Shown in pieces: positions 1 to 64,000 of a stretch of DNA of 64,000 bases (positions are counted from its first letter, which is position 1; each line of letters opens with the position of its first letter). Both the position numbers and the translations under genes were made by a program. The DNA is from Candidatus Woesearchaeota archaeon. Its GTDB lineage: Archaea > Nanobdellota > Nanobdellia > Pacearchaeales > GW2011-AR1. The notes below the pieces were generated by a model that ran no database searches, had not been told where the DNA came from, and saw only the letters and a program-made list of their open reading frames with translations. The stretch is from positions 1,991 through 65,990 of the forward strand of contig CAZUKQ010000003.1 of the NCBI GenBank assembly GCA_964621025.1, written 5' to 3'.

Positions 1-73
1 AGATTAAAGAAATTGCAATTATAGCAAAGAACCAAGTTATTGTTGAACCTATTTGTGCACGTTTGTTATTCAT
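1..73 (-). CDS. Type IV pilin-like protein, 5' end only (gene runs off the left edge)
   Basis: Reverse-strand ATG at 73 reads MNNKRAQIGSTITWFFAIIAISLI. This is a short basic leader, K-R-A, then a hydrophobic helix, as in a class III (prepilin) signal. It overlaps the stop (66-68) of the upstream pilin-like gene. It is absent from the ORF track because it is truncated. Confidence 0.4.
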   Translation of the reverse strand, partial: MNNKRAQIGSTITWFFAIIAISLI

Positions 74-560
74 TTTCTACTCCTACAAAAGCTAAAGAAT
101 CTTGACTCGAAACTGTGAGAATATTTATCTGTCCTTTTTCAGTTTGTCCATCTTTAGAATAAAGAACTAATTCAGTTTGATTAACACAACCCGGAAAATT
201 CTCAGTCTTAATTTTTTCCTTAAGTTCGCAGTCAGCTTTCTTACTTCTATCTCCGCCATCTAAAACAGATTCTCCGTCTAGAACTATTTCAAAATAAAAT
301 AAACTTTTGTTTAGAAAAACATCTTTACTCAAATCACATTCTTTGTAGATGTCAAAACTTCCATTAAAATCGCCCCTCAAATTTCCATTCTGAACTAAAC
401 ACTCCAATATTCTTTCATACATAATTCCTGCCTCATACTCTCTAGTATTCACTTCTTTAGAAAAAAATCCCATTGTGACTAATACCATCACAGCAGAAAT
501 TGCAGCAATCGCAACAAACCACCAAAGTGTAAAAATTCTTTCCTCTCCACGCTTATTCAT
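66..560 (-). CDS. Class III signal peptide (type IV pilin-like) protein, 164 aa
   Basis: N-terminus MNKRGEERIFTLWWFVAIAAISAVMVLV has a basic leader ending K-R-G followed by a ~22-residue hydrophobic helix. It overlaps the upstream gene by 8 nt and belongs to a same-strand array of similar genes. Confidence 0.6.
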   Translation of the reverse strand: MNKRGEERIFTLWWFVAIAAISAVMVLVTMGFFSKEVNTREYEAGIMYERILECLVQNGNLRGDFNGSFDIYKECDLSKDVFLNKSLFYFEIVLDGESVLDGGDRSKKADCELKEKIKTENFPGCVNQTELVLYSKDGQTEKGQINILTVSSQDSLAFVGVENE

Positions 561-963
561 TTGTCACCTCTCTAACTCTCAAAATTAATTTATTTCCTTC
601 TAAAACAGAAACAACCTTGTAATCAGAAAAATAATACATCGACCTTCCAGACTTTCCTCTTAAACTTACCTTGATTAAATTATCCTCTTCATCAATTTGA
701 ACTAAATTATTCAAAGCGTCACCCTTCAATCCATTTTTTTCAGCAATCTTTAATGCCTTCGTAAAATCAATCGCAATATCTGTTCCGGGCCTTGCTGAAT
801 CTATAAAGAAAGCAATCTCTTTGACATAAACGCTTTCGTAAATCAAAGCACCTGTGGAGGCCTGAGAAACGAAAATAAATAGAATAATAAAAACCATAAC
901 TGTAAGCAACAACATCATAATTACTGGAGTCGTTAATTCCTCTCCTCTTTTACCTTTCACCAT
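553..963 (-). CDS. Class III signal peptide (type IV pilin-like) protein, 136 aa
   Basis: N-terminus is MVKGKRGEELTTPVIMMLLLTVMVFIILFIF. A TATA-like AAATTTATAAC (984-994, minus sense) lies ~25 nt upstream of the ATG. Confidence 0.6.
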   Translation of the reverse strand: MVKGKRGEELTTPVIMMLLLTVMVFIILFIFVSQASTGALIYESVYVKEIAFFIDSARPGTDIAIDFTKALKIAEKNGLKGDALNNLVQIDEEDNLIKVSLRGKSGRSMYYFSDYKVVSVLEGNKLILRVREVTNE

Positions 964-1009
964 CGATTTTCAAAGAAAAAGAATGTTATAAATTTATCTA
1001 AGTTTTGGA

Positions 1010-2083
1010 TTAGGATATACTTTCTATTCTACCACAATACTGGCCAATATCATTAAAATCATACTTTACTAATCTGACTACAGAACAACCTTCCCTAATA
1101 CTAGAACCATAAGCCACATCAGAACAATAGCCTGCAGCCACATTTCTGTTATTCCAGCTATTAATCTGCTGAGCACCAAATAATGTAACCCCTATAACCC
1201 ATGCAGCAGGATTCGCCACAGTTCTTGCAGTAACTGTTGTTGTCTTAACAGGATTAGCAATAAAAGAAGCTCCCCAAGCAAGACCTATCGCCGAAATTGT
1301 ATTCTTCCAAACTACAGTACCTTTAGAAGCAGAAACCTGCATAAACAAAACTGCTATCTCTTCATCTTTTCCGATTGGTCTTGCCGTTGCGTTTTCTAAA
1401 CTAATTGTAGAACTATTAGTAATATTTTCATGATTCACAACAACATCAACACTTAAATCTTCTTCAACGCTCATCATAGCATTTCCTCCAGCTAAATAAT
1501 CATAATATGAAACGTTTTGACCAGGAGCCTTATGGGTTCTCATATATTGGTCCACATTCAAATCTTTCAAACTAACATTCAAGTCTGCAAGAGAATTTTC
1601 ATCGAATGCAAGTCTTGAACAAATAACACATGAAGAATCTATTCCACTAGCAGCAAACTGATTAGCCAACGAAGGAGAGAATAAAGTAATTTTTCCTTCA
1701 CCCATCATTTGCCAACAAGAAACCATTTCCTGAGCAATATATCTGTTTACATCATTTAACTCTGCAACTTCAACATTCTGAATTTCTTTAGAATTATTAT
1801 ACTCTTCCGCACAAGTTCCTTTTCCAAACCATTTATCTCCTCGGATGCATATTTTATTTGTTTTACATTTCAAAGGCACAGCAGAACTCACTTCCTTCAC
1901 ATTAACCATACTAGCCAAGGTTCCTCTGAGAATCACTGACTCTTTGCAGATAGAATCATCTACCTGTCCTTTCCAATTAACCTGTGTATAAAAGAAGATG
2001 ATTATTCCAACGCTAAAAATCAAGATGATTATTCCAATAAGTGTTCCGCTAGTTATATCTCCCCTTTTATTAGCCATTATCAT
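1010..2083 (-). CDS. Class III signal peptide (pilin-like) protein with a larger 357-aa body
   Basis: N-terminus is MIMANKRGDITSGTLIGIIILIFSVGIIIFFY. The Cys-containing ectodomain has no motif I recognise. Confidence 0.6.
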   Translation of the reverse strand: MIMANKRGDITSGTLIGIIILIFSVGIIIFFYTQVNWKGQVDDSICKESVILRGTLASMVNVKEVSSAVPLKCKTNKICIRGDKWFGKGTCAEEYNNSKEIQNVEVAELNDVNRYIAQEMVSCWQMMGEGKITLFSPSLANQFAASGIDSSCVICSRLAFDENSLADLNVSLKDLNVDQYMRTHKAPGQNVSYYDYLAGGNAMMSVEEDLSVDVVVNHENITNSSTISLENATARPIGKDEEIAVLFMQVSASKGTVVWKNTISAIGLAWGASFIANPVKTTTVTARTVANPAAWVIGVTLFGAQQINSWNNRNVAAGYCSDVAYGSSIREGCSVVRLVKYDFNDIGQYCGRIESIS

Positions 2084-2115
2084 CTAAAACTAAACAAAAT
2101 AATCTTTTTAATTCT

Positions 2116-2226
2116 TTACATCGCCAATAATCTTTTGAATAGAAGGTAAACACCAGTACAAACTAAAACAAATACTGCCAACCAAAGCAAAAGTCGAACA
2201 AATTCTTCCATTCCTCTTTTTTTCAT
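2116..2226 (-). CDS. Mini pilin-like protein, 36 aa (below ORF-track cutoff)
   Basis: Hand translation gives MKKRGMEEFVRLLLWLAVFVLVCTGVYLLFKRLLAM*. It shows the same K-R-G plus hydrophobic helix pattern. A TATA-like AAATATATAAAG lies ~30 nt upstream. Confidence 0.45.
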   Translation of the reverse strand: MKKRGMEEFVRLLLWLAVFVLVCTGVYLLFKRLLAM

Positions 2227-2268
2227 AAAAAATAAAATTAAAAGAACTTAATAAAACTTTATATATTT

Positions 2269-2823
2269 CTAAGAAGTGACTAATTTATCTCTACAAATAT
2301 CTGCTCCAACAACTCTTGCACCATCTAAATTTTTCAACAATAGGGACAAATCCGCAAATGGATAAACTTCTTGGATTTTCTTGAATGTTGCCGAGTTTAC
2401 ATCCAGAGTATTGCTATTTAGACTTATAACCCCTGAACTAAATGAGCCTACTGTCTCATCAACCGGCCACCAATTGACATCTCTCTGAACTTCTGTAGCA
2501 TCTAGCTTTAAACCTGAATAAAGATTTCCTCTACAATTAGTTTGTTTTATTAAATCCTGACACAAATTGATATCTCCTTGTTTTGTAAGATAATCTCCCT
2601 TAACATTCCCCACCCTAAATGGACAAAGACTGCTACCAGTTACCGATTCATTCAAACCACTAATTACCTCATCCTCTTGAGGAGTATAACCATATCCTGG
2701 CAAATTTCTAATTTTTGTTAAAATATCTCCCTTAGCAAAGGCAAAGAAAAGCGCACCAATAGTTAGGAGAATTAAAATAATCAGAAGCATCTGCTCATAA
2801 CCAGTCATAGCCCTCTTGTTCAT
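2269..2823 (-). CDS. Class III signal peptide (type IV pilin-like) protein, 184 aa
   Basis: N-terminus is MNKRAMTGYEQMLLIILILLTIGALFFAFA. If cleavage follows K-R-A, Glu falls at +5, as in bacterial type IV pilins. Its ATG overlaps the upstream stop as ATGA. Confidence 0.6.
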   Translation of the reverse strand: MNKRAMTGYEQMLLIILILLTIGALFFAFAKGDILTKIRNLPGYGYTPQEDEVISGLNESVTGSSLCPFRVGNVKGDYLTKQGDINLCQDLIKQTNCRGNLYSGLKLDATEVQRDVNWWPVDETVGSFSSGVISLNSNTLDVNSATFKKIQEVYPFADLSLLLKNLDGARVVGADICRDKLVTS

Positions 2824-2978
2824 TTTCCAAACCTAAAAATATTATTTAGATATTGCATTGCTCCAACACCTTTGTCCTTGAGAATAAACAAACCAATAAT
2901 AACAATTACTAAAACAGCTATGCCTACTATCCACCAAGCAAGTTGATCAAGCTCGAAAGCACCACGTCTCTTTTTCAT
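2820..2978 (-). CDS. Mini pilin-like protein, 52 aa (below ORF-track cutoff)
   Basis: Hand translation gives MKKRRGAFELDQLAWWIVGIAVLVIVIIGLFILKDKGVGAMQYLNNIFRFGK*. The stop TGA overlaps the ATG of the next gene (ATGA at 2820-2823). Confidence 0.5.
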   Translation of the reverse strand: MKKRRGAFELDQLAWWIVGIAVLVIVIIGLFILKDKGVGAMQYLNNIFRFGK

Positions 2979-3053
2979 AAAATTAAAAGCGTTAGGAGAT
3001 TAATAAATGTTATTAGAACAGCAAATTTAAAAGAGCAAAGAACCTGTATTATT

Positions 3054-3578
3054 ATGGCAAAAATAAACGCAGGATTTAGCTCTGGAAAAGTTTCCTCAAA
3101 TTCTCAAGAAGCAGTCGCTCTCTGTAGTTCACAAAGCTTTGGAGAAAAAATTGGAGAAAAAATTTTCTACTCTTTAAGCGAGACTCTCTTCCTTATCGAC
3201 GAGAAAAAACTAGAAGTCTCCGATACAAACAACAAAAAAATAAACAGAGAAGAATTATTGAAGAAATTCCAAAAAATTGATAAAAATTTCAAGACCAAAT
3301 ATTTTGTATTTCAGGATTTAAGGAAGAAAGGATATCTATTGAAAAGTGCTTTGAAATTTGGTGCGGACTTTCGAGTTTACGAGAAAGGTAAAAAAGTTGG
3401 CAAAGACCACTCCAAATGGATTTTATATGCGACAGACGAAAACGCAACACAAAAGTGGCAAGATTTCAGTGCCAAAAACAGAATTGCTCATTCGACAAAA
3501 AAGAAACTTCTTATTGGAGTCGTTGATGAAGAAGGCGATGTTTCCTACTACGAATCTAGCTGGCTGAAACCCCAATAA
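3054..3578 (+). CDS. endA: tRNA-splicing endonuclease (EndA)
   Basis: The C-terminal catalytic-domain motif LKFGADFRVYEKG...HSKWILY and the terminal VSYYESSWLKP match the EndA family. I prefer the ATG at 3054 (MAKINAG) to the track's TTG at 2943, which would overlap the divergent pilin gene. A TATA-like AAATTTAAAAG lies ~25 nt upstream of 3054. Confidence 0.8.
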   Translation: MAKINAGFSSGKVSSNSQEAVALCSSQSFGEKIGEKIFYSLSETLFLIDEKKLEVSDTNNKKINREELLKKFQKIDKNFKTKYFVFQDLRKKGYLLKSALKFGADFRVYEKGKKVGKDHSKWILYATDENATQKWQDFSAKNRIAHSTKKKLLIGVVDEEGDVSYYESSWLKPQ

Positions 3579-3608
3579 ATTTATAATGTGTTCTGTCTTC
3601 TCTAATTA

Positions 3609-4541
3609 ATGATTAACGTAGAAGAAGTAAAAATTCAAATTCTGAAAACCCTAGATATGGTCGGACCAAGTTTACCAATACAAATTGCAAAAACTACGGG
3701 ACTTTCACCAATGTTTGCATCCGCAATTTTATCAGAACTTGTAGGGGCACAGAAAGTAAAAATGAGTAAACTAAAGTATGGTTCCACCCCTTTGTATCTT
3801 ATTCCGGGGCAAGAACAAAGATTGGAAAATTTTGCAGATGAAAATCTGTCTGCTGGAGAAAAAATTGCCTACCATCGACTTAAAGAAGAGAAAATCATCG
3901 ACGACATCAAACAAGAACCAGCAATGAGAGTTGCTCTTAGATCAATAAATGATTTCGCAGTTCCAATAAGATTCCAGGATAAAATAATTTGGAAATATAA
4001 ATTCATAACTAATGAAGAAGCAAAAGATATCTTAGACCAAAAGTTCAATGGCAAAGAAAAACCTGCAATCAAAATAGAAAAAGAACAAGAAAGAGTTGAA
4101 CAAGAACCTGAAGTTAAAGAAGAAATTGTAATTGAAAGACAAAAGGTAAAACTAATTCCCAAAGAGGAAGAAAGCGAAGAACCTGTTGAACCTAAAGCCA
4201 AACCTCCAAAAACTAAAAAGAAGTTTGAAACGGTGAATGAATTTTTAGTAGAGGTAAAATCTTTCCTTGATAAAAAAGATATAGAACTTGTTAAAGAAAT
4301 AGAATCTAAGAAAAAAGATGTAACTGCAATAATAAGAATTAATTCTGACTTAGGAAAAATCTCATTTTTGTTAATTGCTAAAGACAAAAAGAAACTAAAC
4401 TTAACAGATTTAACGATGGCCTACCAAAAGGCAATAACCCACAAGATGCCTTGCTATCTTCTTTCTAGAAGCGAGTCATCTAAGGCTATCGAGGGCTTCC
4501 TTGAGGAACATAAAAATCTGCTAAAATTAGGGCATTTCTAG
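3609..4541 (+). CDS. Hypothetical protein with an N-terminal winged-helix-like domain and a K/E-rich linker
   Basis: 310-aa ORF. The N-terminus ILKTLDMVGPSLPIQIAKTTGLSPMFASAILSELV...GSTPLYLIPGQ looks like an HTH plus wing. The centre is a low-complexity E/K/P linker. I do not recognise the C-terminal ~100 aa. Confidence 0.45.
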   Translation: MINVEEVKIQILKTLDMVGPSLPIQIAKTTGLSPMFASAILSELVGAQKVKMSKLKYGSTPLYLIPGQEQRLENFADENLSAGEKIAYHRLKEEKIIDDIKQEPAMRVALRSINDFAVPIRFQDKIIWKYKFITNEEAKDILDQKFNGKEKPAIKIEKEQERVEQEPEVKEEIVIERQKVKLIPKEEESEEPVEPKAKPPKTKKKFETVNEFLVEVKSFLDKKDIELVKEIESKKKDVTAIIRINSDLGKISFLLIAKDKKKLNLTDLTMAYQKAITHKMPCYLLSRSESSKAIEGFLEEHKNLLKLGHF

Positions 4542-4545
4542 AACA

Positions 4546-4560
4546 ATAAACCTTAAAAAG
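4546..4560 (+). promoter_or_regulatory. BRE/TATA promoter of rps17e
   Basis: TAAACCTTAAAAAG is centred ~26 nt upstream of the ATG at 4581. The same sequence occurs at 57115-57131. Confidence 0.55.
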
Positions 4561-4580
4561 CCAAAAAGAGAGACAATATT

Positions 4581-4787
4581 ATGGGACGAATCAAAACAAC
4601 ATTAGTAAAGAGAACATCCAGAAAACTAGTTGAATCTCTACCTGAATCATTCGCAAAAGACTTCGAGTCTAACAAAAAGTCACTTGGTAACACAACGATG
4701 CCAAGTAAAAGAATGCGAAATATGGTTGCTGGCTATATAACAAGACTTAAGAGAAATAGTCAGAAAATCATCGACGACAAACAATAG
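4581..4787 (+). CDS. rps17e: 30S ribosomal protein S17e (eS17)
   Basis: MGRIKTTLVKRTSRKLVE...FESNKK matches the typical eS17 N-terminus, and the size is right (68 aa). Confidence 0.9.
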   Translation: MGRIKTTLVKRTSRKLVESLPESFAKDFESNKKSLGNTTMPSKRMRNMVAGYITRLKRNSQKIIDDKQ

Positions 4788-4792
4788 TAATA

Positions 4793-5095
4793 ATGGAAAA
4801 AGAACAAGAAAGAACAAAAGAGAATATTGTATTTATTGGTAGCAAACCTTTTATGAGTTATGTAACCGGCGTTGTAATGCAGTTTACAACAAACAAAGCT
4901 TCACAAGTTATAATCAAAGCAAGAGGTAAATTCATTTCTAAATCAGTTGATGTCGCAGAAGTTTCAAAAAACAAATTCTTAAAAGAACTTAATTTAGATG
5001 CTGAATCTATAAAAATTGGAAGTGAAGCTTACGAAAACAAAGAAGGCAAAAAACTTTGCGTTTCAACAATGGAAATAGTTCTTAAAAGAAAATAA
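4793..5095 (+). CDS. albA: Alba DNA/RNA-binding protein
   Basis: NIVFIGSKPFMSYVTGVVMQF...VIIKARGKFISKSVDVAEV matches the Alba/Sac10b core. Size is 100 aa. Confidence 0.9.
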   Translation: MEKEQERTKENIVFIGSKPFMSYVTGVVMQFTTNKASQVIIKARGKFISKSVDVAEVSKNKFLKELNLDAESIKIGSEAYENKEGKKLCVSTMEIVLKRK

Positions 5096-5142
5096 TTCTC
5101 AATCATATAAATCCTTATAAATCTCAAACTTTTTTAGTTAAA

Positions 5143-5496
5143 ATGGTAACATTAGAAACATTTCTTAGAGAAGAAATAGCTAAACAAAATAATCTGTTAC
5201 ATCAACAAAAAATTGTCTTGCAAAATTCAAGATTAGCCTTAGACTGCACACCTTCTCAAAACTTCACTTATGAAATCCAATTACAAAGTTTATGGAGCAG
5301 TGAAGGAGAAGAAGATATAACAACAAAACATAAAGGTGAAATTTTTGAAGCAATAAAAATTGCAGAAGCTGAATACCGAAGAATTAATGAAAGATCAAAC
5401 ATATCTGCAAAGTATAAAGTGAATATAGTTCTTGGAGAAAGAAAATTTGAAGTTCCGAAAGAATACTGGGAAAAGTACACGTTTGAAAACTGCTAA
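5143..5496 (+). CDS. Hypothetical protein, 117 aa
   Basis: Clean ORF with a TATA-like CCTTATAAATC ~25 nt upstream. No recognisable motif. Confidence 0.55.
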   Translation: MVTLETFLREEIAKQNNLLHQQKIVLQNSRLALDCTPSQNFTYEIQLQSLWSSEGEEDITTKHKGEIFEAIKIAEAEYRRINERSNISAKYKVNIVLGERKFEVPKEYWEKYTFENC

Positions 5497-5725
5497 TAAT
5501 TCTAAAACCAATAACCTTAAATAATTAGTTTCTCTAGTATATTCATGTTAAGCCACAACGCTTTATTCGTTCAGAAGAATATTGTAGCTGTGTCTGCGAC
5601 AATTCTAAAGGTCTCCTACTGATTCTATCAGGGCCTTTAGACTTCTTACAAAAAATTTACAGAATATGTCTTTAGGCCCTTATAGTCTTACAAGAAATCT
5701 TTAGAAAACTAAACTGGAGGGCAAA

Positions 5726-5875
5726 ATGGATAAAACAACAGAAACAAGAAAAGAACTTGAGGAACGACTCGACGGAATACCAATGCTATTTCCGTTCGAA
5801 GGCGGAATCGTAGAGTTAGGTCTCCCTCAGGATTATTCACTGATGACAGAAATTTACGCAGTGGCTAGTCAATAA
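5726..5875 (+). CDS. Small hypothetical protein, 49 aa (below ORF-track cutoff)
   Basis: Hand translation gives MDKTTETRKELEERLDGIPMLFPFEGGIVELGLPQDYSLMTEIYAVASQ*. It is preceded by the Shine-Dalgarno-like TGGAGGG 7 nt upstream. Confidence 0.35.
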   Translation: MDKTTETRKELEERLDGIPMLFPFEGGIVELGLPQDYSLMTEIYAVASQ

Positions 5876-5893
5876 TCTTAGTAAAAAATAAAA

Positions 5894-6175
5894 TTATTTT
5901 TTTGTCTTCTTTTGTTTTTTAGAAGACTTTTCCTTTCCCAAAATTTCTAATAAAAAATCTAATTTTTCTTCAATTCTCATGAGTCTTCTATGGTCTTTGA
6001 ATCGATTAATTCCTCTAACAATCAAGAATATCCAGTAGACAATTAAAACAACCCCTATTGCCTGTAAAACAGAAATTAGAGGTGCAGCCTTATCCAACAA
6101 AACAGGAAAACCTTGCGTCCAAAAAGAACTTAACAAATCAGAACTGTTCACTGAAGGAATTAAATCTACGGCCAT
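5894..6175 (-). CDS. Small membrane protein with a basic coiled-coil tail, 93 aa (last gene of the LamG operon)
   Basis: It has one strong TM (VLQAIGVVLIVYWIFLIV) followed by RLMRIEEKLDFLLEIL and a K-rich tail. It overlaps the upstream gene by 1 nt. Confidence 0.6.
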   Translation of the reverse strand: MAVDLIPSVNSSDLLSSFWTQGFPVLLDKAAPLISVLQAIGVVLIVYWIFLIVRGINRFKDHRRLMRIEEKLDFLLEILGKEKSSKKQKKTKK

Positions 6176-7209
6176 TATTTCTTGGTCTGTTTTACAACTT
6201 TCTTAAATTTTTTATGATGTGGCTTAAAATCTCTCCAAGACAATTTGTGTTCCTTACTTATTTTCTTACTAATCTTTTTCTCATGTTTTTGAACATGTTT
6301 TTCAAATCTTTGTTTTTCTTTTTTTTGATGTTTTTCGTCAATCTTGGCATACTTGGCTTCTTCTCTTGATCTTCCTCCAGAATATAAAAACATCTTTTCC
6401 TGTAACAAAGGAATCTGTCTATCAATATCTCTAATCATCTCTGCGAAACTTTTTGTTCTAATTGTATAAGAACTCTCTGAAAGATTTCCTCCCTCAAAAT
6501 ATTGTTTCTGGGTAGCCATAATTAAATTTTTTAAAGATTCTTTTCTAGCCTGTAAATTTGTTATTTTTTTCCTTATTAAATATCTGTAAATACTAGTTTT
6601 GTATATAAAAAAAAGTATAAGTAACGTAGTCAAACTGATTATTATAATTTTCCAGTTATCTAAGAAAAACTTTTGTAAGGAACGAGAGGTACTAGCATAA
6701 AATAAATTCAAAGTAGTATACTCGGATTTAACAGTTATAATTTTTTCATAGGCACTAGTAATTAGGGGATTTACCTTTTCATATCTCTCACTGTTTATCT
6801 CATCTTTAATTTGATCAATGATTACATCTATAGAACTTGTGTTAATGTTTGTATTAACAAAAGACTCGTCATAGAATCTAGTTAGAGCTCCGAGCGCATC
6901 CCTCGAATTGTATGCCTCTATTTTCAAATTAGCAAGTGCTTCGCAATAAGGTAAAACTAAATTAAACTCTCCTGTCCTTCCTTTCTGTTCTAAAAGAATT
7001 TGAGAAAGATAAAGATTATCTGCTTGCTTTAGTGTGTCATTCGCTCTAGCAACAGAGAAATTAGCCGCTTGCAACTCTACAACAGTTTTTGTAGATTCAT
7101 TTAAACAACTAGTAGCCTGGTCTTTAATAGAAGTATTTACAGCCACTGCAAAAGTAAAACTAACACAAAACAAGAAAGTTAAAGCTAACACTAAAATTTT
7201 ATTTTTCAT
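6175..7209 (-). CDS. Secreted helical ectodomain protein with a TM and cytoplasmic coiled-coil/K-rich tail, 344 aa
   Basis: It has a Sec-type signal (MKNKILVLALTFLFCVSFTFA), a TM (WKIIIISLTTLLILFFIY) and a C-terminal K-rich tail. Its ATG overlaps the stop of the giant gene (ATGA at 7206-7209). The architecture mirrors the C-terminal ~400 aa of the giant protein. Confidence 0.65.
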   Translation of the reverse strand: MKNKILVLALTFLFCVSFTFAVAVNTSIKDQATSCLNESTKTVVELQAANFSVARANDTLKQADNLYLSQILLEQKGRTGEFNLVLPYCEALANLKIEAYNSRDALGALTRFYDESFVNTNINTSSIDVIIDQIKDEINSERYEKVNPLITSAYEKIITVKSEYTTLNLFYASTSRSLQKFFLDNWKIIIISLTTLLILFFIYKTSIYRYLIRKKITNLQARKESLKNLIMATQKQYFEGGNLSESSYTIRTKSFAEMIRDIDRQIPLLQEKMFLYSGGRSREEAKYAKIDEKHQKKEKQRFEKHVQKHEKKISKKISKEHKLSWRDFKPHHKKFKKVVKQTKK

Positions 7210-10200
7210 CTTTTTTCACCTCTGAAACTCTTTTCCTTAGGAAGGTTTTTGCCCTTAATAAAACTTTTGGCTTCCATGAATAACAACTCTTCCTCAACTT
7301 TTGCCAATCTAGTGTTGTAAATCTTGAACATATTTTCATAAACTCTCGTCTCCATTTCACCCCTCTTCAAATATTTATCTTGAACTTGTCTCATTAAATC
7401 AATTAATCTTTCCTTCTCCTGACTTAGGGCTATTCTCTTTCCTGAAACTTTCATTAAGTTAGCAATTCTAGTCTGAACCCTTATTTTCTCATTAATTGTC
7501 TTTGCAAGTTTATCCTCATACTGACTCATCGATTCTCTATATTCTTCCATAGACATTTTATTCTTCTCAAATGTCTCGCTTTGTATTACTCTCATTAATT
7601 GTAGTAATAACCTTTCTTCTTGATCTAACATTTTCAACTTCTTTTTATTTAGACTTAATTTTGTAGCAACAGTTCCCCCGAAGCTTAACAATAGAACTAC
7701 TAAAAAGATTCCTGTAGTTTCTTTAGGATTTTCTTTAATTTCGTATAATAGGTTGAATTCTCCTTTTGTTTCCAAAGCATAAGTTAGTTGAGCATCTTTC
7801 AAATTCTTGTAGGCAGACAAATAGTCTCCTCTTTTGTAGATTGTTTCAGCGACGTACAATAGCTTCTTAGTTTCTATTGTACTAATTCCTCTCTTCTGTG
7901 CCCAATCTAAACTAGTGTACAATTCATCAATCAAAGCTTTTGATTCATATGCAGCACTATAAATTAAGTTCAACAATTTATAATTGTCTTCAACAGCTAA
8001 GAAGTTTACTTCTTCATAGTTTGATTGCATCAAACTATAATAGCTCTCAACATCTTTCAAATAGAATCCTGAGGCATTCATCTCTTGAATCATTCTTTCA
8101 GAATTATTCAAGTATCCATCAGCAGTTTGTCTTGTTACCTCTACAATATACAATGTAACAAATTTAGTTTCTGTAAATTGTTTCTTCTCAGTTGAACCAT
8201 CAATTGTTCCCTCTAGGTTGAACTTCAATAAATATTTTCCTTGACTAAAGTAAGAAGGTGCTGTAATCTTTACTGTCAAGTTCTTCGAAGATTTTCCTAA
8301 AATCTCTTCGATAACTGTTGGAGTGATAGTTACGTATTCAGAGTTTGTTCCTGTAACAGTTATTGAAATATCTCTCTTCGCACTATCTAATTTATTTTCA
8401 ATGGGTAACTGGAATTCTTGATCTGCTCCCCTCAATAATTCGAATTGTGCTTCAGACTTTTCGAAACTTCCTGCTCCGCTGCCTCCTCCGCCTCCGCCGC
8501 CTCCACCAGACGAAGAACCTCCAGTTAATGGAGCAGAACAATCAGGATCATAACCTGCGGTGTTACTCAGATAAGAACAACCAAGAGGACAAATTCCGTC
8601 TGAAACAGAATAACAAACAAAACTAATAGTAACTTCATCAGTTAGAATATTTCCTACCGCATGATTAATTGGTAAAAGGTTTTCGGTAGAATTTTCGGAA
8701 CCTCCTGCATAGATATTAAGAATGTACTCTATTCCACCAAGTGTAATTGACTCCATATTTGATTTGGTTAAGTTTAAAGTTAAATTCAAAAATTGTTCTG
8801 AAGTATCATTCAAAATTGGATAAACTGCTGATGAATTTCCTTCTAATAGGGAAGAAATTGCTGAAGGAATTGACCAATTGAAAAAGACTTCATATGCAAG
8901 ATTAGAATCTGAAGGGTCGGAAATGTTTGTAGGTTCAACTAAATTTTTTACGAAGGCACTGAGATTTATAACTTGATTTGTTAAATTTATTCTGTAATAG
9001 TTTGAAGAGGGCAATTCTATACGGCTGTCTAAATAAGCACCCGGAGTTACTACAACTCTTGCCTGAACAACTTCTGTTATGGTTCCATCAACACTATCGC
9101 TAATATTTGCAGTTACATTGAACGCAGGGGTTTCATCTAAAACGGAAGATGTTTGAGGAAATCCAGATTTAACTTCAACAGTTTGATTTTCCCCAGCAGA
9201 TAAAGTTATTGTGTTTGGTAAACTGTTGTCATTTATTTTGAATCCTGAAATACTTGATTCATCGGCGATTCCAGTTCCTTGAAAATAACCTAATCCAAAG
9301 TCCGGGTAGAGAATGTTTGCCTTGTTATAACCAATAGTATACTTTATTACACAACCGTCCGAGTAGTTTTCATCTCCAGTATTTGTGATTATTAAATTTC
9401 CTATAGACTTGTCCTCGTTGAATCCGCCAATAGTTCCCAAGTCGTTTGTTGAAATATTCCAAGAACAATCATAGTAAGAAGAGATTTGATAATCCGAAGA
9501 AAAATTTATTCCTCCTTCGGTGTCATTTGCCCAAACTCTATAAGTTATAGTGCCTTCGTATTCTGGTAATGTCAAAACATAACTAAAATTAGAACCTACA
9601 GTTTCCATGATTAAATTTTCTTGCCAATCAGAGTCTGTTGAATTTTTCCATTGTAATAAAACAGTTTGTAAATTTGAATCTATGTCTGTTACATTAACAG
9701 AAATTGTAACGTTTGTCAATGGGTCGATTGTGTCGTTGTCATAAGTATTTTGTAAAACATTTTGTATGTTTGGTTTTGTGTTTCCAATTATTGTTCTTGT
9801 TTCTGTGAAATTTATATTTCCTGCTCTGTCTTGCACATAAGCCTTCACAGGATATGAAACTCCTTCTGCTAGGTTTGCGAAAGTTATTGTTAGATATTTT
9901 GTAGATTGATTTGAGTAGAGGGCTACTATTTCTGCTTGAGTTAATGCTCTGTTGAAGATCATTACATCGTCGATAGAACCATTGAAATAAGACCAACCAG
10001 TTCCATAACCCATACCTAAATATACATTACTATAGTTAATTTGAGAAGTTGTGTTTGTAATATTTCCAAGAACACCATCTAAATAAATCATATTATGTGT
10101 TCCATTGTTTATACCTACAACATGGTGCCAAATATTATCAGCAACATAATTATAAGTTGCAGGATTGGTATTATAACCATTTATAGAAAATAGTACTTTA

Positions 10201-13200
10201 TTAGGACTAGACCATAATCTATAACCATTTGCTGTTCCTACATCTGTATAACCCGCAAGTAAATCATAAGGACCATTCGTTATTTTTTTTATCCAAACCG
10301 AAACAGAAACATTATTAGTTATATTTAATCCGGCGGGAGAGTCCCTAGAGATATAATCTCCTGCACCATCGAAAGCCATCGCATCACCCATTCTACCATT
10401 CACATCAACACGAGCATCACCTTGCTTTGTACCTGAATTTCCACGTCCACTTGAATCAATTACAGTTGAGCCTGAAATAGAATCAAAAGTCCACCAACCA
10501 ACTAAAGAATTATTCCAATCTAAGAATAGAGAAACATGATCTTGGTCAGAAGCAGTCATATTTATTGTTGCTGAAGATTTAAACTCTCCTTCTTCAGGAG
10601 TTGGACTTAAAAATTCTATCGACGCATTAGTTCTATCAATAATAGTTTCATAGGTTTCAGTCACAACTTGATTATCGCTCCAATCAAAAATCTTCCAGAA
10701 CCATTTCCATATTCCCTCAGCAATAGACTGAACAAACCCAGCATTTGTGCTTGTTGTATTTCTTGCAAATGTTTGAGTTTGTTCTTGTGAGTTGGTTAGT
10801 TTTGCATCACCTTGCTTTGTTCCGTTGTTTCCGTTTCCAGATTTATCTATTGCTATAGTAGAAGAACCTTCGAAATCGTACCAAGCTACTAATCCTGTTG
10901 AGTTTAAATTAGGGTTTGATAAAATCCCTGAGTTATATACCTCAGTTATCTCTGAAGCAGATAAAGAACGATTGTATATTCTAACTTCATCTATTGAGCC
11001 GTTGAATTTATTAGACCCTCCGCCAATCCATGCAGGATATGCACTATTATTTTGAATTGAAAAATCTGGAAAAGTTGCATTTCCTTTTGAAACACCATCA
11101 ACATAAATCTTAAACACTTTTGAAGTATTATCCCAAGTGGTAGTAAGATAATACCAGGTATTTGGAGAAATAGTTTCAGAAGATGTTACTGTTGGCCATG
11201 TAATTCCGTTATATAAATAACCTCTAGGCTTGTTGAATGATTCAATTATCATTGAATAATGTAAACTAGAACTTTTTGTAAAAATTTCGTGCCTAACACC
11301 ATCTACTGCAGCTGCTTTAATCCAAGCAGAAATGCTCACATCTCCAACTAAATTTAGAGAACTACTGGTTGGAATAACAACAGAATCTCCATTTCCGTCT
11401 AATTCTAACCAAGAGTTATTTAGGTTTGTCATATTCAATGTAGCATTTTTTATTCCAGTATCTTGGTCTGAAAAGTTAATTGTGAAATTTAATGTAGCAT
11501 TGTTTGTATAGGTTCCATTTATTGGCAAAGACACATTTGTAACAGGTAAATTAATTTCATCTAATCCTGTAATGGTACTATTAGAAGTTGTAAAAAAGAA
11601 AGGCGAATAGAAACTCGGTGCATCTGAATTCAATTTTATTTGTGGACAAACGTTTGTAGTTGAAGTTAAAATTGGAACTGAGGCACTATTTCCGCTCACA
11701 GTCTGGTAATCTGTATAATTCCAGTTTGCTCTTCCTTTAAGATAAAGTTCTTTTATCTCCATAGCTGAAAGAGAACGATTGAAAATCATTACTTCGTCGA
11801 TTGAACCGTTCCAGAAATCTGTTGCCGCATTAAGAGTATAGGAACCTATTCTTCCAACAACTGAAGAGGCATTTAGAACACCTATAATCCCTGTACCTGA
11901 ACAAGTTAGAGAACCATCAGTGTAGATTCTCCAAGTAGCTAAATCATATGTAACCGAAGCCAAATGCCAATTTCCATCTGCGATTAAAGTATTCGAACAA
12001 ACAACTGCTTGTGCAGCACTAGTCTGATTTTTTGCATAAACTCTTAGACCTGAAGTATTTTGATACATAAAATACGTTTCCGAACCAACGCCCGAAATAA
12101 TTCCAGGAGTAGCACTCAACGTTGCTCCTGTTTTTCTTACCCAGGTAGAATAAGTTAAACCATTTCTAGTTTGATTTGAGATAACTGCTGAACTAGCAAT
12201 GTAATCTCCATTTCCATCAAAAACTCCAGAATTGTTATAAACTCCTTCGCCAGTTGCAACGTTTCCGTATCCAGTTCCATCTTTTCCATTTCCAGAAAAA
12301 TCATTCAACCCTGTATTGTCTAAAGGCCAATAACCAACTAAACCCTCATTTAAACTATCTGAAGTATTAATTGAAGAATAGAAAGTATTTCCGTAAGACT
12401 TTCCATGATTTATTCCGAAATCATCTTGTGCCGATAGAGTGTTAAAAGAATAATAAGAAACTAAACCACTTGTCGATAGATTATATTCTGCTCTGTTCAA
12501 ATTATAAATGTTTGAAATTTCAGTAGAGTTCAAAGATTTATTGAAAATCATAACTTCATCGATGGAACCGTTGAAATATTTTTGAGAAGTATAATACCCT
12601 ATTTGAGGTGCGTTAGTGTTATTAGCTAAAACTCCTTTTGCTGTGAATACTCCAGAAGCAACACCATTTACATACAGCCTAGTGTTATTAGCTGAAACAG
12701 ATGAATCATACGTAAAACCTACATAGCTCCATTGGTTTAAAGGAATCGAATTACTTGAATAAAAATGTCCAAATCCTGAAGCTGAATAATTATACAGATA
12801 CAAAGCAGTATTTGTTCCATTAAAATGAAAATAATACTCGTTTGACTTCATTAGTAATCCTTGTTTATCCCCCGTCATCAGAGGATAAATCCATGTAAAA
12901 ACAGAAAGTTTCTCTGCATTGTTTCCGATATTTGCTGGAAGAGTTATATAATCTCCATTTCCATTAAAGTTAGCAAAAGCAGTTGAGTTCTCAGTCTTAT
13001 AACCTAAATCTTTATTCCACTGACCAACTCTCGCCTGAATATTCGTATTCAAATTATTTTCTTTTGTTAAATTTAATTCCAACAAATCATAACCAGAATT
13101 TATTGTTGATTGCTTTCCTTCAATTGTTCCTGAATCTTTAAATCTCCTTGATTGATTATTATAGATGTCTATGATTTCTTGTTGTGTTAAAGCTTTGTCA

Positions 13201-14636
13201 AAAATCATCACTTCATCTATTGAACCATTGAAATATTTTGAACCTGCATCCCAACCCAAGAATGTTTTAAAGGGGGAAACAGCCCCAATATCTGCAGTTA
13301 CAGAAAGATTTCCTTCAAATGTTCCGTTGATATAAAGTTTGCTCCCATTAACCGAATCTTTAGTAACCGTAACGTAATAGTACCTGTCTGGTTGAATAGA
13401 ACTACTGGATGTCAATAAATCAAATAAACCGGCATTATAATATCTAAATACTAATTTTCCTGCGGAAGATACCTTTAAAGAAGACCTACTGGAAGAAGAC
13501 CCGAAGATTATTAAATCTGTTCCAGATGAAACAGGTTTAACCCAGGCAGTCCAAGTAAAGTTATTAACTAAATTTAAATTTGAGCCAGCATCTACATAAT
13601 CCCCGTTTCCATCTAAAATTAAAGCATCATCGTAAATTCCAGAAATGTTAGAAGAAAAGGCATTGCCGACATAGAGTCCGTCGTTGTTTAAATTAGATAA
13701 ATCATAAGCTTTATTTGGCGCTGATACATTTGAAGCGTTTGCCATATCGCTGTCAAAGTTCCAATAACCAACTAAATTAGGGTAAGGAGAATTTTGGGGA
13801 TAAGAAGCATCGACTTGCGTCGTCGCATTTCCATAAGCAGTTCCATGATTATTATTTCCTGAAGAGTCTAAATAATTACTGGGATGATTATCAAAGTTCC
13901 ATTCTCCGACTAAACCAGATTTTGAGCCGTTGTAGGTGCTTCTGTTTAATGCGTAGATGTTTGCTATTTCCGTTGGACTTAATGCTCTGTTGAAGAGCAT
14001 TACATCATCTATTGAACCATTGAAATATCTATTTTCTGACTCTCTTTCTCTACCAATAAATAGGGGCGCCTGGGAATTTGTGATAGAAACATCTGAAAAT
14101 GTTCCATCTGCTACACCATTTTTATAAATTGCTACATTCGTTCCGTTATGAACAACAGAAACATGAATCCACTCCCCACTATTATAATCTGTTAATGTTG
14201 ACTCTTTCCATGCACCAGAAAAATAACTCAATTTGCCTGCAGTATTTCGACCGATATTCAATGAAAAACCAGTAAAGGGGGTAGCATTTGCTATAATTGC
14301 GACTATAGAATTTGAAGAGGATAATGTTCCTGTTGAAGTTGTTTTTATCCAAGCAGAAATGGTTCTTGCATTTGTAGATTCAAAACTAGTAGTTGAAGAA
14401 ATGTTTCTTATATAATCTCCACTTCCATCAAGCACTAATTCTCTCTCGCTAGTTGCATTTATTTCTAAATGGATATTGTCTGTTTCATTTAGCGTGTTTG
14501 TTAAAATGCTTTGTTGACTAGAGTTAAAACTCTGACTGAAAACTCCTAACATTAAACTGTTTATTGAGGGAACAAAAAAAACTAGAGCAAATACTAAAAT
14601 CAAAAAAGTTCCAAGAAAAAAATTCTGGGCTTTCAT
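7206..14636 (-). CDS. Giant surface protein (2476 aa) with six LamG/concanavalin-A-like lectin domains, a C-terminal TM and a cytoplasmic coiled coil
   Basis: It has an N-terminal signal/TM. Six units each run from DG(S/N/A)GDY(I/V) to the hallmark (Y/K)FNGSID(D/E)V(M/R)(I/L)(F/Y)N(R/K)(A/S)L(S/T)..EI..(I/L)Y. The coding cores sit near 14005, 13220, 12560, 11795, 10990 and 9970. There are dozens of N-x-S/T sequons, a GGSSSGGGGGGGGSGAGS linker, a TM (GIFLVVLLLSFGGTVA) and a ~200-aa heptad-rich tail. Confidence 0.85.
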   Translation of the reverse strand: MKAQNFFLGTFLILVFALVFFVPSINSLMLGVFSQSFNSSQQSILTNTLNETDNIHLEINATSERELVLDGSGDYIRNISSTTSFESTNARTISAWIKTTSTGTLSSSNSIVAIIANATPFTGFSLNIGRNTAGKLSYFSGAWKESTLTDYNSGEWIHVSVVHNGTNVAIYKNGVADGTFSDVSITNSQAPLFIGRERESENRYFNGSIDDVMLFNRALSPTEIANIYALNRSTYNGSKSGLVGEWNFDNHPSNYLDSSGNNNHGTAYGNATTQVDASYPQNSPYPNLVGYWNFDSDMANASNVSAPNKAYDLSNLNNDGLYVGNAFSSNISGIYDDALILDGNGDYVDAGSNLNLVNNFTWTAWVKPVSSGTDLIIFGSSSSRSSLKVSSAGKLVFRYYNAGLFDLLTSSSSIQPDRYYYVTVTKDSVNGSKLYINGTFEGNLSVTADIGAVSPFKTFLGWDAGSKYFNGSIDEVMIFDKALTQQEIIDIYNNQSRRFKDSGTIEGKQSTINSGYDLLELNLTKENNLNTNIQARVGQWNKDLGYKTENSTAFANFNGNGDYITLPANIGNNAEKLSVFTWIYPLMTGDKQGLLMKSNEYYFHFNGTNTALYLYNYSASGFGHFYSSNSIPLNQWSYVGFTYDSSVSANNTRLYVNGVASGVFTAKGVLANNTNAPQIGYYTSQKYFNGSIDEVMIFNKSLNSTEISNIYNLNRAEYNLSTSGLVSYYSFNTLSAQDDFGINHGKSYGNTFYSSINTSDSLNEGLVGYWPLDNTGLNDFSGNGKDGTGYGNVATGEGVYNNSGVFDGNGDYIASSAVISNQTRNGLTYSTWVRKTGATLSATPGIISGVGSETYFMYQNTSGLRVYAKNQTSAAQAVVCSNTLIADGNWHLASVTYDLATWRIYTDGSLTCSGTGIIGVLNASSVVGRIGSYTLNAATDFWNGSIDEVMIFNRSLSAMEIKELYLKGRANWNYTDYQTVSGNSASVPILTSTTNVCPQIKLNSDAPSFYSPFFFTTSNSTITGLDEINLPVTNVSLPINGTYTNNATLNFTINFSDQDTGIKNATLNMTNLNNSWLELDGNGDSVVIPTSSSLNLVGDVSISAWIKAAAVDGVRHEIFTKSSSLHYSMIIESFNKPRGYLYNGITWPTVTSSETISPNTWYYLTTTWDNTSKVFKIYVDGVSKGNATFPDFSIQNNSAYPAWIGGGSNKFNGSIDEVRIYNRSLSASEITEVYNSGILSNPNLNSTGLVAWYDFEGSSTIAIDKSGNGNNGTKQGDAKLTNSQEQTQTFARNTTSTNAGFVQSIAEGIWKWFWKIFDWSDNQVVTETYETIIDRTNASIEFLSPTPEEGEFKSSATINMTASDQDHVSLFLDWNNSLVGWWTFDSISGSTVIDSSGRGNSGTKQGDARVDVNGRMGDAMAFDGAGDYISRDSPAGLNITNNVSVSVWIKKITNGPYDLLAGYTDVGTANGYRLWSSPNKVLFSINGYNTNPATYNYVADNIWHHVVGINNGTHNMIYLDGVLGNITNTTSQINYSNVYLGMGYGTGWSYFNGSIDDVMIFNRALTQAEIVALYSNQSTKYLTITFANLAEGVSYPVKAYVQDRAGNINFTETRTIIGNTKPNIQNVLQNTYDNDTIDPLTNVTISVNVTDIDSNLQTVLLQWKNSTDSDWQENLIMETVGSNFSYVLTLPEYEGTITYRVWANDTEGGINFSSDYQISSYYDCSWNISTNDLGTIGGFNEDKSIGNLIITNTGDENYSDGCVIKYTIGYNKANILYPDFGLGYFQGTGIADESSISGFKINDNSLPNTITLSAGENQTVEVKSGFPQTSSVLDETPAFNVTANISDSVDGTITEVVQARVVVTPGAYLDSRIELPSSNYYRINLTNQVINLSAFVKNLVEPTNISDPSDSNLAYEVFFNWSIPSAISSLLEGNSSAVYPILNDTSEQFLNLTLNLTKSNMESITLGGIEYILNIYAGGSENSTENLLPINHAVGNILTDEVTISFVCYSVSDGICPLGCSYLSNTAGYDPDCSAPLTGGSSSGGGGGGGGGSGAGSFEKSEAQFELLRGADQEFQLPIENKLDSAKRDISITVTGTNSEYVTITPTVIEEILGKSSKNLTVKITAPSYFSQGKYLLKFNLEGTIDGSTEKKQFTETKFVTLYIVEVTRQTADGYLNNSERMIQEMNASGFYLKDVESYYSLMQSNYEEVNFLAVEDNYKLLNLIYSAAYESKALIDELYTSLDWAQKRGISTIETKKLLYVAETIYKRGDYLSAYKNLKDAQLTYALETKGEFNLLYEIKENPKETTGIFLVVLLLSFGGTVATKLSLNKKKLKMLDQEERLLLQLMRVIQSETFEKNKMSMEEYRESMSQYEDKLAKTINEKIRVQTRIANLMKVSGKRIALSQEKERLIDLMRQVQDKYLKRGEMETRVYENMFKIYNTRLAKVEEELLFMEAKSFIKGKNLPKEKSFRGEKR

Positions 14637-14767
14637 TCTTTCATCTCCAATAATTCTTTAATTACTAAATTTTTTACAAGTTCTGCTTTTTTCACACCAA
14701 GTCCATCTGCCTTTTTTTGTAAGATCTGATCTAATTTATCAGACACTGAAATTTTTATTTCGCTCAT
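14633..14767 (-). CDS. Ribbon-helix-helix (CopG/Arc-like) protein, 44 aa (below ORF-track cutoff)
   Basis: Hand translation gives MSEIKISVSDKLDQILQKKADGLGVKKAELVKNLVIKELLEMKE*, which fits a beta-strand followed by two helices. Its TGA overlaps the ATG of the giant LamG gene (ATGA at 14633-14636). Confidence 0.55.
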   Translation of the reverse strand: MSEIKISVSDKLDQILQKKADGLGVKKAELVKNLVIKELLEMKE

Positions 14768-14779
14768 CCTTTTTTATTC

Positions 14780-14795
14780 CTCACTAAATGGTGAG
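14780..14795. promoter_or_regulatory. Inverted repeat CTCAC-N6-GTGAG between the putative TATA and the RHH start; candidate operator
   Basis: Perfect 5-bp arms with a 6-nt spacer lie 13-28 nt upstream of the RHH ATG. They sit downstream of the A/T block 14800-14810 (minus-sense GATTTTATTTC). The repeat is short, so this is weak evidence. Confidence 0.25.
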
Positions 14796-14960
14796 TAGAG
14801 AAATAAAATCACCTCTTATTTCCCATACTAAATTCACCACTTAATCACTAATTAAGAACCCCCTCATATTTAAAGCTTTCTAAATAAGTGTAAAAATCAA
14901 CAAAAATAAAACAAAGAACTCACCAATCGATCCAAATCAATTCTAAAAAATAAGAAATAA

Positions 14961-15776
14961 CTAAGTCAAAATATAATCGCCGGTTAGAGTTTTTCCGTTA
15001 ATAACAAACCCTTTTCCCTTTACAATATTAAATTCAACGATTCTTCTATCAATATCTGTACCTCTCATCTTAACAACTTCAACTGCTCTCTTTCTAGTTC
15101 CACCCTTGTAGAACACATTATACATCGCAATAATTCCGTCGGATAAGAATGAAACTGCTTCACCTGCCTCGACGAAATTTGTACCAACGTGAGATGGAGA
15201 TGAAACTTCTCTAATCAAGAAAGAAGTCATATCGTGACCTTCTAAATATCTAAATAACTGTTCCATATAAATTCTGAATCTAGATTCTTCACCAGAGAAC
15301 GCAGAAGCAATGGAAGATAACGAATCAATTAATACAATATCTGGATGGAAGTCCATTGGAATTAAAACTGGCTGAACATCAATCAACAATTCTTTTTTCG
15401 CCTCACTTAAAAGTGCTTCAACAGAACGCGCAATATCTAAAGCATTAAATCTTTTTACCATCAATAGATTTTTCTTTATGTAAGTATCTGGATCAGCACC
15501 AAAAGATCTCAAGTGTCCAATTAATCTCTGCTCTGGCTCTTCAAAACTCATGTACAAAACTCTCTTACCTCTTTCACAAGCATTTTTTAATACTTGTAAA
15601 CAGAAAATTGTCTTACCACTGCCCGGACCACCTTCAACTAAAACTGCACTTCCTTGAGGAATACCGTCGCCAATTAGACTATCAAATCCATTTACGTAAG
15701 TTTTAATTCTTTCATCTTTATATTCCACAACCTTCTTAGAAGAACTAGACTTAGCACTAACATCACCTTTTTTCAT
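14961..15776 (-). CDS. KaiC/RecA-superfamily ATPase (single KaiC-like domain)
   Basis: It has a Walker A (VEGGPGSGKTIFCLQ), a Walker B-like DIVLIDSLS, and KMRGT near the C-terminus, as in COG0467-type KaiC/FlaH-like proteins. A palindromic TATA (TTTATAAA) lies ~25 nt upstream. Confidence 0.75.
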   Translation of the reverse strand: MKKGDVSAKSSSSKKVVEYKDERIKTYVNGFDSLIGDGIPQGSAVLVEGGPGSGKTIFCLQVLKNACERGKRVLYMSFEEPEQRLIGHLRSFGADPDTYIKKNLLMVKRFNALDIARSVEALLSEAKKELLIDVQPVLIPMDFHPDIVLIDSLSSIASAFSGEESRFRIYMEQLFRYLEGHDMTSFLIREVSSPSHVGTNFVEAGEAVSFLSDGIIAMYNVFYKGGTRKRAVEVVKMRGTDIDRRIVEFNIVKGKGFVINGKTLTGDYILT

Positions 15777-15802
15777 ATAATAGTTAAAATCTTTTTGTTT
15801 AT

Positions 15803-15927
15803 AAATGTTTCTGCAAATTAATCTCGTCCCAAGTATTTGGGATAAACATTTCTACAAGTTAAACTCGCCTTCGCTAGAAGGTTCTCGCAACCACTGGTTG
15901 CTCCTCGGAGAGGAGTAAATGTTTTGT
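15803..15927 (+). ncRNA. Candidate structured small RNA (GC-rich multi-hairpin element); strand uncertain
   Basis: Four perfect hairpins are present: TCCCAA/TTGGGA (15827-15842), CCTTC/GAAGG (15868-15881), GCAACC/GGTTGC (15887-15901) and TCCTC/GAGGA (15902-15914). An 8-nt AAACATTT (15844-15851) can pair with AAATGTTT at either 15803-15810 or 15917-15924. Local GC is far above the surroundings. A TATA (TTTATAAA) lies at ~15798-15805 and a T-run at 15921-15927. Confidence 0.3.
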
Positions 15928-15966
15928 TAAAGAAACGCTTTTAAATGAACTTTATCTCATAATTTT

Positions 15967-16038
15967 GGCTCTGTAGCTCAGCGGTAGAGCGCTGCTCTCA
16001 TAAGGCAGAGGTCGGGAGGTCAGCACTCCCTAGAGCCA
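15967..16038 (+). tRNA. tRNA-Met (anticodon CAT; elongator type, or Ile2 if C34 is modified)
   Basis: The cloverleaf folds by hand as GGCTCTG/TAGAGCC acceptor, GCTC/GAGC D-stem, CTGCT-CTCATAA-GGCAG anticodon arm and GGGAG-GTCAGCA-CTCCC T-arm. It lacks the A1:U72 and 3xGC anticodon-stem initiator marks. The T-loop is non-canonical. A TATA (TTTTAAAT) lies ~25 nt upstream. Confidence 0.75.
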
Positions 16039-16158
16039 TATACTTGTCGAAGACAAGTTAGAATTCTGAGTGATGACAAGTCAGCACCGAACAATTTGCT
16101 CTGCGAACTAAAAGATGATTTTGAGTAGAATAAGTTGTGAGCACCTAGAGCCAAGTAG

Positions 16159-16557
16159 TTATTGAAAATTCTCTTTGATTTTCTTTGCAATTTCTTTCAT
16201 CTCTTCTTTTGAAACTTCAATATGGCTCTTCAAATCAAAACTTCCTCTTCCTCCTTGAACCACTTGAGGAACTAGCCAAACATGCGCATGAGCCACTTCA
16301 TCACCCATTATTACAGAGACGACCTGTTGTGTATTAAATGCTTTTCTCTGAGCATTAACTACTCTTTGACAAAAAGAAAAATACCCTTCTATACTCTCAA
16401 CATCCCAAACCCATCTAAAATGTTTTTTAGGAATGACGAGAACATGGCCTTTTTTTATAGGTTTAATATCTAAAAAAGCAAGAAAGTTTTCACTTTCAGC
16501 AACTTTCATAGAAGGAATTTCTCCTTTCACAATTTTACAAAATACACAGTCATCCAT
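16159..16557 (-). CDS. HIT-family (histidine triad) nucleotide hydrolase
   Basis: N-terminal CVFCKIVKGEIP, LDIKPIKKGHVLVIPKKH and the histidine triad AHAHVWLVP. Confidence 0.85.
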   Translation of the reverse strand: MDDCVFCKIVKGEIPSMKVAESENFLAFLDIKPIKKGHVLVIPKKHFRWVWDVESIEGYFSFCQRVVNAQRKAFNTQQVVSVIMGDEVAHAHVWLVPQVVQGGRGSFDLKSHIEVSKEEMKEIAKKIKENFQ

Positions 16558-16587
16558 AACAATTAGACAATTAAGAACTTTAAAAAT

Positions 16588-17385
16588 TTATAGTCGACAC
16601 TCATAAAACTGATGTCTCATGAAATCTCTATTCACCGTCTCTTTGGAAAAATGTTTTTTAGGAAAAATTCTGTGAAGAAGACTTGGAGTTTCAGGAACAC
16701 CAACTAATGCAGAAACAAATCTTTCAATTTCTTTAGCAGCGTGAGAACTATCATCATGAAGACCTAGGGGAGTTCTATGGAAGACTGCTCTAATTACTCT
16801 TTTATCGTCTCTGATTCTAGCCAAAACAGGAAGACTAGTCATTTTTTCTATATCTCTCAAACTCTCTTCGTGTTTCTCATCTCTAATTCTATTAATAATA
16901 ATTCCTTCAACAGGGGTATTTTGTTTTTTTGCGATATTAGCTGCTTTCAAACTTGTATTTAGAGTAACATGATCTCCACTTGAAACAACAAAGATTCTAT
17001 CAGCAGCAATAACAACAGGAGTCATCTCAGAATAATGCGGAGAAGAATCTAATATTACAAAGTCATATTGTTTTTTTATTTTTTCTAAAAGTTTTTTTAA
17101 TTGATACATATCTACTTCATGTTCAAAATTCATTGAAGCAGAAACAACATCAAAACCATGAGCATCATAAATCGCATTGTGCATCCCAACTCCGACAAGA
17201 ACATCATGTAATGTAACACCGTTGTTCATTCCTAAATACAAACCAACATTTGGAGCAGAAAAATTTGCATCAACCAACAAAACTCTTTTACCAAACTTAT
17301 TTGCCAATGAAGAAGCTGTTTCCAAAGCTAGAGTTGTCTTCCCGACGCCACCTTTTACAGAAATAAATGCTAAAACATTTGACAT
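16588..17385 (-). CDS. MinD/ParA-family P-loop ATPase
   Basis: Deviant Walker A ISVKGGVGKTTLALETA, Walker B-like DFVILDSSP, 265 aa. Confidence 0.8.
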   Translation of the reverse strand: MSNVLAFISVKGGVGKTTLALETASSLANKFGKRVLLVDANFSAPNVGLYLGMNNGVTLHDVLVGVGMHNAIYDAHGFDVVSASMNFEHEVDMYQLKKLLEKIKKQYDFVILDSSPHYSEMTPVVIAADRIFVVSSGDHVTLNTSLKAANIAKKQNTPVEGIIINRIRDEKHEESLRDIEKMTSLPVLARIRDDKRVIRAVFHRTPLGLHDDSSHAAKEIERFVSALVGVPETPSLLHRIFPKKHFSKETVNRDFMRHQFYECRL

Positions 17386-17433
17386 ATCATCACCTAGTCT
17401 AATATATAGTTTGTAGTATATAAATCTTGCTTG

Positions 17434-18873
17434 TTAAATATCTTTAAAACTCTTATCACCTAAAATTAAATCTCTCAAAACATTTCTCACGTCAGCTTTC
17501 TCAATTCTTTTCTGTTCTCCAGAATCTCTGTCTCTAATTGTTAAAGTTCCATCTTCCAAACTTTGTCCATCTACCGTCAAACAAAAAGGAGTTCCGCTTT
17601 CGTCCTGTCTTGCATATCTCTTCCCAACAGTTCCACTCTCGTCGTAAAAAACGTTCCATTCTTTTTTCAATTCATTTAAAAGTTCTTTAGAGAATTTTAC
17701 CAATCCTTCATCTTTTTTCACTAATGGAAAAATCGCAGCCTTTATTGGAGCAATTCTTGGAGATATCTTCAAAACAACATTCTCTCTATTCTTATCAAAT
17801 TCATAACCTCCAACAAGTACAGCCAAGAAAACTCGGTCCATACCAAAAGTAGGTTCAATAACTCTCGGAACAACATTTTTCTTCGCAGCTTCGTCGAAAA
17901 TTTCCATTTTCTGTTTACTTTCTTTAATATGTTGATTCAAATCGTACTGTCCTCTGTTTGCATTTCCAGCAACTTCCTGGCTTCCAAAAGGATATTCATA
18001 ATCAATATCAAAAGTCGCAGAAGAATAATGACTCAATTCGTCTTTCATATGTTCTCTAATTTTTATTTTATTCAAACCAAGAGAATAGAACCATAAAATT
18101 TGTTCAGCTAACCAATAAGCATGCCATTCATCCATTCTTTTTTCTTTTAACATTTTACCGATGCTAGTTTCTTTCAAATCTGTCTTTCCCCCTTCCTGTG
18201 TCTCGCCGTCTAACAATTTTAATTTCAAATCTAAATGTTTTTTCTCAAGCAGATCACATTTCTTCTCTTCAGGATTAATAAAAAATTCTAATTCTGCAAT
18301 TGTGAATTCTCTACTTCTAAAAATAAAGTTTCTTGGAGCAATTTCATTTCTAAAACATTTTCCAACCTGACCAATACCAAAAGGCAATTGCTTTCTCGCA
18401 CTATCAGAAACTAATTTGAAATCCATAAACATTCCTTGTGCTGTTTCTCCTCGTAAATATGCTGCAGAAGAATCTAAAGCTCCAACATTTGTTTGGAACA
18501 ACAATTTGAATTCTCCCTGGCTTTCATATTCACCACCACACTCACATTTGACTTTTCCCTCCTCGGATTTGTCAATCTTTGTTGCTTTTTTACACTTTTT
18601 ACAGATTACAGCAATATCTGAGAAGTTGTCTATGTGTCCAGAAGCTTTCCAAGTTCTTGGATGAGAAATAATCGAAGCATCTATACCGGTCATGTTTTCT
18701 TTCTGTTGAATAAAAAAATTCCACCAGTTAGCCTTGATATTGTTGAATAACTCTGCACCTAATGGGCCATAGTCCCAGAAACCCGCAAAACCACCATAAA
18801 TATCACTAGATCTAAAAATGAAACCCTTTCTCTTCGCAAAGGTGCTTATATCATCCAAGCTTATCTTTTCCAT
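17434..18873 (-). CDS. glyS: Glycine--tRNA ligase (class II, archaeal/eukaryotic alpha2 type)
   Basis: FRSSDIYGGFAGFWDYGPLGAEL, YLRGETAQGMF, GKCFRNEIAPR and PFCLTVD are typical GlyRS motifs. It carries an inserted CxxC...CxC zinc-ribbon-like segment. Confidence 0.9.
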   Translation of the reverse strand: MEKISLDDISTFAKRKGFIFRSSDIYGGFAGFWDYGPLGAELFNNIKANWWNFFIQQKENMTGIDASIISHPRTWKASGHIDNFSDIAVICKKCKKATKIDKSEEGKVKCECGGEYESQGEFKLLFQTNVGALDSSAAYLRGETAQGMFMDFKLVSDSARKQLPFGIGQVGKCFRNEIAPRNFIFRSREFTIAELEFFINPEEKKCDLLEKKHLDLKLKLLDGETQEGGKTDLKETSIGKMLKEKRMDEWHAYWLAEQILWFYSLGLNKIKIREHMKDELSHYSSATFDIDYEYPFGSQEVAGNANRGQYDLNQHIKESKQKMEIFDEAAKKNVVPRVIEPTFGMDRVFLAVLVGGYEFDKNRENVVLKISPRIAPIKAAIFPLVKKDEGLVKFSKELLNELKKEWNVFYDESGTVGKRYARQDESGTPFCLTVDGQSLEDGTLTIRDRDSGEQKRIEKADVRNVLRDLILGDKSFKDI

Positions 18874-18894
18874 AAAGCTAGATAGAACAAGACT

Positions 18895-19713
18895 TTATAA
18901 AAATAACGAAAACAAGAAATTAAAGAAAAAGTCATAAAAATAGGCATACAATAAAAATGCAATCATGAAAGCTGGCACGAAAGGTAAACCTTCCTTAATC
19001 AATACCTCTTTCTTTTTTCTTTTTATTAATTCTATCTCTTTCTTAGACAAACCATCGAAATTAGCCTTGAAAACTCGGTTTCCTATTTTCAAATCACTGA
19101 CCAACCAGTCACCTTCTCTCAAAAGTTCACTTTTAACTTTTCTATACATTGCAACTTTTTCTAAGGCCTTAGCATAAACAAATAACAAGGAAAATGCTAA
19201 AACAAAAATAGCTACTATCAAAAATAAAGAATTAAAGAAACCACCAATAGCAAAAACAAAAGCCAAAAGTAAATTATATTTCAATTTCAGTTTTTTTGAT
19301 TCTTTAACAACTTCTTTTTTCATTTTCTTGAAATGAATTATGCCCAAAATTGCCGTATAAGACAGTCCATAAACAGAACCAGCTAAAAATAAGCAGAAGA
19401 TGAAAAAACCTAGATTGAGAAAAGTTAAATTGAAAGTCGCAGCTACAAAAAAAGGCGTCATTGCAAATAAAAGTTTAGCGTCTCCACCTGCAAAAAATCT
19501 ACAATAATAAAGTATATTTGAAAGAGCAAAGAAAACTAAAATAAAAATAAACACCAAAAAGATTTGCTCCGACGTCTTAGCAGAGAAAATCAAATAAACG
19601 CTTCCGGAAACTAGAAGAAACAAGTTCAACCAGTTATCAACCTCTCTTCGTTTAACATCTTGAGCAAAAGCAATCGCCAAACCTGCAAAAAAAAGCCAAA
19701 AAAGGAAGTTCAT
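18895..19713 (-). CDS. Prepilin/preflagellin peptidase (A24 family; PibD/FlaK/EppA-like)
   Basis: Both catalytic aspartate motifs are present: AQDVKRREVDN (D-x-K/R-x-R-x-I/V-P/D type) and FAGGDAKLL (G-x-G-D-x-K-L). It is polytopic and ends with LPFVPAF. Confidence 0.8.
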   Translation of the reverse strand: MNFLFWLFFAGLAIAFAQDVKRREVDNWLNLFLLVSGSVYLIFSAKTSEQIFLVFIFILVFFALSNILYYCRFFAGGDAKLLFAMTPFFVAATFNLTFLNLGFFIFCLFLAGSVYGLSYTAILGIIHFKKMKKEVVKESKKLKLKYNLLLAFVFAIGGFFNSLFLIVAIFVLAFSLLFVYAKALEKVAMYRKVKSELLREGDWLVSDLKIGNRVFKANFDGLSKKEIELIKRKKKEVLIKEGLPFVPAFMIAFLLYAYFYDFFFNFLFSLFL

Positions 19714-19850
19714 TTTTTATCAGAAATGTTTTTATTATCTTGACTTACTTCTGTTGACCTAAACTGTCCGCCTCGCTTGTAAGCTCGGTTTAATCTCTTT
19801 TTTTTGAAATCATTCTTTGTTTTTCTTTTGTCTCCGTATCCGTAATCCAT
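19710..19850 (-). CDS. Small highly basic protein, 46 aa (below ORF-track cutoff)
   Basis: Hand translation gives MDYGYGDKRKTKNDFKKKRLNRAYKRGGQFRSTEVSQDNKNISDKK*. Its TGA overlaps the peptidase ATG (ATGA at 19710-19713). It lies between the FlaJ-like and peptidase genes. Confidence 0.35.
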   Translation of the reverse strand: MDYGYGDKRKTKNDFKKKRLNRAYKRGGQFRSTEVSQDNKNISDKK

Positions 19851-19880
19851 GTTATTATAATGTGCTAGTTATTTATTAAT

Positions 19881-22043
19881 TTAACCAAAACCATTTAGGA
19901 CAACTGCGCCCAGTAAACTTAAACCTAAAATCGAAATTGCTGCCACGACAAGATATAATAAAATTCCTGCCTTCAAGTTCTTTCCAGTCTCCGCAGTAGT
20001 CTGTAATTCATCCTTCCCAGATTTAATTGTAACTAAAGTTGAAGTTAAGATAAAGACAATTTCAATAAGATAAAGTCCTACGGCAAGTTGTAACCAATAT
20101 GTTGGCATCATTTTATCTAACTGAAATATTCCTAACAAACTACCCAAACCACCAAAAGTACTAGCTGCACCTTCTCCAAGGGCTCCTGCGCCCATCGAAT
20201 TAGATAAGCCTCCTAAAATTGTTGTAATCATTCCCGCTAAACCTACAATGATTCCTGATAAAAGAGGAGCCAGGAAAACCATATTAGATTTCATATCGGA
20301 AGTAATCTCTGCCAATAAATCATTTAATCTTACGTCGATTTTTTTAATATTTTTTACATATTCTGAAATTGACATCAAACTCTTCGCTGCAACCTGAAGA
20401 CCTTTCTTAACAGATTCAACTAAAATTTTCATTGAAGTTGCAACAAGTTGTGATGGATAAAATATAACTGCACCACGCTTAGAATTAAACAAAGCATTCT
20501 CAACTGACATTCCCATCTGTTGAATATTTTCATTAACAATTTTGAAAAAACCTTCTGTGGCTGTTCCCTTTGTAGACTCAGAAACTTTTGCAAATGCAAT
20601 TTCAGCAGGTAAACCATCGCCCATTCTATTTCCTAACTGGAACAAGGATGATGTAAATTCCTCCTCAACATTTTTGTAATCGGCTCTTGCCTTAATCAAC
20701 AACTTAGTTTTTTCTTTGTAAGCAATTATAAAAAATAAAGCGATACCTAGGGGAACAAGAAGAGAAAGTAATAGCGCTAAAACACCAAATGGACCAACTA
20801 ATCCTCCTGCCTCTGATTCGAAAATTCCGAAAATACCATTGTTACCTAACAAACTAAATCCTAAAGAGGCCCAAGTATAATCTCTCTGTAAACCTAACCA
20901 AAGAGGTAAATTAGTGTATCTAAAGAACATTGGAATCAAACCAATTAAGATTAATGGAAAAGCAATCATCGAAGATTTTACGTAGGGTTTTTTACTTTTG
21001 TAAGTAGGATAAAGAGGATTTCTTTCTAACAAGTTAGTTTCACCATAACCCCCTGGACGAGCCATCATAATTCCTCCAGTAAGATAAATTACCATAAACG
21101 GAATAATCAAATTAAAAAGAACAAACAGATGGTAGGCCTTAATCGCACCACCCAACATTGTTGATGCAAGAGGTAAAATTGCCAAAGCTAAAGTTGGTAA
21201 AACAATTCCCAACATGTAAAGATTTGTCAAAGGAGCTTTTACACTATGTGTATATTTCAACATTTTATCATAAACACCGTCTAGAATTACCTGCAAAGCT
21301 TTTTCTAAAACTAAAACTCTTCTAGAATCTGAAGACTCGTACAAACTACTTTCAATTAAATGAAATGATTCAATAAATTCTATAGAGTAATCTCTCCAGG
21401 TTTCTAAATAAGCATCGACGCTTTCTTTTATTGTCGAATATCTTCCAACCTCAACATCCCAGAAAATTTTTCTGAAATCCATTGCGAGAGGATTGTCCAA
21501 ATGTTCAGCAGCGAATGCAACTGCCTTTTCAAAATTTGATGTGTGCTTCATATAAATTACAATATACAAAATTGCAGGAACCATTTGCGAAGAAGCCATC
21601 AATCTCCATTTCATTGCCATTCTTTCTGGTGCTTTATACGCATAGAAAAATAAAAACATTGAAAACATCACACCTAAAAATAAAAACATCATCGGAAAAC
21701 TACCAGTAAAAAGAAAAATCGCTGCAAATAACATAACTGTCGCAAATATTCCTAACAAAAGTAAGGTCACTGCCAGAACCGCAACTTGGGAAACAGTTAC
21801 ATCTAAATGAGCTATGTCTATTCCTCTCTGAATCTTTGGCTTATCTTTTTCAGAAACTTTCATCATGAAAAGATTTCCTAAAGATTTACACCATCTTTCA
21901 TAACTCGTTGGTTCGTGAACCATACTGTCTTTGAAATCTTTGTAAGACTTAGAGAAACCTTGGCTAGAAGCGTAGGGTTTCATTTGACCCTCAATCTTCG
22001 CACCATACTTTTTCAAAATGTCATCCGTTGTCGGCTTACTCAT
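19881..22043 (-). CDS. FlaJ/TadC-like polytopic membrane platform protein (two T2SS-F-like cytoplasmic domains)
   Basis: 720 aa with ~9 TM segments. Two soluble helical inserts (AFAAEHLDNPLAMDFRKIFWDVEVGRYSTIKESVDAYLE... and GLPAEIAFAKVSESTKGTATEGFFKIVNENIQQMGMSVENAL) fit the GspF/FlaJ pattern. It is adjacent to the prepilin peptidase. An SD-like AAGAGGATGAT precedes the ATG. Confidence 0.6.
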   Translation of the reverse strand: MSKPTTDDILKKYGAKIEGQMKPYASSQGFSKSYKDFKDSMVHEPTSYERWCKSLGNLFMMKVSEKDKPKIQRGIDIAHLDVTVSQVAVLAVTLLLLGIFATVMLFAAIFLFTGSFPMMFLFLGVMFSMFLFFYAYKAPERMAMKWRLMASSQMVPAILYIVIYMKHTSNFEKAVAFAAEHLDNPLAMDFRKIFWDVEVGRYSTIKESVDAYLETWRDYSIEFIESFHLIESSLYESSDSRRVLVLEKALQVILDGVYDKMLKYTHSVKAPLTNLYMLGIVLPTLALAILPLASTMLGGAIKAYHLFVLFNLIIPFMVIYLTGGIMMARPGGYGETNLLERNPLYPTYKSKKPYVKSSMIAFPLILIGLIPMFFRYTNLPLWLGLQRDYTWASLGFSLLGNNGIFGIFESEAGGLVGPFGVLALLLSLLVPLGIALFFIIAYKEKTKLLIKARADYKNVEEEFTSSLFQLGNRMGDGLPAEIAFAKVSESTKGTATEGFFKIVNENIQQMGMSVENALFNSKRGAVIFYPSQLVATSMKILVESVKKGLQVAAKSLMSISEYVKNIKKIDVRLNDLLAEITSDMKSNMVFLAPLLSGIIVGLAGMITTILGGLSNSMGAGALGEGAASTFGGLGSLLGIFQLDKMMPTYWLQLAVGLYLIEIVFILTSTLVTIKSGKDELQTTAETGKNLKAGILLYLVVAAISILGLSLLGAVVLNGFG

Positions 22044-22188
22044 ATCATCCTCTTGGTTTTCTATAGCAAATCGAGTTTATAAAATATTTTATTCGAGAAT
22101 TTTATCCGACTACTTAAAAGAAAGATGACTTGTTAGGAAATATTTAGAAGAGGAAGTTTTCATCAAAAGAAACCTAGGTTCTTGGATA

Positions 22189-22259
22189 AGCAGGTACCAG
22201 GAATTGCACCTGGGATGAGCGGGTTGCAGCCGCTTGCCTTACTGCTTGGCTATACCTGC
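22189..22259 (-). tRNA. tRNA-Cys (GCA)
   Basis: Reverse complement GCAGGTA-TA-GCC-AAGCAGTAA-GGC-A-AGCGG-CTGCAAC-CCGCT-CATC-CCAGG-TGCAATT-CCTGG-TACCTGC-T. The discriminator is U73, as expected for Cys. The T-loop has G at position 55. Confidence 0.85.
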
Positions 22260-22311
22260 AAAGTATCTCTTTCCGAAGCAGATTGACAAGAACTTGTTCT
22301 CTGCAACAGAA

Positions 22312-22386
22312 CGCACTCGATCGGATTTGAACCGACGACCCCTGCCTTAGAAGGGCAGTGCTCTATCCAAGCTGAGCTACGAGTGC
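22312..22386 (-). tRNA. tRNA-Arg (TCT)
   Basis: Reverse complement GCACTCG-TA-GCTC-AGCTTGGATA-GAGC-A-CTGCC-CTTCTAA-GGCAG-GGGTC-GTCGG-TTCAAAT-CCGAT-CGAGTGC-G. This is a canonical cloverleaf. Confidence 0.9.
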
Positions 22387-22441
22387 ACGACCAACATAAC
22401 TACTAAAAAACATATATAAAGCTTACTAACGTGATGAAAAT

Positions 22442-23374
22442 ATGACCGAAAAGATAAAAATAACATTTTTAGGAACAGGTTCTTCGATTCCTACCGCAAA
22501 GAAAAATCACCCAGCAGCTTTGATTAGTTACAAGGCTGAAACAATATTATTTGACTGCGGAGAAGGAACTCAAAGACAATTTAGAAAGGCAAAATTAAAT
22601 CCTTGTAAAATCACCAAAATATTTTTGACACACTGGCACGGCGACCATGTTTTAGGTTTACCCGGCCTTCTGCAAACTCTAAATTTAAACAACTACAATG
22701 GAGAACTAATAATCTACGGCCCAAAAGGAAGTAAAAACGATTTCAAAAATATGATTGCCCCTTATTTAGGATTTTATTGGAATGTTTCAAAAGAAACAGG
22801 AAATAAATTTGACATTGTTATGAAAGAAGTTGATGAAGAGAAGATTTTAGATGGGGAAGATTTTTTCATCGAAGCAATTAGAGTTGACCACGGATGCCCG
22901 GCTCTAGCCTATTCTTTTAATATAAAAGAAAAAAGTAGAATTGATAAAGAAAAATTAATCAAATTAAAAATTCCAAATGGACCTTTGATCGGAGAACTTG
23001 CAAAAGGAAAAACAATTTCATTTAACGGGAAGAAAATAGATGGCAAAAAACTAATTTATACAGAAGAAGCGAGAAAAATTAGTATAATTATGGACACAGC
23101 ATACTCCGAAAAATTAGCAGAATTTGCAAAAGACTCGGATCTTTTAATTTGTGAATCTACTTATTCCAAAGACGAAGAAGAAATTGCAAGAGAACATAAA
23201 CATCTTACTTCTGTTGAAGCCGCAAAAATTGCTAAAAAATCAAAGTCAAAGAAACTTTACTTGACACATCTTTCACAAAGATACGAAGCAATTCCTAAAA
23301 AAATTCTTGAAGAAGCAAAAGAAGTTTTCAAAGACGCTGTAGTTGCCGAAGATTTAATGAGTTTGGAGATTTAA
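22442..23374 (+). CDS. rnz: Ribonuclease Z (tRNA 3' endonuclease)
   Basis: ITFLGTGSSIPT, LFDCGEGTQRQ and the metallo-beta-lactamase motif THWHGDHVLGLPGLL; 310 aa. Confidence 0.9.
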   Translation: MTEKIKITFLGTGSSIPTAKKNHPAALISYKAETILFDCGEGTQRQFRKAKLNPCKITKIFLTHWHGDHVLGLPGLLQTLNLNNYNGELIIYGPKGSKNDFKNMIAPYLGFYWNVSKETGNKFDIVMKEVDEEKILDGEDFFIEAIRVDHGCPALAYSFNIKEKSRIDKEKLIKLKIPNGPLIGELAKGKTISFNGKKIDGKKLIYTEEARKISIIMDTAYSEKLAEFAKDSDLLICESTYSKDEEEIAREHKHLTSVEAAKIAKKSKSKKLYLTHLSQRYEAIPKKILEEAKEVFKDAVVAEDLMSLEI

Positions 23375-23973
23375 TTACTTTCGGGCCAACTGAATCCTTC
23401 CCAAGGATAAGATGGAAAATCGCTAACGAGTTCTTCCATAGATTTTTTCTTTTCTTCACCTTGTAAATTTGCAATACTTAGAAGATAATTGTACCTTCGA
23501 TCGTTGTTTATGACTGCTAAATCGGACCAATCACAACACATTTGAACATTCTCTCCCCTAAATATAAAAGAGTCAATCATCGCATCTAAAAATCCAACCT
23601 TACTACTCAAATATTCGCCAAAATCTTGTTCACCTTCATCAGATTTTTTATAATCTTCACTTCTTTCATACTGCTGACTCGCAATTTCTTCTACATCTCT
23701 CTTTAAATCTACTAAGAAAGAATAAACTGGGTCGGAAGATTCTGAAGCTCTTAAAACTTCACGAGACTTATCCAAAACATTATCAAAAACCCTGCAGAAA
23801 ATTGGAAGTTTTCCTTGTTTCGCAAGATCATCGTATCCCATTCTAGCTTCCATGACTTCTGCTAGACTAACCTGTCCTGAAGTTGTAGTGTTGGGCGGTA
23901 AAAGAGAACCAATAAAATAATCTCTAGCAGTCCTTACTTTTCTTCTTAAAATTGTTCTTCGACTTTCTTCCAT
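23371..23973 (-). CDS. Hypothetical protein, 200 aa
   Basis: Clean ORF convergent with rnz (4-nt overlap). No recognisable motif. Confidence 0.5.
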   Translation of the reverse strand: MEESRRTILRRKVRTARDYFIGSLLPPNTTTSGQVSLAEVMEARMGYDDLAKQGKLPIFCRVFDNVLDKSREVLRASESSDPVYSFLVDLKRDVEEIASQQYERSEDYKKSDEGEQDFGEYLSSKVGFLDAMIDSFIFRGENVQMCCDWSDLAVINNDRRYNYLLSIANLQGEEKKKSMEELVSDFPSYPWEGFSWPESN

Positions 23974-24107
23974 ATAAAAAAGAACAAAAGAGTATTTTTA
24001 AATAAATAGCTCACTAAAGAATACATAAAAAAAATAAAAAAGTTCTAACTAGTAATAAGACACTGAAAAGAATCAGTGCTGTGGCAAAATAAATCAGCTA
24101 ATGCCTT

Positions 24108-24347
24108 TTACTGTGTTTTTGAAGGGGAGATAAAAATAATCGTGTCTCCTCTTAAGAAAGCAACGCCGTAGTTCTTTGTCTGTTGGCCGTTCTCGATTTC
24201 CTTCGCGTTATCCAATACCACATTAATGTGGATATCGAATGCTTGCAAAGTTCCAACCATCTGCTTGCCGTTCTTAAGCTGCACTAAAATCTCCTTTCCT
24301 TTGCTCTGATTTAACAGATCCAAAGGTCTTTCAATTTTGTTAACCAT
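24108..24347 (-). CDS. Sm-like (LSm/SmAP) RNA-binding protein
   Basis: Sm1/Sm2 pattern: RPLDLLNQSKGKEILVQLKNGKQMVGTLQAFDIHINVVLDNA...VAFLRGDTIIFISP. Confidence 0.9.
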   Translation of the reverse strand: MVNKIERPLDLLNQSKGKEILVQLKNGKQMVGTLQAFDIHINVVLDNAKEIENGQQTKNYGVAFLRGDTIIFISPSKTQ

Positions 24348-24378
24348 AAACTAATCTCACTTGGTGAGTTTTTAAGCT

Positions 24379-25524
24379 TTATTGTGTTAGATATTGAGAA
24401 AGAATTTTTGCCATATCTGTCTTTTCCCAAGGGAAATCTCGACCGAAATGACCATAAGAAGCGGTTTGTTTAAATTTAAAATTTCTTAAATTAAATTTGT
24501 CAATTATTGCCTTCGGACTTGCATCAAAATGTTTCATTACAATCTCTGAAATTTTTTCTTCTGAAATTTTATTTGTACCAAAACATTCAACAAAAACAGA
24601 AAGAGGTTTTGAAACTCCAATAGAATAACTTAATTGAACTTCGCATTTTTCTGCCAAATTTGCAGCGACGATATTTTTTGCAATATATCTTGCCATGTAA
24701 GCTGCACTTCTGTCAACTTTCGTTGGGTCTTTTCCAGAGAACGCTCCGCCACCATGTCTTGAATATCCACCATAACTGTCAACAATTATTTTTCTTCCAG
24801 TTAAACCAGTGTCACCTTTTGGTCCACCGACCACAAAACTTCCTGTTGAATTAATAAAGAATTTTGTATTTGCATCTAAGTATTCTTCACAAAGTGGAAA
24901 AAGAATTTTTGTTTGAATTTCTTCTCTTAATTCTTCAATATCTTTAGTCGCTAAATGCTGTTGTGCAACAACTATTGAATCTATTCTTTTAGGTTTTCCG
25001 TCTACATATTCAAAACAAACTTGAGATTTTGAATCTGGACCCAAACCTTCAATCACTTTTTCTTTTCTTGCTTTCGCTAAAAGATATAAAATTTTGTGAG
25101 CATACATTATTGGAATCGGCATCAACTCTTCAGTTTCATTGCAAGCAAAACCAAACATTATTCCTTGGTCTCCTGCTCCTAATTCTTTGTTTGCAGATTC
25201 ATCTACTCCTTGTGCAATTTCTCTGCTTTGTTTATTCAAACTGACCCAAACAGAAACATCTTCAGCCGACATACCATAGGCAATATCTGTGTAACCTACT
25301 TCTTTCAAACAATCTCTAACAATCTTTTCCACATTCACAACTGCCTTAGAAGTTACCTCTCCAGCAACATGAATAGAGCCTAAACTAGCAAAAGTCTCAA
25401 CTGCAACTCTTGAGTTTTGATCCTGTTCAAAATAAGCATCTAAAATAGAATCAGAGATTATATCGCAGAGTTTATCTGGATGTCCTTCTCCCACACTTTC
25501 TGAAGAGAACTTAAAATTTTTCAT
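24379..25524 (-). CDS. metK: S-adenosylmethionine synthetase, bacterial/eukaryotic MetK type
   Basis: FSSESVGEGHPDKLCDIISDSILDA, GAGDQGIMFGFA, GGPKGDTGLTGRKIIVDSYGG and GGGAFSGKDPTKVDRSAAY are MetK signatures. I place the start at MKNFKF (25524). A TATA (TTTTTATAT) lies ~28 nt upstream of that ATG. Confidence 0.9.
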   Translation of the reverse strand: MKNFKFSSESVGEGHPDKLCDIISDSILDAYFEQDQNSRVAVETFASLGSIHVAGEVTSKAVVNVEKIVRDCLKEVGYTDIAYGMSAEDVSVWVSLNKQSREIAQGVDESANKELGAGDQGIMFGFACNETEELMPIPIMYAHKILYLLAKARKEKVIEGLGPDSKSQVCFEYVDGKPKRIDSIVVAQQHLATKDIEELREEIQTKILFPLCEEYLDANTKFFINSTGSFVVGGPKGDTGLTGRKIIVDSYGGYSRHGGGAFSGKDPTKVDRSAAYMARYIAKNIVAANLAEKCEVQLSYSIGVSKPLSVFVECFGTNKISEEKISEIVMKHFDASPKAIIDKFNLRNFKFKQTASYGHFGRDFPWEKTDMAKILSQYLTQ

Positions 25525-25646
25525 AAACCTGGATAGTCTTTTCATATAAAAATCTATCGGCAATTTTATACTGATTGTACAGGAACAACTAAACAACTTG
25601 ATATCCTTAAGGAAAGCTTTATAAATCAATTTTCATCAACAAGAAT

Positions 25647-26006
25647 ATGAAAATCGGAAGAAAAATATCTGGCGGAAGATACAAAGCTACTAGAAAGAAG
25701 AAGGCTTTTGAAAGAGACGGACAGAAAAGAATCGTAAAACTTGGAGCTAAAAAAACAAAAGTTATGCGAGGAATGGGCGGAACAAAGAAATTAGTTTCCC
25801 TTAGCCAGAATGAAATCAACGTTATAAAAAACGGAAAAGCAAAAAAAGCTAAAATCAAAAACGTTTTAGAAACACCTTCAAACAGATTCTTAGCGAGACA
25901 GAACGTTTTAGTAAAAGGAGCGATTATTGATACCGACATGGGAAAGGTAAAAATCACAAACAGACCATCCCAAGAAGGAATTGTTCAAGGTATTGTTGTT
26001 GATTAA
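25647..26006 (+). CDS. rps8e: 30S ribosomal protein S8e (eS8)
   Basis: GRKISGGRYKATRKKKAFE...ETPSNRFLARQNVLVKGAII...AKITNRPSQEGIV resembles archaeal eS8; 119 aa. Confidence 0.85.
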   Translation: MKIGRKISGGRYKATRKKKAFERDGQKRIVKLGAKKTKVMRGMGGTKKLVSLSQNEINVIKNGKAKKAKIKNVLETPSNRFLARQNVLVKGAIIDTDMGKVKITNRPSQEGIVQGIVVD

Positions 26007-26011
26007 ATCAA

Positions 26012-26338
26012 ATGAATTTTATTGCACTAATTTTATTGGCTGCTGGCGGATTAATTTTAACAGGTGGTGATTTGTTTATGAAACAGTGGGTGTCTACAAA
26101 CAAACCCTCAGTCTATATTTTTGGAATGCTTCTTTATATCGTCGGATTAAACTTTTTAGCCTTCAGTTTTAAATATAAAAATATTGCAGTAGCCTCTGTT
26201 ATCTTCGTTCTGATAAATATAATCACTCTAATTGCATTCAGTTATTTCTACTGGCAAGAAAAATTGTCGGGTTTAGAAGTAGTTGGATTAACACTCGGAG
26301 TTATTGCTATAGTTCTTCTAGAATTAGCAGATAAATAA
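26012..26338 (+). CDS. Small 4-TM membrane protein (SMR/half-EamA-like transporter fold)
   Basis: 108 aa with four hydrophobic helices. The function call rests on size and topology only. Confidence 0.4.
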   Translation: MNFIALILLAAGGLILTGGDLFMKQWVSTNKPSVYIFGMLLYIVGLNFLAFSFKYKNIAVASVIFVLINIITLIAFSYFYWQEKLSGLEVVGLTLGVIAIVLLELADK

Positions 26339-26396
26339 TTTACCGAGAATAACAGACCGTAAGCTTTAAAAAGGCAATCCATTTATAAACCTTACG

Positions 26397-27326
26397 ATGA
26401 GTCTATCTAAACATTGCCCTGAATGCGGCAGTTCTAACTTAATATACGATGAAGGTCGAAGCGAGCTAATCTGCGGTGACTGTGGTCTTCTTGTTGAAGA
26501 AAAAATGGTTGACACGAGCCATGAACTACGTTCTTTTGATAAATCTGAAAAGAAATCTCGTGGTGGAGCACCAATGTCTATGCAAAAATTCGACAAGGGT
26601 TTAACAACTAACGTCGGTGAAATCTCAGATATTTACAGATTAGATTCTACAAAACAAACTAGAAAATATTTAAGACTTAAAAAATGGCAAGAAAGAGTTT
26701 CAACTTCCATTGAAAGAAATTTAAGACTTGCAATGGCTGAATTGAGAAGAGTTTCATCCTTCCTAGAACTTCCAGAAGTAGTAAGAGAAGAAGCAGCTAG
26801 AGTTTACAATTTTGTTCTGCAAAGAGGTTTAGTAAGAGGAAGAAGCATGGAATCGGTTATCGCAGCTTGTATTTACGCAGCTTGTAGATCCTATAACATT
26901 CCAAGAACATTAGACGAAATTTCAATCTCTTCGGAAATAGAAAGAAAAGAAATTGGAAGAACTTACAGATTTATCATAAGAAAAATTGGGATCAAAGTAA
27001 AACCTTCTTCACCGAAAGACTACATTTCAAGATTTGCATCAACATTACACTTATCGCCTAAGTCACAGAATGGCGCTTTAGAAATCTTAGACAAAGCAGA
27101 AATATCTGAATTAACTTCAGGTAGAGGACCAGCAGGAATTGCAGCTGCAGCTTTATATGTTTCAGCGCTACTTAACGACGAGAAAAAGACACAAAGAGAA
27201 GTTGCTGACGTCGCAGGAATCACAGAAGTTACAATTAGAAATAGATATAAGGAGCTTCTAGACAGACTTAAACTAGAAGAGACAATCCTTTCCAAAGAAA
27301 GAGAGAAAAAGAAGAAAAAAGAATAA
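26397..27326 (+). CDS. tfb: Transcription initiation factor IIB (TFB)
   Basis: It has an N-terminal Zn ribbon (CPECGSSNLIYDEGRSELICGDCGLLV), a B-linker and two cyclin-fold repeats (ACIYAACR..., IAAAALYVSA...). Confidence 0.92.
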   Translation: MSLSKHCPECGSSNLIYDEGRSELICGDCGLLVEEKMVDTSHELRSFDKSEKKSRGGAPMSMQKFDKGLTTNVGEISDIYRLDSTKQTRKYLRLKKWQERVSTSIERNLRLAMAELRRVSSFLELPEVVREEAARVYNFVLQRGLVRGRSMESVIAACIYAACRSYNIPRTLDEISISSEIERKEIGRTYRFIIRKIGIKVKPSSPKDYISRFASTLHLSPKSQNGALEILDKAEISELTSGRGPAGIAAAALYVSALLNDEKKTQREVADVAGITEVTIRNRYKELLDRLKLEETILSKEREKKKKKE

Positions 27327-27368
27327 TTCTAAAGTTTTTTATACTGTCCATTTCTAACAAATATGCAC

Positions 27369-27451
27369 GTGGGGGTGCCGGAGCGGTCAAACGGGCTGGA
27401 CTTAAGATCCAGTAGCTTATGCTTACGGGGGTTCGAATCCTCCCTCCCACA
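27369..27451 (+). tRNA. tRNA-Leu (TAA), type II with a long variable arm
   Basis: GTGGGGG acceptor, CTGGA-CTTAAGA-TCCAG anticodon arm, variable arm TAGCTTATGCTTAC, GGGGG-TTCGAAT-CCTCC T-arm, CTCCCAC-A 3' end. Confidence 0.9.
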
Positions 27452-27598
27452 TTTCAGCTAATCGACGAAGGAGATTAGTTAATTGAAGGATTCTAATTGC
27501 TAGTTTCAAATTACAGGGGCGAATTTTTTGCTCAATCAACAAATTAAAAGATAAATAATTGAGTGAAAAGCGAGTAGAAGACGACCTCTGACATTAAG

Positions 27599-27997
27599 TT
27601 AACTAATCAGAGTCATGTTCTTTCGAGGCTGACCTGCCAGATATAAATAAATCTTAGAAAGATTTTCATTAAAGTAATAATTATCTTTTGTACCTTCAAC
27701 CAAAGCCCTACATAAAATTTCACCCTTAACTAATTCTCCTCCAACAACATTAATCTTCAAACTTTCACCAGCTTTAGGAAAATTTTCTTTTGTTACATTT
27801 GATGCAGGTTGACACCAAGATAGGTTCTTGAGACTCTCTTGAAAAGCAACAACATCCTTATTTATTGAACTTTCATCAATTCCTGTTTTCCCTAAAAAAA
27901 AAGCTACTAAAAAAACAACAATAGCCAATGCAATAACTCCTCCGCTAATCCATAAAAGTTTGGAAAAATTTTTAGTCTGATTATCTATTTCAACCAT
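27599..27997 (-). CDS. Small N-terminally anchored membrane protein, 132 aa (paralog of 60680-61114)
   Basis: TM is LLWISGGVIALAIVVFLVAFFL. The ectodomain aligns with the 144-aa paralog (NLSWCQP...KENFPKAGES...EILCRALV...NYYFNENL versus NVSWCPS...KEDFPSVGEN...QMLCKVLV...QYYFSEDM). It overlaps the upstream pilin gene by 1 nt. Confidence 0.65.
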   Translation of the reverse strand: MVEIDNQTKNFSKLLWISGGVIALAIVVFLVAFFLGKTGIDESSINKDVVAFQESLKNLSWCQPASNVTKENFPKAGESLKINVVGGELVKGEILCRALVEGTKDNYYFNENLSKIYLYLAGQPRKNMTLIS

Positions 27998-29262
27998 TAT
28001 ATCTCTCCCTCTTTACCATAAAATGTTCTAGTATAGCTAAACTCTGGATAAGCACAAGCTTCACGTCCAGTCTGCCAACCCGTAAATCTTACCGTATAAT
28101 ACTTATTCTCCTCTGTTAATTTCATACAGTAATCAGTTCCAATAGAGTGAAGAGGGGGAATTGAAACAACATTACCAAAAGAAGAAAAACTAAGTGAAAG
28201 TTGGGAACAGTTTCCGTATGCCCAAAGTGTTTTTTTTGGACTATCGCCCCAATAAGCTGAATAACTTTCATTTAAATAGTTATAAATTGGTCCTCCAGTA
28301 CCTCGAGTAATACAAACAGAAGAAGAAATACAGTCGGAGTTATTATTCGCTGCTGAAGACGAAAAGACAATTTTTTGGCCAGTTAGATTATCAGTACGAT
28401 TGTATGAAAAAGTTGGCCGTATACCACAACTTTTACCGGGCAACCAACTTTCAAAAGCAATATCATAATATTCTTTCTCTTCTGTGAGTTTTAAACAGAA
28501 ATGATTACCAGCAACATTATACCCAAAACCTCCACCAATAGTATTATAAAAAGACTGAAAATTCAACGTCTTCCAATCACTACAAGAACCATAAGCCCAA
28601 AGTGTTTTTTTTGGACTTCCACCCCAATAATAATCTTGAGAACTCTCTTCTAAAGAATTGTATAGAGGACCACCACTGCCCCTAGCAATACAAACAGAAG
28701 GAGAAATACAATCTACATCTTGCGTCCCAGTTAATTTAACAAAATGTACTGCCCGAGCATATTCTTCAGGTGCAGGAGGAACAACTCCTGGAAGTGGAAC
28801 AATAGGTTGAGCTGCTTCAGGAATACTTTCAGATAATTCAAAGACAACTTCTCCAGAAACATTTTTCAGAGAGTTACTAATAACTGGAGCAATTTCTATT
28901 TTATCCGGTTTTCCTTTTGGAGACCTTACATCATAGGTTAATGTTGTTCCTTTTTTTGGTGCAGGAAGAATATATGAATAAGACTGTCCATCTATAACAA
29001 AGTTGATTTGAATATAATCATAGTCTAAGGAATCTTCCGCACCCCTTGTAACTTGAACCTTCGCAAGTTTAGTAATGTTATCATAAACGGTATATCCTCC
29101 AGAAGTCTCAATAGCCAAAGAGACTTTTTCTGCCGTAGCGGAATTTGCAGCATCCTTAATCATTGGAATAACCGTAGACCAAATAATCGCAACAGCTGCA
29201 ACAGTAATCATTATTATCAAAACAGTCGCTACAACTGCATCAACACCTCTTTTTCCGTACAT
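27997..29262 (-). CDS. Archaeal pilin-N-domain protein (421 aa) with a tandemly duplicated ~115-aa Cys-containing domain
   Basis: The N-terminus MYGKRG|VDAVVATVLIIMITVAAVAIIW matches the archaeal type IV pilin N-terminal (Pilin_N/DUF1628-like) pattern. Residues ~172-290 and ~298-412 are internal repeats (DCIS.SVCI.RG.GGP.YN...SPKKTLWAYG.C...C.KLTEE..YY..F..W...FSY.RT). It has its own TATA (AATATTTATATAATC) ~25 nt upstream. Confidence 0.75.
   Translation of the reverse strand: MYGKRGVDAVVATVLIIMITVAAVAIIWSTVIPMIKDAANSATAEKVSLAIETSGGYTVYDNITKLAKVQVTRGAEDSLDYDYIQINFVIDGQSYSYILPAPKKGTTLTYDVRSPKGKPDKIEIAPVISNSLKNVSGEVVFELSESIPEAAQPIVPLPGVVPPAPEEYARAVHFVKLTGTQDVDCISPSVCIARGSGGPLYNSLEESSQDYYWGGSPKKTLWAYGSCSDWKTLNFQSFYNTIGGGFGYNVAGNHFCLKLTEEKEYYDIAFESWLPGKSCGIRPTFSYNRTDNLTGQKIVFSSSAANNNSDCISSSVCITRGTGGPIYNYLNESYSAYWGDSPKKTLWAYGNCSQLSLSFSSFGNVVSIPPLHSIGTDYCMKLTEENKYYTVRFTGWQTGREACAYPEFSYTRTFYGKEGEI
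28027..28749 (-). repeat. Intragenic tandem duplication (units ~28393-28749 and ~28027-28371)
   Basis: The two protein-level repeat units share nucleotide blocks such as gcccaaagtgttttttttggact near 28220 and 28598. Confidence 0.7.
29098..29262 (-). repeat. Conserved pilin 5' coding block, copy A (copy B at 60487-60645)
   Basis: The encoded peptides are nearly identical (GVDAVVATVLIIMITVAAVAIIWSTVIPMIKD...AEKVSL). The nucleotide differences are mostly synonymous and not base-specific. Confidence 0.8.
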
Positions 29263-29327
29263 ACATTACCGAAGATTAAAGATTATATAAATATTGTGGG
29301 AAAGAGAATTTATTAGCAAGAAACCTA

Positions 29328-31202
29328 CTAGTTTCTTACATCTCTATCTCTAATCAACAAAACTAAAACTATAAAGAAAAGAACCAAAACACAAAGTAAA
29401 AGGAATACTAAGAAAAAAGCCCAAGGAGAAGTTTCTCTTGGTTTTTCATTTAAGACCAAGTAATCCAAAGTTTCATTTCCGCCTTGAAGAAGAACATAGC
29501 CTGTTCCAGAAGTTTTAGGAGAATCATCGTTATCATCATCTTCATCACTGGAAACATCTATCTTGAAGTTAACATATTTTGAATCGTTGTTCCCATAATT
29601 ATCTGAACAGAAAACAGTTAGAACATAATTTCCATTTGAAAGGCCATCCTCATCCGCAACAAAATAATTTCCTGAAGTCAAGAAAGTTTTATTCACACCA
29701 TTATTCAAGTTATAATAACAAGAACCTGATTCGTTTAAAGAAACATTCACTTTGATATTTCTAACATCATAAGTTTTATCTATTGGAGAATGAATAGTTA
29801 TAACTGGGGCATTTGTATCATTTATCGAAGACAAATTAACAATAAAATTAACTGAGTTATTTACTGTGTTAGTTCCGTTTGAAACAAAGACCGTTAAATT
29901 GTTAGTTCCATTCACAGCAGAAATTGTTGTATTCGCACATTGAGTTAGAATCACATTCACACCATTAAGAGAATACCAACAAGAAGTTGCGGTTCCGTTT
30001 ATTGTGTAATTCAAGGGAATAACTGAAATATTGTAAGTTATATTTTGTGGACTGATTACATTAACTGATAAATTAGTTAAGTTAGTTTGGTTTGTTTGAT
30101 TATTTGACGTAAAATTCAAAACACTAACTAAAAAATTTCCATTCGCAACATTAGCGGAAGAGTCTGTAGCATTACAATTCACAGTATGATTCCCCACTGC
30201 AAATACACTTCCATTTTGAGGAGAACAAACTAGAGGAACAAATCCATCGACATTATCGCTCGCATTCATATTAAAATAATAAACAACAGCTCCTGAAGAG
30301 TTAGTTGCATTAACTGAAATGTTTCTCAAATTTAAAAATGGAGCAGTTGTATCTGTAATAGAACAAGATTGACTTAAAACAGGACTTCCACCAATACATC
30401 CACTAGGTGAAGAAGAATTAACTGTTCTTGTTTGAGTTCCAGCAATACAAGCTGACCAGGGATTATAAATAAAAGAAGTACATGTTGTTGGAAAGGTATT
30501 GTTAACAATTGTAATTAAAGAGGTCTTATTTTGATTATTTGAACTTAAACATTTAACATCATCAGAAACAGAAACAACTTCAAGAGTATAATTTCCAGAA
30601 TTAAGTGCAATAGTAAATGTTTGTTCAGAATTTCCGGAAAAGGGCAAATTAACAACCTTCGTTTGATTTAAAGAACCATTAACCTTTAGTAATAAAGTAA
30701 CATTCACAGAATATTGCGAAGCAATTTGAGATGGAACAAAATTTAATCCGCCAGCATGATTTATCGGTGCAGCTACATTTGTTTTAACTGTTACGACATT
30801 AGAAACATTTGTTACAATTAGGTTAGTTAACGTAGAAGTACAAACATCTTTTCTTGTTAAATAATCACTAACAGCGTCGACTCTCTTGTCTCCGTTAAGA
30901 TCTTCATAGCCTGTTGAAGTTCTTTCATAAGGAATGTATCCTTCTTTGAAAATAAACAAACCATAATTGGTATTTTGCCCACTGTTTGGATAAGCTATAT
31001 CTAAAAATGAGTTTGAACCTGAATTAGAATTAACAAATTGAACCTGCCCAGAAGAACAGTCTGAATTAGAACAACTGAAGCCTAAAACTCCAACCTGATT
31101 TATTGGTGAATTATTGTAAACAAAGTTATTTACTTGTAATAAATCTGCCGATACGAAAGTTAGAGAAAATAATAAGGCTAAAACAAAAAATAGATTTTTC
31201 AT
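29328..31202 (-). CDS. Sequon-rich surface protein (624 aa) with an HYR-like domain, a TSP1-like motif and a C-terminal TM anchor
   Basis: It has a Sec signal (MKNLFFVLALLFSLTFVSA). The HYR-like segment DTTAPFL...GAVVYYFNMNASDNVDGFVPLVCSPQNGSVFAVGNHTVNCNATDSSANVANGNFLVSV lies at ~30117-30361. It is preceded by WSACIAGTQTRTV...C.GG.......C. An acidic stretch and the TM WAFFLVFLLLCVLVLFFIVLVLLI follow. There are many N-x-S/T sequons. Confidence 0.7.
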   Translation of the reverse strand: MKNLFFVLALLFSLTFVSADLLQVNNFVYNNSPINQVGVLGFSCSNSDCSSGQVQFVNSNSGSNSFLDIAYPNSGQNTNYGLFIFKEGYIPYERTSTGYEDLNGDKRVDAVSDYLTRKDVCTSTLTNLIVTNVSNVVTVKTNVAAPINHAGGLNFVPSQIASQYSVNVTLLLKVNGSLNQTKVVNLPFSGNSEQTFTIALNSGNYTLEVVSVSDDVKCLSSNNQNKTSLITIVNNTFPTTCTSFIYNPWSACIAGTQTRTVNSSSPSGCIGGSPVLSQSCSITDTTAPFLNLRNISVNATNSSGAVVYYFNMNASDNVDGFVPLVCSPQNGSVFAVGNHTVNCNATDSSANVANGNFLVSVLNFTSNNQTNQTNLTNLSVNVISPQNITYNISVIPLNYTINGTATSCWYSLNGVNVILTQCANTTISAVNGTNNLTVFVSNGTNTVNNSVNFIVNLSSINDTNAPVITIHSPIDKTYDVRNIKVNVSLNESGSCYYNLNNGVNKTFLTSGNYFVADEDGLSNGNYVLTVFCSDNYGNNDSKYVNFKIDVSSDEDDDNDDSPKTSGTGYVLLQGGNETLDYLVLNEKPRETSPWAFFLVFLLLCVLVLFFIVLVLLIRDRDVRN

Positions 31203-31203
31203 T

Positions 31204-33120
31204 TTATAATCCTCCTCCTGAACCAGAACTTCCGAATGAACCTACTCCGCCTGGCGAACCTGAAGAACTCCAACTCCAACTTCCACCTTCAGAATTTCCT
31301 TCTTTTCCACCATTTCCATCAGAATGAATTTTACTTAAAACTCCTGCATCTAATAAAACAGCCATTAAGGATTCTAATGTTGCACCCGTTTGACCTTTGT
31401 TAATCAAAACTTTTTCTCCAGCTTCATTTCTAACTTCAACATATTTTCCGTCGAAAGGAGCTTCGTGTAGAACAACATTTCCGCCGAATCTCATAATAGT
31501 ACTTGCTAATTCATAGGTTTCCATAGAAACTTTTCCTTTATTTTTGAAAGCCCAATTTTCAAATCTTTGTGAAGCATCTAATGGAACTGCGAATGCAAAA
31601 TTTCCAACATCAACGGTTGAGTTAACTAAAGTTTTTGCTCCACCGCCAATTACATCATAAACAACTTTGTCTGCTAATCCTCCTAAAACTAAATCTGCTC
31701 CGTCTACAGCACCTTTTACTATTGATTGTGCTCCGTCATAAACGCTCATTATTGAACCTAAAATAAAATTATCTTGATTTCTTTCTTTTACTGTGTGTTT
31801 CTGTAGGCCCCATCTTCCACCACTAACAAATCCTAAAACAGAATCAACTGGAGAAACTAACGCTTTTCCAAGACCATATACTCTTGATTTTTCCTTTCCA
31901 GCATAGCCTAAATTTTTTGTATCTAAAACTGCTTCAGTCAAATCTTTTCCTTCATTTTTCAAAGCTCGTCCAAAATAAATTGGACTCGCTGAAACTTTAT
32001 CATCTAAAGAATCTCCATTTGTATCTCTAAAATTAAGATTTCTAAAATCAACGTGCATTCTGTAAAGTCCATTTGTTCCAACAGGTTTTATCTGTGCATC
32101 GGCGACTTTTTTAACATTAGAATAAACAACTTCAGCAGGTGCAGGTTCGGCAACAAAAACATCTTCTGCATCAGAAGGTTCTGAATCATCCGGCATTACT
32201 AATGGATTTGAATCATAAAATTTTCTAAGTTGTTCAGGTGTTGGTCCACCCTTTAAATTTGAAGATACTGATTTTTTAATTCCAGTATAGCATAGCGAAG
32301 CTTTTGGACTTTCTAATTTTGGATAAAGAACTGAATCAGGAAAAGAACCTATCTTTTTACTAGCAACTACCTTAGTAGAATGAGCACTTGAAACTTTTTT
32401 ATCTCCTGAGCAACCAAAACCAAGAGCACCAATCATTAGAGAGGCTGCAAGACCTGTTGCAAGAACATTTCTCCAGTTTCTATGATATTTTGCTTCTAAA
32501 CATAAATCTAATGCAGTTCTATACGTCTGAGTCAACTCTTCTCCTTGTTTTTTGTTCTTTTCTTCTAAAGCTTTAATTTGATCGTTTCTAGTTCTTTGAG
32601 TAATATCTAACTCGTCTCTTTGTTTTGTTACGACAGTCAACAAACTTTCGGAGGTATTCAACTTTTTTGTTAAGTCTTGTACTTTAGGTTCTAATTTTTT
32701 CTCAACTTTTACTGCTCCTTCCTTTAAACCTCTAACATAATTTCCTACAACTTCACTTCTAAAAGCACCATCATTAGCAGCATTTTTACTTTTTGTAGTA
32801 TTCAGATAAACATTTGTAGATATCACTTTTTCTAAGCTTGTAAAATAACGAGAATTATCTAAACCTAAAAGATCGACTACTGCAGCTATTCTTCCTTCAT
32901 AAGTATCTACTCTTTTTCCTCTGAATGTTCTCGCTCCACCAGTACCCGATTCGTTTCTATAAGAACCGTCCATGATAGAATAGACTAAATCTGCTTTTCT
33001 CTTTGCCGTAGAAGGATGTTCTAAAAATTGATATCCTAACTCTTGTCCAACAGATGTTCCTTCTAGGAATTTTTTGTATCTTTCAAGATTTCTTTTATAA
33101 GTCTGATTTTTTTGTGCCAT
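31204..33120 (-). CDS. Bitopic membrane protein (638 aa): cytoplasmic N-domain with coiled coil, one TM, ectodomain, Gly/Ser-rich C-terminus
   Basis: It has no N-terminal signal. A heptad-rich region lies at ~150-205, followed by the TM VLATGLAASLMIGALGFG then CSG. The C-terminal tail is GGSWSWSSSGSPGGVGSFGSSGSGGGL. A 1-nt gap separates it from the downstream gene. Confidence 0.65.
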   Translation of the reverse strand: MAQKNQTYKRNLERYKKFLEGTSVGQELGYQFLEHPSTAKRKADLVYSIMDGSYRNESGTGGARTFRGKRVDTYEGRIAAVVDLLGLDNSRYFTSLEKVISTNVYLNTTKSKNAANDGAFRSEVVGNYVRGLKEGAVKVEKKLEPKVQDLTKKLNTSESLLTVVTKQRDELDITQRTRNDQIKALEEKNKKQGEELTQTYRTALDLCLEAKYHRNWRNVLATGLAASLMIGALGFGCSGDKKVSSAHSTKVVASKKIGSFPDSVLYPKLESPKASLCYTGIKKSVSSNLKGGPTPEQLRKFYDSNPLVMPDDSEPSDAEDVFVAEPAPAEVVYSNVKKVADAQIKPVGTNGLYRMHVDFRNLNFRDTNGDSLDDKVSASPIYFGRALKNEGKDLTEAVLDTKNLGYAGKEKSRVYGLGKALVSPVDSVLGFVSGGRWGLQKHTVKERNQDNFILGSIMSVYDGAQSIVKGAVDGADLVLGGLADKVVYDVIGGGAKTLVNSTVDVGNFAFAVPLDASQRFENWAFKNKGKVSMETYELASTIMRFGGNVVLHEAPFDGKYVEVRNEAGEKVLINKGQTGATLESLMAVLLDAGVLSKIHSDGNGGKEGNSEGGSWSWSSSGSPGGVGSFGSSGSGGGL

Positions 33121-33222
33121 TTGTGTTATTCTTAAGTGATAACTAAAATAAAAAAGACTATATAAACTTTACTAAAGTGTTACAATTATGAAAGGACAAC
33201 AAAAACAGAAAGAAAATTAAAA

Positions 33223-36200
33223 TTAAGGACTTGTTACAGAAACTGGAACAGAATTAATTTTAACATTTGAGGACTCAGTTGTTTCATCAAACATATCTGA
33301 AATAGAAACAATCTCAGTATTCAATTTATCAGAAATATCATCACAATATTCGACACCTTGATAAACAAGAGAATTACTGTTATCATCACAAAAAGATACT
33401 AACCTTTTCCAGATAGCTGCGAAATCCGAAGAAACATCTTTAGAATAAGTTATATCTCCTAAGGAAATTGTTGCTATCTCTTTTCCATTTAAAGAAAGAA
33501 ACGCGTCTTCCTTGATGATATATCCTTCCGAAGACTCTTGCTCTTCAAAATAATATTTAAGTTTCTGTCCATTTTCATATAAGAAACCTCTTTTTTTAAG
33601 TAGATTACTAGATAACTTATTTTCTTTTATCTCGAATTTGTTTTCAACTGGCATAGAAGTAGAAGAGGAAGTATCTTCCAAACGAGGAATCTTCAAGCTT
33701 CCTGCCGGAACCAAAGCATTAGGATTTGCTAAAAAAGATTTGGTGAATATTTCAGGATTTAATGCCTTAACTTCATTTGAGTTTACTCCCCATTTTTTAG
33801 ATATTTCTGCTAACGTCTTTGAACCATCGGAGATTATAGTATCATAACCAACAACTTCTGCCATGACTGTAGAAACACCAGGTGTTGGTTTAGCTGCAAC
33901 CTGGACTGTTTCAACTTTAATTGCCTTCACAACATTCAAATGGAAAATTGTTTTTAGGTATAACGCATTTGCAAGTTGATTATTTGATGCACCACTTCCG
34001 TCAATAATTTCACTTAATCCGGCCACAATAGCTGAAGAGTCACTATCTTTCTTCCAAGCTTTTATTTCATCCCCTAACTTAACTAGCTTAGTAGCAACAG
34101 TAGCATAGCTTTCTTTTGTGTTTGATTCTAAATTGGTTGTAGCTTTTTCTGCATCAGATAAAGTAATTCCTTCAATAGCATCCACTCTTGAAACAGTTTC
34201 ATTAACACTCTTTGTATCTAACCAGCAAAGCATCTTTTCATTTCCACAATTACCTACTTGTTTCCATCTATCTGGATTAGTTGTTTTTCCAGGATTAGTT
34301 GTTGCACAAACTCTTACAATTCCATTTAATGAAACATCAGGGTTAACTGCACCTTGTGCTCCTGCCTGAAGATTTGGACTTGTTGCAAAAGCAAGAACTG
34401 AAGGACTTCCAGAAATACATTCTTTTTCCGAAGCAACATCTGTTTGTTTTGCTTGATCAGCAACATATTTGTCTGTCAAATAATTTGCCGCCATTGAAGT
34501 TGAAACTGTTTTGAATCCACATTCAGTCTTCGCATTAATCATTACACAAAGTTCTTTGTAACCTGAAGGGGCTGTAAAGTCAATAGCCTCATCTGCAGAT
34601 TCTCCCTTAGTCACATAGCCAGTTTTCACAGTAACAATTGGATTAGAATGGTAATACGCAGAATCTGGGGGATTCTGTAAATAAACAGAATATCTCACTC
34701 CCTGATCATTTCCTGCAAATATGTGGTAATACACTTTGTATTGTGAAGTTGAAGGTAAAGTAGCATCGCTGAAAACAGATTCATCGAAATTAGCATAGAA
34801 CTGATATGGACTTTCTGGTGCCAACAAACCGTCCGCTAAATCTGCTCCACCAGGAACCGAAGTTCCTAAATTAGCTCTACAGAATTCACTTCCTACCTCT
34901 TGAATATTTTTAAACTTAAATGCGTTAAAAGAATTTTGAGCATAACTATTTTTGAAATAATCAATACTTCCTTGCATATTTTCCCAAGAAGATTTAACCG
35001 ACATGTATTCTGCTCCTCCTCTTGCTGCCTTCTGACCACTAGCCATCTCGAACATTGTTGGAACTAAACTGCTAGCAATTGGCGCAATCTGATTCCAGAA
35101 GAACTCACATTTGTAAACGGAAGTAATCTCATCACAAATTCCGACATTTTTTCCACTATCAAGATTTTCTTGCAAACAAGCTTTCTCAGATTTAAGAATA
35201 GATAAATAAGTTTCCAAACCTGCGTGAACTCCTGTTAAACAAATTGGAACATAAATTCCTTCTCTAGCATTTGGTAAACACAATAATAAACTTCCAATAA
35301 TTCCACTCTGTATAACATTTGAAACAGGATATTTTCCTCCAAGATTACATCTAGAAGGTGGACAGATTACTGGATCACAAACATTGAATAAAGTCTTACA
35401 TTGTGTTGGAGACATAAATTGATAGCAACCTAAACCATCGTCGCTAGCTGAAGCTAAAATAGAACCAAATTTCTGTCCGTTGATTATAACTTCCGTCTTA
35501 CCATATTGATTTGCTGCTTCCTGTATTGCTCTCTGTGCCCTGTTCTTTAGATTTGTAACTTCTGACCTAGTCATTCCATAACAACCACCAAATTCATCAA
35601 CCGCATTATTCTCATAGAAAGTTTGACAGATGTCATCACCCAAACCATTTTCCTCTAAACCATTTGGACCAATATTACAAACTGTGTAAGTTGAAACTGC
35701 TCCTGAAGCTTGATACGCATTAGTATTAGAAGATAAAATTCCTCCGCCTGCTTGGGAAACTTTTACAAACCATCCTTTCTTTTCGTCGAAAGGAACTAAG
35801 GAAGGAAGATACTTATCAACACCAACAGTGTAGTATTTTACAACAGGACTATTTTTGTAAGGATTCTCACAAGATGAATTAACAAATCTTATACTTCCAA
35901 TATCTGTTGCGTCCCTAATTTGTGCAGTTAGGTCTTTATCAGCAGTAGTAGATGTTTTGCCAACTAAATTTTCAGGATTGACAACGCCATCTGCACTAAC
36001 CGCATAAACTTGTTTAGCAACAAATCTATTTGAAGCAGCGGATTCATTTTCTATAACTACATAATACTTCTGATTAGCCGAACCAGATACAACCTGGACT
36101 TGTTGATTTGGTCCAATAGCTATTCCTGCTGCCTTAAGTTTTGTTGCAGCTTCACTAACTGCAGTACCTTGTCTAAGAGTTCTTAGTTGTGTTGAACTAG

Positions 36201-38910
36201 TAAGAGGAACAATTCCCCGATCATCTTCTTCTTTCAAAGTACTATATTCTTTAGCTGCAGAATCCAAAGTAGTCATCTGTGCAATCGCTTGTTCTTTTAA
36301 CTTAGCATCTCCTTTAGCTTCTTGGTCTTTCCAGAATAAATATTCTTTAATTTGCTCAGTAGTCATGTCTTTCGCGCTAGCAGGTAAACTGGCACTATAC
36401 TCTGAAATTAAATTATTTTTTAACAATGTCTGGTTAATAGTTTTACCGTCGCTCATCATAGAATTCTTTTCAATTGCCTTTGCTTTTTCGTTGAAAGCGC
36501 CTACACTAGCTGTTCCCGTTTTAACAGCATCATCAATCTGTGTTGACATAGCATTGTAACATTCAGATAAAGTTGAGTAAGTTCTTTGTGCAACTTTTTC
36601 TTGACAAATCAACTTGTATTTTTCCATAACATTTTTTCTTGCAATTGATTCTCCACTTAAACCAGAAGCAAAATTACTCATCACCATAAATGCAGAAGTT
36701 GCAAAACAAGCTCCTTTCCAGGCAGTAACTAATTTTCCAAGTTTGTCAACTCTCTCTTGCCAATCATTAATTGACTTATTCAAATTTTTAATCATCTCTT
36801 CAGTCTTAGCAGGAGAAAGCTCTATACTTCTCTTTTCAATCCCAATATTAAATGTAAAGTTTGCTTCTGTCTTTGTGTTATCTACTCTTGGAAGAATAGA
36901 AACCGAAACTTCTTCTTCGACATTTATATCTCTAACATAAACAGTCACGCCACCAAGAACTTCCGAGTTCTTTTCACTTGTACTGTCGCCGTAAAGTCTT
37001 ACAGACTTGTTTGAATATTTTCCTTTAACATTGTCCGCAAAAGTCAAATCAACATAAGTAGGAGTAATTTTTTTTACTAAAATGAAAGGACAATTTGAAA
37101 TATTTGTCTTCACAGCACCACTCACACAAATTTCATCACCCTCTCCAACCCCGTCTTTAATATTGAAGTCAACATTTTTTATGTCTGAAGTTACTGGCTT
37201 GAATTCTTCAGCAAGAATATAAGAGTACTTATTATTAACATAAACTCCTTTTCCTGCATTAGTAATATCAAATTTTCCTAAAACTTCTATCTGAGTTTCG
37301 GCACTTCTTGCCTCTAAACTTGCAGGATATTTTTCAATAAGCATTTCCAAAGCTTCTCTCTGGCTTTTATACTGCCCTAGCTCTCCAGCAGCCCTAGCAT
37401 ATTCTACCAAAGCTTTCTTCGCATATTCTGAACCTGCTAAATCTTGTTCATTGCTAAATTTATCTAAAGCACTCTCCCACGCCTCTTTTGCTGCAGTAAA
37501 GTTTCCTTGAACATTTACTTGACCTTCTAGTGATTTATCTTCTTTTGTCGACGCTAATCCTTCAAAACCATTTTCTCCCTTCAGAACTACTTTAACACTT
37601 TCTTTTTTTCCAAGCTTACTAATTAACTTATCCTTGAAATCCTCAAAAGTAAATTTTGTAGCAGAAGTTCCTAACAAATTAACTGCACTAACTGCTCTTG
37701 CTAAATATTTTGCATCTAGTTCTTTATCTGATTTAACTAATATTGCGAACTCTGTCTCTTTATCTTTTGGTATTATTTTAGAAGATAAATTTCCAACATA
37801 AGCCAAATACCAATCTTCTTTTGCAACAGCTCCTTTCTCAATCAACTTTCCAACTTCCTTTGTTTCTCCATTAAATAATGCGCCCCATCTTGATAAAATT
37901 AAATTGAAAGTACTGCTACCAGGACAATAAATTGAAACACTTCCAGTTCCATCAGCAGAAGGAATTAAACTCTTAACTTGGCATTTACCGTTCAGGAATT
38001 TTGTTCCTTTTGTTGCCCAAACTACTTCATCTCCAACGGACAATTTAACTTTATCAACTGCTGCATCTAAAGCATTTAATCTAACTTGCAAACCGGCATT
38101 ACAATATAAACCGGGAAAGAACACTTCATTTGAAGTCTCTCCTTTTTTCAAGTTAACTTTTTGTAATAATCTACTTTCATCAGTATAAAGACCAATTTCT
38201 GCTGTTTCTCCATCAGTAGATAAAAGCCTAGCATAACCTTTTCCATTCCAGAAACCATAACTTTTATATTCTTCACTCCAGTTCTCATCAGAGATAAGGG
38301 GTAATAAGAATTCTGCTTGACCAACACCAAAAGCTTCTTCAGCATCATATCTTATAGTTGCCGTCAAATTACCTTTAACTAACTCAGGCATATCTTTTTC
38401 TGCAGGAGTTCTCTTCAAGATTATAACCACATAACCAATATTATTCAATAAAGGACTTCCCAATAAATTTTCTCTAGTATTAACTGCAGCTCTTGCAGGA
38501 TGAAAACTTATTCCTGCTACGTTTGAAGGATAATCTCCTTTAAAGCTAATAGATTCGATTGAAGAAACTTTAATTAAAGGATTAACTTGTAATGCATCTA
38601 ACTGACAGAAAACTGGGACATTTTGTTCTTCCAATAAGTCACTTCTAACGACAGTAGGAGTACAACCTAACGGAGGAATAGCAACAAGAAAATCGTTTGA
38701 AGCCTGGCACTGTCCATTTTTCATGCTATCTAAAATAGGCCAGTAGGTACTAATCTGCTCTGAAGAATAATAATTACTGAAAGAAGGTTGGTAATATTGA
38801 CTTGTTCCCACACCGTTTGTTTGCCCTGCAAAATTATTTGAAGCAGCGAATGCAAAATTAACAAATAAGACAAATCCTAAAAAACCCAAAATCCACATTA
38901 TTTTTTTCAT
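33223..38910 (-). CDS. Giant secreted orphan protein (1895 aa) with a Cys-rich hydrophobic core and a C-terminal LysM-like segment
   Basis: It has a Sec signal (MKKIMWILGFLGFVLFVNFAFA|A). I recognise no catalytic or adhesin motif over most of its length. A Cys-dense region (CDPVICPPSRCNLGG...ICLTGVHAG...CEFFW) is encoded at ~35080-35440. A LysM-like GYDTIISDGSKTLAEISKKWGVNSNEVKALNP...AGSLKIP is encoded at ~33685-33855. Its ATG overlaps the upstream stop (ATGA at 38907-38910). Confidence 0.8.
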   Translation of the reverse strand: MKKIMWILGFLGFVLFVNFAFAASNNFAGQTNGVGTSQYYQPSFSNYYSSEQISTYWPILDSMKNGQCQASNDFLVAIPPLGCTPTVVRSDLLEEQNVPVFCQLDALQVNPLIKVSSIESISFKGDYPSNVAGISFHPARAAVNTRENLLGSPLLNNIGYVVIILKRTPAEKDMPELVKGNLTATIRYDAEEAFGVGQAEFLLPLISDENWSEEYKSYGFWNGKGYARLLSTDGETAEIGLYTDESRLLQKVNLKKGETSNEVFFPGLYCNAGLQVRLNALDAAVDKVKLSVGDEVVWATKGTKFLNGKCQVKSLIPSADGTGSVSIYCPGSSTFNLILSRWGALFNGETKEVGKLIEKGAVAKEDWYLAYVGNLSSKIIPKDKETEFAILVKSDKELDAKYLARAVSAVNLLGTSATKFTFEDFKDKLISKLGKKESVKVVLKGENGFEGLASTKEDKSLEGQVNVQGNFTAAKEAWESALDKFSNEQDLAGSEYAKKALVEYARAAGELGQYKSQREALEMLIEKYPASLEARSAETQIEVLGKFDITNAGKGVYVNNKYSYILAEEFKPVTSDIKNVDFNIKDGVGEGDEICVSGAVKTNISNCPFILVKKITPTYVDLTFADNVKGKYSNKSVRLYGDSTSEKNSEVLGGVTVYVRDINVEEEVSVSILPRVDNTKTEANFTFNIGIEKRSIELSPAKTEEMIKNLNKSINDWQERVDKLGKLVTAWKGACFATSAFMVMSNFASGLSGESIARKNVMEKYKLICQEKVAQRTYSTLSECYNAMSTQIDDAVKTGTASVGAFNEKAKAIEKNSMMSDGKTINQTLLKNNLISEYSASLPASAKDMTTEQIKEYLFWKDQEAKGDAKLKEQAIAQMTTLDSAAKEYSTLKEEDDRGIVPLTSSTQLRTLRQGTAVSEAATKLKAAGIAIGPNQQVQVVSGSANQKYYVVIENESAASNRFVAKQVYAVSADGVVNPENLVGKTSTTADKDLTAQIRDATDIGSIRFVNSSCENPYKNSPVVKYYTVGVDKYLPSLVPFDEKKGWFVKVSQAGGGILSSNTNAYQASGAVSTYTVCNIGPNGLEENGLGDDICQTFYENNAVDEFGGCYGMTRSEVTNLKNRAQRAIQEAANQYGKTEVIINGQKFGSILASASDDGLGCYQFMSPTQCKTLFNVCDPVICPPSRCNLGGKYPVSNVIQSGIIGSLLLCLPNAREGIYVPICLTGVHAGLETYLSILKSEKACLQENLDSGKNVGICDEITSVYKCEFFWNQIAPIASSLVPTMFEMASGQKAARGGAEYMSVKSSWENMQGSIDYFKNSYAQNSFNAFKFKNIQEVGSEFCRANLGTSVPGGADLADGLLAPESPYQFYANFDESVFSDATLPSTSQYKVYYHIFAGNDQGVRYSVYLQNPPDSAYYHSNPIVTVKTGYVTKGESADEAIDFTAPSGYKELCVMINAKTECGFKTVSTSMAANYLTDKYVADQAKQTDVASEKECISGSPSVLAFATSPNLQAGAQGAVNPDVSLNGIVRVCATTNPGKTTNPDRWKQVGNCGNEKMLCWLDTKSVNETVSRVDAIEGITLSDAEKATTNLESNTKESYATVATKLVKLGDEIKAWKKDSDSSAIVAGLSEIIDGSGASNNQLANALYLKTIFHLNVVKAIKVETVQVAAKPTPGVSTVMAEVVGYDTIISDGSKTLAEISKKWGVNSNEVKALNPEIFTKSFLANPNALVPAGSLKIPRLEDTSSSTSMPVENKFEIKENKLSSNLLKKRGFLYENGQKLKYYFEEQESSEGYIIKEDAFLSLNGKEIATISLGDITYSKDVSSDFAAIWKRLVSFCDDNSNSLVYQGVEYCDDISDKLNTEIVSISDMFDETTESSNVKINSVPVSVTSP

Positions 38911-40754
38911 TTTGCAAACTCCAAATAGATTGTGGCATCTTCAACCTGCGTATAAACTGATTGTAATTCCTCAATGCTCTTCGGCGTTGGGAACAAAGGC
39001 ACATTAATATTTAATTCTTTTGACTCTTCTAACTGTCCTTGAGTGATATATTCTTCAGTTTTTCCCCCGCCTACTACTGCGGAATCAACACTTGTCGAAG
39101 GAAGATTTACATCAAAACATTTTTCTTCTTCTAATCCGAATAAAGCACCAGCACCTGAAACTGGAACAGTTACACATTTTCTATCATTACTTCCAGGGAA
39201 AGTTAAACTAGAATTTCTATAAACATAAACACTCACATTGTAATAGCTTTCAACAAGTTGAACCTTTTTTGTGTCTGGATAGAAAATTGTAGCAGAATAA
39301 TCATCTGAAGAAAAGCTAACAAGAGCTGAGTCAACAGTACCTAAATCTAAGCTTACATTAAATAATTTTTTCAAAACAACGGAAGTTTCTATCTCTGAAT
39401 TTGTTGAAACTTGCTTTTTAGCTTCGGCATATCCCTCTGCAGTTGCTAAAATAAATCCATTAACACATTGAGGAACTCCTCCATTGAAAGTAGCATCACC
39501 ACTTTCCAAACTAGTAGAACCAATATCACATTGCGAATTCAAACATTTAAATCTTAATTTTGATTCGACAGGATTCAAATCTAAATCGTAAGTTGAGATT
39601 TTCATTTCTTGATTTTTATACTTGCAAACTTCGGACTCAATTGATTCAGGCGTTCCACCATAAATTGCTTCTCTTGCCTGATTTTTACTTACAATTACTG
39701 AAACAGGAAATTGGAACAACTCATCGTTATCATAAAACTGAATCAAAACCGGAAAGTCAATATCATAAACGAAATGATAAGGAACATAACAGAATCCTAA
39801 AATTCCCATTCCTGCTTGCAGGCCCATAGGTTTAGCAACTTCATCGCCATAAATCTCAATTGTTGTTGGCCAAGTTGGAGAATAGATAAAGTTCACTTGT
39901 TCATCTACATTTTGTCCAATATCTGTTATAAAATATTTATTTGCTTTATCTGAAAGAGTATAGTAATTTCCTTTTAATCTTAAGTTAGCAACATTTGCAG
40001 AAAGGGCACTGACCAAATCTTCTTTTATTGTTTGCTTTACAAAAACTTTTGGAGCGCAACCAAGTTCCGTTCCATCAACAGGAGCATATAATCTCATAAC
40101 ATCCACAGCATAATTTTCTAAAAATGAAGTAGTCATTTCATGTTCAAAAACATCTGACGCCAAATTATAGAACTTACCTAGCTTGCTACTAACTGAAAAC
40201 TCTTGTGTATTTACCGTTGCTGTTTGTTCTTCGAAATCTATTCTAAAAGGACTGTCTATCAAAACATCAACTGTTCCTTCATTAATTTGTAATTGAACAC
40301 TTCCTTTTTCAAAATAAACATCATATCCTTGCGCATAATATTCAGAGAAATCACAATTGTCTAAATTTTCTTCCAAATATCTTTCCAATTCATTTTCCAT
40401 AGAAGACAAAGTTGGTTTTTGTTTTGCTAAAATATTATTTCCAGAAACATACATCCAATAAGGAACTGGCTGACCAAAAAAGTCTAGTTGCGAAGAGAAA
40501 GGCATGTAAGAACTTCCAGGAACAAACTCTAAATCGTTCACATAGATATAACCTGCTTGTTCTCCCAGCAATGAAATTCCTTGTCGTGTATGTTGTTCTA
40601 AACAAGATTGATAGTATTCATAAACTGGTTGCATATTTTTTGGTAAAGAAGAAACATTTGAAGGTCTCAAAAGAAAATATGCTATTACTCCGCCGACGAT
40701 TAAAATTGCTAAAATAATAAAAATTGTTACTTGACCTTTCCTCTTTTTCACCAT
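38907..40754 (-). CDS. Large protein (615 aa) with a prepilin-type (class III) N-terminus; first gene of the cluster
   Basis: The N-terminus MVKKRKG|QVTIFIILAILIVGGVIAYFLL has a K-G-Q cleavage-type motif. The ectodomain is unrecognised. An A/T-rich TATA block lies at 40775-40796. Confidence 0.7.
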   Translation of the reverse strand: MVKKRKGQVTIFIILAILIVGGVIAYFLLRPSNVSSLPKNMQPVYEYYQSCLEQHTRQGISLLGEQAGYIYVNDLEFVPGSSYMPFSSQLDFFGQPVPYWMYVSGNNILAKQKPTLSSMENELERYLEENLDNCDFSEYYAQGYDVYFEKGSVQLQINEGTVDVLIDSPFRIDFEEQTATVNTQEFSVSSKLGKFYNLASDVFEHEMTTSFLENYAVDVMRLYAPVDGTELGCAPKVFVKQTIKEDLVSALSANVANLRLKGNYYTLSDKANKYFITDIGQNVDEQVNFIYSPTWPTTIEIYGDEVAKPMGLQAGMGILGFCYVPYHFVYDIDFPVLIQFYDNDELFQFPVSVIVSKNQAREAIYGGTPESIESEVCKYKNQEMKISTYDLDLNPVESKLRFKCLNSQCDIGSTSLESGDATFNGGVPQCVNGFILATAEGYAEAKKQVSTNSEIETSVVLKKLFNVSLDLGTVDSALVSFSSDDYSATIFYPDTKKVQLVESYYNVSVYVYRNSSLTFPGSNDRKCVTVPVSGAGALFGLEEEKCFDVNLPSTSVDSAVVGGGKTEEYITQGQLEESKELNINVPLFPTPKSIEELQSVYTQVEDATIYLEFAK

Positions 40755-40774
40755 GGGAAATAGAAAGAATCATG

Positions 40775-40796
40775 ATATATAAATATATTTATAAAA
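40775..40796 (-). promoter_or_regulatory. Putative TATA/BRE region for the 40754->27599 surface-protein cluster
   Basis: Minus-sense TTTTATAAATATATTTATATAT lies 21-42 nt upstream of the ATG at 40754. Confidence 0.4.
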
Positions 40797-40838
40797 CAAT
40801 ATAACCGTTGATATTTGTCTTTCTTTGAGAGACTTACT

Positions 40839-40911
40839 GATCCCATGGTCTAGTGGTTATGACGCTTCCTTGACGTGGAAGAGATCCCCAGTTCAAACCT
40901 GGGTGGGATCA
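40839..40911 (+). tRNA. tRNA-Val (GAC)
   Basis: GATCCCA-TG-GTCT-AGTGGTTAT-GAC-G-CTTCC-TTGACGT-GGAAG-AGATC-CCCAG-TTCAAAC-CTGGG-TGGGATC-A. Confidence 0.9.
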
Positions 40912-41178
40912 TTTTTTCTTTCCGCCTTTCACCTGTCCCCAATTATCCTCAACAAATTCTACATTCAAACTTTCAACATCAATCTTCGCCAGATGTAACA
41001 TTTCATCAAACAAAACCTTTGGGAGCAATCTTCTTTCAGTATAATAATTCTTCAGAGCAGAATACCTCATTGAAAATCCGAATTGTAAAAGTCCTCGAAT
41101 TGAAGGCGAAGAAAGATTCAATCTAACTAAATCTAAGAATTCTTTCTGCTTGCCTTTTCTAAACTTAACACGGACCAT
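40909..41178 (-). CDS. Hypothetical small protein, 89 aa
   Basis: ORF with basic termini and no recognisable motif. Its 3' end overlaps the last 3 nt of tRNA-Val. Confidence 0.4.
   Translation of the reverse strand: MVRVKFRKGKQKEFLDLVRLNLSSPSIRGLLQFGFSMRYSALKNYYTERRLLPKVLFDEMLHLAKIDVESLNVEFVEDNWGQVKGGKKK
40912..40917 (+). terminator. Oligo-T tract immediately after tRNA-Val
   Basis: TTTTTT starts 1 nt after the discriminator base. Oligo-T is the usual archaeal termination signal. Confidence 0.4.
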
Positions 41179-41205
41179 AAATTAACTGCGACACCATACT
41201 ATAAA

Positions 41206-41219
41206 AAACTTTATAAAGC
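41206..41219 (+). promoter_or_regulatory. BRE/TATA-like promoter of rpl44e
   Basis: AAACTTTATAAAGC is centred ~25 nt upstream of the ATG at 41239, which implies a leaderless or near-leaderless mRNA. Confidence 0.5.
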
Positions 41220-41238
41220 AACATTTTCAATCAAACTT

Positions 41239-41553
41239 ATGGCAAAATTACCAAAGACAACAAAAAGATACTGTCCTTACTGTAACAAGAGAACTGACCA
41301 AAAAATCAAACAAGTTAGCTCTGGTGGTAAAAGAGGTGCTTTGAAGCGTGGTGGTATGGTTAGAGCTAAACTAAGAGGATTAGGTATTGGTATGGGTAAC
41401 AAAGGTAAATGGGGTTCCAAACCGGCTGTAACAAAATTCAAAAGAAAAACTAAAACAACTAAAAAACCACAAATACTTTTCACATGTTCTGTTTGCGGAA
41501 AAGGCAAGAACCAGAAGAAAGGTAAAAGAATGGGTAAATTAGTAATAGAATAA
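41239..41553 (+). CDS. rpl44e: 50S ribosomal protein L44e (eL42)
   Basis: PKTTKRYCPYCNKRTDQK...KTKTTKKPQILFTCSVCGK shows the CxxC...CxxC zinc ribbon and basic composition typical of eL42. Confidence 0.88.
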   Translation: MAKLPKTTKRYCPYCNKRTDQKIKQVSSGGKRGALKRGGMVRAKLRGLGIGMGNKGKWGSKPAVTKFKRKTKTTKKPQILFTCSVCGKGKNQKKGKRMGKLVIE

Positions 41554-41554
41554 A

Positions 41555-42247
41555 ATGGCAATGAAGAAAAAATTCCTTGAAATAGAAAGCCCAATAACAA
41601 ATGAAACCATCGAGATTCTAGGAACACCTGAAGAATTACACAAAAAAACAATCAAATTAGACCTATCTAGAAAGATGAGGGGAAAAGGTGTTGAAGTAGT
41701 TCTTGAAGTAGAAAACAAAAACGGAGAAATGAAGGCTTATCCTAAAAGAATAGAACTTGTTAGAGCAAGCATTTCAAGAATGATGAGAAAAAGAATCAAC
41801 TACGTTGAAGATTCCTTCGAAATATCCTGTTCAGATATAACTGCTAGAATCAAACCTTTCTTATTAACAAGAAAGAAAGTTTCCAGAGCTGTAAGAAACA
41901 ATTTAAGAAAAACAACAAAAGAATTCTTAATAACCTACGCTAAAGACAAAACATATTTAGAAATTACTTCCGATGTATTAAGCACAAACTTGCAAAAAGC
42001 AATGATTCCAGTATTGAAAAAAATCTATCCATTATCTCTTTGTGAAATCAGAGTTATCGAAACAAAAGATTTAGCTAAAGCTAACAAAGAAATAAAAAGA
42101 ATAGTTCCTATTCAAGCTGACGAAGAAGTTGAAGAAGAATTAGAACAACTTCAATCTCAAGACGAAGAAATAAAGGAAGCAGAAGAAAAAAAGGCGAAGA
42201 AAAAAGCAAAGAAGGAAGAAACTTCTGAAGATGAAGATGACGAATAA
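41555..42247 (+). CDS. rps3ae: 30S ribosomal protein S3Ae (eS1) with an acidic/K-rich C-terminal extension
   Basis: The pattern LTRKKVSRAVRNNLRK...LKKIYPLSLCEIRVIE (KKIYPL...EIR) matches S3Ae. It lies immediately downstream of rpl44e. Confidence 0.75.
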   Translation: MAMKKKFLEIESPITNETIEILGTPEELHKKTIKLDLSRKMRGKGVEVVLEVENKNGEMKAYPKRIELVRASISRMMRKRINYVEDSFEISCSDITARIKPFLLTRKKVSRAVRNNLRKTTKEFLITYAKDKTYLEITSDVLSTNLQKAMIPVLKKIYPLSLCEIRVIETKDLAKANKEIKRIVPIQADEEVEEELEQLQSQDEEIKEAEEKKAKKKAKKEETSEDEDDE

Positions 42248-42752
42248 AGAGGCTTGCCTAGTTCTTATAAAACCTGATGGATTATTAAAAAGTATTACTG
42301 GAAATATTATCAATGAACTTTCTACTACAAAATTAAAGATTATAGGGGCAAAAGTTGTTCATGTTAAAAGAGATTTGGCTGAAAAACATTATTCAAAATT
42401 AAAAGAAGAAAAAGGCGAAGAAATATTTGAAGCAACTTTAAAGTATATTACTGGAGAATATCACACCGACAGAGTTTTAGCTCTAATTTACCAAGGTGAA
42501 GATGCTTGTAAAAAGATAAGAGAAGTTGCTGGTTCAACAAATCCTGAAAAAGCAGACCCTACTACAATCAGAGGGAGATACGGAAGAATTCACAGCAAAA
42601 CAGGGGTTTTCGAAAATTGTTTACACGCATCGGACGGTCCAGAAAATGCAGAAAAAGAAATAAAAATTTGGTTTACACCATCGGAAATAGCTGAAGAACT
42701 TTATCCAACAAAAACAGAGAGAAAACAAGTTGATATTGTTGATTGGAAATAA
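42231..42752 (+). CDS. ndk: Nucleoside diphosphate kinase
   Basis: LVLIKPDG, AEKHY, TIRGRYG and NCLHASDGPENAEKEIKIWF (catalytic His context) are present. The start may be 42231 or 42237. It overlaps the rps3ae 3' end. Confidence 0.8.
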   Translation: MKMTNKEACLVLIKPDGLLKSITGNIINELSTTKLKIIGAKVVHVKRDLAEKHYSKLKEEKGEEIFEATLKYITGEYHTDRVLALIYQGEDACKKIREVAGSTNPEKADPTTIRGRYGRIHSKTGVFENCLHASDGPENAEKEIKIWFTPSEIAEELYPTKTERKQVDIVDWK

Positions 42753-42755
42753 ATT

Positions 42756-43157
42756 CTAAAAGTACAAATAATTTTCTGCCAAACGTATTCCTTCTTGTTG
42801 ATTATTTTTTGCTTTTTCTAATCTTAAGTAAACATCCGTTCTTCCTTCAAAATCTTCAATAGGTAAAAAATATCCCTTTTTATTTTTGTAATCATAAATT
42901 CCAAAGAAATCAATTTCTTTTTTTGTATATTTTTTTACTTGCCAGTTATTGGAAGACTTTAACCTACATACAACTGCGCCATTTATTGGACAAGTAGTTT
43001 TTACCTGAACTCTTTTAAATTCACCATCTTTCTCTATCAATAAATCTACCGGACTATCTTCGCCATAGGGAAGAAAAATATTCCAACCCTTTCTTATAAA
43101 CTCTGCAGCAAATCTCAATTCTCCTTCTTTGGCTATTTGTTTTTTAGGAATTCCCAT
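42756..43157 (-). CDS. PD-(D/E)xK nuclease-fold protein (putative)
   Basis: GEDSPVDLLIEKDGEFKRVQVKT fits a D...(D/E)-x-K core as seen in small archaeal endonuclease-like proteins. Size is 133 aa. Confidence 0.45.
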   Translation of the reverse strand: MGIPKKQIAKEGELRFAAEFIRKGWNIFLPYGEDSPVDLLIEKDGEFKRVQVKTTCPINGAVVCRLKSSNNWQVKKYTKKEIDFFGIYDYKNKKGYFLPIEDFEGRTDVYLRLEKAKNNQQEGIRLAENYLYF

Positions 43158-43247
43158 ACTTACAACATACTATGTTGGTGGTGTATTTATATCTTTCTAA
43201 AAAGCTAATAAAAACATTTAAAAAACGATTTGTCGAAGTAATTTTAT

Positions 43248-43343
43248 GCCTGCATAGCTCAGTTGTTAGAGCACGAGTTTTGTATATACTCAACTTTATA
43301 TCAAAAAAACTCGGGGTCGGGGGTTAGAATCCCTCTGCAGGCT
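43248..43343 (+). tRNA. tRNA-Thr (TGT) with a 23-nt intron at the canonical 37/38 position (~43285-43307)
   Basis: GCCTGCA-TA-GCTC-AGTTGTTA-GAGC-A-CGAGT-TTTGTA[intron TATACTCAACTTTATATCAAAAA]A-ACTCG-GGGTC-GGGGG-TTAGAAT-CCCTC-TGCAGGC-T. The intron contains ACTC, which can re-pair with exon GAGT as expected for a bulge-helix-bulge substrate. Confidence 0.8.
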
Positions 43344-43396
43344 TTCAACTATTCCTTAAAATTTATTTTTGAAAACCACACGAAGTTTCAGGCTTT

Positions 43397-44155
43397 CTAC
43401 TTTTTATCAACAGTTGTAAACTGGGAAGAAATAAAATCACTCACTACTTTCTCTTTGGTTTGGAAAAAGAAGAAACCATAGTCCTTCAGAACACTGTTTG
43501 CGATACTATTAAGATGTGCTGTTGAATCATCTGAAAAACCAATTTTCAACTCAACTTTTCCTTTAAAATTATCTTCAACGAACTTAGCCAAATATTTTCT
43601 AAACTCTCTAAAAACTATTGCTTTTATTTCGCTCACTGATTTGTCTTTTCCATACTTTTCTTTTAGAGGGGGATAAGTAGTTGGATAAAATTTACAATAA
43701 CTTAGATAAATTTCGAAGATTTCCTCAAGAGATTTATTTGTAATTTTATCTTTGAATTTTTCCTTGAATACTTCAACAAATTCCTTCAACTGCTCTTCCT
43801 TCAATTCTTCTAAAAGTTTTCTCTTTAATCCCTCTTTCAAGACTTCTGGACTATGGCCTCTCGCAGTGATTATCGCGAAGATACTTGCATGCTTAGTAAT
43901 ACACTCAATAAGATAAGGCCAACTTCCAGCATCTTTCGAAATTTTTATATCTTTCAGAAATTGTTCATCGTCAGCAAAATTCTTAAAGGATTCTGAAATT
44001 ACTTTCAATTTTAATTCGTCTAATTTCGTTCTAATTTCCTCAAAATCTTTGGTGTTATACTCTTTCTTTTTGCCTTTCGCTGTTTCTAGAACTATTTTTG
44101 TCGGTAAAACCAGCAAGTTATCATCCAAATCGAAACTGTAGGCCTTGTATTCCAT
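43397..44155 (-). CDS. HAD-superfamily hydrolase-like protein
   Basis: Motif I is FDLDDNLL (DxDxN/T), motif II-like is AIITARG, and a late GFSDDS resembles motif IV. Size is 252 aa. Confidence 0.45.
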   Translation of the reverse strand: MEYKAYSFDLDDNLLVLPTKIVLETAKGKKKEYNTKDFEEIRTKLDELKLKVISESFKNFADDEQFLKDIKISKDAGSWPYLIECITKHASIFAIITARGHSPEVLKEGLKRKLLEELKEEQLKEFVEVFKEKFKDKITNKSLEEIFEIYLSYCKFYPTTYPPLKEKYGKDKSVSEIKAIVFREFRKYLAKFVEDNFKGKVELKIGFSDDSTAHLNSIANSVLKDYGFFFFQTKEKVVSDFISSQFTTVDKK

Positions 44156-44170
44156 TTAAATTTCAAAGAA

Positions 44171-44884
44171 TTATTTATCTTTCTCCTTCATTTCTTTCTC
44201 TTCTTCTTTTGCTACCTTCTTAATTTTTGCTTGATACTTATCCATTCTCATTTTTCTTAAGTAAACTCTAAGTGTCTTCTGAACCATATTGAATAATGTT
44301 AAAACAATAATTGTTCCCACAACTAAAATTGTCTGGCCCCACCAAGTTCCAAAAGTAATTGAAATAAAATCAATAATCGAGGTTGAAATCCACATAGAAA
44401 TATTTTGAAAAACTCTAACTGTCAAGAAAATAATAATTAAACAATAATAGATAATCATAGAAATATTCTTTTCAAAAATCTCAGCATCAGCAAAATACTC
44501 ATAGCCTATGTAGGTGTATCTTAGAAAAGTAAACCAAACTAAAAAAGTTAAAAGGAATAACCAAGATAAAGATGGAACAATACCTACAAACCATTCAACA
44601 ACCGGATCTGTATAAGGAGAAATTTTATTGTAACCTCTAATTATCTCTCCGATTATAGGTTTAGTCTCGAGGATTTTTCCCCATTCTTTTTTCAAATAAT
44701 CTCCAGCAATTTTATCCTTATCTGGACTAGTAATAATGTCTTGCGCATTGTCTACCTTATTTTGTACCACTTCCACCTGATCTGCTAAAGTATTTACATC
44801 GCTTGCTGCATGAACCTTGGAAACAATTACAAATAGGAAAAGAAAAACAAAACAAAATGCAAACCACTTTTTCATAGAAAACAA
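44171..44884 (-). CDS. Polytopic membrane protein with a signal peptide and K/E coiled-coil tail, 237 aa
   Basis: It has a signal (FAFCFVFLFLFVIVSKVHA|A), ~4 TMs and the C-terminal tail RKMRMDKYQAKIKKVAKEEEKEMKEKDK. Confidence 0.6.
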   Translation of the reverse strand: MFSMKKWFAFCFVFLFLFVIVSKVHAASDVNTLADQVEVVQNKVDNAQDIITSPDKDKIAGDYLKKEWGKILETKPIIGEIIRGYNKISPYTDPVVEWFVGIVPSLSWLFLLTFLVWFTFLRYTYIGYEYFADAEIFEKNISMIIYYCLIIIFLTVRVFQNISMWISTSIIDFISITFGTWWGQTILVVGTIIVLTLFNMVQKTLRVYLRKMRMDKYQAKIKKVAKEEEKEMKEKDK

Positions 44885-44914
44885 AGCTAACTTAACTTTA
44901 TAAGATTTTGTGAA

Positions 44915-45445
44915 TTATTTACCTTCTCTCAATTTTGCAAGAGTTCTACTTAATTCTGCTCTCCAGCCTTCCATTTCTCTTTTTTCTTTTTTCGCATCTC
45001 TCTTCCACTGAAGAAGTAACATTTTCCACATAATCAACAAAGCAATTATCAAAAAGCTGACTAGCAAAATAAATAATGCTTTTCCGAAGGTAAGAGAACT
45101 AAACCAAGCTACAATGTTTGAACTATCCTTAAAGAAATAAAATGTGTTAAACAAAAATCCTTTTGAATTCATCAGATAAACTATAATAAAAGAACTAACT
45201 AACTTCATCCAAGTTTTTTCAAAAATTCCGATGAGTGAAAGAATTCCATAGATAACTGCAGCAAAGAGAACAAAGACACAAACTAAAATGATCGCATCTT
45301 CGATAACAATTGGCTCACCCTGACCAAAAAGATAAAATGTTCCTAGAGAACTATCATTTTCTAAAGCTAAACAAAAAGGAACTAACGCTAAAAGCAAGAA
45401 TCCAAAAAATAAAAATTGCTTTTTCACCATCAACAAAAGAAACAA
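44915..45445 (-). CDS. Polytopic membrane protein with a basic coiled-coil tail, 176 aa
   Basis: It has ~4 TMs and the tail WKRDAKKEKREMEGWRAELSRTLAKLREGK. Confidence 0.55.
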   Translation of the reverse strand: MFLLLMVKKQFLFFGFLLLALVPFCLALENDSSLGTFYLFGQGEPIVIEDAIILVCVFVLFAAVIYGILSLIGIFEKTWMKLVSSFIIVYLMNSKGFLFNTFYFFKDSSNIVAWFSSLTFGKALFILLVSFLIIALLIMWKMLLLQWKRDAKKEKREMEGWRAELSRTLAKLREGK

Positions 45446-45475
45446 AAAGAGTTTAAATGTTTTTGTAAATGAAGA

Positions 45476-46291
45476 TTAAGAATGTGCAGCCTTCAAAGCA
45501 ATATACTTCTTAAGTTCCTTTTCTATCTTCTTCCTATTCTCTTCCTGCTTAGCAGTTAGACTTCCCTTACCAATATAGTTCTTCAATTTATTCTCAAGTT
45601 CAACAATCTTATCATCAATTTCTTCCACAGCATAAACCAACATGTCTTCGTTAAGTAATAGTTTAACCACCCATCTCTCAACTTTCCAAATCCAAACCAA
45701 AGCAAGACCAATTAAAATTAAGTAAGCCCATGCGTAAGCACTATCTGCACTTCCGGCTATGCCCATATTTCCTGTGCCTACACTAATCAATCTTACAATC
45801 AAAAAGATTATGAAAGCGAACCACATAAATTTGGAAAGAAGTCTTCCAGCTAATCCGCCATCTTTACTAATTTTTATAGAGAAAAATGCAAGAATAACAA
45901 AAGGTAAAGCACCACCAAGAACAATTCCTAGAGCACCATACGAAATCAAAGCAGTATAAACTTCAGCAGGAGTCAAATAAGCCATTGCCAAATATGAAAC
46001 AATAAGAGCAACAAAAGGATTAACTTTTCTACCTGAATCGGTACTGAAAAAAGGAGCATAATCTAAAATTGCCCAAATAAGAATTGCTAGTAAAATGAAA
46101 TAAGCCCATCTTGCAGTCTCTACTTCTAAATTTCCAGACATCCAACCAGTTGAGAAAACACTGGACCAAACACTGCTTAATGTATCGGTAACTTGATTTG
46201 CACTAACGACATGCAAACTCCAAATGAAAGATAAAGCGAAAACTAGACCTAGTGATAAAACTAAAAACCTCTTATTAACGTCAAGACCCAT
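45476..46291 (-). CDS. Polytopic membrane protein, 271 aa (paralog of 46342-47157)
   Basis: It has a signal-like N-terminus, ~6 TMs and a C-terminal coiled coil. It aligns with the divergently transcribed 271-aa neighbour (ALISYGALGIVLGGALPFVILAFF versus SVLLPYGTLGIALTTILPFMIFFW; IEKELKKY versus IEKELKHY). Confidence 0.6.
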   Translation of the reverse strand: MGLDVNKRFLVLSLGLVFALSFIWSLHVVSANQVTDTLSSVWSSVFSTGWMSGNLEVETARWAYFILLAILIWAILDYAPFFSTDSGRKVNPFVALIVSYLAMAYLTPAEVYTALISYGALGIVLGGALPFVILAFFSIKISKDGGLAGRLLSKFMWFAFIIFLIVRLISVGTGNMGIAGSADSAYAWAYLILIGLALVWIWKVERWVVKLLLNEDMLVYAVEEIDDKIVELENKLKNYIGKGSLTAKQEENRKKIEKELKKYIALKAAHS

Positions 46292-46341
46292 TACCTATCA
46301 ACAAACAAAGAGTTTATAAATATTTTGACATTGAAGAATAC

Positions 46342-47157
46342 ATGAAAAAAACAGGAATGATTTTTGTCTTCGCGATTTTCTCAATTTTATTTCTAAACTT
46401 TGCTAGTGCTTACTTTCCTGGAAGTCTTTATTTAGGAAGAGGCGGAGATTTAATTGATAATATTGTAATTGCAGGAGCACCAGTTTTAGAAGCTCTATTC
46501 GGCGGCTACACAGAATCTGCAGGAGAATTTTCATCCGGAGAAATATTATTCATAAAATTCCTTTTGTTCCTAATTATGTTTGTGGTTATTCAGTCTGTTC
46601 TAAAAAGAGTTCCTGCTTTCAAAGATAATCTTGCAGTAATCGGAATTCTTGCAGTAGCTATTCCTCTAATTGCAATAAGATTTATGTCGGCAAACAATAT
46701 GATTTATAGTGTTCTTCTTCCCTACGGAACTCTTGGTATTGCCTTAACAACAATTCTTCCTTTCATGATTTTCTTCTGGTTCATACACCAAACAGGGTTA
46801 CATGGGACTGGTAGAAGAGTATCTTGGATTTTCTTCACAATAGTTTTCCTAGTTTTATGGGCTAACCGAACTGACGAAATTGGCGATATCGGAAATCAGA
46901 TTTATGCTTGGACTTCGCTCGCGATGATTTTAGTTTTAATATTTGACAAACAACTTCACACTTATCTTGAATTAAGTCAATTAAAAGGATTCTTTAGTAA
47001 AGCAGATAATATTGCAATTGCAAGTTTGAAAGCAGAATATAACAATCTGAAATCATCTGTAGGGGCAGCAAGTGATAAAGATATCCAAAAAAGATTAAGA
47101 GAGATTGAAAAAGAGTTAAAACATTATAAGATCCATACAGAAGTAAGAATCAGTTAA
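46342..47157 (+). CDS. Polytopic membrane protein, 271 aa (paralog of 45476-46291)
   Basis: See the paralog entry. The length is identical and the gene is divergently oriented across a 50-nt spacer. Confidence 0.6.
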   Translation: MKKTGMIFVFAIFSILFLNFASAYFPGSLYLGRGGDLIDNIVIAGAPVLEALFGGYTESAGEFSSGEILFIKFLLFLIMFVVIQSVLKRVPAFKDNLAVIGILAVAIPLIAIRFMSANNMIYSVLLPYGTLGIALTTILPFMIFFWFIHQTGLHGTGRRVSWIFFTIVFLVLWANRTDEIGDIGNQIYAWTSLAMILVLIFDKQLHTYLELSQLKGFFSKADNIAIASLKAEYNNLKSSVGAASDKDIQKRLREIEKELKHYKIHTEVRIS

Positions 47158-47427
47158 TCAAGCCTTCTGATAACCTACAATCTTTCTATTCTTACCTGTT
47201 CCTTCGTAAATTGGAACTTCGGGCTGTGCATGTTTAACTTTAGAAGAACCACTAGATTTGTTAGTCATTAATATAACTACCCCTGCTAAAACTAAAACTC
47301 CGCCAAAAACCAAAAGAGCTTTTTCAGGTAGAGAAGAAATTAGTGGAATTGTAGACGCCATTTTTGGAGAGGATACTGCTAGAGCGGCTAAACCTGCTAC
47401 TGCTAAAATATAACCTATTATTTTCAT
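47158..47427 (-). CDS. Small 2-TM membrane protein, 89 aa
   Basis: Two hydrophobic helices followed by the soluble tail KHAQPEVPIYEGTGKNRKIVGYQKA. Confidence 0.5.
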   Translation of the reverse strand: MKIIGYILAVAGLAALAVSSPKMASTIPLISSLPEKALLVFGGVLVLAGVVILMTNKSSGSSKVKHAQPEVPIYEGTGKNRKIVGYQKA

Positions 47428-47481
47428 TTTGTACCTCTAATAAAAAAGAGAACACTTGGAACTATTTAAATTTAATCATAT

Positions 47482-48054
47482 CTAGTCTTCAGCCAGAACT
47501 TCAACCTTTCCATCTTTTGAAAGAATATCAACAATCTCCTTATCTAAATTTGCAATCTCTCCTTTCTTGAAAGGACCTATGCTTTCACCATCTAAACCTA
47601 AAAATTCTTCAACATCAACTAAAAATCTTGCAAGCAAGAAATTATTTGTGTCTTCCCGAGTCCCAACCATCGAAGCATTAAGGTTCTTATCTGCCTTCTC
47701 TAACGACTTAACAATTTCCTCGAATAAATCTTTTTCAAAACCCAATAAATTTTCAAAATCTCTCTTACTAATTCCTGTTTCAGACGCAACAAAAGCCAAA
47801 TTCAGAATTTTCTTCTTTCTTCGGGTCAATAGCTCTTTGAATATTGCCATAGAATTTTCCAACTTTTTTTTAGTCTTCATTACAACGTCTGAAAACATGT
47901 CATCACTCTTATCGGAAAATTTCTTCTTCTCTCCAAAATATTCAAAAACTTCGTTGATAAACTTCTTTGGTAAAGCTTGTAGCTCCTCGCTATATCTCTC
48001 TTTTCTCAAGTATTCGTACAAGTCGTTATATGTAACCATGTTCTTCCTAAACAT
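47482..48054 (-). CDS. GINS complex subunit (Gins51/Sld5-like), putative
   Basis: The N-terminus YNDLYEYLRKERYSEELQALPKKF, the central LLTRRKKKILNLAF (R..KI..lA) and the C-terminal B-domain-like GPFKKGEIANLDKEIVDILSKDGKVEVL fit archaeal GINS. An alternative start lies at 48039 (MVTYNDL). Confidence 0.55.
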   Translation of the reverse strand: MFRKNMVTYNDLYEYLRKERYSEELQALPKKFINEVFEYFGEKKKFSDKSDDMFSDVVMKTKKKLENSMAIFKELLTRRKKKILNLAFVASETGISKRDFENLLGFEKDLFEEIVKSLEKADKNLNASMVGTREDTNNFLLARFLVDVEEFLGLDGESIGPFKKGEIANLDKEIVDILSKDGKVEVLAED

Positions 48055-48060
48055 CCTTAG

Positions 48061-48080
48061 CTTAAAAGCATTTTTATACT
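48061..48080. promoter_or_regulatory. Shared A/T-rich divergent promoter block (GINS <-> FtsY)
   Basis: CTTAAAAGCATTTTTATACT reads as a TATA-like element on both strands. It lies ~24 nt from the FtsY ATG at 48100 and ~24 nt from the alternative GINS ATG at 48039. Confidence 0.4.
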
Positions 48081-48099
48081 GAAAATGCGTACAAATTTT

Positions 48100-49314
48100 A
48101 TGTTTGGCTCACTAAAAGAAAAACTGAAAAACTGGACAGAGAAAGTAAAAAAAGAAATTGGAGTTGAAGAAACACCCATAAAAGTTACAAAACTAAGCGA
48201 AAAAAAACCAAAGAAAGTCGAGAAAAAAGAAATTACTTCTGTAAAAAAGACAACCAAAGCGAAAAAAGTTGAAAAAGAGACTAAACAACCTGAAGAAGCA
48301 CAAAAAACTCCGGAAGAGTTTGACAAATCATCAATCGAAGAAAACGGCTTCTTTAAGAAAATGTTTTCAAAGAAAGATAAAACATCTGAACTAGTTATTG
48401 AAGATATAAAGAAAGAAGGAACTGCAATAGAAAGTCCAGAAGAAAGATATGAAGAACAAAAATCTTTCATAGACAAATTCAGAAAAACACTTACCGAAGA
48501 AAAGTTCGAAGAACTTTTTGAAGAACTGGCAATGAATCTTCTGCAAAACAATGTCGCTTATTCTGTTGTAGAAAAAATAAAGAAAGAATTGAAAGAAAAA
48601 TTAGTGGGTGCAAAAGAAAAATCTGTCGACTTAGAAAAGTCATTAACGGAAACTATAGAATCTCTTTTAATTGAACCTCCAAACTTCGTTAAAGAAATAA
48701 AAGCCCATGTTAAAACTAAAGAACCTTATATAATCCTCTTCACAGGTATCAACGGTTCTGGAAAAACCACGACAATTGCAAGAATTGCTCATCTATTGAA
48801 GAAAGAAAAATTATCTGTTTGCCTTGCTGCTGCAGACACTTTCCGTTCTGCTGCAATTGAGCAACTTGAACAACATGCAAATAAATTAAAAGTTCCAATT
48901 ATAAAAAAGGCATATAACACTGACCCTGCTTCAGTTGGCTTTGAAGCAGTTGCCTATGCAAAAAAACACAAAATAGATGTTGTACTTGTTGACACTGCTG
49001 GAAGAATGAACTCTTCTGATTCTTTGATGAAAGAAATAGAAAAAATATCTAGAGTTTGTAAACCTAATTTGAAAATATTCGTCGGAGAAAGCATCACAGG
49101 AAATGATGCTACAAACCAGGCAGAAGCTTTCGACAAGGCAATTGGATTAAATGGAATAATCCTAACAAAAGCAGACATTGATGAAAAAGCAGGAGCAATC
49201 CTTTCTGTCTCTTCAGTCACAGGAAAACCAATTTACTTTTTAGGAGTTGGACAAAAATACGAAGACCTTGAAGTATTTAACAAGAAAAAAATTCTGAAAA
49301 GAATATTTAGTTAA
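48100..49314 (+). CDS. ftsY: Signal recognition particle receptor FtsY
   Basis: The NG domain shows FTGINGSGKTTTIARIA, AADTFRSAAIEQL, VDTAGR and LTKADID. The N-terminus is K/E-rich. I prefer the start MFGSLKEKL (48100) to the track's ATG at 48085 because of TATA spacing. Confidence 0.9.
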   Translation: MFGSLKEKLKNWTEKVKKEIGVEETPIKVTKLSEKKPKKVEKKEITSVKKTTKAKKVEKETKQPEEAQKTPEEFDKSSIEENGFFKKMFSKKDKTSELVIEDIKKEGTAIESPEERYEEQKSFIDKFRKTLTEEKFEELFEELAMNLLQNNVAYSVVEKIKKELKEKLVGAKEKSVDLEKSLTETIESLLIEPPNFVKEIKAHVKTKEPYIILFTGINGSGKTTTIARIAHLLKKEKLSVCLAAADTFRSAAIEQLEQHANKLKVPIIKKAYNTDPASVGFEAVAYAKKHKIDVVLVDTAGRMNSSDSLMKEIEKISRVCKPNLKIFVGESITGNDATNQAEAFDKAIGLNGIILTKADIDEKAGAILSVSSVTGKPIYFLGVGQKYEDLEVFNKKKILKRIFS

Positions 49315-49360
49315 TTATTAAATCCCAAAACCTTAAAACCCTGTCAAACTTACTCTAAAT

Positions 49361-50734
49361 ATGCTAGAAAAGATAGGAAGCAGCCTTCAGAACGGAATAA
49401 AAAAAATCTCTAACGCGATTTTTGTTGATAAGAAACTTATAGATGAAATCATAAAAGACATCCAGAGAAGTTTAATTGAAGCGGACGTAAATGTCGAATT
49501 AGTTTTCCAACTAAGCCAGAAAATAAGAGCACTTGCAATTGACGAAACAATTAAAGGAATAGAAAAGAAAGAACAACTTGTAAAATTAATTCACGACCAA
49601 CTTGAAATTTTAGTTGGCAGCGGAAAAGAACTAAAACTTGGAAAGAAAACAAGAATTTTATTCTTAGGTTTGTATGGTTGTGGTAAAACAACTTCCATTG
49701 TAAAAGTTGCATTCTACTATTCCAAAAGAGGAAAGAAAGTTGCAGCTCTTGGATTAGATACACAGAGACCAGCAGCAATGGACCAGCTAGAACAGATGTG
49801 TGAAAAGGCAAAAGTAAAATGTTTCATAGACAAAGAAGAAAAAGACCCTAAAAAAATCTACAAGAAATTCGAAGACGAACTTGATGACTACGATATTCTT
49901 TTTGTGGACACAGCAGGAAGAGACGTTTTGAAAGATGATTTGATTAAAGAAATAAAAACAATTGAAAAATTCATCAAACCAGACTATAGAATTTTAGTTA
50001 TACCTGGCGACATCGGACAATCTGCAAAACATCAAGCTTCAGAATTCCAGAAAGCACTAAACATCGACGGAGTTATAATCACAAGAATGGACGGAACTTC
50101 CAAAGCAGGTGGTGCTCTGACTGCATGTGCTGAAACTTCTGCGCCAGTTTTCTTTATTGGTACCGGTGAAAAAATACAAGAGCTAGAAACCTTTGACTCC
50201 GAATCTTTCATCTCTAGAATTTTAGGAATGGGCGACCTGAAAGGTTTGCTAGAAAAAGTTCATTCTGCAACTGATGAAAAACAACAGAAGAGAATTCAAG
50301 ACAGATTGGAAGAAGGAAAGTTCACCTTGGAAGATGTTTACACTCAACTAGAATCTATGAATCAACTCGGAAGCATGGACAAGATTATGGGGATGATTCC
50401 TGGTTTCAGTGGAGCAGCAAGCAAGATTCCTAAGGAAGCAATGAAGAAACAAGAAGAAAAAATGAAACACTACAAACACGCGATTCAATCTATGACAAAA
50501 GAAGAAATTGAAAATCCCGAAATTTTTGATAAGCAAACTTCTAGAATTGGAAGAGTTGCAAAAGGTTCTGGAACAACAACTTCTGAAATCAGAGAACTTT
50601 TGAAACAATATAAACTGCTTAAAGAAATGTTAGGTATGGGCGATAAATTACAAGGACTTCAGGAAGGTAAAATCGACAAGAAGATGATGCAGAAAATGGC
50701 CAAGATGATGAAAGGTAAAGGCAGAGGATTTTAA
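49361..50734 (+). CDS. srp54: Signal recognition particle protein SRP54
   Basis: LGLYGCGKTTSIVKVA, DTQRPAAMDQL, VDTAGR, ITRMDG and a Met-rich M domain (MNQLGSMDKIMGMIPG...MMQKMAKMMKG). Confidence 0.92.
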   Translation: MLEKIGSSLQNGIKKISNAIFVDKKLIDEIIKDIQRSLIEADVNVELVFQLSQKIRALAIDETIKGIEKKEQLVKLIHDQLEILVGSGKELKLGKKTRILFLGLYGCGKTTSIVKVAFYYSKRGKKVAALGLDTQRPAAMDQLEQMCEKAKVKCFIDKEEKDPKKIYKKFEDELDDYDILFVDTAGRDVLKDDLIKEIKTIEKFIKPDYRILVIPGDIGQSAKHQASEFQKALNIDGVIITRMDGTSKAGGALTACAETSAPVFFIGTGEKIQELETFDSESFISRILGMGDLKGLLEKVHSATDEKQQKRIQDRLEEGKFTLEDVYTQLESMNQLGSMDKIMGMIPGFSGAASKIPKEAMKKQEEKMKHYKHAIQSMTKEEIENPEIFDKQTSRIGRVAKGSGTTTSEIRELLKQYKLLKEMLGMGDKLQGLQEGKIDKKMMQKMAKMMKGKGRGF

Positions 50735-50737
50735 ATA

Positions 50738-51124
50738 ATGAAAAAAACAGAATACTTCAACTTCTTCCGATTCTTTCTAGGAATCTTTTTTATTTTAGCT
50801 TCAACCTACAGGATTTTTTTCTTTGAGTTTGGAATAAATGAAATGAATAAAATAAATTTACCGATTTATTTTTTGTATGGGGTAATTATTCTTGAATTTA
50901 TTTTAGGTCTTTCTTTCCTTTTTAACAAGAAAGTAAAATGGGCTTCTCTCCTAGCTATCCTCTTTTTATTAATCGCGCTTTCTATTGCACTTATCGGAAA
51001 CTTTTGGTATATTATTTCCAATTTAGGAGAATTATTTGTTTTTGATGCAAACCCTACGGATGTCTTGCTTCATCTTACTTACCTATTTATTCTCGTCTTT
51101 TTATTTTTAGACGTCAAGAAATAG
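50738..51124 (+). CDS. Small 4-TM membrane protein (DoxX-like topology)
   Basis: 128 aa with four hydrophobic helices. The family assignment rests on topology only. Confidence 0.35.
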   Translation: MKKTEYFNFFRFFLGIFFILASTYRIFFFEFGINEMNKINLPIYFLYGVIILEFILGLSFLFNKKVKWASLLAILFLLIALSIALIGNFWYIISNLGELFVFDANPTDVLLHLTYLFILVFLFLDVKK

Positions 51125-51194
51125 ATCAAACATAATAAATATCTATAATTAATAAATTCCTCAAGGTAACATTGTAGAAAAAAGGGGATAGAAA

Positions 51195-51548
51195 TTATTG
51201 TTTCTCCATAGCAGCTTCATAACAAACTCTCTTTCCTTTTTTATCCGGCTTCAACAAAACATAAACTTTATGATCCTCATCATTTTTTAACAGACCTAAA
51301 CCCCCATACTTTACCAACTCATCAGCGTAATCTTCTAAGCTCATTCCAGTATGTGAAAAAGCATTAAACCCCAGTCTACAAGTAATTGCTCTACCTAGAT
51401 CTTGTGCATAGAAAGGAGTACCATAACCGATGTCTGCTCTAACTGCATCTTGAATCATAGTATGTGGATCTCTTGAAATTTTTCTTCCCATAGAATTAAC
51501 TAGATTCAAAAGTTTAAAAATAAGATTATACTCTAAAGTATATAACAA
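51195..51548 (-). CDS. Hypothetical protein (117 aa; alternative start MGRKIS at 51491)
   Basis: The ORF overlaps the upstream gene by 16 nt if the first ATG is used. No recognisable motif. Confidence 0.45.
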   Translation of the reverse strand: MLYTLEYNLIFKLLNLVNSMGRKISRDPHTMIQDAVRADIGYGTPFYAQDLGRAITCRLGFNAFSHTGMSLEDYADELVKYGGLGLLKNDEDHKVYVLLKPDKKGKRVCYEAAMEKQ

Positions 51549-51814
51549 CCATCTTCTCTAACAACAATTCCTGAAAATATTTCATTTCTTACTCTCTTCA
51601 TTCTAACGTCTGCCCTAAGGATTGCCATTTCATAAAACTTATACATCGGAGAGTCTGTAGTCTTCATCACGTTCTCCATACTATCCAAATTTCTAATTCC
51701 TTTGAAAAGACAATCTCTAAAAAAACGATTTATTCTTCTTGACTCGAAAAAACAATCCTCAGAATCATTAAGTCTCTCATAAACGTCTCCTCTTGGAACA
51801 TAAACTTCACTCAT
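51533..51814 (-). CDS. Hypothetical protein, 93 aa
   Basis: Clean ORF with no recognisable motif. Confidence 0.45.
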   Translation of the reverse strand: MSEVYVPRGDVYERLNDSEDCFFESRRINRFFRDCLFKGIRNLDSMENVMKTTDSPMYKFYEMAILRADVRMKRVRNEIFSGIVVREDGCYIL

Positions 51815-51864
51815 CCTTTTGTCAGAACTTTAAAGTTTATAAATAAGATTAGAGTCCACTAATC

Positions 51865-52599
51865 ATGAAGATTGTAATAAAAATTGGCAGTAATCTAATT
51901 GCAAATGAAAAAGGAATAAATAAAAAATTCCTAAAAAGAAAAGCGAAAGAAATTGCAGAACTAAATAAAAAAAATCAGGTCATTCTAGTTACCTCTGGCG
52001 CCATTGCCTGTGGAATGCAAATTGCAAGATTAAAAGAAAAACCTAAAGAAACTCTGGAATTACAATTACTTTCAGGGGAAGGTCAAACAAAACTTATAGA
52101 GATGTATAGAAAGCTTTTCTCAAAAACCAGAATTGCACAAGTTCTTGTAACAAGCCATAACTTTGAAACGGAAAATGAAAAAGAAAGTTTAACAAAAATC
52201 ATAAAAGAATATCAAAAAAGAAAAATAATCCCTATAATAAATGAAAATGATTTAGTAAGCAAAGAAGAAATATCATCAAACGGTCACTTTCCAGACAACG
52301 ATATCCTTGCAGCGATTATAGCCGAAAGAACCGATGCAGATACCTTAATTTTGCTAACGAGCGTCGATGGGATTTATGATAACACTGGAAAGATAATCTC
52401 TAAGATAAATAATCCTCAATTTGTAAAAAATCTAGGGAATATTAAGACAACCTCTGGAGGACGTGGCGGAATTCAATCAAAACTAAAAGCCGGACAAATA
52501 GCTTTGAAAAAAAATGTTCAAACAATAATTGCGAATGGAAAATACTCACTGAAAGATATTTTAACTAGCAAAGTAAATAGAACTGTAATAACAAGATGA
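51865..52599 (+). CDS. proB: Glutamate 5-kinase-like amino-acid kinase (no PUA domain)
   Basis: IKIGSNLI, VILVTSGAIACG, PIINENDLVS, PDNDILAAIIAE, ADTLILLTSVDGIYD and GGRGGIQSKLKAG match the ProB pattern. Confidence 0.65.
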   Translation: MKIVIKIGSNLIANEKGINKKFLKRKAKEIAELNKKNQVILVTSGAIACGMQIARLKEKPKETLELQLLSGEGQTKLIEMYRKLFSKTRIAQVLVTSHNFETENEKESLTKIIKEYQKRKIIPIINENDLVSKEEISSNGHFPDNDILAAIIAERTDADTLILLTSVDGIYDNTGKIISKINNPQFVKNLGNIKTTSGGRGGIQSKLKAGQIALKKNVQTIIANGKYSLKDILTSKVNRTVITR

Positions 52600-53219
52600 C
52601 CACGAAAATAATAGCGCAAGGCGCAGAAGCAAAAATACATTTAACAGAAAATAAAATTGTAAAAGAAAGAATTGTAAAAGGTTACAGACTTCCAGCTCTT
52701 GACGAACAAATAAGAAAATCTAGAACGAAAAAAGAATCTAAAATTTTAATCAAAGCAAGAGAAGCTGGAGTAAATGTTCCCAAAGTTTTAAACACTGACA
52801 AAAAAGGTGAGCCTAAAGATAAGTTCAATTTGGAAATAGAATTCATCGATGGCGATAAACTTTCTGAGAAACTTAATTCTTACAAAGAAGAAAAACAGTT
52901 TGAAGTTATGAAAAAACTAGGACACCAAGTTGCGAAATTACATGAAAAAGATATAATTCACGGAGACTTAACAACAAGCAATGTTCTTTTCTCCGAAGAA
53001 AAAATTTACATAATTGATTTTGGTTTAGGATTCATCTCAAAAAGACTAGAAGATAAGGCTGTAGATTTACATTTAATCAAACAAGCACTTGAAGCAAAAC
53101 ACTGGCAAAACTGGGAAGACTTATTCAACCATTTCTCTAAAGGTTACAAATGGGAAAATTCCGAAAAAGTTTTGGAACAACTGAAAAAAGTTGAAGCTCG
53201 AGGCAGATATAGGCATTAA
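52596..53219 (+). CDS. Bud32/PRPK atypical kinase (KEOPS subunit)
   Basis: IAQGAEAKI, IIHGDLTTSNVLF, IYIIDFGLG and DKAVDLHL are present; 207 aa. It overlaps the upstream gene by 4 nt. Confidence 0.85.
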   Translation: MTTKIIAQGAEAKIHLTENKIVKERIVKGYRLPALDEQIRKSRTKKESKILIKAREAGVNVPKVLNTDKKGEPKDKFNLEIEFIDGDKLSEKLNSYKEEKQFEVMKKLGHQVAKLHEKDIIHGDLTTSNVLFSEEKIYIIDFGLGFISKRLEDKAVDLHLIKQALEAKHWQNWEDLFNHFSKGYKWENSEKVLEQLKKVEARGRYRH

Positions 53220-53254
53220 GAAAAGATTTTAAACTAGTTCCCCAATGAAAAAGT

Positions 53255-53782
53255 ATGGTAACTGATTCCCCTGAGAGAATTGAAGAAAAGAGGTTGAGAA
53301 TAAGACTTTCTAAAGCAGAGATAAAGGCAGAAACCTCTGAAGACGATTTTAAAATGGAAGCTATTGCAGAATTAGCTGCCGTAAACAATCAACTAGCCGG
53401 ATTTTATGAAGGAATAAATAAATCTCAAGAGGCAAAAGATTACTATACAAACGCAATAGAAAATTGGAATGAAGCAATAAGATTAGCCGTAAAATATGGA
53501 AGTTCAAGCTCCGAACATATTTACCGAGAATTGGTTTCTGATTCAAATAAATCTTTGAAAAGAATAAAGGAAACTAATGACGGCTTAGTAGAAAGAGTAA
53601 ACGCAACCGGAACTCTTGCGGCCTCTGCTCTCGGTTTAGCTGGAGGATTAGCATTATTAGCTCCAACAGTAATGGGAAATTCTATAGGAAACTTATCAAC
53701 ACAAACAACTGCATTCCTCGGGGCAGGTTTGTTAATTGTAGGTTTAGTTGCTGGATTCTTTTGGTTTAAACAAAGAAAGTAA
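53255..53782 (+). CDS. Tail-anchored hypothetical protein (helical N-domain, two C-terminal TMs)
   Basis: It has no signal peptide. The C-terminal hydrophobic segments are LAASALGLAGGLALLAP and AFLGAGLLIVGLVAGFFWF, followed by KQRK. Confidence 0.5.
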   Translation: MVTDSPERIEEKRLRIRLSKAEIKAETSEDDFKMEAIAELAAVNNQLAGFYEGINKSQEAKDYYTNAIENWNEAIRLAVKYGSSSSEHIYRELVSDSNKSLKRIKETNDGLVERVNATGTLAASALGLAGGLALLAPTVMGNSIGNLSTQTTAFLGAGLLIVGLVAGFFWFKQRK

Positions 53783-53784
53783 AA

Positions 53785-54468
53785 TTATTTTTTATCCTTA
53801 ACAAATGCATAGTCTCCTGAAAGAACATTCTTTGAACCATCAAAAGTAGTACCCAAAACAAGAGCATTGCAATAATTTGAATAAGTAAGTTCTTTAACAT
53901 CCCTCATCCCTTCCTCGAGTAAAGAATCTTCTGTACAAGTTAAAAAAGCATTCTTAGCTACTCCCGGAATAATAACTCTTTCTGCTCCGAAAAAATTCTC
54001 GAGAGTCTTTCTTTCTAAAGGCATAGTGTATACGGGAATTTTATCCAATTCACCACGAATACGTCCTCTAAACAGTAAAGAAGAATATTCATAATTTCCG
54101 CCTAATTTTTTTGTGGAAGAGCCTGTAAAAAAAGGAAATCTTATCTCCTCATTAGAATTATAATTTGCCTGAAAATCATAAAGACTGTATTCTCCAGACT
54201 CATGGTTACCTACCCCTATAAAAAACTGATTTTTACCCACTGAAGAAGAATCGGAGGAAGGAAAAATACAAACCCTAAATCCAAATAAAAACCCAATTTT
54301 TCCAGATTTAGTCATTCCAGTATTTGGAGAGATAAAATCCCAATGAAATCTTTCTTGAGATCTGCTAAGTTTTCCGAGAGTATCTTCTCTAATAGTCAAT
54401 AACTTTTCCCATTGCTCATTGCCTACATTTTCTCTAGTATATCTCTCTACAACACCTTTGCTGATCAT
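53785..54468 (-). CDS. Hypothetical protein, 227 aa
   Basis: Clean ORF with no recognisable motif. Confidence 0.5.
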   Translation of the reverse strand: MISKGVVERYTRENVGNEQWEKLLTIREDTLGKLSRSQERFHWDFISPNTGMTKSGKIGFLFGFRVCIFPSSDSSSVGKNQFFIGVGNHESGEYSLYDFQANYNSNEEIRFPFFTGSSTKKLGGNYEYSSLLFRGRIRGELDKIPVYTMPLERKTLENFFGAERVIIPGVAKNAFLTCTEDSLLEEGMRDVKELTYSNYCNALVLGTTFDGSKNVLSGDYAFVKDKK

Positions 54469-54550
54469 ACTCTTCTCATCAAAAAGAGATTAATAAATAT
54501 TCTTACACTAAACAATACACTTAAAAATCTAAAAAAACTTCTAAAAGTAC

Positions 54551-54623
54551 AGCCCTATAGTCTAGCGGTCAAGGATACAGCCCTTTGGAGGCTGGGACCC
54601 AGGTTCGAATCCTGGTAGGGCTA
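54551..54623 (+). tRNA. tRNA-Gln (TTG)
   Basis: AGCCCTA-TA-GTCT-AGCGGTCAA-GGAT-A-CAGCC-CTTTGGA-GGCTG-GGAC-CCAGG-TTCGAAT-CCTGG-TAGGGCT-A, with an A1:U72 pair. Confidence 0.9.
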
Positions 54624-54624
54624 T

Positions 54625-54798
54625 ATGCCAGTTATAGCAAGAGTAAATCAAAGAGAACTTGAAAAAGACCAAGGCTATCAAGAATCTGTAGGAAGAGCAA
54701 GAGCTTCCGCACAAGATTATCAAAGGGTAAATGATTTAGAAAAATATTATGATACACTCAGAATGCAAAGCAGAAGAATACAATATGCATTAAGATAA
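54625..54798 (+). CDS. Small hypothetical protein, 57 aa (below ORF-track cutoff)
   Basis: Hand translation gives MPVIARVNQRELEKDQGYQESVGRARASAQDYQRVNDLEKYYDTLRMQSRRIQYALR*. It starts 2 nt after tRNA-Gln, so coding status is uncertain. Confidence 0.25.
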   Translation: MPVIARVNQRELEKDQGYQESVGRARASAQDYQRVNDLEKYYDTLRMQSRRIQYALR

Positions 54799-54837
54799 TT
54801 TTAAACAAAATAATTTTCTTTTCTAAAGAAAGTAAGC

Positions 54838-54984
54838 CTAAACTTTGATTCCAGATTCCTTAACATTCTCGTCATGCTGGTCCATATCGCCACCAAGCAA
54901 GCAACTAAAGCAAGTATGAACACTTCCGTCTTGTTCTTTCACAAAACCTTTCCCATGACATTTTGGACAATTTGGATTTGACAT
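54838..54984 (-). CDS. Small zinc-ribbon protein, 48 aa (below ORF-track cutoff)
   Basis: Hand translation gives MSNPNCPKCHGKGFVKEQDGSVHTCFSCLLGGDMDQHDENVKESGIKV*. It has CxxCxGxG ... CxxC cysteine pairs. Confidence 0.45.
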   Translation of the reverse strand: MSNPNCPKCHGKGFVKEQDGSVHTCFSCLLGGDMDQHDENVKESGIKV

Positions 54985-55090
54985 AGAAAATTAAGGAAAC
55001 TGGTGTATTTAAGAGTATATGTGGCAGAGTATATATTTCAAAAAAATAGATTATAACAAGCTTTAAAAACCAATTTTTACAACTAAAAAC

Positions 55091-55438
55091 ATGGCAAAAA
55101 CATCACAAAAACCTTTATGGTTGAAAATGAGTGAAGAAGACTTGAAGAAAGTTATAAAGGAACTTGCAGATAAATATCAACCTGCACAAATCGGAATTAT
55201 ATTAAGAGACCAATACGGAGTTCCAAGCACAAAAGTCTACGGAAAGAAGCTTAAAGCTTATTTGAAAGAACTTGGTGTAGACTCAAACCCTGACCTAGAA
55301 AACGCTCAAAAGAAATTCGACAGAATAACAGAACACATGAAAGAGAACGTAACAGACAAAAGATCCAAGCATAAAATGCAAAAAGCTCAAACAAGATTGA
55401 ACATTCTTAGAAAATATTTCGCGCGAAGAAAAAAGTAA
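55091..55438 (+). CDS. rps15: 30S ribosomal protein S15 (uS15; S13e type)
   Basis: PAQIGIILRDQYGVPSTK...PDLENAQKK...HMKENVTDKRSKHKMQKAQTRLNILRKYF fits archaeal uS15. Confidence 0.85.
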   Translation: MAKTSQKPLWLKMSEEDLKKVIKELADKYQPAQIGIILRDQYGVPSTKVYGKKLKAYLKELGVDSNPDLENAQKKFDRITEHMKENVTDKRSKHKMQKAQTRLNILRKYFARRKK

Positions 55439-55524
55439 AAAAGTTCTTTAAAAAGTTGTGTATTTTTATAAAGTAGTGATAAACCTTTATAAAGAAAATT
55501 GATTGTTAGATAACACTTAAGTCA

Positions 55525-55531
55525 GAGGTGA
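55525..55531 (+). promoter_or_regulatory. Shine-Dalgarno-like site for the DHH gene
   Basis: GAGGTGA lies 3 nt upstream of the ATG at 55535. Unlike most genes in the window, this one has a ~45-nt leader after TATA-like CCTTTATAAAG (~55485). Confidence 0.5.
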
Positions 55532-55534
55532 CAA

Positions 55535-56854
55535 ATGCAACAACTAATAAACAAAATCTCCGAGGAATTTCTCTCTCTTTCAAATGATAAACGAATACGA
55601 ATTATCTCTCACCACGACACTGACGGAATAACTTCTGCTGCTATTTTAACAAAAACTTTTCAAAGACTAGATAAAAAATTTTCAGTTAGAATTGTAAAAG
55701 GCCTTGACGAAGAGATAATTAGAGAAGAATTGAAAAGAAACGACAAAGAAATTCTTATTTTCTCTGATTTAGCTTCAAGTAATCTTCAACATTTGCAAAA
55801 TTTAATACAACCTGTTTTCATTTTAGACCACCACGAAATAGACAAAGACAAAATCACAGATAAAATAAAAGTAATCAACCCTCATTTAGTAAACGGCGAC
55901 GACATTTGTGGTGCTGCAGTTTGCTATTTATTTGCAAAACAAATCTCCCCAAAAAATAAAGACTTGGCAAAACTTGCGATTATCGGAATGATCGGAGACA
56001 GACATGAAAAAAACATTTCTAAAACTTATCAAGAAATAATCAACGACTCAGAAGGATTGGAAATTAAAAAAAGTTTACTTATATTCTCAGCAACACGGCC
56101 ATTAAGAAGATCTTTATTTTATTCTACCTCTTGCTATATTCCTGGCGTCACCGGTTCTACTGAAGGAGTAAGAGAAATATTAAGAGAAAATAATATATCT
56201 CCTGAAAGAACTTTACATGAATTAAATGACGAAGAAATTTCAAAATTAGTAACCTCTGTAATGGTTCGAAGAGCAGGAAAAAGAAATGAAGACGAAATAA
56301 TCGGAAATGTTTATTTATTAAAATTTTTCAATAGAAAAGAAGATGTTAGAGAGTTAAGTTTGCTAATCAACTCCTGTTCAAGACAGGGGCACCATTCTAC
56401 TGCAATCTTCTTTTGTTTAGAAAATGCTGCAGCAAAAAAAGAGGCTGAAGATTTATACATCCAATATAAACAAGAGTTAATTTCCGGATTGAAAGTAGCT
56501 GAAAAAATAGAAAAACAAAGAGGAAACGGCTATGTAATCCTCAACGCGAAAGAAACAATTAAAGATGCCTTAATAGGAACAATCTGCTCAATGATTTCTT
56601 CTTCCCCAGATTACGACGAAGGAACAATCCTTATAGGTATGGCCTACAACCAAGACAAAATAAAAGTCTCGGCGAGAATTGCAGGAGTCGGTGGAAAGAA
56701 CTTAAAAGAAGTTTTAGAAAAATCAGTTCTGAATTTAAAAGCAGAAGTTGGTGGCCACGATATGGCTGCAGGCTGTTTAATTAACATGGCTGACGAAGAA
56801 ATATTTGTTCAACAACTAATGAAAAATTTACAAATAGAAGTAGTTAAGATTTAG
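55535..56854 (+). CDS. DHH/DHHA1 phosphoesterase (RecJ/Cdc45-like, GAN-type)
   Basis: It has DHH motifs (ISHHDTDGITSAAIL, IFSDLA, ILDHHE) and a DHHA1 motif (VGGHDMAAG). Size is 439 aa. Confidence 0.75.
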   Translation: MQQLINKISEEFLSLSNDKRIRIISHHDTDGITSAAILTKTFQRLDKKFSVRIVKGLDEEIIREELKRNDKEILIFSDLASSNLQHLQNLIQPVFILDHHEIDKDKITDKIKVINPHLVNGDDICGAAVCYLFAKQISPKNKDLAKLAIIGMIGDRHEKNISKTYQEIINDSEGLEIKKSLLIFSATRPLRRSLFYSTSCYIPGVTGSTEGVREILRENNISPERTLHELNDEEISKLVTSVMVRRAGKRNEDEIIGNVYLLKFFNRKEDVRELSLLINSCSRQGHHSTAIFFCLENAAAKKEAEDLYIQYKQELISGLKVAEKIEKQRGNGYVILNAKETIKDALIGTICSMISSSPDYDEGTILIGMAYNQDKIKVSARIAGVGGKNLKEVLEKSVLNLKAEVGGHDMAAGCLINMADEEIFVQQLMKNLQIEVVKI

Positions 56855-57057
56855 TCTCGAGGTTCTAAAGCTTTCAAATCGCAAATAATTCCTTCTAGCT
56901 GAACCCTTACTGCAAGATTTGTCCATCTATGATTCTGCTCTGGAGAAAGTTGTAATCTTTCGTTGCATTCTTTATACTTTCCTTCCCAAAAACTCACAAG
57001 ATAAGGAGGTAATCCTTTTGGAGGTTTTGAATAGTCAATTGGTTGATTGTCTTCCAT
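56851..57057 (-). CDS. Hypothetical small protein, 68 aa
   Basis: ORF convergent with the DHH gene (4-nt overlap). No recognisable motif. Confidence 0.35.
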   Translation of the reverse strand: MEDNQPIDYSKPPKGLPPYLVSFWEGKYKECNERLQLSPEQNHRWTNLAVRVQLEGIICDLKALEPRD

Positions 57058-57114
57058 AAAAAACCAAAAGAAAAGACGCTTTTAAACATTGCAGTTTACG
57101 GAAAACCCAATATA

Positions 57115-57131
57115 ATAAACCTTAAAAAGCC
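57115..57131 (+). promoter_or_regulatory. BRE/TATA promoter of rps27e (17-nt identical copy at 4545-4561 upstream of rps17e)
   Basis: ATAAACCTTAAAAAGCC occurs verbatim upstream of both r-protein genes, ~20-35 nt before each ATG. Confidence 0.55.
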
Positions 57132-57149
57132 TCAATTTAACACTATACT

Positions 57150-57317
57150 ATGGCAAAAGCAAAATTCGTAAGAGTAAAATGTTCTAAATGTAAGAATGCA
57201 CAAGTTATATTTGGTAAAGCTGCAACAAAGGTAAAATGCCTTGAATGCGGTGGAATCATTGCTCTTCCCTCTGGTGGAAACGCAAAAATCAGAGCAAGAG
57301 TAGAAGAAGTTCTTTAA
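57150..57317 (+). CDS. rps27e: 30S ribosomal protein S27e (eS27), 55 aa (below ORF-track cutoff)
   Basis: Hand translation gives MAKAKFVRVKCSKCKNAQVIFGKAATKVKCLECGGIIALPSGGNAKIRARVEEVL*. It has the CxxC...CxxC zinc ribbon and the FxxVxC..C...q.vF pattern of eS27. Confidence 0.85.
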   Translation: MAKAKFVRVKCSKCKNAQVIFGKAATKVKCLECGGIIALPSGGNAKIRARVEEVL

Positions 57318-57364
57318 TCCGCCAAGTTAATTAGATTTTTATAGCTAGTAATTCTCGAAACAAT

Positions 57365-57928
57365 ATGGTAAAAACTGCTTTATTTGATATGGATGAAACC
57401 GTCTGTGATACTTGGGGACAAACCATCAAAGATTTATCTTCTTATTTTCCTCAAAAAGTTCTTTTAGATCTTGTTCCCTATGATGAATCAATGCCCTTAG
57501 AAATCCGAACAAAAATAAAGGAAATAAGAAATAGGGCTGGTTGGTGGAGAACTTTACCAACAATTGAAAGTGGAACACAACTATGGCAATATATGCGAGG
57601 ACTTGGATTTGAAACAGCCTTGGCAACAAAGGGTCCTTGGCTTGAACCACAAGCCTGGGGAGAAAAATTCCAATGGCAAAAAGAAATTCTTCCAGAAGCA
57701 GATGAGATTATTGTAACTTCAAAGAATAAAAATCGAGTAGACGGAGAAGTTTTAGTAGATGACTGGCCAAAATATGTTAGGGGTTTCTTAAAGAAACATC
57801 GTAGATCCGTAGCAATTGTTCCAGAAAGACAGTACAATCTAGACTTCAGACATCCGAGAGCAATTCACTACAATGGGAAAAACTTCAAACAAATAGAACA
57901 ATTCTTGGGTGAACATAAAATAATCTGA
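57365..57928 (+). CDS. HAD-type 5'(3')-deoxyribonucleotidase-like protein
   Basis: Motif I is FDMDETVCD and the late motif is VLVDDWPKY, as in the NT5C family. Size is 187 aa. Confidence 0.5.
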   Translation: MVKTALFDMDETVCDTWGQTIKDLSSYFPQKVLLDLVPYDESMPLEIRTKIKEIRNRAGWWRTLPTIESGTQLWQYMRGLGFETALATKGPWLEPQAWGEKFQWQKEILPEADEIIVTSKNKNRVDGEVLVDDWPKYVRGFLKKHRRSVAIVPERQYNLDFRHPRAIHYNGKNFKQIEQFLGEHKII

Positions 57929-57933
57929 GCATT

Positions 57934-57946
57934 AACCTTAAAAAAC
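57934..57946 (+). promoter_or_regulatory. BRE/TATA-like promoter of the aIF2-alpha/nop10 unit
   Basis: AACCTTAAAAAAC is centred ~26 nt upstream of the ATG at 57966. Confidence 0.45.
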
Positions 57947-57965
57947 AACTTTACTATTAACAATT

Positions 57966-58670
57966 ATGCAAGAAGGAGATTTAGTATTATGTACTGTAAG
58001 AGAAATAGAAAAAACTGTTGTATTCGTAGAACTACCAAATAAGGAAAAAGGTACAATTGTTTTATCAGAAATAGCTTCAGGTAGAATTAGAAACTTGAGA
58101 GAATACGTTGTTCCTAGTAAAAAAATAGTTTGTAAAGTTCTAAGAGTTTCACCAAACCACATTGAGTTATCTTTGAGAAGAGTAAGCTCAAAAGAACAAA
58201 AAGAAGTAATGGACAAATTCAAACAAGAACAAACTTCTATGTCTGCATTAAAATCTATCTTGAAAGAAAATTATGAAACAATAAACGAAGCTATTCTGAA
58301 AGATTATACCTCACTTTTTGAATTCTTAGCAGAAGCAAGAGAAAATGAAAAAGCTCTGACAAAATATATTCCTAAAGAAGCTCAAGACCAAGTAAGAAAA
58401 TTAACCGAAAAGAAAAAGAAATTCGTTGAAGTAAAAAAAATATTAAAAATAAAATGTCTTCAGTCTGATGGAATTAAAAAAATAAAAGAAATGTTATGCA
58501 TAAATGACGAAGAGATAAAAACTGTTTACATCGCTGCAGGAGAATTTCAACTAACTTTCAAAGGTGAAGACTACAAGACTCTTAATAAAAAAGTTCAAAC
58601 AATTCTAGAAGAGATAGAAAAGAAAGCAAAGGCAAATACTTGTGAATTTACCGTCGAGGAAAAGAAGTAA
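57966..58670 (+). CDS. eif2a: Translation initiation factor 2 subunit alpha (aIF2-alpha)
   Basis: The N-terminal S1 domain reads EGDLVLCTVREIEKTVVFVELPNKEKGTIVLSEIASGRIRNLREYV...KVLRVSPNHIELSLRRV. It is followed by nop10, a conserved archaeal gene pair. Confidence 0.85.
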   Translation: MQEGDLVLCTVREIEKTVVFVELPNKEKGTIVLSEIASGRIRNLREYVVPSKKIVCKVLRVSPNHIELSLRRVSSKEQKEVMDKFKQEQTSMSALKSILKENYETINEAILKDYTSLFEFLAEARENEKALTKYIPKEAQDQVRKLTEKKKKFVEVKKILKIKCLQSDGIKKIKEMLCINDEEIKTVYIAAGEFQLTFKGEDYKTLNKKVQTILEEIEKKAKANTCEFTVEEKK

Positions 58671-58671
58671 T

Positions 58672-58821
58672 ATGACTCTACTAAAAAAATGTCAAACCTG
58701 TAAAACCTATACAATTTTTTCTAAATGTAAAAAGTGCAACGAAGAAACAAAAGATGCACACTACAGATATTTTGGTTTAAGAGACGCACCAAAAGATTTC
58801 AAGAGAAAAGAAGATCGATAA
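58672..58821 (+). CDS. nop10: H/ACA RNP protein Nop10, 49 aa (below ORF-track cutoff)
   Basis: Hand translation gives MTLLKKCQTCKTYTIFSKCKKCNEETKDAHYRYFGLRDAPKDFKRKEDR*. It has the C..C..YT....C..C zinc ribbon and the aH..rf tail of Nop10. Confidence 0.8.
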   Translation: MTLLKKCQTCKTYTIFSKCKKCNEETKDAHYRYFGLRDAPKDFKRKEDR

Positions 58822-58833
58822 ACTGAAAGAAAA

Positions 58834-60645
58834 TTATTTCAACTGTGTTCCGGCATTATTCAAAGTATAAAGAGCCAAAACTTCTGTCGAATTCAAACCT
58901 CTGTCCCAAACAGCTAATTCATCTATCGAACCACCATAATAACCATAATAACCTCTTCCGATGTGATCAAAGTATAAATCATAATTATAAGTGGCTGTTC
59001 CGCTAGGTTGCCCATTTAGATAAATGACTACATTATTACTCGTATCTCTAGTTATTGTCCACTGTTGCCAAGTATTTGCAGTAGCCGATCCGGTTGATAA
59101 AAAATACTGAGTGGAGTATCTATAGAAAGAAAGCTTAGCAAGATTGAAGTTTAAATAATGTTCAGAAGAAGAGCCTCTTCCTAGAACACTGTCTGCATTA
59201 TTAATAGTTCCAGTCATATTTGTCCAGAAGGAGATGGTGGAGGGCGCTCCCCAGCCAAGATTGATATTTCTGTTTACATAATCATTAGTTCCATCAAATT
59301 TGTAAGCTTTACCAACCTTACCTGTCTGATTGATAGCGGGATTTGTACTAGTTGCAGCAAAGGTTCCAGTTCTAGAATTTCCAGAGTAATCATATACTGT
59401 TGTTCCACTAGTTTCATTGAATGGGAAGTATAAATATAAACCTGAAGTTAAAATAGGAATTGCACAAAGATGTGTCACAGAATTACAATATTGAGAATCA
59501 CATTGGCTATGAGACCCACAAAAGGTTCCTACAGATTTATTTGCTTTACACTGATAATGGTAACTCTCACAGATATTTGACGAACAGTCACTATCAGAAC
59601 CACAATTGTCATCTACGGCTCCGTTCGAACAAACATTATAATAAGTATCGCAAAAACCAGAAGCACAGGAACTACCTGCACCACAACTAGCTAAACCTGT
59701 TACTCCGGTAGTACACTTACCTGTGTAATCTCTATCGCAGTATAAACCACTCTTACACTGACTAACATCCGAACAGTAAGAATCAACTTCTCCAGAACTA
59801 CAAGTATATGAAGCTCCGCAAATTCCAGAGTCGCAATCACTATTCGAATCACAATAATCCCCAATATTCCCCTCAATACAAAGCGTAGTTCCAGAACAAT
59901 CAAAAGTACAATCATCAATAGCACATCTACCACTTAAACAATCATTATCTGCCAAACAAGAAGCACCCAAGTTTCCAAAAGTACATCTATAACTTTGAAT
60001 GTTCCCAGAATCATAACATTGCCAACCCCTAGACGGACCATCGTTAACAGTACAAAAAGAAGGAGAAGGACAACTAACGGGCACATCATAAACCCAATCC
60101 CCTATATTGCAGTCAACGTAAGTGCTATTACAATTATGATTATTATAGGCTGTTGGAATAACTAACCCTTCTGGTGAAACATCCCCTGGAGTCTTTTCTA
60201 AATCCTGGGCATTATCTGGAAGGGTTAAAACCTCTCCCAAAATTTCTCCTTCGTTTCCATTTTCAAAAATTGGAGAAATAGTCACCTTGATAGGTTTACC
60301 AAAATCCATTAAGAGAATTTTATAGGTAGCTTGGGAATTTATTCCCGGAGCCTCTCTTTCTACAAAATAACTCCTTTGTCCATTAAAGAAAGTAATTTTA
60401 ATTTTTGTAACGTTAACATTGTCTGTTCCCCTTGTCACTTGAACTGTAGCCTGTTCACTTTCTTGATCCCAAGTAGTATACCCTTTACTCGTATCAATAG
60501 TCAAAGAAACTTTTTCCGCAGTAACTGAAGACGCAGAATCTTTAATCATGGGTATAACAGTTGACCAGATAATCGCAACAGCTGCAACAGTTATCATAAT
60601 AATCAAAACCGTTGCTACAACTGCATCTACACCCTTTTTGTTCAT
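58834..60645 (-). CDS. Pilin-N-domain protein fused to a cysteine-rich repeat region and a C-terminal LamG lectin domain (603 aa)
   Basis: The N-terminus is MNKKG|VDAVVATVLIIMITVAAVAIIW. Residues ~171-394 (nt ~59464-60135) carry about 30 Cys, including six C-x3-(S/D)-x-C-x-S-(G/N/Q)-x-(x)-C units (CLADNDCLSGRC, CDSNSDCDSGIC, CSDVSQCKSGLYC, CGAGSSCASGFC, CGSDSDCSSNIC, CGSHSQCDSQYC). Residues ~400-603 run from FDGTNDYV to GGSIDELAVWDRGLNSTEVLALY, which is a LamG domain. Confidence 0.8.
   Translation of the reverse strand: MNKKGVDAVVATVLIIMITVAAVAIIWSTVIPMIKDSASSVTAEKVSLTIDTSKGYTTWDQESEQATVQVTRGTDNVNVTKIKITFFNGQRSYFVEREAPGINSQATYKILLMDFGKPIKVTISPIFENGNEGEILGEVLTLPDNAQDLEKTPGDVSPEGLVIPTAYNNHNCNSTYVDCNIGDWVYDVPVSCPSPSFCTVNDGPSRGWQCYDSGNIQSYRCTFGNLGASCLADNDCLSGRCAIDDCTFDCSGTTLCIEGNIGDYCDSNSDCDSGICGASYTCSSGEVDSYCSDVSQCKSGLYCDRDYTGKCTTGVTGLASCGAGSSCASGFCDTYYNVCSNGAVDDNCGSDSDCSSNICESYHYQCKANKSVGTFCGSHSQCDSQYCNSVTHLCAIPILTSGLYLYFPFNETSGTTVYDYSGNSRTGTFAATSTNPAINQTGKVGKAYKFDGTNDYVNRNINLGWGAPSTISFWTNMTGTINNADSVLGRGSSSEHYLNFNLAKLSFYRYSTQYFLSTGSATANTWQQWTITRDTSNNVVIYLNGQPSGTATYNYDLYFDHIGRGYYGYYGGSIDELAVWDRGLNSTEVLALYTLNNAGTQLK
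60487..60645 (-). repeat. Conserved pilin 5' coding block, copy B (copy A at 29098-29262)
   Basis: See copy A. A third, truncated copy of the first ~13 codons lies at 61076-61114. Confidence 0.8.
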
Positions 60646-60679
60646 GACATTTCTATATATTTATAATTTATAAACCTTC

Positions 60680-61114
60680 TCACAAAACAGGATTTAGTAG
60701 GGTCAAATTCTTTTTGTTTTGTCCATTTTGGTAATAAATCAAAACCATATCTTCACTAAAGTAATACTGTTTCTTAGAATCTATAACTAATACCTTGCAT
60801 AACATCTGTTCGTTGATTTTTTCAGCACCATAAAATCTCACAGTAGAATTTTCACCAACCGAAGGAAAATCTTCTTTCATAGCATTAGTCAATGAAGGAC
60901 ACCAGGAAACATTTTCTAAACCGAGTATTGCAACAGGAGTAGTGGAATTAGCATTAGGAGCCACGTTTACTTTCACATCTTCTTTAATTCCTGAAAAAAA
61001 AGTAAAAGTAAAAATCAGAATAGCAATAACAATAACTCCCCCACTAATCCAAAAAACCCTGGACATTTTAGAATTTGTCGCTACAACTACATCTACACCT
61101 TTTTTATTAAACAT
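60680..61114 (-). CDS. Small membrane protein (paralog of 27599-27997) with a chimeric pilin-leader-like N-terminus
   Basis: MFNKKGVDVVVAT (pilin-leader fragment) is joined to NSKMSRVFWISGGVIVIAILIFTFTFF, the TM of the small-protein family. An internal alternative start MSRVFW lies at ~61066. Confidence 0.55.
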   Translation of the reverse strand: MFNKKGVDVVVATNSKMSRVFWISGGVIVIAILIFTFTFFSGIKEDVKVNVAPNANSTTPVAILGLENVSWCPSLTNAMKEDFPSVGENSTVRFYGAEKINEQMLCKVLVIDSKKQYYFSEDMVLIYYQNGQNKKNLTLLNPVL

Positions 61115-61194
61115 AAATTATCTAGGATTAGAGATTATTTAAATCTTACCAAGACTATCAAAATATTTAAATAACAAAAGTCTTCTTAGAGATT

Positions 61195-61959
61195 ATGAAA
61201 CGTTTACTACTAAAATTTTATTTTGTCCTTTTTCTATTACTCCTATTTACAATCTCACCAGTTTATGCTTCTTCAAACAAAATTGATTATCAAGTAGATT
61301 ATAATAATGATGATGTAGGAACAAAATGGAACGCCTCTAGCAACCCCCAAGTTTTACAAGATCAAGATGACACTACATTTTATGGTTTGTCTGGTGCGGG
61401 AACTATTGAAATGCCTATAAGTTTTATTTTAACAAATATAATTTCTATAGAAATTTCTTGGCACTCCGGACCAAACGGTATTGCACCTTCAAATTATTAT
61501 TTTGGATATTTAAATGAAAAAAATGAATGGGTCTTTCCAAATGAATGGAGCTCATCTGGAAGCTACCAAGAATTTAATACTCTTCATAAGTTTGTTCTAA
61601 CTACGCCTATTGAAACTTCAAAAATAAAATTAGTCCGAGAAGGAACCGGTCCAGGTTCAGGAATTGCCCTTTCGGAGTTATATGTTCTAGATTACAAAAA
61701 TGAAGACACAAATAGCCAAACCGTAGTAAACACAGACTCTAAAGACTCTAGCTCAACAAAAAAATCATCTTCTGAAAAAAAGATTACTCTTGAAAAAAAT
61801 GTCTCGGTAATCTCCTCTATTAAAAATGAAACTTTTATAGAACCCTTAACCCTTTCCTATGAAAACTCTAATCAAACAGACAATTATCTTATTTATCTTG
61901 CAACGATAACAGTTATATTAATTCTTATCTACGCTTTATTAAAAATTTTAAAGAGATAA
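61195..61959 (+). CDS. Secreted protein with a possible galactose-binding-like (discoidin-type) domain and a C-terminal TM
   Basis: It has a signal (FVLFLLLLFTISPVYA|S). The body ends ...IKLVREGTGPGSGIALSELYVLD, which resembles the C-terminal strand of F5/8-C-type domains. A Ser/Lys-rich stalk and the TM YLIYLATITVILILIYALL follow. Confidence 0.4.
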   Translation: MKRLLLKFYFVLFLLLLFTISPVYASSNKIDYQVDYNNDDVGTKWNASSNPQVLQDQDDTTFYGLSGAGTIEMPISFILTNIISIEISWHSGPNGIAPSNYYFGYLNEKNEWVFPNEWSSSGSYQEFNTLHKFVLTTPIETSKIKLVREGTGPGSGIALSELYVLDYKNEDTNSQTVVNTDSKDSSSTKKSSSEKKITLEKNVSVISSIKNETFIEPLTLSYENSNQTDNYLIYLATITVILILIYALLKILKR

Positions 61960-62541
61960 TTCTTTTTTTACAATTTGCAAATCTTCTTCCCACAACGGCA
62001 AAAGCCGTTGATTATAAATTATCGCAGCCGGATGAAAAAGAGGAATTAATTTTATCTTCAAACCCTGAACTTCAATCATTTGAACTTTTCCATGTAACTC
62101 GGTAATTCTTTTTTGTTCTTTCATCTTTGCAACATTACAACCTGCAAGAAAAAATTTAGTAGCATAATTTCCAAGAGAACAAACAACTTCAGGTTTTATT
62201 ACTTCTATTTGCTTCAACAACCAGGGCGTATGTAATCTAATCTCTTCATCTAAAGGATTCCTGTTCTCTGGAGGCCGATATTTTAAAATATTTGAAACGT
62301 AAACATCACTTAAAGAAAGTCCGACCTTAGTCAGAAGTTTATCTAAATTTTTTCCAGCAGCACCAACAAAGGGTAAACCTTGCTCGTCTTCGTTCCTTCC
62401 CGCCGCCTCTCCGATAAACATAATTTTTGCTTCAGGATTACCCTTTCCAAAAACTAGATTTTTTGCAGATTCCTTAAGGGGTAAATTAACTTCTTCATTC
62501 AACTCTCTTTCAATCTCTTTCAGTAATTTTAGATTATGCAT
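61948..62541 (-). CDS. udg: Uracil-DNA glycosylase, family 4
   Basis: [27 protein letters not shown] (GEAPG..ED..G.PFVG.AG..L) and the late FHPAAIIY motif. Confidence 0.85.
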
Positions 62542-62612
62542 CTAAACTATTCGGCTCTTAGATTTAATAATTCTTCTAGACCATTCTAAAGAACCTTTTT
62601 TAGCCGGAATTC

Positions 62613-63563
62613 TTATTTTTTCTCAAGAATACTAATAATCTCAGAAACTTCTACCTTCTCTAATTCTGTTCCTATTATCTCAATATTGTTGAACAACTGG
62701 TTCTTTCTTACACTTCCAGACAACCAATATTCACTTCCTAAAAAGTCTTCTCTGAAAATATTCATCTTATCTAAATCTTTCAAGTTCTCTTCGGGGATTA
62801 ATTTAGAAATCTGCTCTGAAAATAAAACTGCTCTAACATTTTCAGTTCCATCGTCCAAAACAAAATTCATCAAAGCTCTTTCCTTTGGTTGAACCTTTCC
62901 ATGTTCTTGACATACGGAACCATCAACTTCTGCGATTACCTTCTTTCCACATTGAGGACACACATTGAAAAATCTTGGATTGAATAATTGAACAACCACT
63001 CCTCTAACTTTTACATTCTGTCCTGCCTGTACTTCTGCTAACGTCTTGTCTTGAGTTTGTCTTGCGGTTTTCACTTCACCAATAACTTTTGTACTAACCT
63101 TGAATTCAGAAAATCCAGATAAGTGTGCCTCACCTTCCCTCATTGTCGCATTTGCAATTTCGATAACAGAACCTTGCTTCACTGCTCCAGACTCAATTAA
63201 AGAGATATGATTTGTATCCCAAAGAACAACTCTAACATTCCCTGATTCATCAGCGACAATTAAATTTGCAACTTTTCCAGGTCTTCCATTTCGTTCAAAA
63301 TCTCTCACAGGAAATAAGTTTATAACTTTCCCAACGAAATTTGCCTTTCTCATTCCAGGCATTAATTCAGAAATCTTGAGTTGAACACTATCAAAAGTCA
63401 CACCCAATTCGGCAGCAATAATCTGAGCAGCGCCTTCACGAGAAATTAAACCAGATAATTTTGCCCTTCTATCTTCAATTTTTTTATCTACTTGTTCTTT
63501 TGATAAACCAGAAAAACTGATAATTCTCTCAACCAAAGCGACATAGTTATCCATCTCTAGCAA
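62613..63563 (-). CDS. Replication protein A-like ssDNA-binding protein (OB folds plus zinc finger)
   Basis: It has OB-fold-like repeats (FVGKVINLFPVRDFERNGRPGKVANLIVADESGNVRVVLWD) and the zinc motif CPQCGKKV...C.EHG. Confidence 0.65.
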   Translation of the reverse strand: MLEMDNYVALVERIISFSGLSKEQVDKKIEDRRAKLSGLISREGAAQIIAAELGVTFDSVQLKISELMPGMRKANFVGKVINLFPVRDFERNGRPGKVANLIVADESGNVRVVLWDTNHISLIESGAVKQGSVIEIANATMREGEAHLSGFSEFKVSTKVIGEVKTARQTQDKTLAEVQAGQNVKVRGVVVQLFNPRFFNVCPQCGKKVIAEVDGSVCQEHGKVQPKERALMNFVLDDGTENVRAVLFSEQISKLIPEENLKDLDKMNIFREDFLGSEYWLSGSVRKNQLFNNIEIIGTELEKVEVSEIISILEKK

Positions 63564-63610
63564 ACAAATCTAGACTTTATAAGGATTTGTGGGTTTCAGA
63601 CCATAATAAA

Positions 63611-63620
63611 CTTTATAAAT
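63611..63620 (+). promoter_or_regulatory. TATA-like promoter of the aEF-1beta gene
   Basis: CTTTATAAAT is centred ~25 nt upstream of the ATG at 63641. Confidence 0.45.
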
Positions 63621-63640
63621 CATCTTTCTTACCAAAGATT

Positions 63641-63913
63641 ATGGGAGTAGCACTAATCAAACTAAAAATAATGCCTGAAAGCCTAGACATAGAACTAGAA
63701 GACTTGAAAGTAAAGGTAAAAGAAAAAGTCACATCTGTTGGTGGAGAAATAACAAAATTCGAAGAAGAACCAATTGCATTCGGATTAAAAGCACTTATTG
63801 CATTCATAAGACTTGACGAAAAAAAAGATACTAGCGTTGTAGAAAATGTAATGAAAGAAGTTGAGGGAGTTTCTTCTTCAGATATAATTGATTACAGAAG
63901 AGCAGTAGAATAA
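63641..63913 (+). CDS. ef1b: Elongation factor 1-beta (aEF-1beta)
   Basis: MGVALIKLKIMPESLDIELEDL...EEEPIAFGLKALIAFIRLDE...VEGVSSSDIIDYRR matches aEF-1beta. I place the start at 63641 rather than the track's 63587, based on family length (~90 aa) and TATA spacing. Confidence 0.85.
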   Translation: MGVALIKLKIMPESLDIELEDLKVKVKEKVTSVGGEITKFEEEPIAFGLKALIAFIRLDEKKDTSVVENVMKEVEGVSSSDIIDYRRAVE

Positions 63914-64000
63914 TTCTAATATTTTCCCCATCTTATATCTTTCCAAATTCTTTCGTGAACAAAAAACAAAGCTATTTTTACTAAACTCAGGGCTAGGGTA

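Follow-up and report, generated by a model that had tools for sequence, protein, structure and literature searches.

A giant LamG surface protein, its paralogous membrane base and a KaiC-like ATPase neighbour in a DPANN archaeon

Background

The prevailing view of DPANN archaea is that they live in attachment to other cells, and their means of holding or sensing the host are largely unknown. LamG-containing surface proteins of DPANN archaea have been predicted to mediate host recognition (PMC10266531). Most candidate surface proteins of these organisms are lineage-specific and hard to compare. The locus described here, in which a very large LamG protein is encoded between a putative regulator and two smaller membrane proteins, raises the question of what lies conserved beneath such a protein and how it is anchored and controlled.

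The locus is part of a stretch of 64,000 nucleotides, called the window below. A tRNA-intron endonuclease, Alba and an intron-bearing tRNA, all features pointing to Archaea, are found in it. Judging from its relatives, the window comes from a DPANN archaeon of the Woesearchaeota/Pacearchaeota type ("Nanoarchaeota" in several records); the homologues carry the names Woese-, Pace- or Nanoarchaeota. Our literature searches returned descriptions of LamG proteins and of giant surface proteins in DPANN archaea, and this gene cluster was not found among them.

Results

Organization of the locus

Four minus-strand genes are chained by overlapping stop and start codons, ATGA at 14633-14636, ATGA at 7206-7209 and a single nucleotide at 6175. 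The original prediction had described this chain as one operon; its coordinates all match the list of open reading frames. The 4-nt overlap between the giant gene and the gene behind it (ORF3) is seen again in 13 related loci, which supports a single transcription unit, and by their layout all four appear to form an operon. The features of the locus, in the order of transcription, are as follows.

14961-15776, minus strand: single-domain KaiC-like ATPase (PF06745), with a T-rich tract after it
14867-14874, minus strand: TATA-like box TTTAAATA, with purine-rich GAAAGC before it, read from the sequence
14781-14849, minus strand: putative operator made up of five RGTGA boxes, in the interval from the TATA-like box to the RHH start codon
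14772-14808, minus strand: imperfect palindrome or hairpin directly upstream of the RHH start, enclosing CTCACC-N4-(A/G)GTGAG
14633-14767, minus strand: 44-aa RHH-like open reading frame, its stop overlapping the start of the giant gene (ATGA)
7206-14636, minus strand: giant, 2476 aa, type-I membrane surface glycoprotein; from N- to C-terminus signal peptide, six LamG units, conserved stalk, Gly hinge, beta-sandwich, helical domain, transmembrane (TM) segment and tail
9891-14459, minus strand: variable head of the giant with six LamG units (Pfam and an HMM derived from the units)
13929-14459, 13137-13643, 12480-12995, 11718-12248, 10911-11429 and 9891-10400, minus strand: the LamG units
8475-8522, minus strand: poly-Gly/Ser hinge (aa 2039-2054), dividing head and stalk from the conserved base
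7503-8138, minus strand: ORF3-homologous part of the giant (aa 2167-2378, by hhalign), with helical ectodomain, TM segment and the first cytoplasmic Q..F...(M/I)S..EY motif
6175-7209, minus strand: ORF3, 344 aa, headless paralogue of the giant's base
5894-6175, minus strand: ORF4, 93 aa, single-pass membrane protein with Lys-rich tail

The giant surface protein

The adhesin-type LamG ectodomain, proposed originally from the letters of the DNA, was confirmed by the family search that had been suggested for it. Laminin_G_3 (PF13385) matches the giant in six stretches with 457.6 bits, against a Pfam cut-off of 27.6 (E 1.2e-138). An HMM trained on the units gives their positions as aa 60-236, 332-500, 548-719, 797-973, 1070-1242 and 1413-1582. 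Each unit has the expected FNGSID(D/E)V..(F/Y)N(R/K)(A/S)L motif, at aa 205, 469, 688, 942, 1211 and 1551, and these six positions agree with the earlier ones. The N-glycosylation sequons, said to number in the dozens, amount to 91 (N-X-S/T); every one of them falls in the ectodomain, and the tail is free of them. Shuffled sequences contain 46.8 +/- 6.2, so that the observed count is roughly twice the expected one, about 7 standard deviations above it.

The hinge is present as claimed, and a G/S run is found about 420-435 aa from the C-terminus in ten other big homologues. The TM segment, also foreseen, was placed by hydropathy scan at aa 2307-2329 (nt 7650-7718). The cytoplasmic tail is therefore 147 aa long, and the figure of about 200 aa given previously was overstated. 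Family searches with the giant and with its last 464 aa gave no ATPase domain, and no known S-layer protein family appeared in the family and structure searches, which had been run with other aims.

The DNA blocks of about 40 nt that encode the six LamG cores had been regarded as near-identical and as substrates for recombination. Over 45 nt they share 64-91% identity, and no exact repeat in the whole giant gene is longer than 24 nt; the blocks are thus not near-identical and should be poor substrates for homologous recombination.

The membrane base

ORF3 begins with a signal peptide or a signal anchor, which is followed by a helical ectodomain containing two conserved cysteines and by a TM segment (aa 185-207). 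Its cytoplasmic part is a coiled coil that carries the motif KTQK.YF..G.ISE..Y......AE.IRDIDRQIPLL. Its family is large, with 84 homologues in one search and 1,633 representative clusters, and family and structure searches gave it no relative in Pfam, NCBIfam or the PDB. The AF2 model of ORF3 is all-helical (pLDDT 87.8); when it was compared with the PDB by Foldseek, generic long-helix matches were the sole result (TM at most 0.22), and the ORF3 alignment, used as a profile against PDB sequences, yielded nothing useful. As the model matches no solved structure, it anchors no mechanism.

The last 310 or so residues of the giant are homologous to ORF3. BLASTP between the two gave nothing significant, and the homology was revealed solely by profile-profile comparison, in which hhalign aligned the C-terminus of the giant with the ORF3 family over 211 columns at a probability of 98.6% (E 1.1e-15). 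The proposal that the C-terminal module of the giant is repeated downstream consequently holds for the 344-aa protein. It fails for the 93-aa protein, which had been taken for a miniature of the module: hhalign comparisons of ORF4 with the other two proteins, at probabilities of 5% and 2%, detect no homology to either. The cytoplasmic motif Q..(Y)F...(I/M)S...Y, together with a helical ectodomain and a single TM segment, can serve to define an ORF3-type base family. ORF3 belongs to it over its full length, and the family profile is the one matched by the giant's C-terminus. The cytoplasmic motif occurs twice in the tail of the giant and once in ORF3. By eye it resembles the SHOCT domain; this identity was rejected, as no Pfam match appeared even at E 10.

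Giant and ORF3 are also found fused into a single chain, in at least five distinct representative clusters (P0206, P0207, P0216, P0223 and P0226), and in P0197 the fusion has the reverse order. These fusions favour a hetero-oligomeric membrane base, as originally suggested. Homologues of ORF4 come after ORF3 in three loci (L006, L008, L034). ORF4 is confined to close relatives; in distant lineages the same slot is taken by an unrelated two-TM protein, for which we detected no relation to ORF4, ORF3 or the base. Searches of NCBIfam and PADLOC assigned neither the base nor ORF3, ORF4 or the RHH protein to a family.

Comparison of related loci

The order giant, ORF3, small protein, KaiC-like ATPase is kept in about 20 loci. 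The ATPase gene lies upstream instead in the window and in L011, L034 and L040. Members of the ORF3 family usually follow a big surface protein. Between the window and its close relative L034, identity is 88% for the RHH protein, 87% for the ATPase, 85% for MinD, 70% for the base, 66% for ORF3 and 40% for the stalk, and the LamG head of the window has no match there. Variation in LamG number, which had been anticipated, does exist among relatives, whose heads have six LamG units, four, or none at all and Ig-like domains only. On these sequence comparisons the base, rather than the LamG head, is the conserved part. Four loci (L003, L004, L025 and L027) have ORF3, the small protein and the ATPase and no adjacent giant gene; the base therefore appears to have a role independent of an adjacent giant.

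The RHH-like protein and its upstream region

The 44-aa open reading frame is conserved in relatives, as the original prediction required: it has 17 homologue clusters with 69-100% identity, 20 of 44 alignment columns are invariant, and the gene has the same position in both related lineages examined (L034-36 and L040-41). Its assignment to the RHH proteins stands in part. The match to RHH_1 (PF01402, CopG family, Met_repress clan) covers 35 of 39 profile positions (E 0.011) and reaches 16.0 bits, below the cut-off of 20.5. Sub-threshold matches to RHH_1 were obtained for 11 of the 17 family members (best E 0.002), and eight match RepB-RCR_reg, which we take to be another RHH-type family. The evidence from fold is consistent with the assignment. 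In the AF2 monomer (pLDDT 85.5) residues 1-7 are extended and helices span residues 8-23 and 27-43, with the strand forming only in the dimer; Foldseek ranks CopG, MazE6, PutA-RHH, Arc and ParG highest, at TM of 0.6-0.8 and E of about 1. A profile search of PDB sequences with the 44-aa alignment found nothing. Sequence profile and model together are thus consistent, at sub-threshold level, with an RHH-like, putative DNA-binding protein. Small DNA-binding genes recur upstream of the giant gene elsewhere and are not always of RHH type, being wHTH genes in three lineages besides that of the window. Another RHH or a wHTH gene is found there in L031, L011, L016 and L018.

The TATA-like box of the window aligns with TTTATAAATA in L034 and L040 and is the putative archaeal promoter of the operon. 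The RGTGA boxes that follow it (14845-14849, 14834-14838, 14809-14813, 14790-14794 in inverted orientation, and 14781-14785) are dense, five in 69 nt compared with 143 in the entire window. The first two are spaced by 11 nt, and their core positions are invariant in the window, L034, L040 and L037. The inverted repeat CTCAC-N6-GTGAG, reported earlier at 14780-14795, is present and nested in a larger repeat with arms of 11 nt (14772-14782 and 14798-14808, 91% complementary). Its counterpart in L034 is the perfect 16-bp palindrome CTCACCAATTGGTGAG. At the RNA level a fold of two hairpins is predicted in the window, L034 and L040 (z-scores -1.4, -3.5 and -2.2); no Rfam family matched. Because GGTGA also fits the anti-16S (Shine-Dalgarno) sequence and the hairpins are conserved, the region may act as RNA.

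The KaiC-like ATPase

The neighbouring ATPase matches PF06745 with 149.8 bits (Pfam cut-off 26.6). Its Walker A motif GGPGSGKT and the sequence MSFEE are kept in 14 orthologues, and it carries the near-invariant insert RFNALDIARSVEALLSEAKKELLI. Orthologues (E 1e-85 to 1e-156) lie near the ORF3 or giant gene in every locus with enough flanking sequence, in L004 at a distance of 4 kb. The protein differs from circadian KaiC, as it has 271 aa and one domain and aligns solely to the second domain of KaiC. In the window, the spacer of 193 nt between its gene and the operon contains the T-tract and the TATA-like box; the ATPase is therefore linked to the operon by position and not by co-transcription. 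It belongs to the conserved neighbourhood, beyond the boundary of 5894-14767 within which the locus was first delimited.

Discussion

Proposed function of the locus

The arrangement is probably best read, with somewhat better than even confidence, as an autoregulated adhesin with exchangeable heads, standing on a heteromeric base in the membrane, to which a KaiC-like ATPase is linked. The giant would be exported by the Sec pathway, heavily N-glycosylated and held by its one C-terminal TM segment. Its distal LamG head, of lectin type, would be the binding part, adhering to a host or to glycans, and would be freely exchanged between lineages. Through its base the giant may pair with the headless paralogue ORF3 in a hetero-oligomeric membrane foot, which the small single-pass ORF4 probably joins, and the conserved 4-nt overlap of stop and start codons would keep the synthesis of giant and ORF3 linked. 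The cytoplasmic tails of this foot are the likely contact of the ATPase. The 44-aa protein most likely binds the GTGA repeats and the palindrome and would in this way repress, and so autoregulate, the operon.

Alternative explanations

Two other readings concern the giant and its base. The giant might be no dedicated host adhesin but the main S-layer-type glycoprotein of the envelope, with ORF3 as its membrane stalk partner. In Sulfolobales, SlaA and SlaB are encoded by a two-gene unit; one is large, glycosylated and external, and the other is a smaller helical protein anchored in the membrane. The window operon, with a big protein and a smaller helical membrane-anchored one, resembles slaAB in this general architecture; moreover, the cluster occurs once per locus, in a housekeeping context and in many genomes, and the giant is large, loaded with sequons and anchored in the membrane. 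However, both window proteins are membrane-anchored, with a homologous base and conserved cytoplasmic tails, and the outer part is domain-shuffled between relatives. Heads are wholly different between relatives whose RHH and KaiC proteins are 87-90% identical, L016 has two big paralogues, some genomes have the rest of the cluster without an adjacent giant, known S-layer families are not matched, and a lattice-forming protein has no obvious need of an ATPase partner. We regard an S-layer function as unlikely. In the other reading the ATPase and the ORF3-type base are the core of a transmembrane signalling or energy-coupling machine, to which the giant is either an interchangeable sensor input (outside-in) or an adhesin deployed under ATP control (inside-out). 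No member of the neighbourhood is more conserved or more constant than the ATPase, the core exists without an adjacent giant, and the cytoplasmic motif, of which the giant's tail has two copies and ORF3 has one, could serve for docking. KaiC-like ATPases have been proposed as archaeal signalling hubs (Makarova et al. 2017, cited in PMC6393860). Against this, neither an output domain nor a phospho-acceptor partner was identified, and the ATPase gene of the window, judging by its spacer, is not co-transcribed with the rest. Such a machine is possible, though on balance we doubt it.

The regulatory end of the operon has also been considered in two further ways. The 44-aa gene could be a leftover or free-standing antitoxin-type gene of a toxin-antitoxin or defence islet that frequently lies ahead of the giant gene, the ATGA overlap being incidental packing in a compact genome. 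MazE, VapB and AtaR antitoxins are among the closest fold matches. In L037-39 a homologue (69% identical) is coupled by 4 nt to a 138-aa PD-(D/E)xK-like protein with an RHH-like C-terminus, an MNT-HEPN pair sits between that protein and the giant, and MNT-HEPN pairs precede the giant gene in L014 and L017. In the window, however, there is no toxin candidate, since the next gene is the giant; the peptide is conserved as strongly as the ATPase and MinD; its gene directly precedes the giant in each of the two close lineages compared, also where another head has taken over; and unrelated small DNA-binding genes fill the same slot in other lineages. No PADLOC defence model matched, and with NCBIfam also silent the interpretation as a defence system was rejected; a stray antitoxin is improbable. 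Rather less remote, but still somewhat unlikely, is that the upstream repeats are no DNA operator and form a structured 5' leader, in which one of two RNA hairpins presents or sequesters a Shine-Dalgarno-like element, GAGGUGA, and controls translation of the RHH protein and the giant. The window, L034 and L040 share the predicted two-hairpin fold, whose z-scores reach -3.5, and the outer arms in L040 differ in sequence but still pair. In L037 the conserved AAGAGGT is 8 nt away from the start codon, as expected of an ordinary ribosome-binding site. On the other side, the z-score of the window itself is just -1.4, Rfam gave no match, and operators bound by proteins typically show features such as direct GTGA boxes set 11 nt apart or a perfect palindrome of 16 bp.

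Relation to known systems

As regards regulation, repressors of the CopG/Arc/MetJ type, known from plasmid copy-number control and as type II antitoxins, are likewise about 45 aa long, and the best profile and fold matches of the 44-aa protein belong to this group. Their N-terminal strand and two helices would correspond to the extended N-terminus and two helices of the monomer model. As in autoregulated RHH operons, the 44-aa gene comes first and is preceded by repeats or a palindrome. Here, in contrast, the coupled gene encodes a 2476-aa surface protein, neither a replication protein nor a toxin, the 44-aa profile scores under the family cut-off, and DNA binding is a prediction.

The archaellum scaffold ArlX/ArlH combines a single-pass coiled-coil membrane protein with a KaiC-like ATPase. 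The window similarly has a single-TM protein with a cytoplasmic coiled coil beside a single-domain KaiC-like ATPase, to which ArlH is a weak match (58.4 bits against an NCBIfam equivalog cut-off of 215), so that the protein is not ArlH itself. Unlike in that system, the ectodomain of ORF3 is sizeable, and no ArlI, ArlJ, archaellin or other archaellum genes lie near the locus. An archaellum or type IV pilus, prompted by the ATPase and by a prepilin peptidase 4 kb away, was rejected, since the neighbourhood lacks genes for ArlI, ArlJ or a pilin and the ArlH score is too low.

The nearest parallel to the giant is found in the nanohaloarchaeal "SPEARE" proteins, which are also very large and Sec-exported, with outer lectin or Ig-type repeats, a membrane anchor and a cytoplasmic end (PMC10266531). 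SPEARE-type and LamG-PKD proteins of DPANN archaea share with the giant strain-specific content, predicted host recognition and an adjoining ATPase gene (PMC10266531). The nanohaloarchaeal giants differ in having a fused VirB4/TraG-like ATPase domain and a VirB4-like neighbour, whereas the cytoplasmic part of the window giant is a helical tail of 147 aa devoid of such a domain and its neighbour is a single-domain KaiC-like ATPase. Neither a paralogous base of the ORF3 type nor an RHH gene has been described for them.

What the locus reveals is a conserved, unannotated part under variable heads, made up of the base family, its paralogous copy on the giants and the accompanying ATPase. With such a base in place, heads could be swapped while the anchoring machinery remains unchanged. 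More tentatively, and with less than even confidence, we propose that DPANN archaea of the Woese-, Pace- and Nanoarchaeota type may share an envelope-spanning apparatus that has not been described, in which the ORF3-type base is joined by a small membrane protein and by a KaiC-like ATPase dedicated to it. Giant heads, interchangeable among lineages, would dock on it through their paralogous base. ATP turnover would control or report how the cell attaches to its host, with expression set by a small dedicated DNA-binding protein. A conceivable counterpart of ORF3 is the DPANN "dark matter" cluster cls.004306 (NEQ255) listed in PMC6393860. As targets for experiment, the base, the ATPase and the putative RHH operator can be traced across many uncultured lineages.

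The gene chain and the giant protein

The four minus-strand genes are chained by overlapping codons exactly as the original prediction had it, and the ORF list and the sequence agree on their coordinates:

14633-14767, minus strand, RHH-like 44-aa ORF
7206-14636, minus strand, 2476-aa ORF (giant LamG surface protein)
6175-7209, minus strand, 344-aa ORF (ORF3, membrane protein)
5894-6175, minus strand, 93-aa ORF (ORF4, single-pass membrane protein)

ATGA overlaps join the 44-aa ORF to the giant gene (14633-14636) and the giant gene to ORF3 (7206-7209), and ORF3 and ORF4 share 1 nt, at 6175. The six predicted LamG units are confirmed by Pfam, whose Laminin_G_3 profile matches six stretches of the giant (E 1.2e-138); an HMM made from the units themselves places them at aa 60-236, 332-500, 548-719, 797-973, 1070-1242 and 1413-1582, each with the C-terminal end FNGSID(D/E)V..(F/Y)N(R/K)(A/S)L. 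The expected dozens of N-glycosylation sequons amount to 91 N-X-S/T sites (46.8 +/- 6.2 after shuffling), every one of them in the ectodomain; the tail has none. Residues 2039-2054 are a Gly/Ser run. The sole internal transmembrane segment (TM) lies at aa 2307-2329, as foreseen, but the cytoplasmic tail measures 147 aa, not ~200. Nor are the ~40-nt DNA blocks of the LamG units near-identical: they share 64-91% identity across 45 nt, and the longest exact repeat anywhere in the giant gene is 24 nt. As judged from these values, the blocks would be weak substrates for homologous recombination.

A conserved membrane base

ORF3 belongs to a family with 84 homologues in a word-indexed search and 1,633 representative clusters in an exhaustive one, and with no relative in Pfam, NCBIfam or PDB. 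Its members have a signal sequence, a helical ectodomain with two near-invariant cysteines, one TM and the cytoplasmic motif KTQK.YF..G.ISE..Y......AE.IRDIDRQIPLL. Compared by BLASTP, the giant's C-terminus and ORF3 gave no match; 19 aligned C-termini of big proteins matched the ORF3 family with probability 98.6% (E 1.1e-15, 211 columns), over a stretch that takes in helical ectodomain, TM and first cytoplasmic motif. By this profile match the architectural repeat is true paralogy between ORF3 and the base, the giant's conserved C-terminal membrane region. The repeat predicted downstream of the giant thus holds for the 344-aa protein but not for the 93-aa "miniature", as ORF4 has no detectable relation to the giant or ORF3.

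Single-chain fusions, where a big protein continues directly as an ORF3 unit, occur in at least five mutually distant representative clusters (P0206, P0207, P0216, P0223, P0226), and P0197 joins the two in reverse order. Such fused polypeptides are classic evidence that the big protein and ORF3 work together. At one locus, ORF3 and ORF4 are two genes in the L034 sample (14348-15732) but a single fused one (364 aa) in the L036 sample (5558-6652), a difference that may reflect strain variation or an assembly error; here and below, L numbers denote related loci from other genomes.

A variable head

Comparison with L034, which is fully syntenic with the window, gave a graded picture.

Identity between the window and L034
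RHH protein: 88%
KaiC-like ATPase: 87%
MinD: 85%
Giant's base: 70%
ORF3: 66%
Membrane-proximal stalk: 40%
LamG head: no counterpart

LamG number varies as predicted, Pfam finding six domains in the window head, four in L040, one in L018 and none in L034, which carries two Big_13 domains; the L011 head has DUF2341 and that of L029 Ig_2. The conserved part is the base. Ten other big homologues have the Gly hinge ~420-435 aa before their C-terminus, and it marks the joint where the variable part meets the constant one. A further locus also differs between samples (L037 8967-16535, L038 7022-14590): one has an intact giant (2522 aa), another a giant split into 1831 + 621 aa, and here too strain variation or an assembly error may be the cause.

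Gene neighbourhood and the KaiC-like ATPase

Among 41 related loci mapped with phmmer, ~20 have the big protein with its base, then ORF3, the small membrane protein and the KaiC-like ATPase in that order, and the exact 4-nt overlap of big gene and ORF3 is kept in 13. An orthologue of the ATPase (E 1e-85 to 1e-156) is nearby in every sufficiently flanked locus, at a distance of 4 kb in L004. The window, L011, L034 and L040 have it upstream, not downstream, of the big gene. The cluster's ATPase (window 14961-15776, minus strand; orthologues in L003-L040) is a single-domain protein with intact Walker A, and is neither clock KaiC nor ArlH. It contains a near-invariant insert of ~25 aa, RFNALDIARSVEALLSEAKKELLI, and a conserved C-terminal G.Y.LT; each of the two may bind a partner. 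The small membrane protein of distant lineages belongs to an unrelated two-TM family, absent from the window.

L016 has, downstream of its KaiC gene, a second big LamG protein (3453-11054, 2533 aa) with the same base and its own wHTH gene ahead, so two giants are possible around one ORF3-KaiC core per genome. In L040 (1-8755), three further large genes (>1995 aa; 637 aa; 625 aa with a HYR domain) stand upstream of the KaiC gene, and ORF3's place after the giant is taken by another LamG-containing gene; genes for surface proteins are thus concentrated around the module. L031 and L032, both with the full cluster, belong to MAGs whose label reads 'uncultured Methanosarcinales archaeon'; unless these contigs were mis-binned, the module reaches beyond DPANN archaea.

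The 44-aa protein and the upstream region

The 44-aa ORF is conserved in relatives, as predicted, with 17 homologue clusters (69-100% identity, 20/44 columns invariant); in L034-36 and L040-41, as in the window, KaiC and the big gene flank it, and L040 keeps the ATGA overlap. Its assignment as an RHH protein stands in part. The AF2 model (pLDDT 85.5) has an extended N-terminus and two helices, CopG, MazE, PutA-RHH, Arc and ParG lead the Foldseek list (E about 1), and RHH_1 matches below threshold in 11/17 family members; the protein itself reaches 16 bits with that profile, whose cut-off is 20.5. The evidence is consistent with an RHH fold but weak. Other lineages have a different small DNA-binding gene at this place: two tandem RHH-like ORFs in L031, and 66-72-aa wHTH proteins in L011, L016 and L018.

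Upstream, a TATA-like box, TTTAAATA (14867-14874), precedes a 69-nt stretch with five RGTGA boxes, the first two spaced 11 nt; the entire 64-kb window holds 143. A palindrome lies at 14772-14808; in L034 its inner part is perfect over 16 nt, CTCACCAATTGGTGAG. When the window is aligned with L034, L040 and L037, the TATA-like box and the RGTGA cores prove conserved.

Model and alternatives

In the best-supported model, the operon would regulate its own expression and encode a glycosylated adhesin with a swappable head. The giant's base would join ORF3 and ORF4 in a hetero-oligomeric membrane foot that carries the adhesin, and the cytoplasmic tails of this foot would be the probable contact of the KaiC-like ATPase. 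Adhesion, complex formation, contact with the ATPase and RHH-mediated repression are all inferred. Giant and LamG surface proteins are already known from DPANN archaea as predicted mediators of host contact (PMC10266531). DPANN-specific "dark matter" secreted proteins adjoining S-layer-like genes have been listed (PMC6393860). As an alternative, the giant might be an S-layer-type envelope protein. It might also be merely an input to a signalling or energy-coupling machine, and four lineages do carry ORF3, the small protein and KaiC without an adjacent big gene. Searchable literature yielded no description of a base-plus-KaiC cluster.

Two further alternatives concern regulation. The 44-aa protein could be an orphan antitoxin: its homologue in L037-39 has a nuclease-like protein of 138 aa as its coupled partner, with an MNT-HEPN pair between that protein and the giant, which makes an antitoxin-type origin possible. 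The 138-aa protein (L037 7299-7715, 4-nt overlap with the RHH homologue) looks PD-(D/E)xK-like in its N-terminal half (PDF...GVELE), ends in a second RHH-like segment, KRITLSIDAQLYDKFKKY, and has no match in Pfam, PDB or PADLOC. The upstream repeats could also form an RNA leader; because two hairpins are predicted in three lineages (z-scores -1.4 to -3.5), a role at the RNA level is possible.

Three separate lineages have a pair of wHTH-nucleotidyltransferase (MNT) and HEPN genes immediately ahead of the big gene (L014 226-1189, L017 3756-4837, L037 7832-8964), echoing the 'MNT-HEPN in housekeeping context' of DPANN archaea (PMC6393860).

Genomic context

The window has ~33% G+C and encodes Alba, a tRNA-intron endonuclease (2943-3578, plus strand) and an archaeal-type prepilin peptidase; the homologues' source MAGs are labelled Woesearchaeota, Pacearchaeota or Nanoarchaeota. 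The organism is one of the DPANN archaea. The prepilin peptidase gene (18895-19713) adjoins a 720-aa ORF of no Pfam family (19881-22043, minus strand), and L034 and L035 have a 726-aa ORF, also of no Pfam family, at the matching position. A 96-nt tRNA (43248-43343, plus strand) probably contains an intron, because Rfam detects it (55.9 bits) and ARAGORN does not; this reading fits the endonuclease gene.

What the first reader, a model, noticed from the sequence alone, without database searches (positions are those of the whole stretch)
27599..40754. 13-kb co-directional cluster of six secreted or membrane proteins mixing pilin-type and Sec-type export: candidate undescribed surface or host-contact apparatus
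Six minus-strand genes run from 40754 to 27599, with tight or overlapping junctions. These are ATGA at 38907-38910, a 1-nt gap at 31203 and TAATG at 27997. Internal TATA-like boxes occur only at ~33160 and ~29290. The products, in order:
- a 615-aa protein with a prepilin-type N-terminus (KRKG|QVTIFIILAILIV);
- a 1895-aa Sec-signal giant with almost no recognisable domains;
- a 638-aa bitopic protein with a ~210-aa cytoplasmic coiled-coil N-domain and a Gly/Ser tail;
- a 624-aa HYR/TSP1-like, sequon-rich protein with a C-terminal anchor;
- a 421-aa archaeal Pilin_N protein with a duplicated unknown domain;
- a 132-aa anchored protein.
Large ectodomains carrying class III signal peptides imply processing by the prepilin peptidase encoded at 18895-19713. 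They would then be either incorporated into, or displayed on, a type IV-like filament. The bitopic and anchored members could tie that structure to the cell. Together with the other loci flagged here, about 30 kb of this 64-kb window is surface machinery, while the remaining genes are minimal housekeeping. That pattern fits an obligate episymbiont that must grip a host. I cannot name a described system with this gene content.
Basis: partly seen in the sequence, partly recalled or inferred. Interest (0 to 1): 0.82.

Follow-up and report, generated by a model that had tools for sequence, protein, structure and literature searches.

The report
Conserved DPANN surface gene pair plus add-ons
The six genes are real but are not one machine: two of them form an ancient, tightly coupled pair found in more than a hundred species of tiny DPANN archaea, encoding a pilin-like anchored protein and a giant secreted protein whose swappable tail in relatives carries enzymes that cut bacterial cell walls, while the other four are lineage-specific surface proteins.

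Summary
All six minus-strand ORFs, their junctions and the TATA-like boxes are exactly as described, and the window is a DPANN (Pace-/Woesearchaeota-type) archaeon.

The six-gene apparatus does not hold up. In 80 species-representative loci, only the 615-aa and 1895-aa genes travel together. That is 78/80 loci, and the other two contigs end there. The junction is usually a 4-nt overlap, and the slot is fixed: S3Ae/NDK | pair | TFB. Counts for the others: g3 1/80, g4 2/80, g5 6/80 (pilin module only), g6 0/80.

The 615-aa protein has a conserved class III motif, [KR][GAS]|Q[VLIM][TAS]. It diverges about as slowly as ribosomal protein S3Ae.

The giant has a conserved Cys-rich core (residues 1 to ~1670) and a hypervariable tail. 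Where a tail is recognisable it is always murein-directed: SLT, Amidase_3, M23, phage tail lysozyme or Hydrolase_2. This copy's tail has no recognised domain.

AlphaFold models of both proteins found no PDB relatives.

The giant family was noted by Castelle et al. 2021 as large SLT proteins. I found no description of the partner gene or the core/tail logic.

Best reading: a membrane-tethered two-protein complex presenting an exchangeable bacterial-wall-targeting module. The mechanism is inferred, not shown.

The parts
40776..40796 (-). TATA-like box (ttttataaatatatttatata) about 22-42 nt upstream of the g1 ATG; putative promoter of the g1-g2 unit
   Evidence: Read from the sequence. Function as a promoter is inferred.
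38907..40754 (-). g1: 615-aa protein with a class III (prepilin-type) signal, MVKKRKG|QVTIFIILAILIV. The ectodomain is acidic (pI 4.5) with 10 invariant Cys. It is the conserved partner of the giant.
   Evidence: ORF. At least 2270 homologues, 55-80% identical over the full length, about 610 aa each, none with a Pfam domain. N-terminal motif [KR][GAS]Q[VLIM][TAS][ILV][FYI] recurs across the 78 species loci. AF2 model: pLDDT 78, N-terminal helix 6-29, alpha/beta domains, C-terminal beta-sandwiches. No PDB relative by sequence or fold.
33901..38910 (-). g2 conserved core (residues 1 to ~1670): Sec signal peptide, no membrane anchor, ~30 invariant Cys, and the motif CDPVICPxSRCxLGG followed by a conserved, moderately hydrophobic stretch (~1199-1240)
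   Evidence: Most conserved blocks are residues 51-200, 651-750 and 1001-1550. AF2 of residues 690-1690: pLDDT 75. No PDB or BFVD match at E<=1e-3. No significant hit (best E 0.59) for the family profile against PDB sequences.
33223..33900 (-). g2 hypervariable C-terminal tail (residues ~1671-1895): no recognised domain here, only a weak LysM-like stretch at 1699-1742. In relatives this position carries murein hydrolases.
   Evidence: Conservation falls to 4-6% after residue ~1700. No Pfam hit. LysM-type matches are not significant (NCBIfam SafA E 0.031; PDB LytE/SafA E 0.7-1). Relatives' tails carry SLT, Amidase_3, Polysacc_deac_2, DUF1615, Hydrolase_2, Peptidase_M23 or Phage_lysozyme2.
33190..33222 (-). 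T-rich tract just after the g2 stop; possible archaeal terminator separating g1-g2 from g3
   Evidence: Read from the sequence. Inference only.
33159..33166 (-). TATA-like box about 40 nt upstream of g3
31204..33120 (-). g3: 638-aa bitopic protein with a basic, coiled-coil-like N-domain (1-218), a TM at 219-237, an ectodomain and a Gly/Ser tail. Lineage-specific.
   Evidence: Only 13 cluster representatives in 1.84 billion proteins, with conservation mostly in residues 350-636. Present after g2 only in L005/L008 (32% id) and L006/L007 (79% id).
29328..31202 (-). g4: 624-aa sequon-rich surface glycoprotein candidate with a signal peptide, an HYR domain (284-361), Ig-like repeats and a C-terminal TM anchor
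   Evidence: 73% identical orthologue in L006; only a partial 24% match in L005. Found in 2/80 species loci, one of them a short partial hit.
29281..29294 (-). TATA-like box about 20-30 nt upstream of g5
27997..29262 (-). g5: 421-aa archaeal pilin-module protein (KRG|VDAVVATVLII) with a duplicated Cys-containing head domain that has no detectable relatives
   Evidence: Only the N-terminal ~140-160 aa has homologues, and these are fused to other heads: LamG, F5/8 type C, Glug, fibrinogen C, beta-helix. Duplication: 44% id, E 8e-31. Paralogue at 58834-60645.
27599..27997 (-). g6: 132-aa N-terminally anchored small protein with no detectable relatives in the surveyed loci
18895..19713 (-). Class III signal (prepilin) peptidase acting in trans; the likely processing enzyme for g1 and g5
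   Evidence: Peptidase_A24 E 2.5e-8 and Arc_PepC E 8e-4. Processing of g1 and g5 by this enzyme is inferred.

Best explanation
The finding merges two different things.

(1) g1+g2 is an old, vertically inherited, translationally coupled two-gene module of Pace-/Woesearchaeota-type DPANN archaea.
- g1 is exported and cut by the class III signal peptidase. It stays tethered by its N-terminal hydrophobic helix.
- g2 is exported by Sec and has no anchor of its own. It docks on g1, giving a stoichiometric, disulfide-rich envelope complex.
- The conserved g2 core (residues 1 to ~1670) is the scaffold. The unalignable C-terminal tail is an exchangeable distal module.
- In relatives that tail is armed with murein hydrolases of several unrelated families. 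The complex therefore most likely presents a binding or lytic module to the peptidoglycan wall of bacterial partners or prey.
- In this genome the tail carries no recognised enzyme, only a doubtful LysM-like stretch.

(2) g3-g4 and g5-g6 are lineage-specific surface genes inserted between the pair and tRNA-Leu/TFB: a bitopic protein, an HYR glycoprotein, a pilin-module adhesin with a novel duplicated head, and a small anchored protein. They are not part of the conserved module.

Shown here: gene pairing, coupling, conservation, signal types, tail variability and the domain content of the tails. Inferred: peptidase cleavage, g1-g2 binding, outward orientation of the tail, and a bacterial wall as the target.
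For: - Pairing: a g2 homologue lies directly downstream of g1 on the same strand in 78/80 species-representative loci, and the other two contigs end there. The pair is also adjacent in loci fetched through g2.
- Coupling: the g1 stop and g2 start overlap by 4 nt in 32/78 loci and by 1 nt in 10. They lie within 25 nt (overlapping or apart) in 68/78. The window has ATGA.
- Fixed chromosomal slot between NDK-S3Ae-orf104 and TFB (S3Ae in 43 loci, TFB in 44). No copy on viral contigs and no PHROG hit.
- Housekeeping-like divergence: median identity is 52% for g1 and 52% for S3Ae, 39% for g2 and 35.5% for NDK.
- The class III motif with Q at +1 recurs across the 78 species loci. An A24 peptidase is in the window.
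- g2 always has a Sec signal. The window copy has no TM segment. In 26/120 homologues an internal conserved segment passes a hydropathy threshold.
- The core/tail boundary is sharp: conservation falls to 4-6%, and mean column identity among 58 tails is 6%. A 69%-identical relative already has a different tail, since its alignment ends at residue 1684.
- Recognisable tail domains are nearly all murein-directed. Among 57 species tails: SLT x2, Amidase_3, Phage_lysozyme2, Peptidase_M23, plus DUF2272 and GXGXG of unclear role. Also Hydrolase_2, Polysacc_deac_2 and DUF1615, all located after the core. 13 of the 120 listed homologues carry SLT.
- The literature reached the same reading for the SLT-bearing members (PMC8204110).
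- g3-g6 are not conserved next to the pair.
Against: - About 90% of tails, including this one, have no recognised domain. The murein link rests on a minority of members.
- Strong conservation of g1 and of the g2 core is unusual for host-contact proteins and fits an intrinsic envelope role equally well.
- No direct evidence shows that g1 binds g2, that g1 is cleaved, or that the tail points outward.
- AF2 models are of moderate confidence (pLDDT 75-78, pTM 0.56) and gave no informative fold match.
- No expression data exist for this locus.
- The N-terminal 690 residues of g2 were not modelled.
Confidence: 0.5

Rival explanations
1. Two-component S-layer-like lattice. g2 is the outer canopy and g1 the membrane stalk, as with SlaA/SlaB of Sulfolobales. 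The murein-hydrolase tails are occasional decorations.
For: - A large anchorless Sec protein sits next to a smaller membrane-tethered protein, translationally coupled.
- The pair is present in every complete locus surveyed, effectively single-copy and housekeeping-like.
- Both proteins are acidic (pI 4.5 and 5.1).
- g1 has C-terminal beta-sandwich domains.
Against: - Foldseek found no similarity to any solved S-layer protein.
- N-glycosylation sequons are not frequent: 12 in 1895 aa and 4 in 615 aa, against 37 in g4.
- Both proteins carry many invariant cysteines. From general knowledge, this is atypical of S-layer proteins.
- Sequence conservation is higher than is usual for S-layer proteins (general knowledge).
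- Some Woesearchaeota already have separately annotated, highly transcribed S-layer genes (PMC11606122).
Confidence: 0.2
2. Type IV-like filament accessory. g1 is a large minor or tip pilin built into a pilus, and g2 is the adhesin it carries. This is the first reader's 'displayed on a type IV-like filament' idea, restricted to the pair.
For: - The class III motif with Q at +1 is conserved.
- A prepilin peptidase is in the window.
- The window holds other pilin-module proteins: g5, the 603-aa ORF and the 357-aa ORF.
- The g1 model has an N-terminal helix followed by a second helix and a small beta-sheet.
Against: - Mature g1 is ~600 aa, far larger than filament pilins.
- The model breaks the N-terminal helix at residues 30-38, including a proline.
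- g1 matches no Pilin_N or archaellin N-terminal profile.
- No assembly ATPase or platform gene lies beside the pair in the window. In other species the identified flanking genes are housekeeping genes.
- From general knowledge, archaeal class III signals also occur on non-pilus surface proteins, such as the Sulfolobus sugar-binding proteins.
Confidence: 0.15
3. One reading: all six genes encode one dedicated surface or host-contact apparatus.
For: - The genes are co-directional with tight junctions.
- All products are exported or membrane-bound.
- g1-g4 are kept together in the two closest relatives.
Against: - g3 occurs in 1/80 species loci, g4 in 2/80, g5 in 6/80 (pilin module only) and g6 in 0/80.
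- In most species TFB, or small opposite-strand genes, follow g2 directly.
- The g3 family is tiny.
- g5 belongs to a head-swapping adhesin family found at unlinked sites.
- There are separate TATA boxes and a T-rich tract between the units.
- In L006 a KaiC-like ATPase and a LamG giant follow g4 instead of g5-g6.
Confidence: 0.07

Closest known systems
[quoted passage not shown] 2021, PMC8204110)
   Same: - Homologues of g2 at 38-40% identity over ~88% of its length carry PF01464. Their sources name them transglycosylase SLT domain-containing proteins of Pacearchaeota.
- The size range (up to ~3000 aa), the lineage restriction and the extracellular prediction all match the paper's description.
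   Different: - The window copy has no SLT domain.
- SLT is an accessory tail present in a minority, not the family's core.
- One search returned only the paper's murein/transglycosylase/peptidoglycan passages, and these mention no partner gene, class III anchor or core/tail architecture.
- I could not verify directly that g2 falls in fam00969.
SlaA/SlaB two-component S-layer of Sulfolobales
   Same: The gene layout and logic are alike: a very large anchorless Sec-exported protein encoded next to a smaller membrane-tethered protein with beta-sandwich domains.
   Different: - No sequence or fold similarity.
- g1 is anchored N-terminally through a class III signal, not C-terminally.
- The pair is cysteine-rich and its N-glycosylation sequons are not frequent (12 in 1895 aa, 4 in 615 aa).
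- The gene order is anchor first.
Polymorphic exoproteins with a conserved core and swappable C-terminal domain (CdiB/CdiA two-partner systems, Rhs proteins; also phage tail proteins with lysin domains)
   Same: - A giant exported protein with a conserved body and a sharply bounded, recombining C-terminal effector module.
- It is encoded directly after a ~600-aa partner gene.
   Different: - No homology to these systems.
- There is no outer membrane and no beta-barrel transporter.
- The tails are wall hydrolases rather than intracellular toxins.
- No conserved downstream immunity gene is evident.
- The comparison is an analogy only.
Archaeal class III signal-peptide proteins (type IV pilins, archaellins, Sulfolobus bindosome sugar-binding proteins)
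   Same: - g1 and g5 have the [KR][GA]|hydrophobic N-terminus.
- An A24 peptidase is present.
- g5's N-terminal module is shared with proteins named flagellin-like or FlaG/FlaF.
   Different: - g1 has no pilin-profile match, is ~600 aa, and is not next to assembly genes.
- It resembles tethered non-filament substrates more than filament subunits.

Membership tests
Archaeal type IV pilin / class III signal-peptide protein (g1) | N-terminal [KRDE][GA]-[hydrophobic] cleavage motif followed by a ~20-residue hydrophobic helix | tested here: met
   KRKG|QVTIFIILAILIVGGVIAYFLL. The motif recurs in the homologues of the 78 species loci, with Q after the G/A/S at nearly all recognisable N-termini. A FlaFind-style pattern scan picks it up.
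Archaeal type IV pilin / class III signal-peptide protein (g1) | Match to a pilin or archaellin N-terminal profile (Pfam Pilin_N, TIGR02537) | tested here: not met
   No Pfam family at E<=1. NCBIfam gave only two chance-level matches, neither a pilin model.
Archaeal type IV pilin / class III signal-peptide protein (g1) | A prepilin peptidase encoded in the genome | tested here: met
   Peptidase_A24 plus Arc_PepC at 18895-19713. Actual cleavage of g1 was not tested.
Type IV filament system (whole cluster) | Assembly ATPase (PilB/FlaI type) and platform protein (PilC/FlaJ type) in the locus | tested here: not met
   None among the six genes or their flanks in the window. In other species the identified flanking genes are S3Ae/NDK and TFB. 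The 9-TM, 720-aa protein next to the peptidase remains unassigned.
Archaeal pilin-module adhesin (g5) | Pilin_N-type N-terminal module shared with annotated archaeal pilin or flagellin-like proteins | tested here: inconclusive
   Pilin_N scores 18.6 bits, below the 25.2 cut-off. However, the N-terminal ~150 aa is 40-59% identical to proteins named flagellin-like, one of which carries PF07790.
Pace-/Woesearchaeota large SLT-domain proteins (fam00969) | Murein-like lytic transglycosylase (SLT, PF01464) domain | tested here: not met
   No SLT in the window protein, whether scanned whole or as the tail alone. SLT is present in 13/120 listed homologues and 2/57 species tails.
Pace-/Woesearchaeota large SLT-domain proteins (fam00969) | Full-length homology to the SLT-bearing giants, and lineage restriction | tested here: met
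   38-39% identity over residues 1-1665 to P0090 and P0093, which carry SLT at 2169-2243 and 1858-1951. All named hits are DPANN except one genome labelled Methanococcoides sp. SA1 (P0096). Identity with the paper's fam00969 itself cannot be tested with these tools.
SlaA/SlaB-type S-layer | Sequence or fold similarity to solved S-layer proteins | tested here: not met
   No PDB sequence hit for the g1 profile and none below E 0.59 for the g2 profile. No Foldseek match at E<=1e-3 beyond generic ~80-110 aa beta-sandwiches.
SlaA/SlaB-type S-layer | Formation of a 2-D lattice; high abundance | not testable with these tools
   Needs cryo-ET or proteomics.
LysM domain (g2 tail, residues 1699-1742) | Significant match to a LysM profile | tested here: inconclusive
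   NCBIfam SafA E 0.031, 14 bits against a cut-off of 67.85. No Pfam LysM hit. LysM-containing LytE and SafA rank in the top five PDB hits, but only at E 0.7-1.
HYR domain protein (g4) | Pfam HYR above the gathering score | tested here: met
   33.9 bits against 21.7, residues 284-361, covering the full profile. The orthologue in L006 is also marked HYR.

The most novel reading that the evidence does not exclude
g1+g2 is an undescribed, lineage-defining archaeal surface machine. A class III-anchored base (g1) holds a giant disulfide-rich arm (g2). The arm's interchangeable C-terminal cassette binds or cuts bacterial peptidoglycan. On this reading it is the device by which Pace-/Woesearchaeota attach to, or breach, bacterial hosts. 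That would make them bacterial rather than archaeal episymbionts, and would give a universal genetic marker for the interaction.
Probability: 0.3. Interest if true: 0.85.

Novelty: new variant of a known kind. Interest (0 to 1): 0.6.

Why it matters
Pace- and Woesearchaeota are among the most abundant uncultured archaea, and nobody knows what they attach to or how.

- **A defined target.** The locus turns out to be a two-gene module as conserved as a ribosomal protein. It was found in at least 125 species-representative genomes, and its partner protein has thousands of metagenomic homologues. It has no known fold. Where its variable end can be read, it always points at bacterial murein. That is sharper than 'some genomes have big SLT proteins'.
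- **What it predicts.** It names a partner protein and a processing enzyme. It separates the scaffold from the exchangeable module. It predicts that tail type should track the host's cell-wall type.
- **A caution.** A tidy co-directional row of surface genes in a reduced genome need not be one system. Four of the six genes here are recent, lineage-specific additions.

Tried and rejected
- **Profile libraries.** Pfam, NCBIfam and PHROGs scans of all six proteins gave only HYR on g4 plus sub-threshold hits. Scanning sub-regions gave nothing more.
- **PDB by sequence.** Profile searches with the g1 and g2 family alignments gave no hit for g1 and only chance-level coiled-coil hits for g2.
- **Fold searches.** The g1 model against PDB, and the g2 690-1690 model against PDB and BFVD, gave only generic beta-sandwich matches. 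I therefore rejected homology to adhesins, S-layer proteins, toxins and phage proteins.
- **LysM in the tail.** Not significant.
- **Viral or mobile origin.** Rejected. The g1 scan found no relative on viral contigs, there are no PHROG hits, and the pair keeps a fixed housekeeping neighbourhood. The flanking tRNA-Val and tRNA-Leu were considered as integration sites for g3-g6, but I did not look for att repeats.
- **Source record.** An exact look-up of the window's g2 to name its source record failed, and cluster look-ups gave no names.
- **Technical failures.** Two large alignments failed for size or time, so a 61-sequence alignment was used for the g2 model.
- **Expression evidence.** The literature gave nothing specific to this family.
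- **TSP1-like label for g4.** No support.

Full report
**1. Observation**

The six minus-strand ORFs lie exactly where stated.
- The three tight junctions read as described: ATGA at 38910-38907, a single base between g3 and g4, and TAATG at 27997.
- TATA-like boxes precede g3 (~33159-33166) and g5 (~29281-29294). A third precedes g1 (~40776-40796).
- A T-rich tract follows the g2 stop.
- tRNA-Val (40838-40912) and tRNA-Leu (27369-27451) bracket the cluster on the opposite strand.

The window is archaeal and DPANN-like.
- It encodes TFB, S3Ae, S8e, tRNA-splicing endonuclease, SRP54/FtsY and an archaeal A24 peptidase, at 31-36% GC.
- Homologues of the genes here are named Pacearchaeota, Woesearchaeota or Nanoarchaeota.

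**2. What is conserved**

The giant g2 has at least 698 homologues of 1650-2970 aa, 38-69% identical. g1 has at least 2270 homologues, nearly all 600-675 aa, 55-80% identical over the full length. None has a Pfam domain.

A scan of one genome per GTDB species returned 125 relatives of g1, and 80 loci were kept.

| Gene | Species loci with a tblastn match (of 80) |
|---|---|
| g2 | 78, directly after g1 on the same strand; the other two contigs end there |
| g3 | 1 |
| g4 | 2 (one a short partial hit) |
| g5 | 6 (pilin module only) |
| g6 | 0 |

The g1 stop and g2 start overlap by 4 nt in 32 loci and by 1 nt in 10. They lie within 25 nt (overlapping or apart) in 68 of 78.

The pair keeps one chromosomal slot. 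NDK, S3Ae and a 104-aa gene lie upstream on the other strand, and TFB converges downstream. In most species TFB, or one to three small opposite-strand genes, follow g2 directly.

Only the closest relatives keep g3 and g4.
- L006/L007: g2 69%, g3 79%, g4 73% identical.
- L005/L008: g2 49%, g3 32%, g4 partial.
- In L006 a KaiC-like ATPase and a LamG giant follow g4. In the window these two genes lie about 12 kb away.

So the six-gene set is a conserved pair plus recent additions.

**3. The pair**

*g1*
- Its N-terminus follows the archaeal class III pattern, and the pattern recurs across species: [KR][GAS] then Q, [VLIM], [TAS], [ILV], [FYI], then a hydrophobic run.
- From my own knowledge, Q at +1 is typical of the substrates of EppA-type peptidases in methanogens.
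- The family alignment has 10 invariant cysteines and many invariant aromatic, Gly and Pro residues, but no invariant His.
- The AF2 model (pLDDT 78, pTM 0.56) shows helix 6-29, a break, helix 39-65, mixed alpha/beta domains, and beta-sandwiches from about residue 380.
- Foldseek finds only ~80-residue sandwich matches.

*g2*
- It has a Sec signal in every species. The window copy has no TM segment.
- Conservation along g2 is high at residues 51-200, 651-750 and 1001-1550. It collapses to 4-6% after about residue 1700.
- The core has about 30 invariant cysteines, the motif CDPVICPxSRCxLGG, and a conserved, moderately hydrophobic stretch.
- The AF2 model of residues 690-1690 (pLDDT 75) is a long helical region, mixed domains, a helical Cys-rich part and a beta-sandwich.
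- It has no PDB or viral-structure relative.

*Rate of divergence.* Divergence of g1 tracks ribosomal protein S3Ae (median 52% for both; r = 0.72). g2 (39%) is close to NDK (35.5%). This is the behaviour of core genes, not of fast-evolving adhesins.

**4. The tail**

Tails are unalignable (6% mean column identity among 58). They differ even in a 69%-identical relative.

Of 57 species tails, seven have Pfam domains: SLT (2), Amidase_3, Phage_lysozyme2, Peptidase_M23, DUF2272 and GXGXG.

In database homologues the domains all lie after the core:
- SLT at 2169-2243 of P0090.
- SLT, Amidase_3, Polysacc_deac_2 and DUF1615 in P0093.
- Hydrolase_2 in P0018.

At least five unrelated murein-cleaving enzyme families (plus a polysaccharide deacetylase) have therefore been attached independently at the same position. 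This archaeal lineage is not known to make murein. Following Castelle et al. 2021 (PMC8204110), the natural target is a bacterial wall.

The window's own tail (226 aa) has no significant match. A LysM-like stretch at 1699-1742 stays below significance.

**5. The other four genes**

- **g3.** Bitopic, with only 13 cluster representatives in 1.84 billion proteins. Conservation is mainly in its last ~280 residues.
- **g4.** A sequon-rich HYR/Ig-like protein with a C-terminal anchor.
- **g5.** It shares only its pilin module with other proteins. Those carry LamG, F5/8 type C, Glug, fibrinogen C or beta-helix heads. One paralogue lies at 58834-60645 in this window. Its duplicated head (44% identity, E 8e-31) has no detected relatives.
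- **g6.** No detected relatives.

These are ordinary DPANN surface proteins of variable families. Their own promoter-like boxes suggest separate units.

**6. Mechanism and rivals**

The best reading has four steps:
- g1 is cleaved by the A24 peptidase and tethered by its N-terminal helix.
- g2 docks on g1.
- The g2 core is a disulfide-rich scaffold.
- The tail is an exchangeable distal module aimed at bacterial peptidoglycan.

Pairing, coupling, conservation, signals and tail content are shown. Cleavage, binding, orientation and target are inferred. Confidence is about 0.5.

Rivals:
- **S-layer-like lattice (0.2).** It fits the layout and the universality. It fits poorly with the cysteines, the lack of sequon enrichment, the lack of fold similarity and separately annotated S-layer genes in Woesearchaeota.
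- **Pilus tip complex (0.15).** It fits the class III signal. It does not fit g1's size, its broken helix, or the absence of assembly genes nearby.
- **The six-gene apparatus (0.07).** It fails on synteny.

**7. Comparison with what is known, and novelty**

The giant family has been noted as large SLT-domain proteins specific to these lineages, so the giant is not new as a family. I did not find the following described in the passages and papers retrieved:
- the obligatory class III partner;
- the translational coupling;
- the fixed locus;
- the finding that SLT is only one of many optional tails on a conserved novel-fold core;
- the housekeeping-like conservation.

I rate it a new variant of a known kind, with interest 0.6.

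Noticed in passing
window 19881-22043 (-): A 720-aa protein with about 9 hydrophobic segments and no Pfam hit sits directly upstream of the A24 prepilin peptidase. A homologue lies next to TFB and the g1-g2 pair in L053 (18184-20343), with the peptidase at 2471-3289. It could be an unrecognised pilus platform or membrane partner of the peptidase.
   Followed up: partly
window 7206-15776 (-); L006 20367-25599: A 2476-aa giant with six Laminin_G_3 repeats and a KaiC-like ATPase (271 aa) form a unit. In the relative L006 this unit follows g4 directly (KaiC 87% identical). In this window it is about 12 kb away, so the surface-gene blocks have been rearranged between close relatives.
   Followed up: partly
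window 58834-60645 (-): A 603-aa protein whose first 161 residues are 52% identical to g5 (near-identical signal, KKG|VDAVVATVLIIMITV) but which carries a LamG head. It is evidence for a head-swapping pilin-adhesin family within one genome.
   Followed up: partly
window 1010-2083 (-): A 357-aa ORF with a FlaFind-type N-terminus (MIMANKRG|DITSGTLIGIIILIF) and no Pfam hit. It is a fourth class III candidate in the window.
   Followed up: no
window 40838-40912 (+) and 27369-27451 (+): tRNA-Val and tRNA-Leu bracket the six-gene block. tRNA-Leu lies between g6 and TFB, at the point where relatives lack g3-g6. I did not search for integration-site repeats.
   Followed up: no
window 24379-25629 (-): The S-adenosylmethionine synthetase matches the bacterial/eukaryotic three-domain MetK type (PF00438, PF02772, PF02773), not the archaeal type. 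It is possibly a bacterial-derived gene in this archaeon.
   Followed up: no
window 43397-47157: Five consecutive ORFs (252, 237, 176, 271 and 271 aa) have no Pfam hit at E<=0.001.
   Followed up: no
L045 and L046: Two contigs of one MAG (binchicken_co27_484) carry N-terminally identical g1-g2-TFB loci with the same spacing. This is probably assembly or binning redundancy rather than a true second copy.
   Followed up: no
L003 20165-26951 / L004 19173-26951: In a Pacearchaeota genome with an ~880-965 kb contig, a gene of more than 4400 aa lies just beyond TFB/S8e. The region next to the pair seems to attract giant surface genes in several lineages.
   Followed up: no

Follow-up and report, generated by a model that had tools for sequence, protein, structure and literature searches.

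A predicted secreted, cysteine-rich giant protein of a DPANN archaeon with an exchangeable tail that carries a divergent LysM-like module

What might a protein of 1895 residues be doing outside the cell of an ultrasmall archaeon when most of its length resembles no described domain? The question is raised by a gene of a Candidatus Woesearchaeota archaeon (order Pacearchaeales in GTDB), which lies in a stretch of 64,000 nucleotides that was analyzed as a whole and is called the window here. A preliminary description, made from the letters of the sequence, presented the product as an orphan giant with a Sec signal, a cysteine-dense hydrophobic core, and a LysM-like module near the C-terminus, and took this module as a pointer to the recognition of a partner's cell wall.

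The structural annotation presents no difficulty, as the listed open reading frame and its translation yield the giant as described (Table 1). The protein starts with MKKIMWILGFLGFVLFVNFAFA followed by AS, a Sec-like signal that would be cleaved between FAFA and A. It is the sole segment of the giant with transmembrane-grade hydrophobicity (Kyte-Doolittle 2.27, where 1.6 or more is the usual threshold), and in the AF2 model it forms a helix at residues 2-16; here too the first description was right. It was equally right that no motif could be assigned to the bulk of the protein: about 1650 residues match no Pfam or NCBIfam family, with the exception of a weak TPR match (aa 468-540).

Table 1. 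Features of the giant gene and its neighborhood (nucleotide positions in the window; aa, residues of the encoded protein).
Feature	Position	Strand	Basis or remark
Surface glycoprotein-like protein, 624 aa	29328..31202	minus	Downstream, lineage-specific; Pfam HYR, E = 4e-8
Protein of 638 aa with one TM helix (aa 219-237)	31204..33120	minus	Downstream, lineage-specific
Giant gene, 1895 aa plus stop	33223..38910	minus	ORF list and translation
Swappable tail cassette, aa ~1683-1895 (~213 residues)	33226..33866	minus	Breakpoints in relatives
Family-specific NG..TG tail module, aa ~1778-1825	33436..33579	minus	Iterative HMM on family tails; tentative
Divergent LysM-like module, aa ~1688-1742	33685..33849	minus	6-residue insertion FTKSFL before last strand
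Family-wide conserved core, aa 23 to ~1660	33931..38844	minus	30 essentially invariant Cys
Cys-dense segment, aa 1158-1277	35080..35440	minus	10 invariant Cys within aa 1162-1268
TPR-like helical hairpins, aa ~465-546	37273..37518	minus	Weak Pfam TPR_6/TPR_14 and TIGR02795 YbgF matches
Most conserved N-terminal beta-rich block, aa 51-200	38311..38760	minus	Invariant Cys 68, 83, and 102
Sec-type signal peptide, aa 1-22	38845..38910	minus	Sequence reading; cleavage between FAFA and A predicted
Obligate partner gene, 615 aa	38907..40754	minus	N-terminal membrane anchor, 10 Cys

The term orphan has to be abandoned. A search with the whole protein returned at least 698 homologues, and the best 120 of these all match at E = 0 with 37-69% identity over residues ~1-1660. 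When residues 640-1660 were used as the query in an exhaustive search, 1,158 clusters (counted at the 50% identity level) were found at E <= 1e-3, of which 924 reach E <= 1e-30; in GTDB species genomes, the family is present at 456 loci. Nearly all of these clusters and loci are labeled Woesearchaeota, Pacearchaeota, or Nanoarchaeota, and on sequence grounds the giant is a member of a large family of predicted secreted, disulfide-rich giants specific to these DPANN lineages. The locus keeps its chromosomal position, between S3Ae/NDK and TFIIB, and so belongs to the core genome rather than to a mobile element.

This family is very probably fam00969, the "large lytic murein transglycosylase" of Castelle et al. 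2021 (PMC8204110), whose description it matches. The account of fam00969 given there is of large lytic-transglycosylase proteins of Pacearchaeota and Woesearchaeota, extracellular and 1,650-3,000 aa long, that were earliest noted by Rinke 2013 and Castelle 2015; the name "large lytic murein transglycosylase" is also used in the relevant text of Vigneron et al. 2022 (PMC9723730). According to statements in both papers and in PMC12352652, the family is proposed to attach to or degrade bacterial walls, and a "vampiristic" or antibacterial lifestyle is described for these archaea in PMC12352652 and PMC9723730. The idea of cell-wall recognition is thus already present in the literature (as stated in PMC8204110). 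The portions of PMC8204110 and PMC9723730 that concern the family mention neither a conserved body of 1650 residues with its 30 cysteines nor an obligate partner gene or cassette exchange at the level of strains.

The giant shares with fam00969 its taxonomic range, its size class, and, through the Sec-like signal, the extracellular location expected of the DPANN giant "lytic transglycosylase" family. Among the homologues of its core (E = 0) are proteins with the SLT domain PF01464, which NCBI names "transglycosylase SLT domain-containing protein." The giant differs in having no SLT/GH23 (PF01464) match in a Pfam search, SLT being one among dozens of alternative tails. By Pfam, SLT is carried by 13 homologues out of the best 120 (from at least 698), which makes it a variable tail module and not the feature that defines the family.

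A second gene accompanies the giant. It lies directly upstream, and the two reading frames share an ATGA in which the TGA stop of the partner overlaps the ATG start of the giant. The encoded protein has its transmembrane helix at residues 11-29. In each of 66 GTDB loci (66/66), the partner lies directly upstream in the same orientation, and it is present in all other family loci that were compared (54-75% identity). Its homologues number more than 2,270, and no Pfam domain is present in any of them.

All of the best 120 homologues cover residues ~50-1650 of the giant, and the identity of this core is ~40% across the whole lineage. The N-terminal block of residues 51-200, modeled by AF2 as beta strands, is the best preserved part (mean identity to the giant of 66-70% across the 120 homologues). 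The giant has 34 cysteines in all, and 30 cysteines of the core are essentially invariant in the 121 sequences. The number of cysteines is even in 115 of the 121 cores and in 78 of the 85 tails that contain any cysteine, and C595 and C607 occur together in each of the six sequences concerned (6/6). Invariance and even counts together point to disulfides, as first suggested, and this parity in turn supports an extracytoplasmic location. A metal-cluster reading of the cysteine motifs was rejected, since no known ferredoxin-type spacing is present and the parity of the counts favors disulfides.

Neither structure nor sequence comparison links the core to anything in the PDB, BFVD, Pfam, or PHROGs, the weak TPR match aside. 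A PDB sequence search with the whole giant and a search with the family profile gave only noise, and Foldseek comparisons of both AF2 half-models with the PDB returned nothing at E <= 1e-3, but only generic Ig-like sandwiches and TPR. The same comparison of the C-terminal half-model with BFVD also gave nothing at E <= 1e-3, and PHROGs had no match for the giant or four of its neighbors. The TPR-like hairpins are modeled as helices at residues 465-546 and match the YbgF TPR domain 2xev with a Foldseek probability of 0.90.

The cysteine-dense segment is real, but it holds 10 cysteines rather than "about a dozen," and each of the 10 is kept in 121 of 121 sequences. It includes a C-x4-C-x4-C motif (CDPVICPPSRC). 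To call it a hydrophobic core was an overstatement, as its highest Kyte-Doolittle mean over 19 residues is 1.39, below the threshold of 1.6. In the AF2 model the segment is helical, with a pLDDT of 50-69 that drops under 50 from residue ~1264, so that, at this low confidence, it does not resemble an ordinary beta-sandwich repeat. A transmembrane or membrane-inserting reading of the segment was rejected on the same hydrophobicity peak, and the suggestion that it interacts with membranes finds no support in a low-confidence helical model with no transmembrane-grade segment. A conformational form of membrane insertion may nevertheless involve this region.

The tail of the giant behaves quite differently from the core. 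In two relatives, L006 (93.6% nucleotide identity) and L007 (73-79%), similarity to the window ends at position 33867 and resumes at 33220-33226, and the homologue P0124 is 97% identical to the giant up to the motif PTPGVST, with a tail beyond it that has no detectable similarity. In short, the tail of the giant behaves as an exchangeable cassette. When residues 1660-1895 were searched alone against 5.8 billion proteins, nothing was found at E <= 0.01. Tails fall into 61 clusters among 120 homologues and 32 among 73 GTDB tails, and besides SLT (GH23) some carry PF07486 (a SleB-type hydrolase) or PF01520 (an amidase). More than 80% of homologue tails have no recognizable peptidoglycan-related domain, so the targeting of murein may hold for only a subset of the family. 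A foreign origin of the cassette was considered from its composition and rejected (GC3 of 0.216 vs 0.208 in the core, no anomaly); a search of the junctions for repeats or recombination sites yielded only short chance matches in AT-rich DNA.

This layout invites comparison with polymorphic toxins of the CDI/Rhs type, which likewise have a long conserved body, a short junction motif, and C-terminal modules exchanged at a fixed breakpoint. The giant could then be an effector, with the body as a delivery device, the cassette as a payload that damages bacteria rather than attaching to them, and the Cys region taking part in membrane insertion. The sharp junction reused after the conserved linker PTPGVST, the swapping of cassettes between near-identical strains, and the mosaic, highly diverse tails, some of them lytic enzymes, would suit such a device, as would the antibacterial lifestyle already mentioned; yet the tail of this particular giant carries a putative LysM-like binding module and not a toxin or an enzyme, and the Cys region is not hydrophobic enough for a transmembrane segment. 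The immunity gene of such systems should also be kept in mind. Between the giant and the next gene, L007-L009 have an extra gene of 98 aa with a hydrophobic N-terminal stretch whose product could be an immunity-like protein, but the window contains no immunity-like gene, and the next gene, which begins ~100 nt after the stop of the giant, remains 91% identical in L006 despite the swapped tail, so that no immunity gene is exchanged along with it. The giant further differs from these toxins in being archaeal, Sec-secreted, and supplied with a dedicated membrane-anchored partner; a domain search brought up no relationship to CdiA, Rhs, MafB, or proteins of that kind. Synteny at a core-genome locus and the obligate anchored partner argue for a protein that stays with the cell, and we regard the effector reading as unlikely.

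The genes around the giant raise a different possibility. The 624-aa downstream product has a signal peptide, HYR/Ig-like domains, many N-x-S/T sequons, and a C-terminal transmembrane anchor; other surface-type neighbors are a pilin-like protein, a giant with a lectin domain, and a prepilin peptidase. The 638-aa downstream gene is confined to the close relatives L005-L009 and occurs in 1 of 80 GTDB loci. Given such company, the giant and its partner might be a component of the envelope itself, S-layer-like or spike-like, whose tail diversifies under pressure from viruses or in self/non-self recognition, with murein-related tails as occasional add-ons. Viral arms races typically act on exposed, hypervariable termini, and a pair that is widespread in these lineages, anchored, disulfide-locked, and encoded at a conserved core-genome locus would be in keeping with a structural role. 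Against this, S-layer proteins usually evolve fast, whereas the core keeps ~40% identity and its 30 essentially invariant cysteines, and the recurrence of murein-specific enzymes and LysM in the tails is hard to explain for an archaeon that has no murein of its own. No lattice-forming or known S-layer domain was found either, and we consider this structural role quite improbable.

What, then, does the tail of this giant carry? The string singled out as LysM-like lies where it was placed (aa 1686-1742, positions 33685-33855), and at the level of profiles the LysM reading is supported, including the extended last loop; the native segment, however, does not match PF01476, even when isolated and searched at E <= 10. 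With FTKSFL removed in silico, PF01476 reaches 21.1 bits, just above its gathering score of 20.9, so the Pfam check succeeds only for the shortened form. TIGR02899 (SafA-type LysM) matches at E = 1.2e-4 with 22 bits, to be read against a curated cutoff of 67.85 bits for that model. Nine solved LysM domains were combined into a profile, to which hhalign aligns the segment at a probability of 95% (E = 3.6e-8), interrupted once by the 6-residue insertion. A PDB-derived LysM HMM ranks it first among 239 family proteins (~460,000 residues), and 0 of 2000 shuffles reach its LysM HMM score. These separate tests converge on the same 44-45 residues, and among homologues P0004 carries a LysM that passes the Pfam threshold in the corresponding place of its tail, while P0124 has a weaker one.

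The closest subtype is that of the SafA/ExsA spore-coat proteins (TIGR02899; PDB 7r1l), and the alignment of the segment with it spans both helices and the last strand and shows the pattern TL..I..K.GV....(I/V)...NP...NPN.(I/L).(P/V)G..(I/L).IP. It departs from LysM (PF01476) in the insertion within the loop before the last strand, in a degenerate first strand and GD motif (YDTIISDGSKT vs YTVKKGDT), and in the score of its native form, which is below the Pfam threshold. Structure prediction contributes little here: in the AF2 model of residues 900-1895, residues 1667-1895 have a pLDDT of 25-33 and almost no secondary structure, which is expected since the alignment has no depth there. Single-sequence PDB searches with the segment were non-significant (E 1.2-2.9), but such a search does no better with the Pfam-positive LysM of P0004 and therefore lacks power. 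That the resemblance is a chance match in a fast-evolving, possibly disordered tail with no glycan-binding function, as the failure of the native Pfam search, the weak PDB hits, the low pLDDT, and the absence of tail homologues might suggest, is highly improbable in view of the agreement of TIGR02899, the PDB-derived HMM, hhalign, and the shuffles, the Pfam score after loop deletion, and the LysM domains of P0004 and P0124. The profiles support the presence of a divergent LysM with a loop insertion in this tail.

The LysM-like module is followed by an NG..TG module, tentatively assigned as specific to the family, and by a unique end of ~70 residues. The giant matched the NG..TG model built before its own inclusion at E = 0.0025, and the module was found in 30-41 of 233 family tails and in 10 of 73 GTDB tails. 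A search of the tail for an enzymatic domain found none.

We lean toward the following reading as the probable one: the giant is a secreted protein with an anchored partner and a swappable tail, here a LysM binding variant that would attach the archaeon to a host or prey cell by a glycan that contains GlcNAc, bacterial murein being the likeliest. The partner, judging by the linkage of the two genes, would tether the cleaved giant to the archaeal membrane, and the conserved body would serve as a rigid, disulfide-locked scaffold or machine. The tail would determine what is bound or cut on a neighboring cell, through peptidoglycan hydrolases (SLT/GH23, SleB-type, or amidase) in other members and, in this giant, through a binding-only combination of divergent LysM, NG..TG module, and unique end. 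Strains that differ in their cassettes would then differ in target specificity. LysM domains are known to accompany peptidoglycan hydrolases, and the original idea that the giant recognizes a partner's cell wall fits a family in which other members have SLT, SleB-type, and amidase tails. LysM domains also bind chitin and other GlcNAc polymers (PMC12352652), so the ligand of this tail is not fixed.

A bolder version of attachment likens the cassettes to the tips of phage receptor-binding proteins. As in phage tail fibers, a proximal part is conserved and a recombining distal tip, which can carry murein hydrolases, would set the specificity; the giant differs in its conserved chromosomal housekeeping context and in having no PHROG match or structural match in BFVD. 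The anchor (615 aa) and the body (1650 aa) might then form a DPANN-specific host-interaction machine, unlike anything in the structural and family databases, whose invariant Cys-rich helical core performs a conserved step such as envelope penetration or the bridging of two cells. We hold this to be doubtful, though were it true, the cassettes, with LysM, SLT, amidase, and dozens of unassigned modules among them, would switch host or prey range from strain to strain, and a major archaeal radiation would regularly have bacteria as its hosts.

To our knowledge, no host of any Pacearchaeota or Woesearchaeota is known, and for the attachment of these ultrasmall archaea to their partners this family is among the few lineage-wide, clearly extracellular candidates. 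For the giant itself the result is more modest, namely a new tail variant of a family already noted but uncharacterized. The literature has treated the family as "a big transglycosylase"; our analysis suggests that the transglycosylase is one interchangeable tip on a far more conserved two-gene apparatus, and that such tips, here a divergent LysM, are exchanged between near-identical strains. The tail repertoire may thus be usable as a read-out of host range, and the LysM and SLT tips as probes for the target glycan.

Among the genes of the window are TFIIB, ribosomal protein S3Ae and an archaeal prepilin peptidase, which, together with a GC content of 34%, mark it as archaeal. The ORF of the giant protein was confirmed from the ORF list and its translation, and its N-terminus (MKKIMWILGFLGFVLFVNFAFA/AS) resembles a Sec signal, as previously proposed. 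This is the sole transmembrane-grade hydrophobic segment of the protein (19-residue Kyte-Doolittle [KD] mean 2.27). Pfam and NCBIfam gave no assignment over the first ~1650 residues apart from a weak TPR match (aa 468-540).

Features of the giant protein and its surroundings (nt positions count in the window)
Feature	Position	Remarks
Giant ORF	33223..38910 (-)	1895 residues
Beta-rich domains	aa 70-400	AlphaFold2 model of aa 1-920
TPR-like helices	aa 465-546	AlphaFold2 model of aa 1-920
Second beta domain	aa 553-692	AlphaFold2 model of aa 1-920
Long helices	aa 700-897	AlphaFold2 model of aa 1-920
Cys-dense part, helical	aa 1150-1300	pLDDT 50-69, model of aa 900-1895
Cysteines of Cys-dense segment	aa 1162, 1171, 1178, 1183, 1188, 1211, 1224, 1245, 1259, 1268	
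Low-confidence stretch	aa ~1264-1363	pLDDT <50, model of aa 900-1895
Well-modelled beta domain	aa ~1370-1470	model of aa 900-1895
LysM-like string	aa 1686-1742	
'NG..TG' module	aa ~1778-1825	family-specific
Partner gene	38907-40754 (-)	615 aa
Intergenic region past giant's stop	33121-33222	
344-aa ORF	6175-7209 (-)	no Pfam match
2476-aa ORF	7206-14636 (-)	PF13385, E = 1e-138
KaiC-like ATPase	14961-15776	
Prepilin peptidase	18895-19713	PF01478
S-adenosylmethionine synthetase	24379-25629 (-)	PF00438, PF02772, PF02773
421-aa pilin-like protein	27997-29262 (-)	
tRNA-Val	40838-40912 (+)	ARAGORN
96-nt tRNA	43248-43343 (+)	Rfam

Several other genes of the window deserve a mention. A second giant ORF, with a signal or TM segment at its N-terminus and a TM helix at its C-terminus, carries six Laminin_G_3/ConA-like lectin domains; the 344-aa ORF follows it with a 4-nt overlap. 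On another contig (L008), the homologue of the first giant has a related Laminin_G_3 protein of 2468 aa downstream. The 421-aa protein has an archaeal class III (type IV pilin-like) signal peptide and an internally duplicated Cys-containing module (CISPSVCIARGSGGPLYN... / CISSSVCITRGTGGPIYN...). The synthetase, with Pfam domains S-AdoMet_synt_N/M/C, is of the bacterial/eukaryotic MetK type rather than the archaeal MAT family, in keeping with reports of bacterial-like gene content in DPANN. The 96-nt tRNA, missed by ARAGORN, is probably an intron-containing archaeal tRNA, and the tRNA-Val is unlisted in the Rfam gathering-threshold scan.

The giant protein had been regarded as an orphan, a view that database searches overturn. 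When 5.8 billion proteins were searched by word index, at least 698 matched; the best 120 (E = 0 throughout) are 37-69% identical and 1,646-2,970 aa long, and come from MAGs named Pacearchaeota, Nanoarchaeota or 'archaeon'. When aa 640-1660 were scanned exhaustively with HMMER against 1.84 billion cluster representatives, 1,158 clusters were found at E <= 1e-3 (924 at E <= 1e-30), and GTDB species genomes hold 456 loci of the family. The best 80 of these are mostly labelled Woesearchaeota, Pacearchaeota or Nanoarchaeota, with the remainder mostly just 'archaeon'; three labelled otherwise (Omnitrophota, Paceibacterota, and Parvarchaeum) look like mis-binned contigs. Contigs bearing the gene are deposited in bins labelled Omnitrophota bacterium (L026, JAHITY010000143.1), Paceibacterota bacterium (L057, DAOTCN010000002.1) and Methanococcoides sp. 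SA1 (homologue P0096). These are probably mis-binned or mislabelled; alternatively, archaea physically associated with such organisms could have carried their DNA into the same bins.

Castelle et al. 2021 (PMC8204110) describe fam00969 as specific to Pacearchaeota/Woesearchaeota and propose that its proteins attach to or degrade bacterial cell walls, and Vigneron et al. 2022 (PMC9723730) use the name 'large lytic murein transglycosylase' for proteins of this kind. Since our homologues include some with SLT (PF01464, in 13 of the best 120) and others with a SleB-type hydrolase (PF07486) or an amidase (PF01520) with PF04748, we equate the families, a match made through the published descriptions and not through sequences. 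Both the family and the notion that its members attach to bacterial walls are already in the literature; the present gene is a new tail variant in a known, uncharacterised family.

Homologues cover aa ~50-1650 in 120/120 cases, and coverage collapses past aa ~1660. Using a 42-sequence alignment, AlphaFold2 modelled aa 1-920 at a mean pLDDT of 74.8 and aa 900-1895 at 63. At E <= 1e-3, Foldseek found no PDB match to the N- or C-terminal half and, for the latter, none in BFVD; neither a 1,796-position family profile against PDB sequences nor a PHROGs search gave a match; the body is therefore a structurally uncharacterised set of folds.

The Cys-dense segment (nt 35080-35440, aa 1158-1277) is where the preliminary description placed it, with 10 cysteines instead of 'about a dozen'. 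In the model it forms low-confidence helices and is something other than an ordinary beta-sandwich repeat; the helices are too unreliable for describing surfaces. In a 121-sequence alignment, 30 core cysteines are essentially invariant (27 in all 121 sequences, three in 114-120). Core counts are even in 115/121 sequences and tail counts in 78 of the 85 Cys-containing tails, and a lineage-specific pair (C595/C607) occurs jointly in six sequences and singly in none. Such parity is predicted by disulfide bonding and not by metal ligation, and so supports the suggestion that the region is disulfide-stabilised. Positive evidence for the membrane-interacting module also suggested is absent, as its hydrophobic stretches peak at a KD of just 1.39.

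Beyond the body, the tail behaves as an exchangeable cassette. Homologue P0124, encoded by another strain and 97% identical in its core, matches our protein through ...AAKPTPGVST, with no detectable similarity beyond. On its contig (L006, 93.6% DNA identity) the alignment ends at 33867 and picks up again at 33220, 3 nt beyond the giant's stop, continuing at 91% identity into the next gene; on the more distant L007 (73-79% identity) the break is again at 33867, and the alignment returns at 33226. These breakpoints define the replaced unit as 33226-33866 (aa ~1683-1895). The tails of P0124 and P0001, a homologue of the L007 lineage, share their first 121 residues and then diverge from each other, which indicates that tails are mosaics. 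BLAST sorts the 120 homologue tails into 61 unrelated clusters (48 singletons), and the 73 complete GTDB tails form 32 clusters. GC3 is the same in cassette (0.216) and core (0.208), and no repeats mark the cassette junctions.

The second-largest tail class (19 of the 120, including P0028, P0033, P0038, P0051, and P0118) has a C-terminal module in common, ...YFIYVGDSKSDYYLFEK...GGYDVYEF...GHIDQYYIF..., which matches nothing in Pfam and represents a recurrent, uncharacterised tip. Contigs of the P0001 lineage (L007 16103-16399; also L008 and L009) have an additional 98-aa gene within the swapped region, after the stop of the giant and before a 637-aa gene. Its product, hydrophobic over an N-terminal stretch, might play an accessory or immunity-like part and travel with that tail type.

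The tail of our protein opens with the LysM-like string noted earlier. Pfam's LysM model (PF01476) gives no match to the native segment, even isolated at E <= 10, and AlphaFold2 leaves the tail unfolded (pLDDT 25-33), as expected where alignment depth is absent. TIGR02899 (SafA-type LysM) matches aa 1699-1742 at E = 1.2e-4 for the isolated segment and 0.031 for the whole protein, both scores far under the model's curated subfamily cutoff. A custom HMM of nine LysM domains from solved structures ranks the segment first in 239 family proteins (~460,000 residues), above P0004 and P0124, and none of 2000 tail shuffles attained the real score. Aligned with the nine-domain profile, it gives an hhalign probability of 95% (E = 3.6e-8, 39 columns, one 6-residue insertion), and removing the FTKSFL insertion in silico yields a Pfam LysM score of 21.1 bits vs the gathering score of 20.9.

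In P0004, the corresponding tail position holds a LysM that passes the Pfam threshold (22.0 bits), and the P0124 tail, unrelated to ours, ends in a weaker one. Since the bona fide P0004 domain is equally weak in single-sequence PDB searches, the weak result for our segment is no evidence against LysM. From sequence comparison, then, we regard it as very probable that the segment is a divergent LysM whose last loop is extended, as first proposed, its fold and ligand being predictions. Such tails are rare (3/239 family proteins, 1/73 GTDB tails). Next comes a match to the 'NG..TG' module, found in 30-41 of 233 tails by iterative search (E = 0.0025 for our protein before its inclusion in the model); the last ~70 residues are unique and contain a Cys pair (1841 and 1856).

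Directly upstream, on the same strand, lies the partner gene, whose terminal TGA overlaps the giant's ATG. It encodes a protein with 10 cysteines and, near the N-terminus, a membrane anchor (aa 11-29, KD 3.04); none of this protein's more than 2,270 homologues has a Pfam domain or informative name. The gene's position directly upstream on the same strand recurs in every locus examined, including 66/66 GTDB loci with enough flank, and the partner is better conserved than the giant (54-75% identity). The pair lies between S3Ae/NDK and TFIIB, the latter no more than 6 kb away in 47 of the best 80 of 456 GTDB loci; this conserved housekeeping neighbourhood identifies a core-genome locus and rules against a mobile element. 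Past the giant's stop, T-runs could be terminator-like, and an TTTATATA box lies ~55 nt upstream of the ATG of the 638-aa gene; both suggest a bicistronic unit of partner and giant, with a separate promoter for the downstream gene. From gene linkage we infer that the giant, once its signal is cleaved off, is attached to the membrane through the partner.

The established base consists of a secretion signal, a Cys-paired conserved body, an obligate anchored partner and an exchangeable tail, which in a subset carries murein-directed enzymes or LysM. The reading we favour, and consider reasonably likely, is that giant and partner would form a surface apparatus whose tail decides what is bound or cleaved on another cell, our protein being a binding-only variant, probably for a GlcNAc-containing glycan and most plausibly bacterial murein. 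The junction architecture and lytic tails would also suit a released, polymorphic-toxin-like antibacterial effector, but the non-enzymatic tail of our protein, the anchored partner and the lack of a co-varying immunity gene (the window lacks the 98-aa gene) make this unlikely. We give still less credence to an envelope-structural protein whose exposed tail diversified under viral pressure. Least probable, it seems, is a chance origin of the LysM resemblance; this alternative bears on the module alone and could hold under any of the three whole-protein readings.

In the excerpts seen of the literature on this family, we found no description of SLT as one among many interchangeable tips, of tip swapping at a fixed junction between near-identical strains, of the 30 essentially invariant paired cysteines or of the obligatory membrane-anchored partner. 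With these features in hand, studies of how DPANN archaea interact with their hosts gain a more concrete target in this family.
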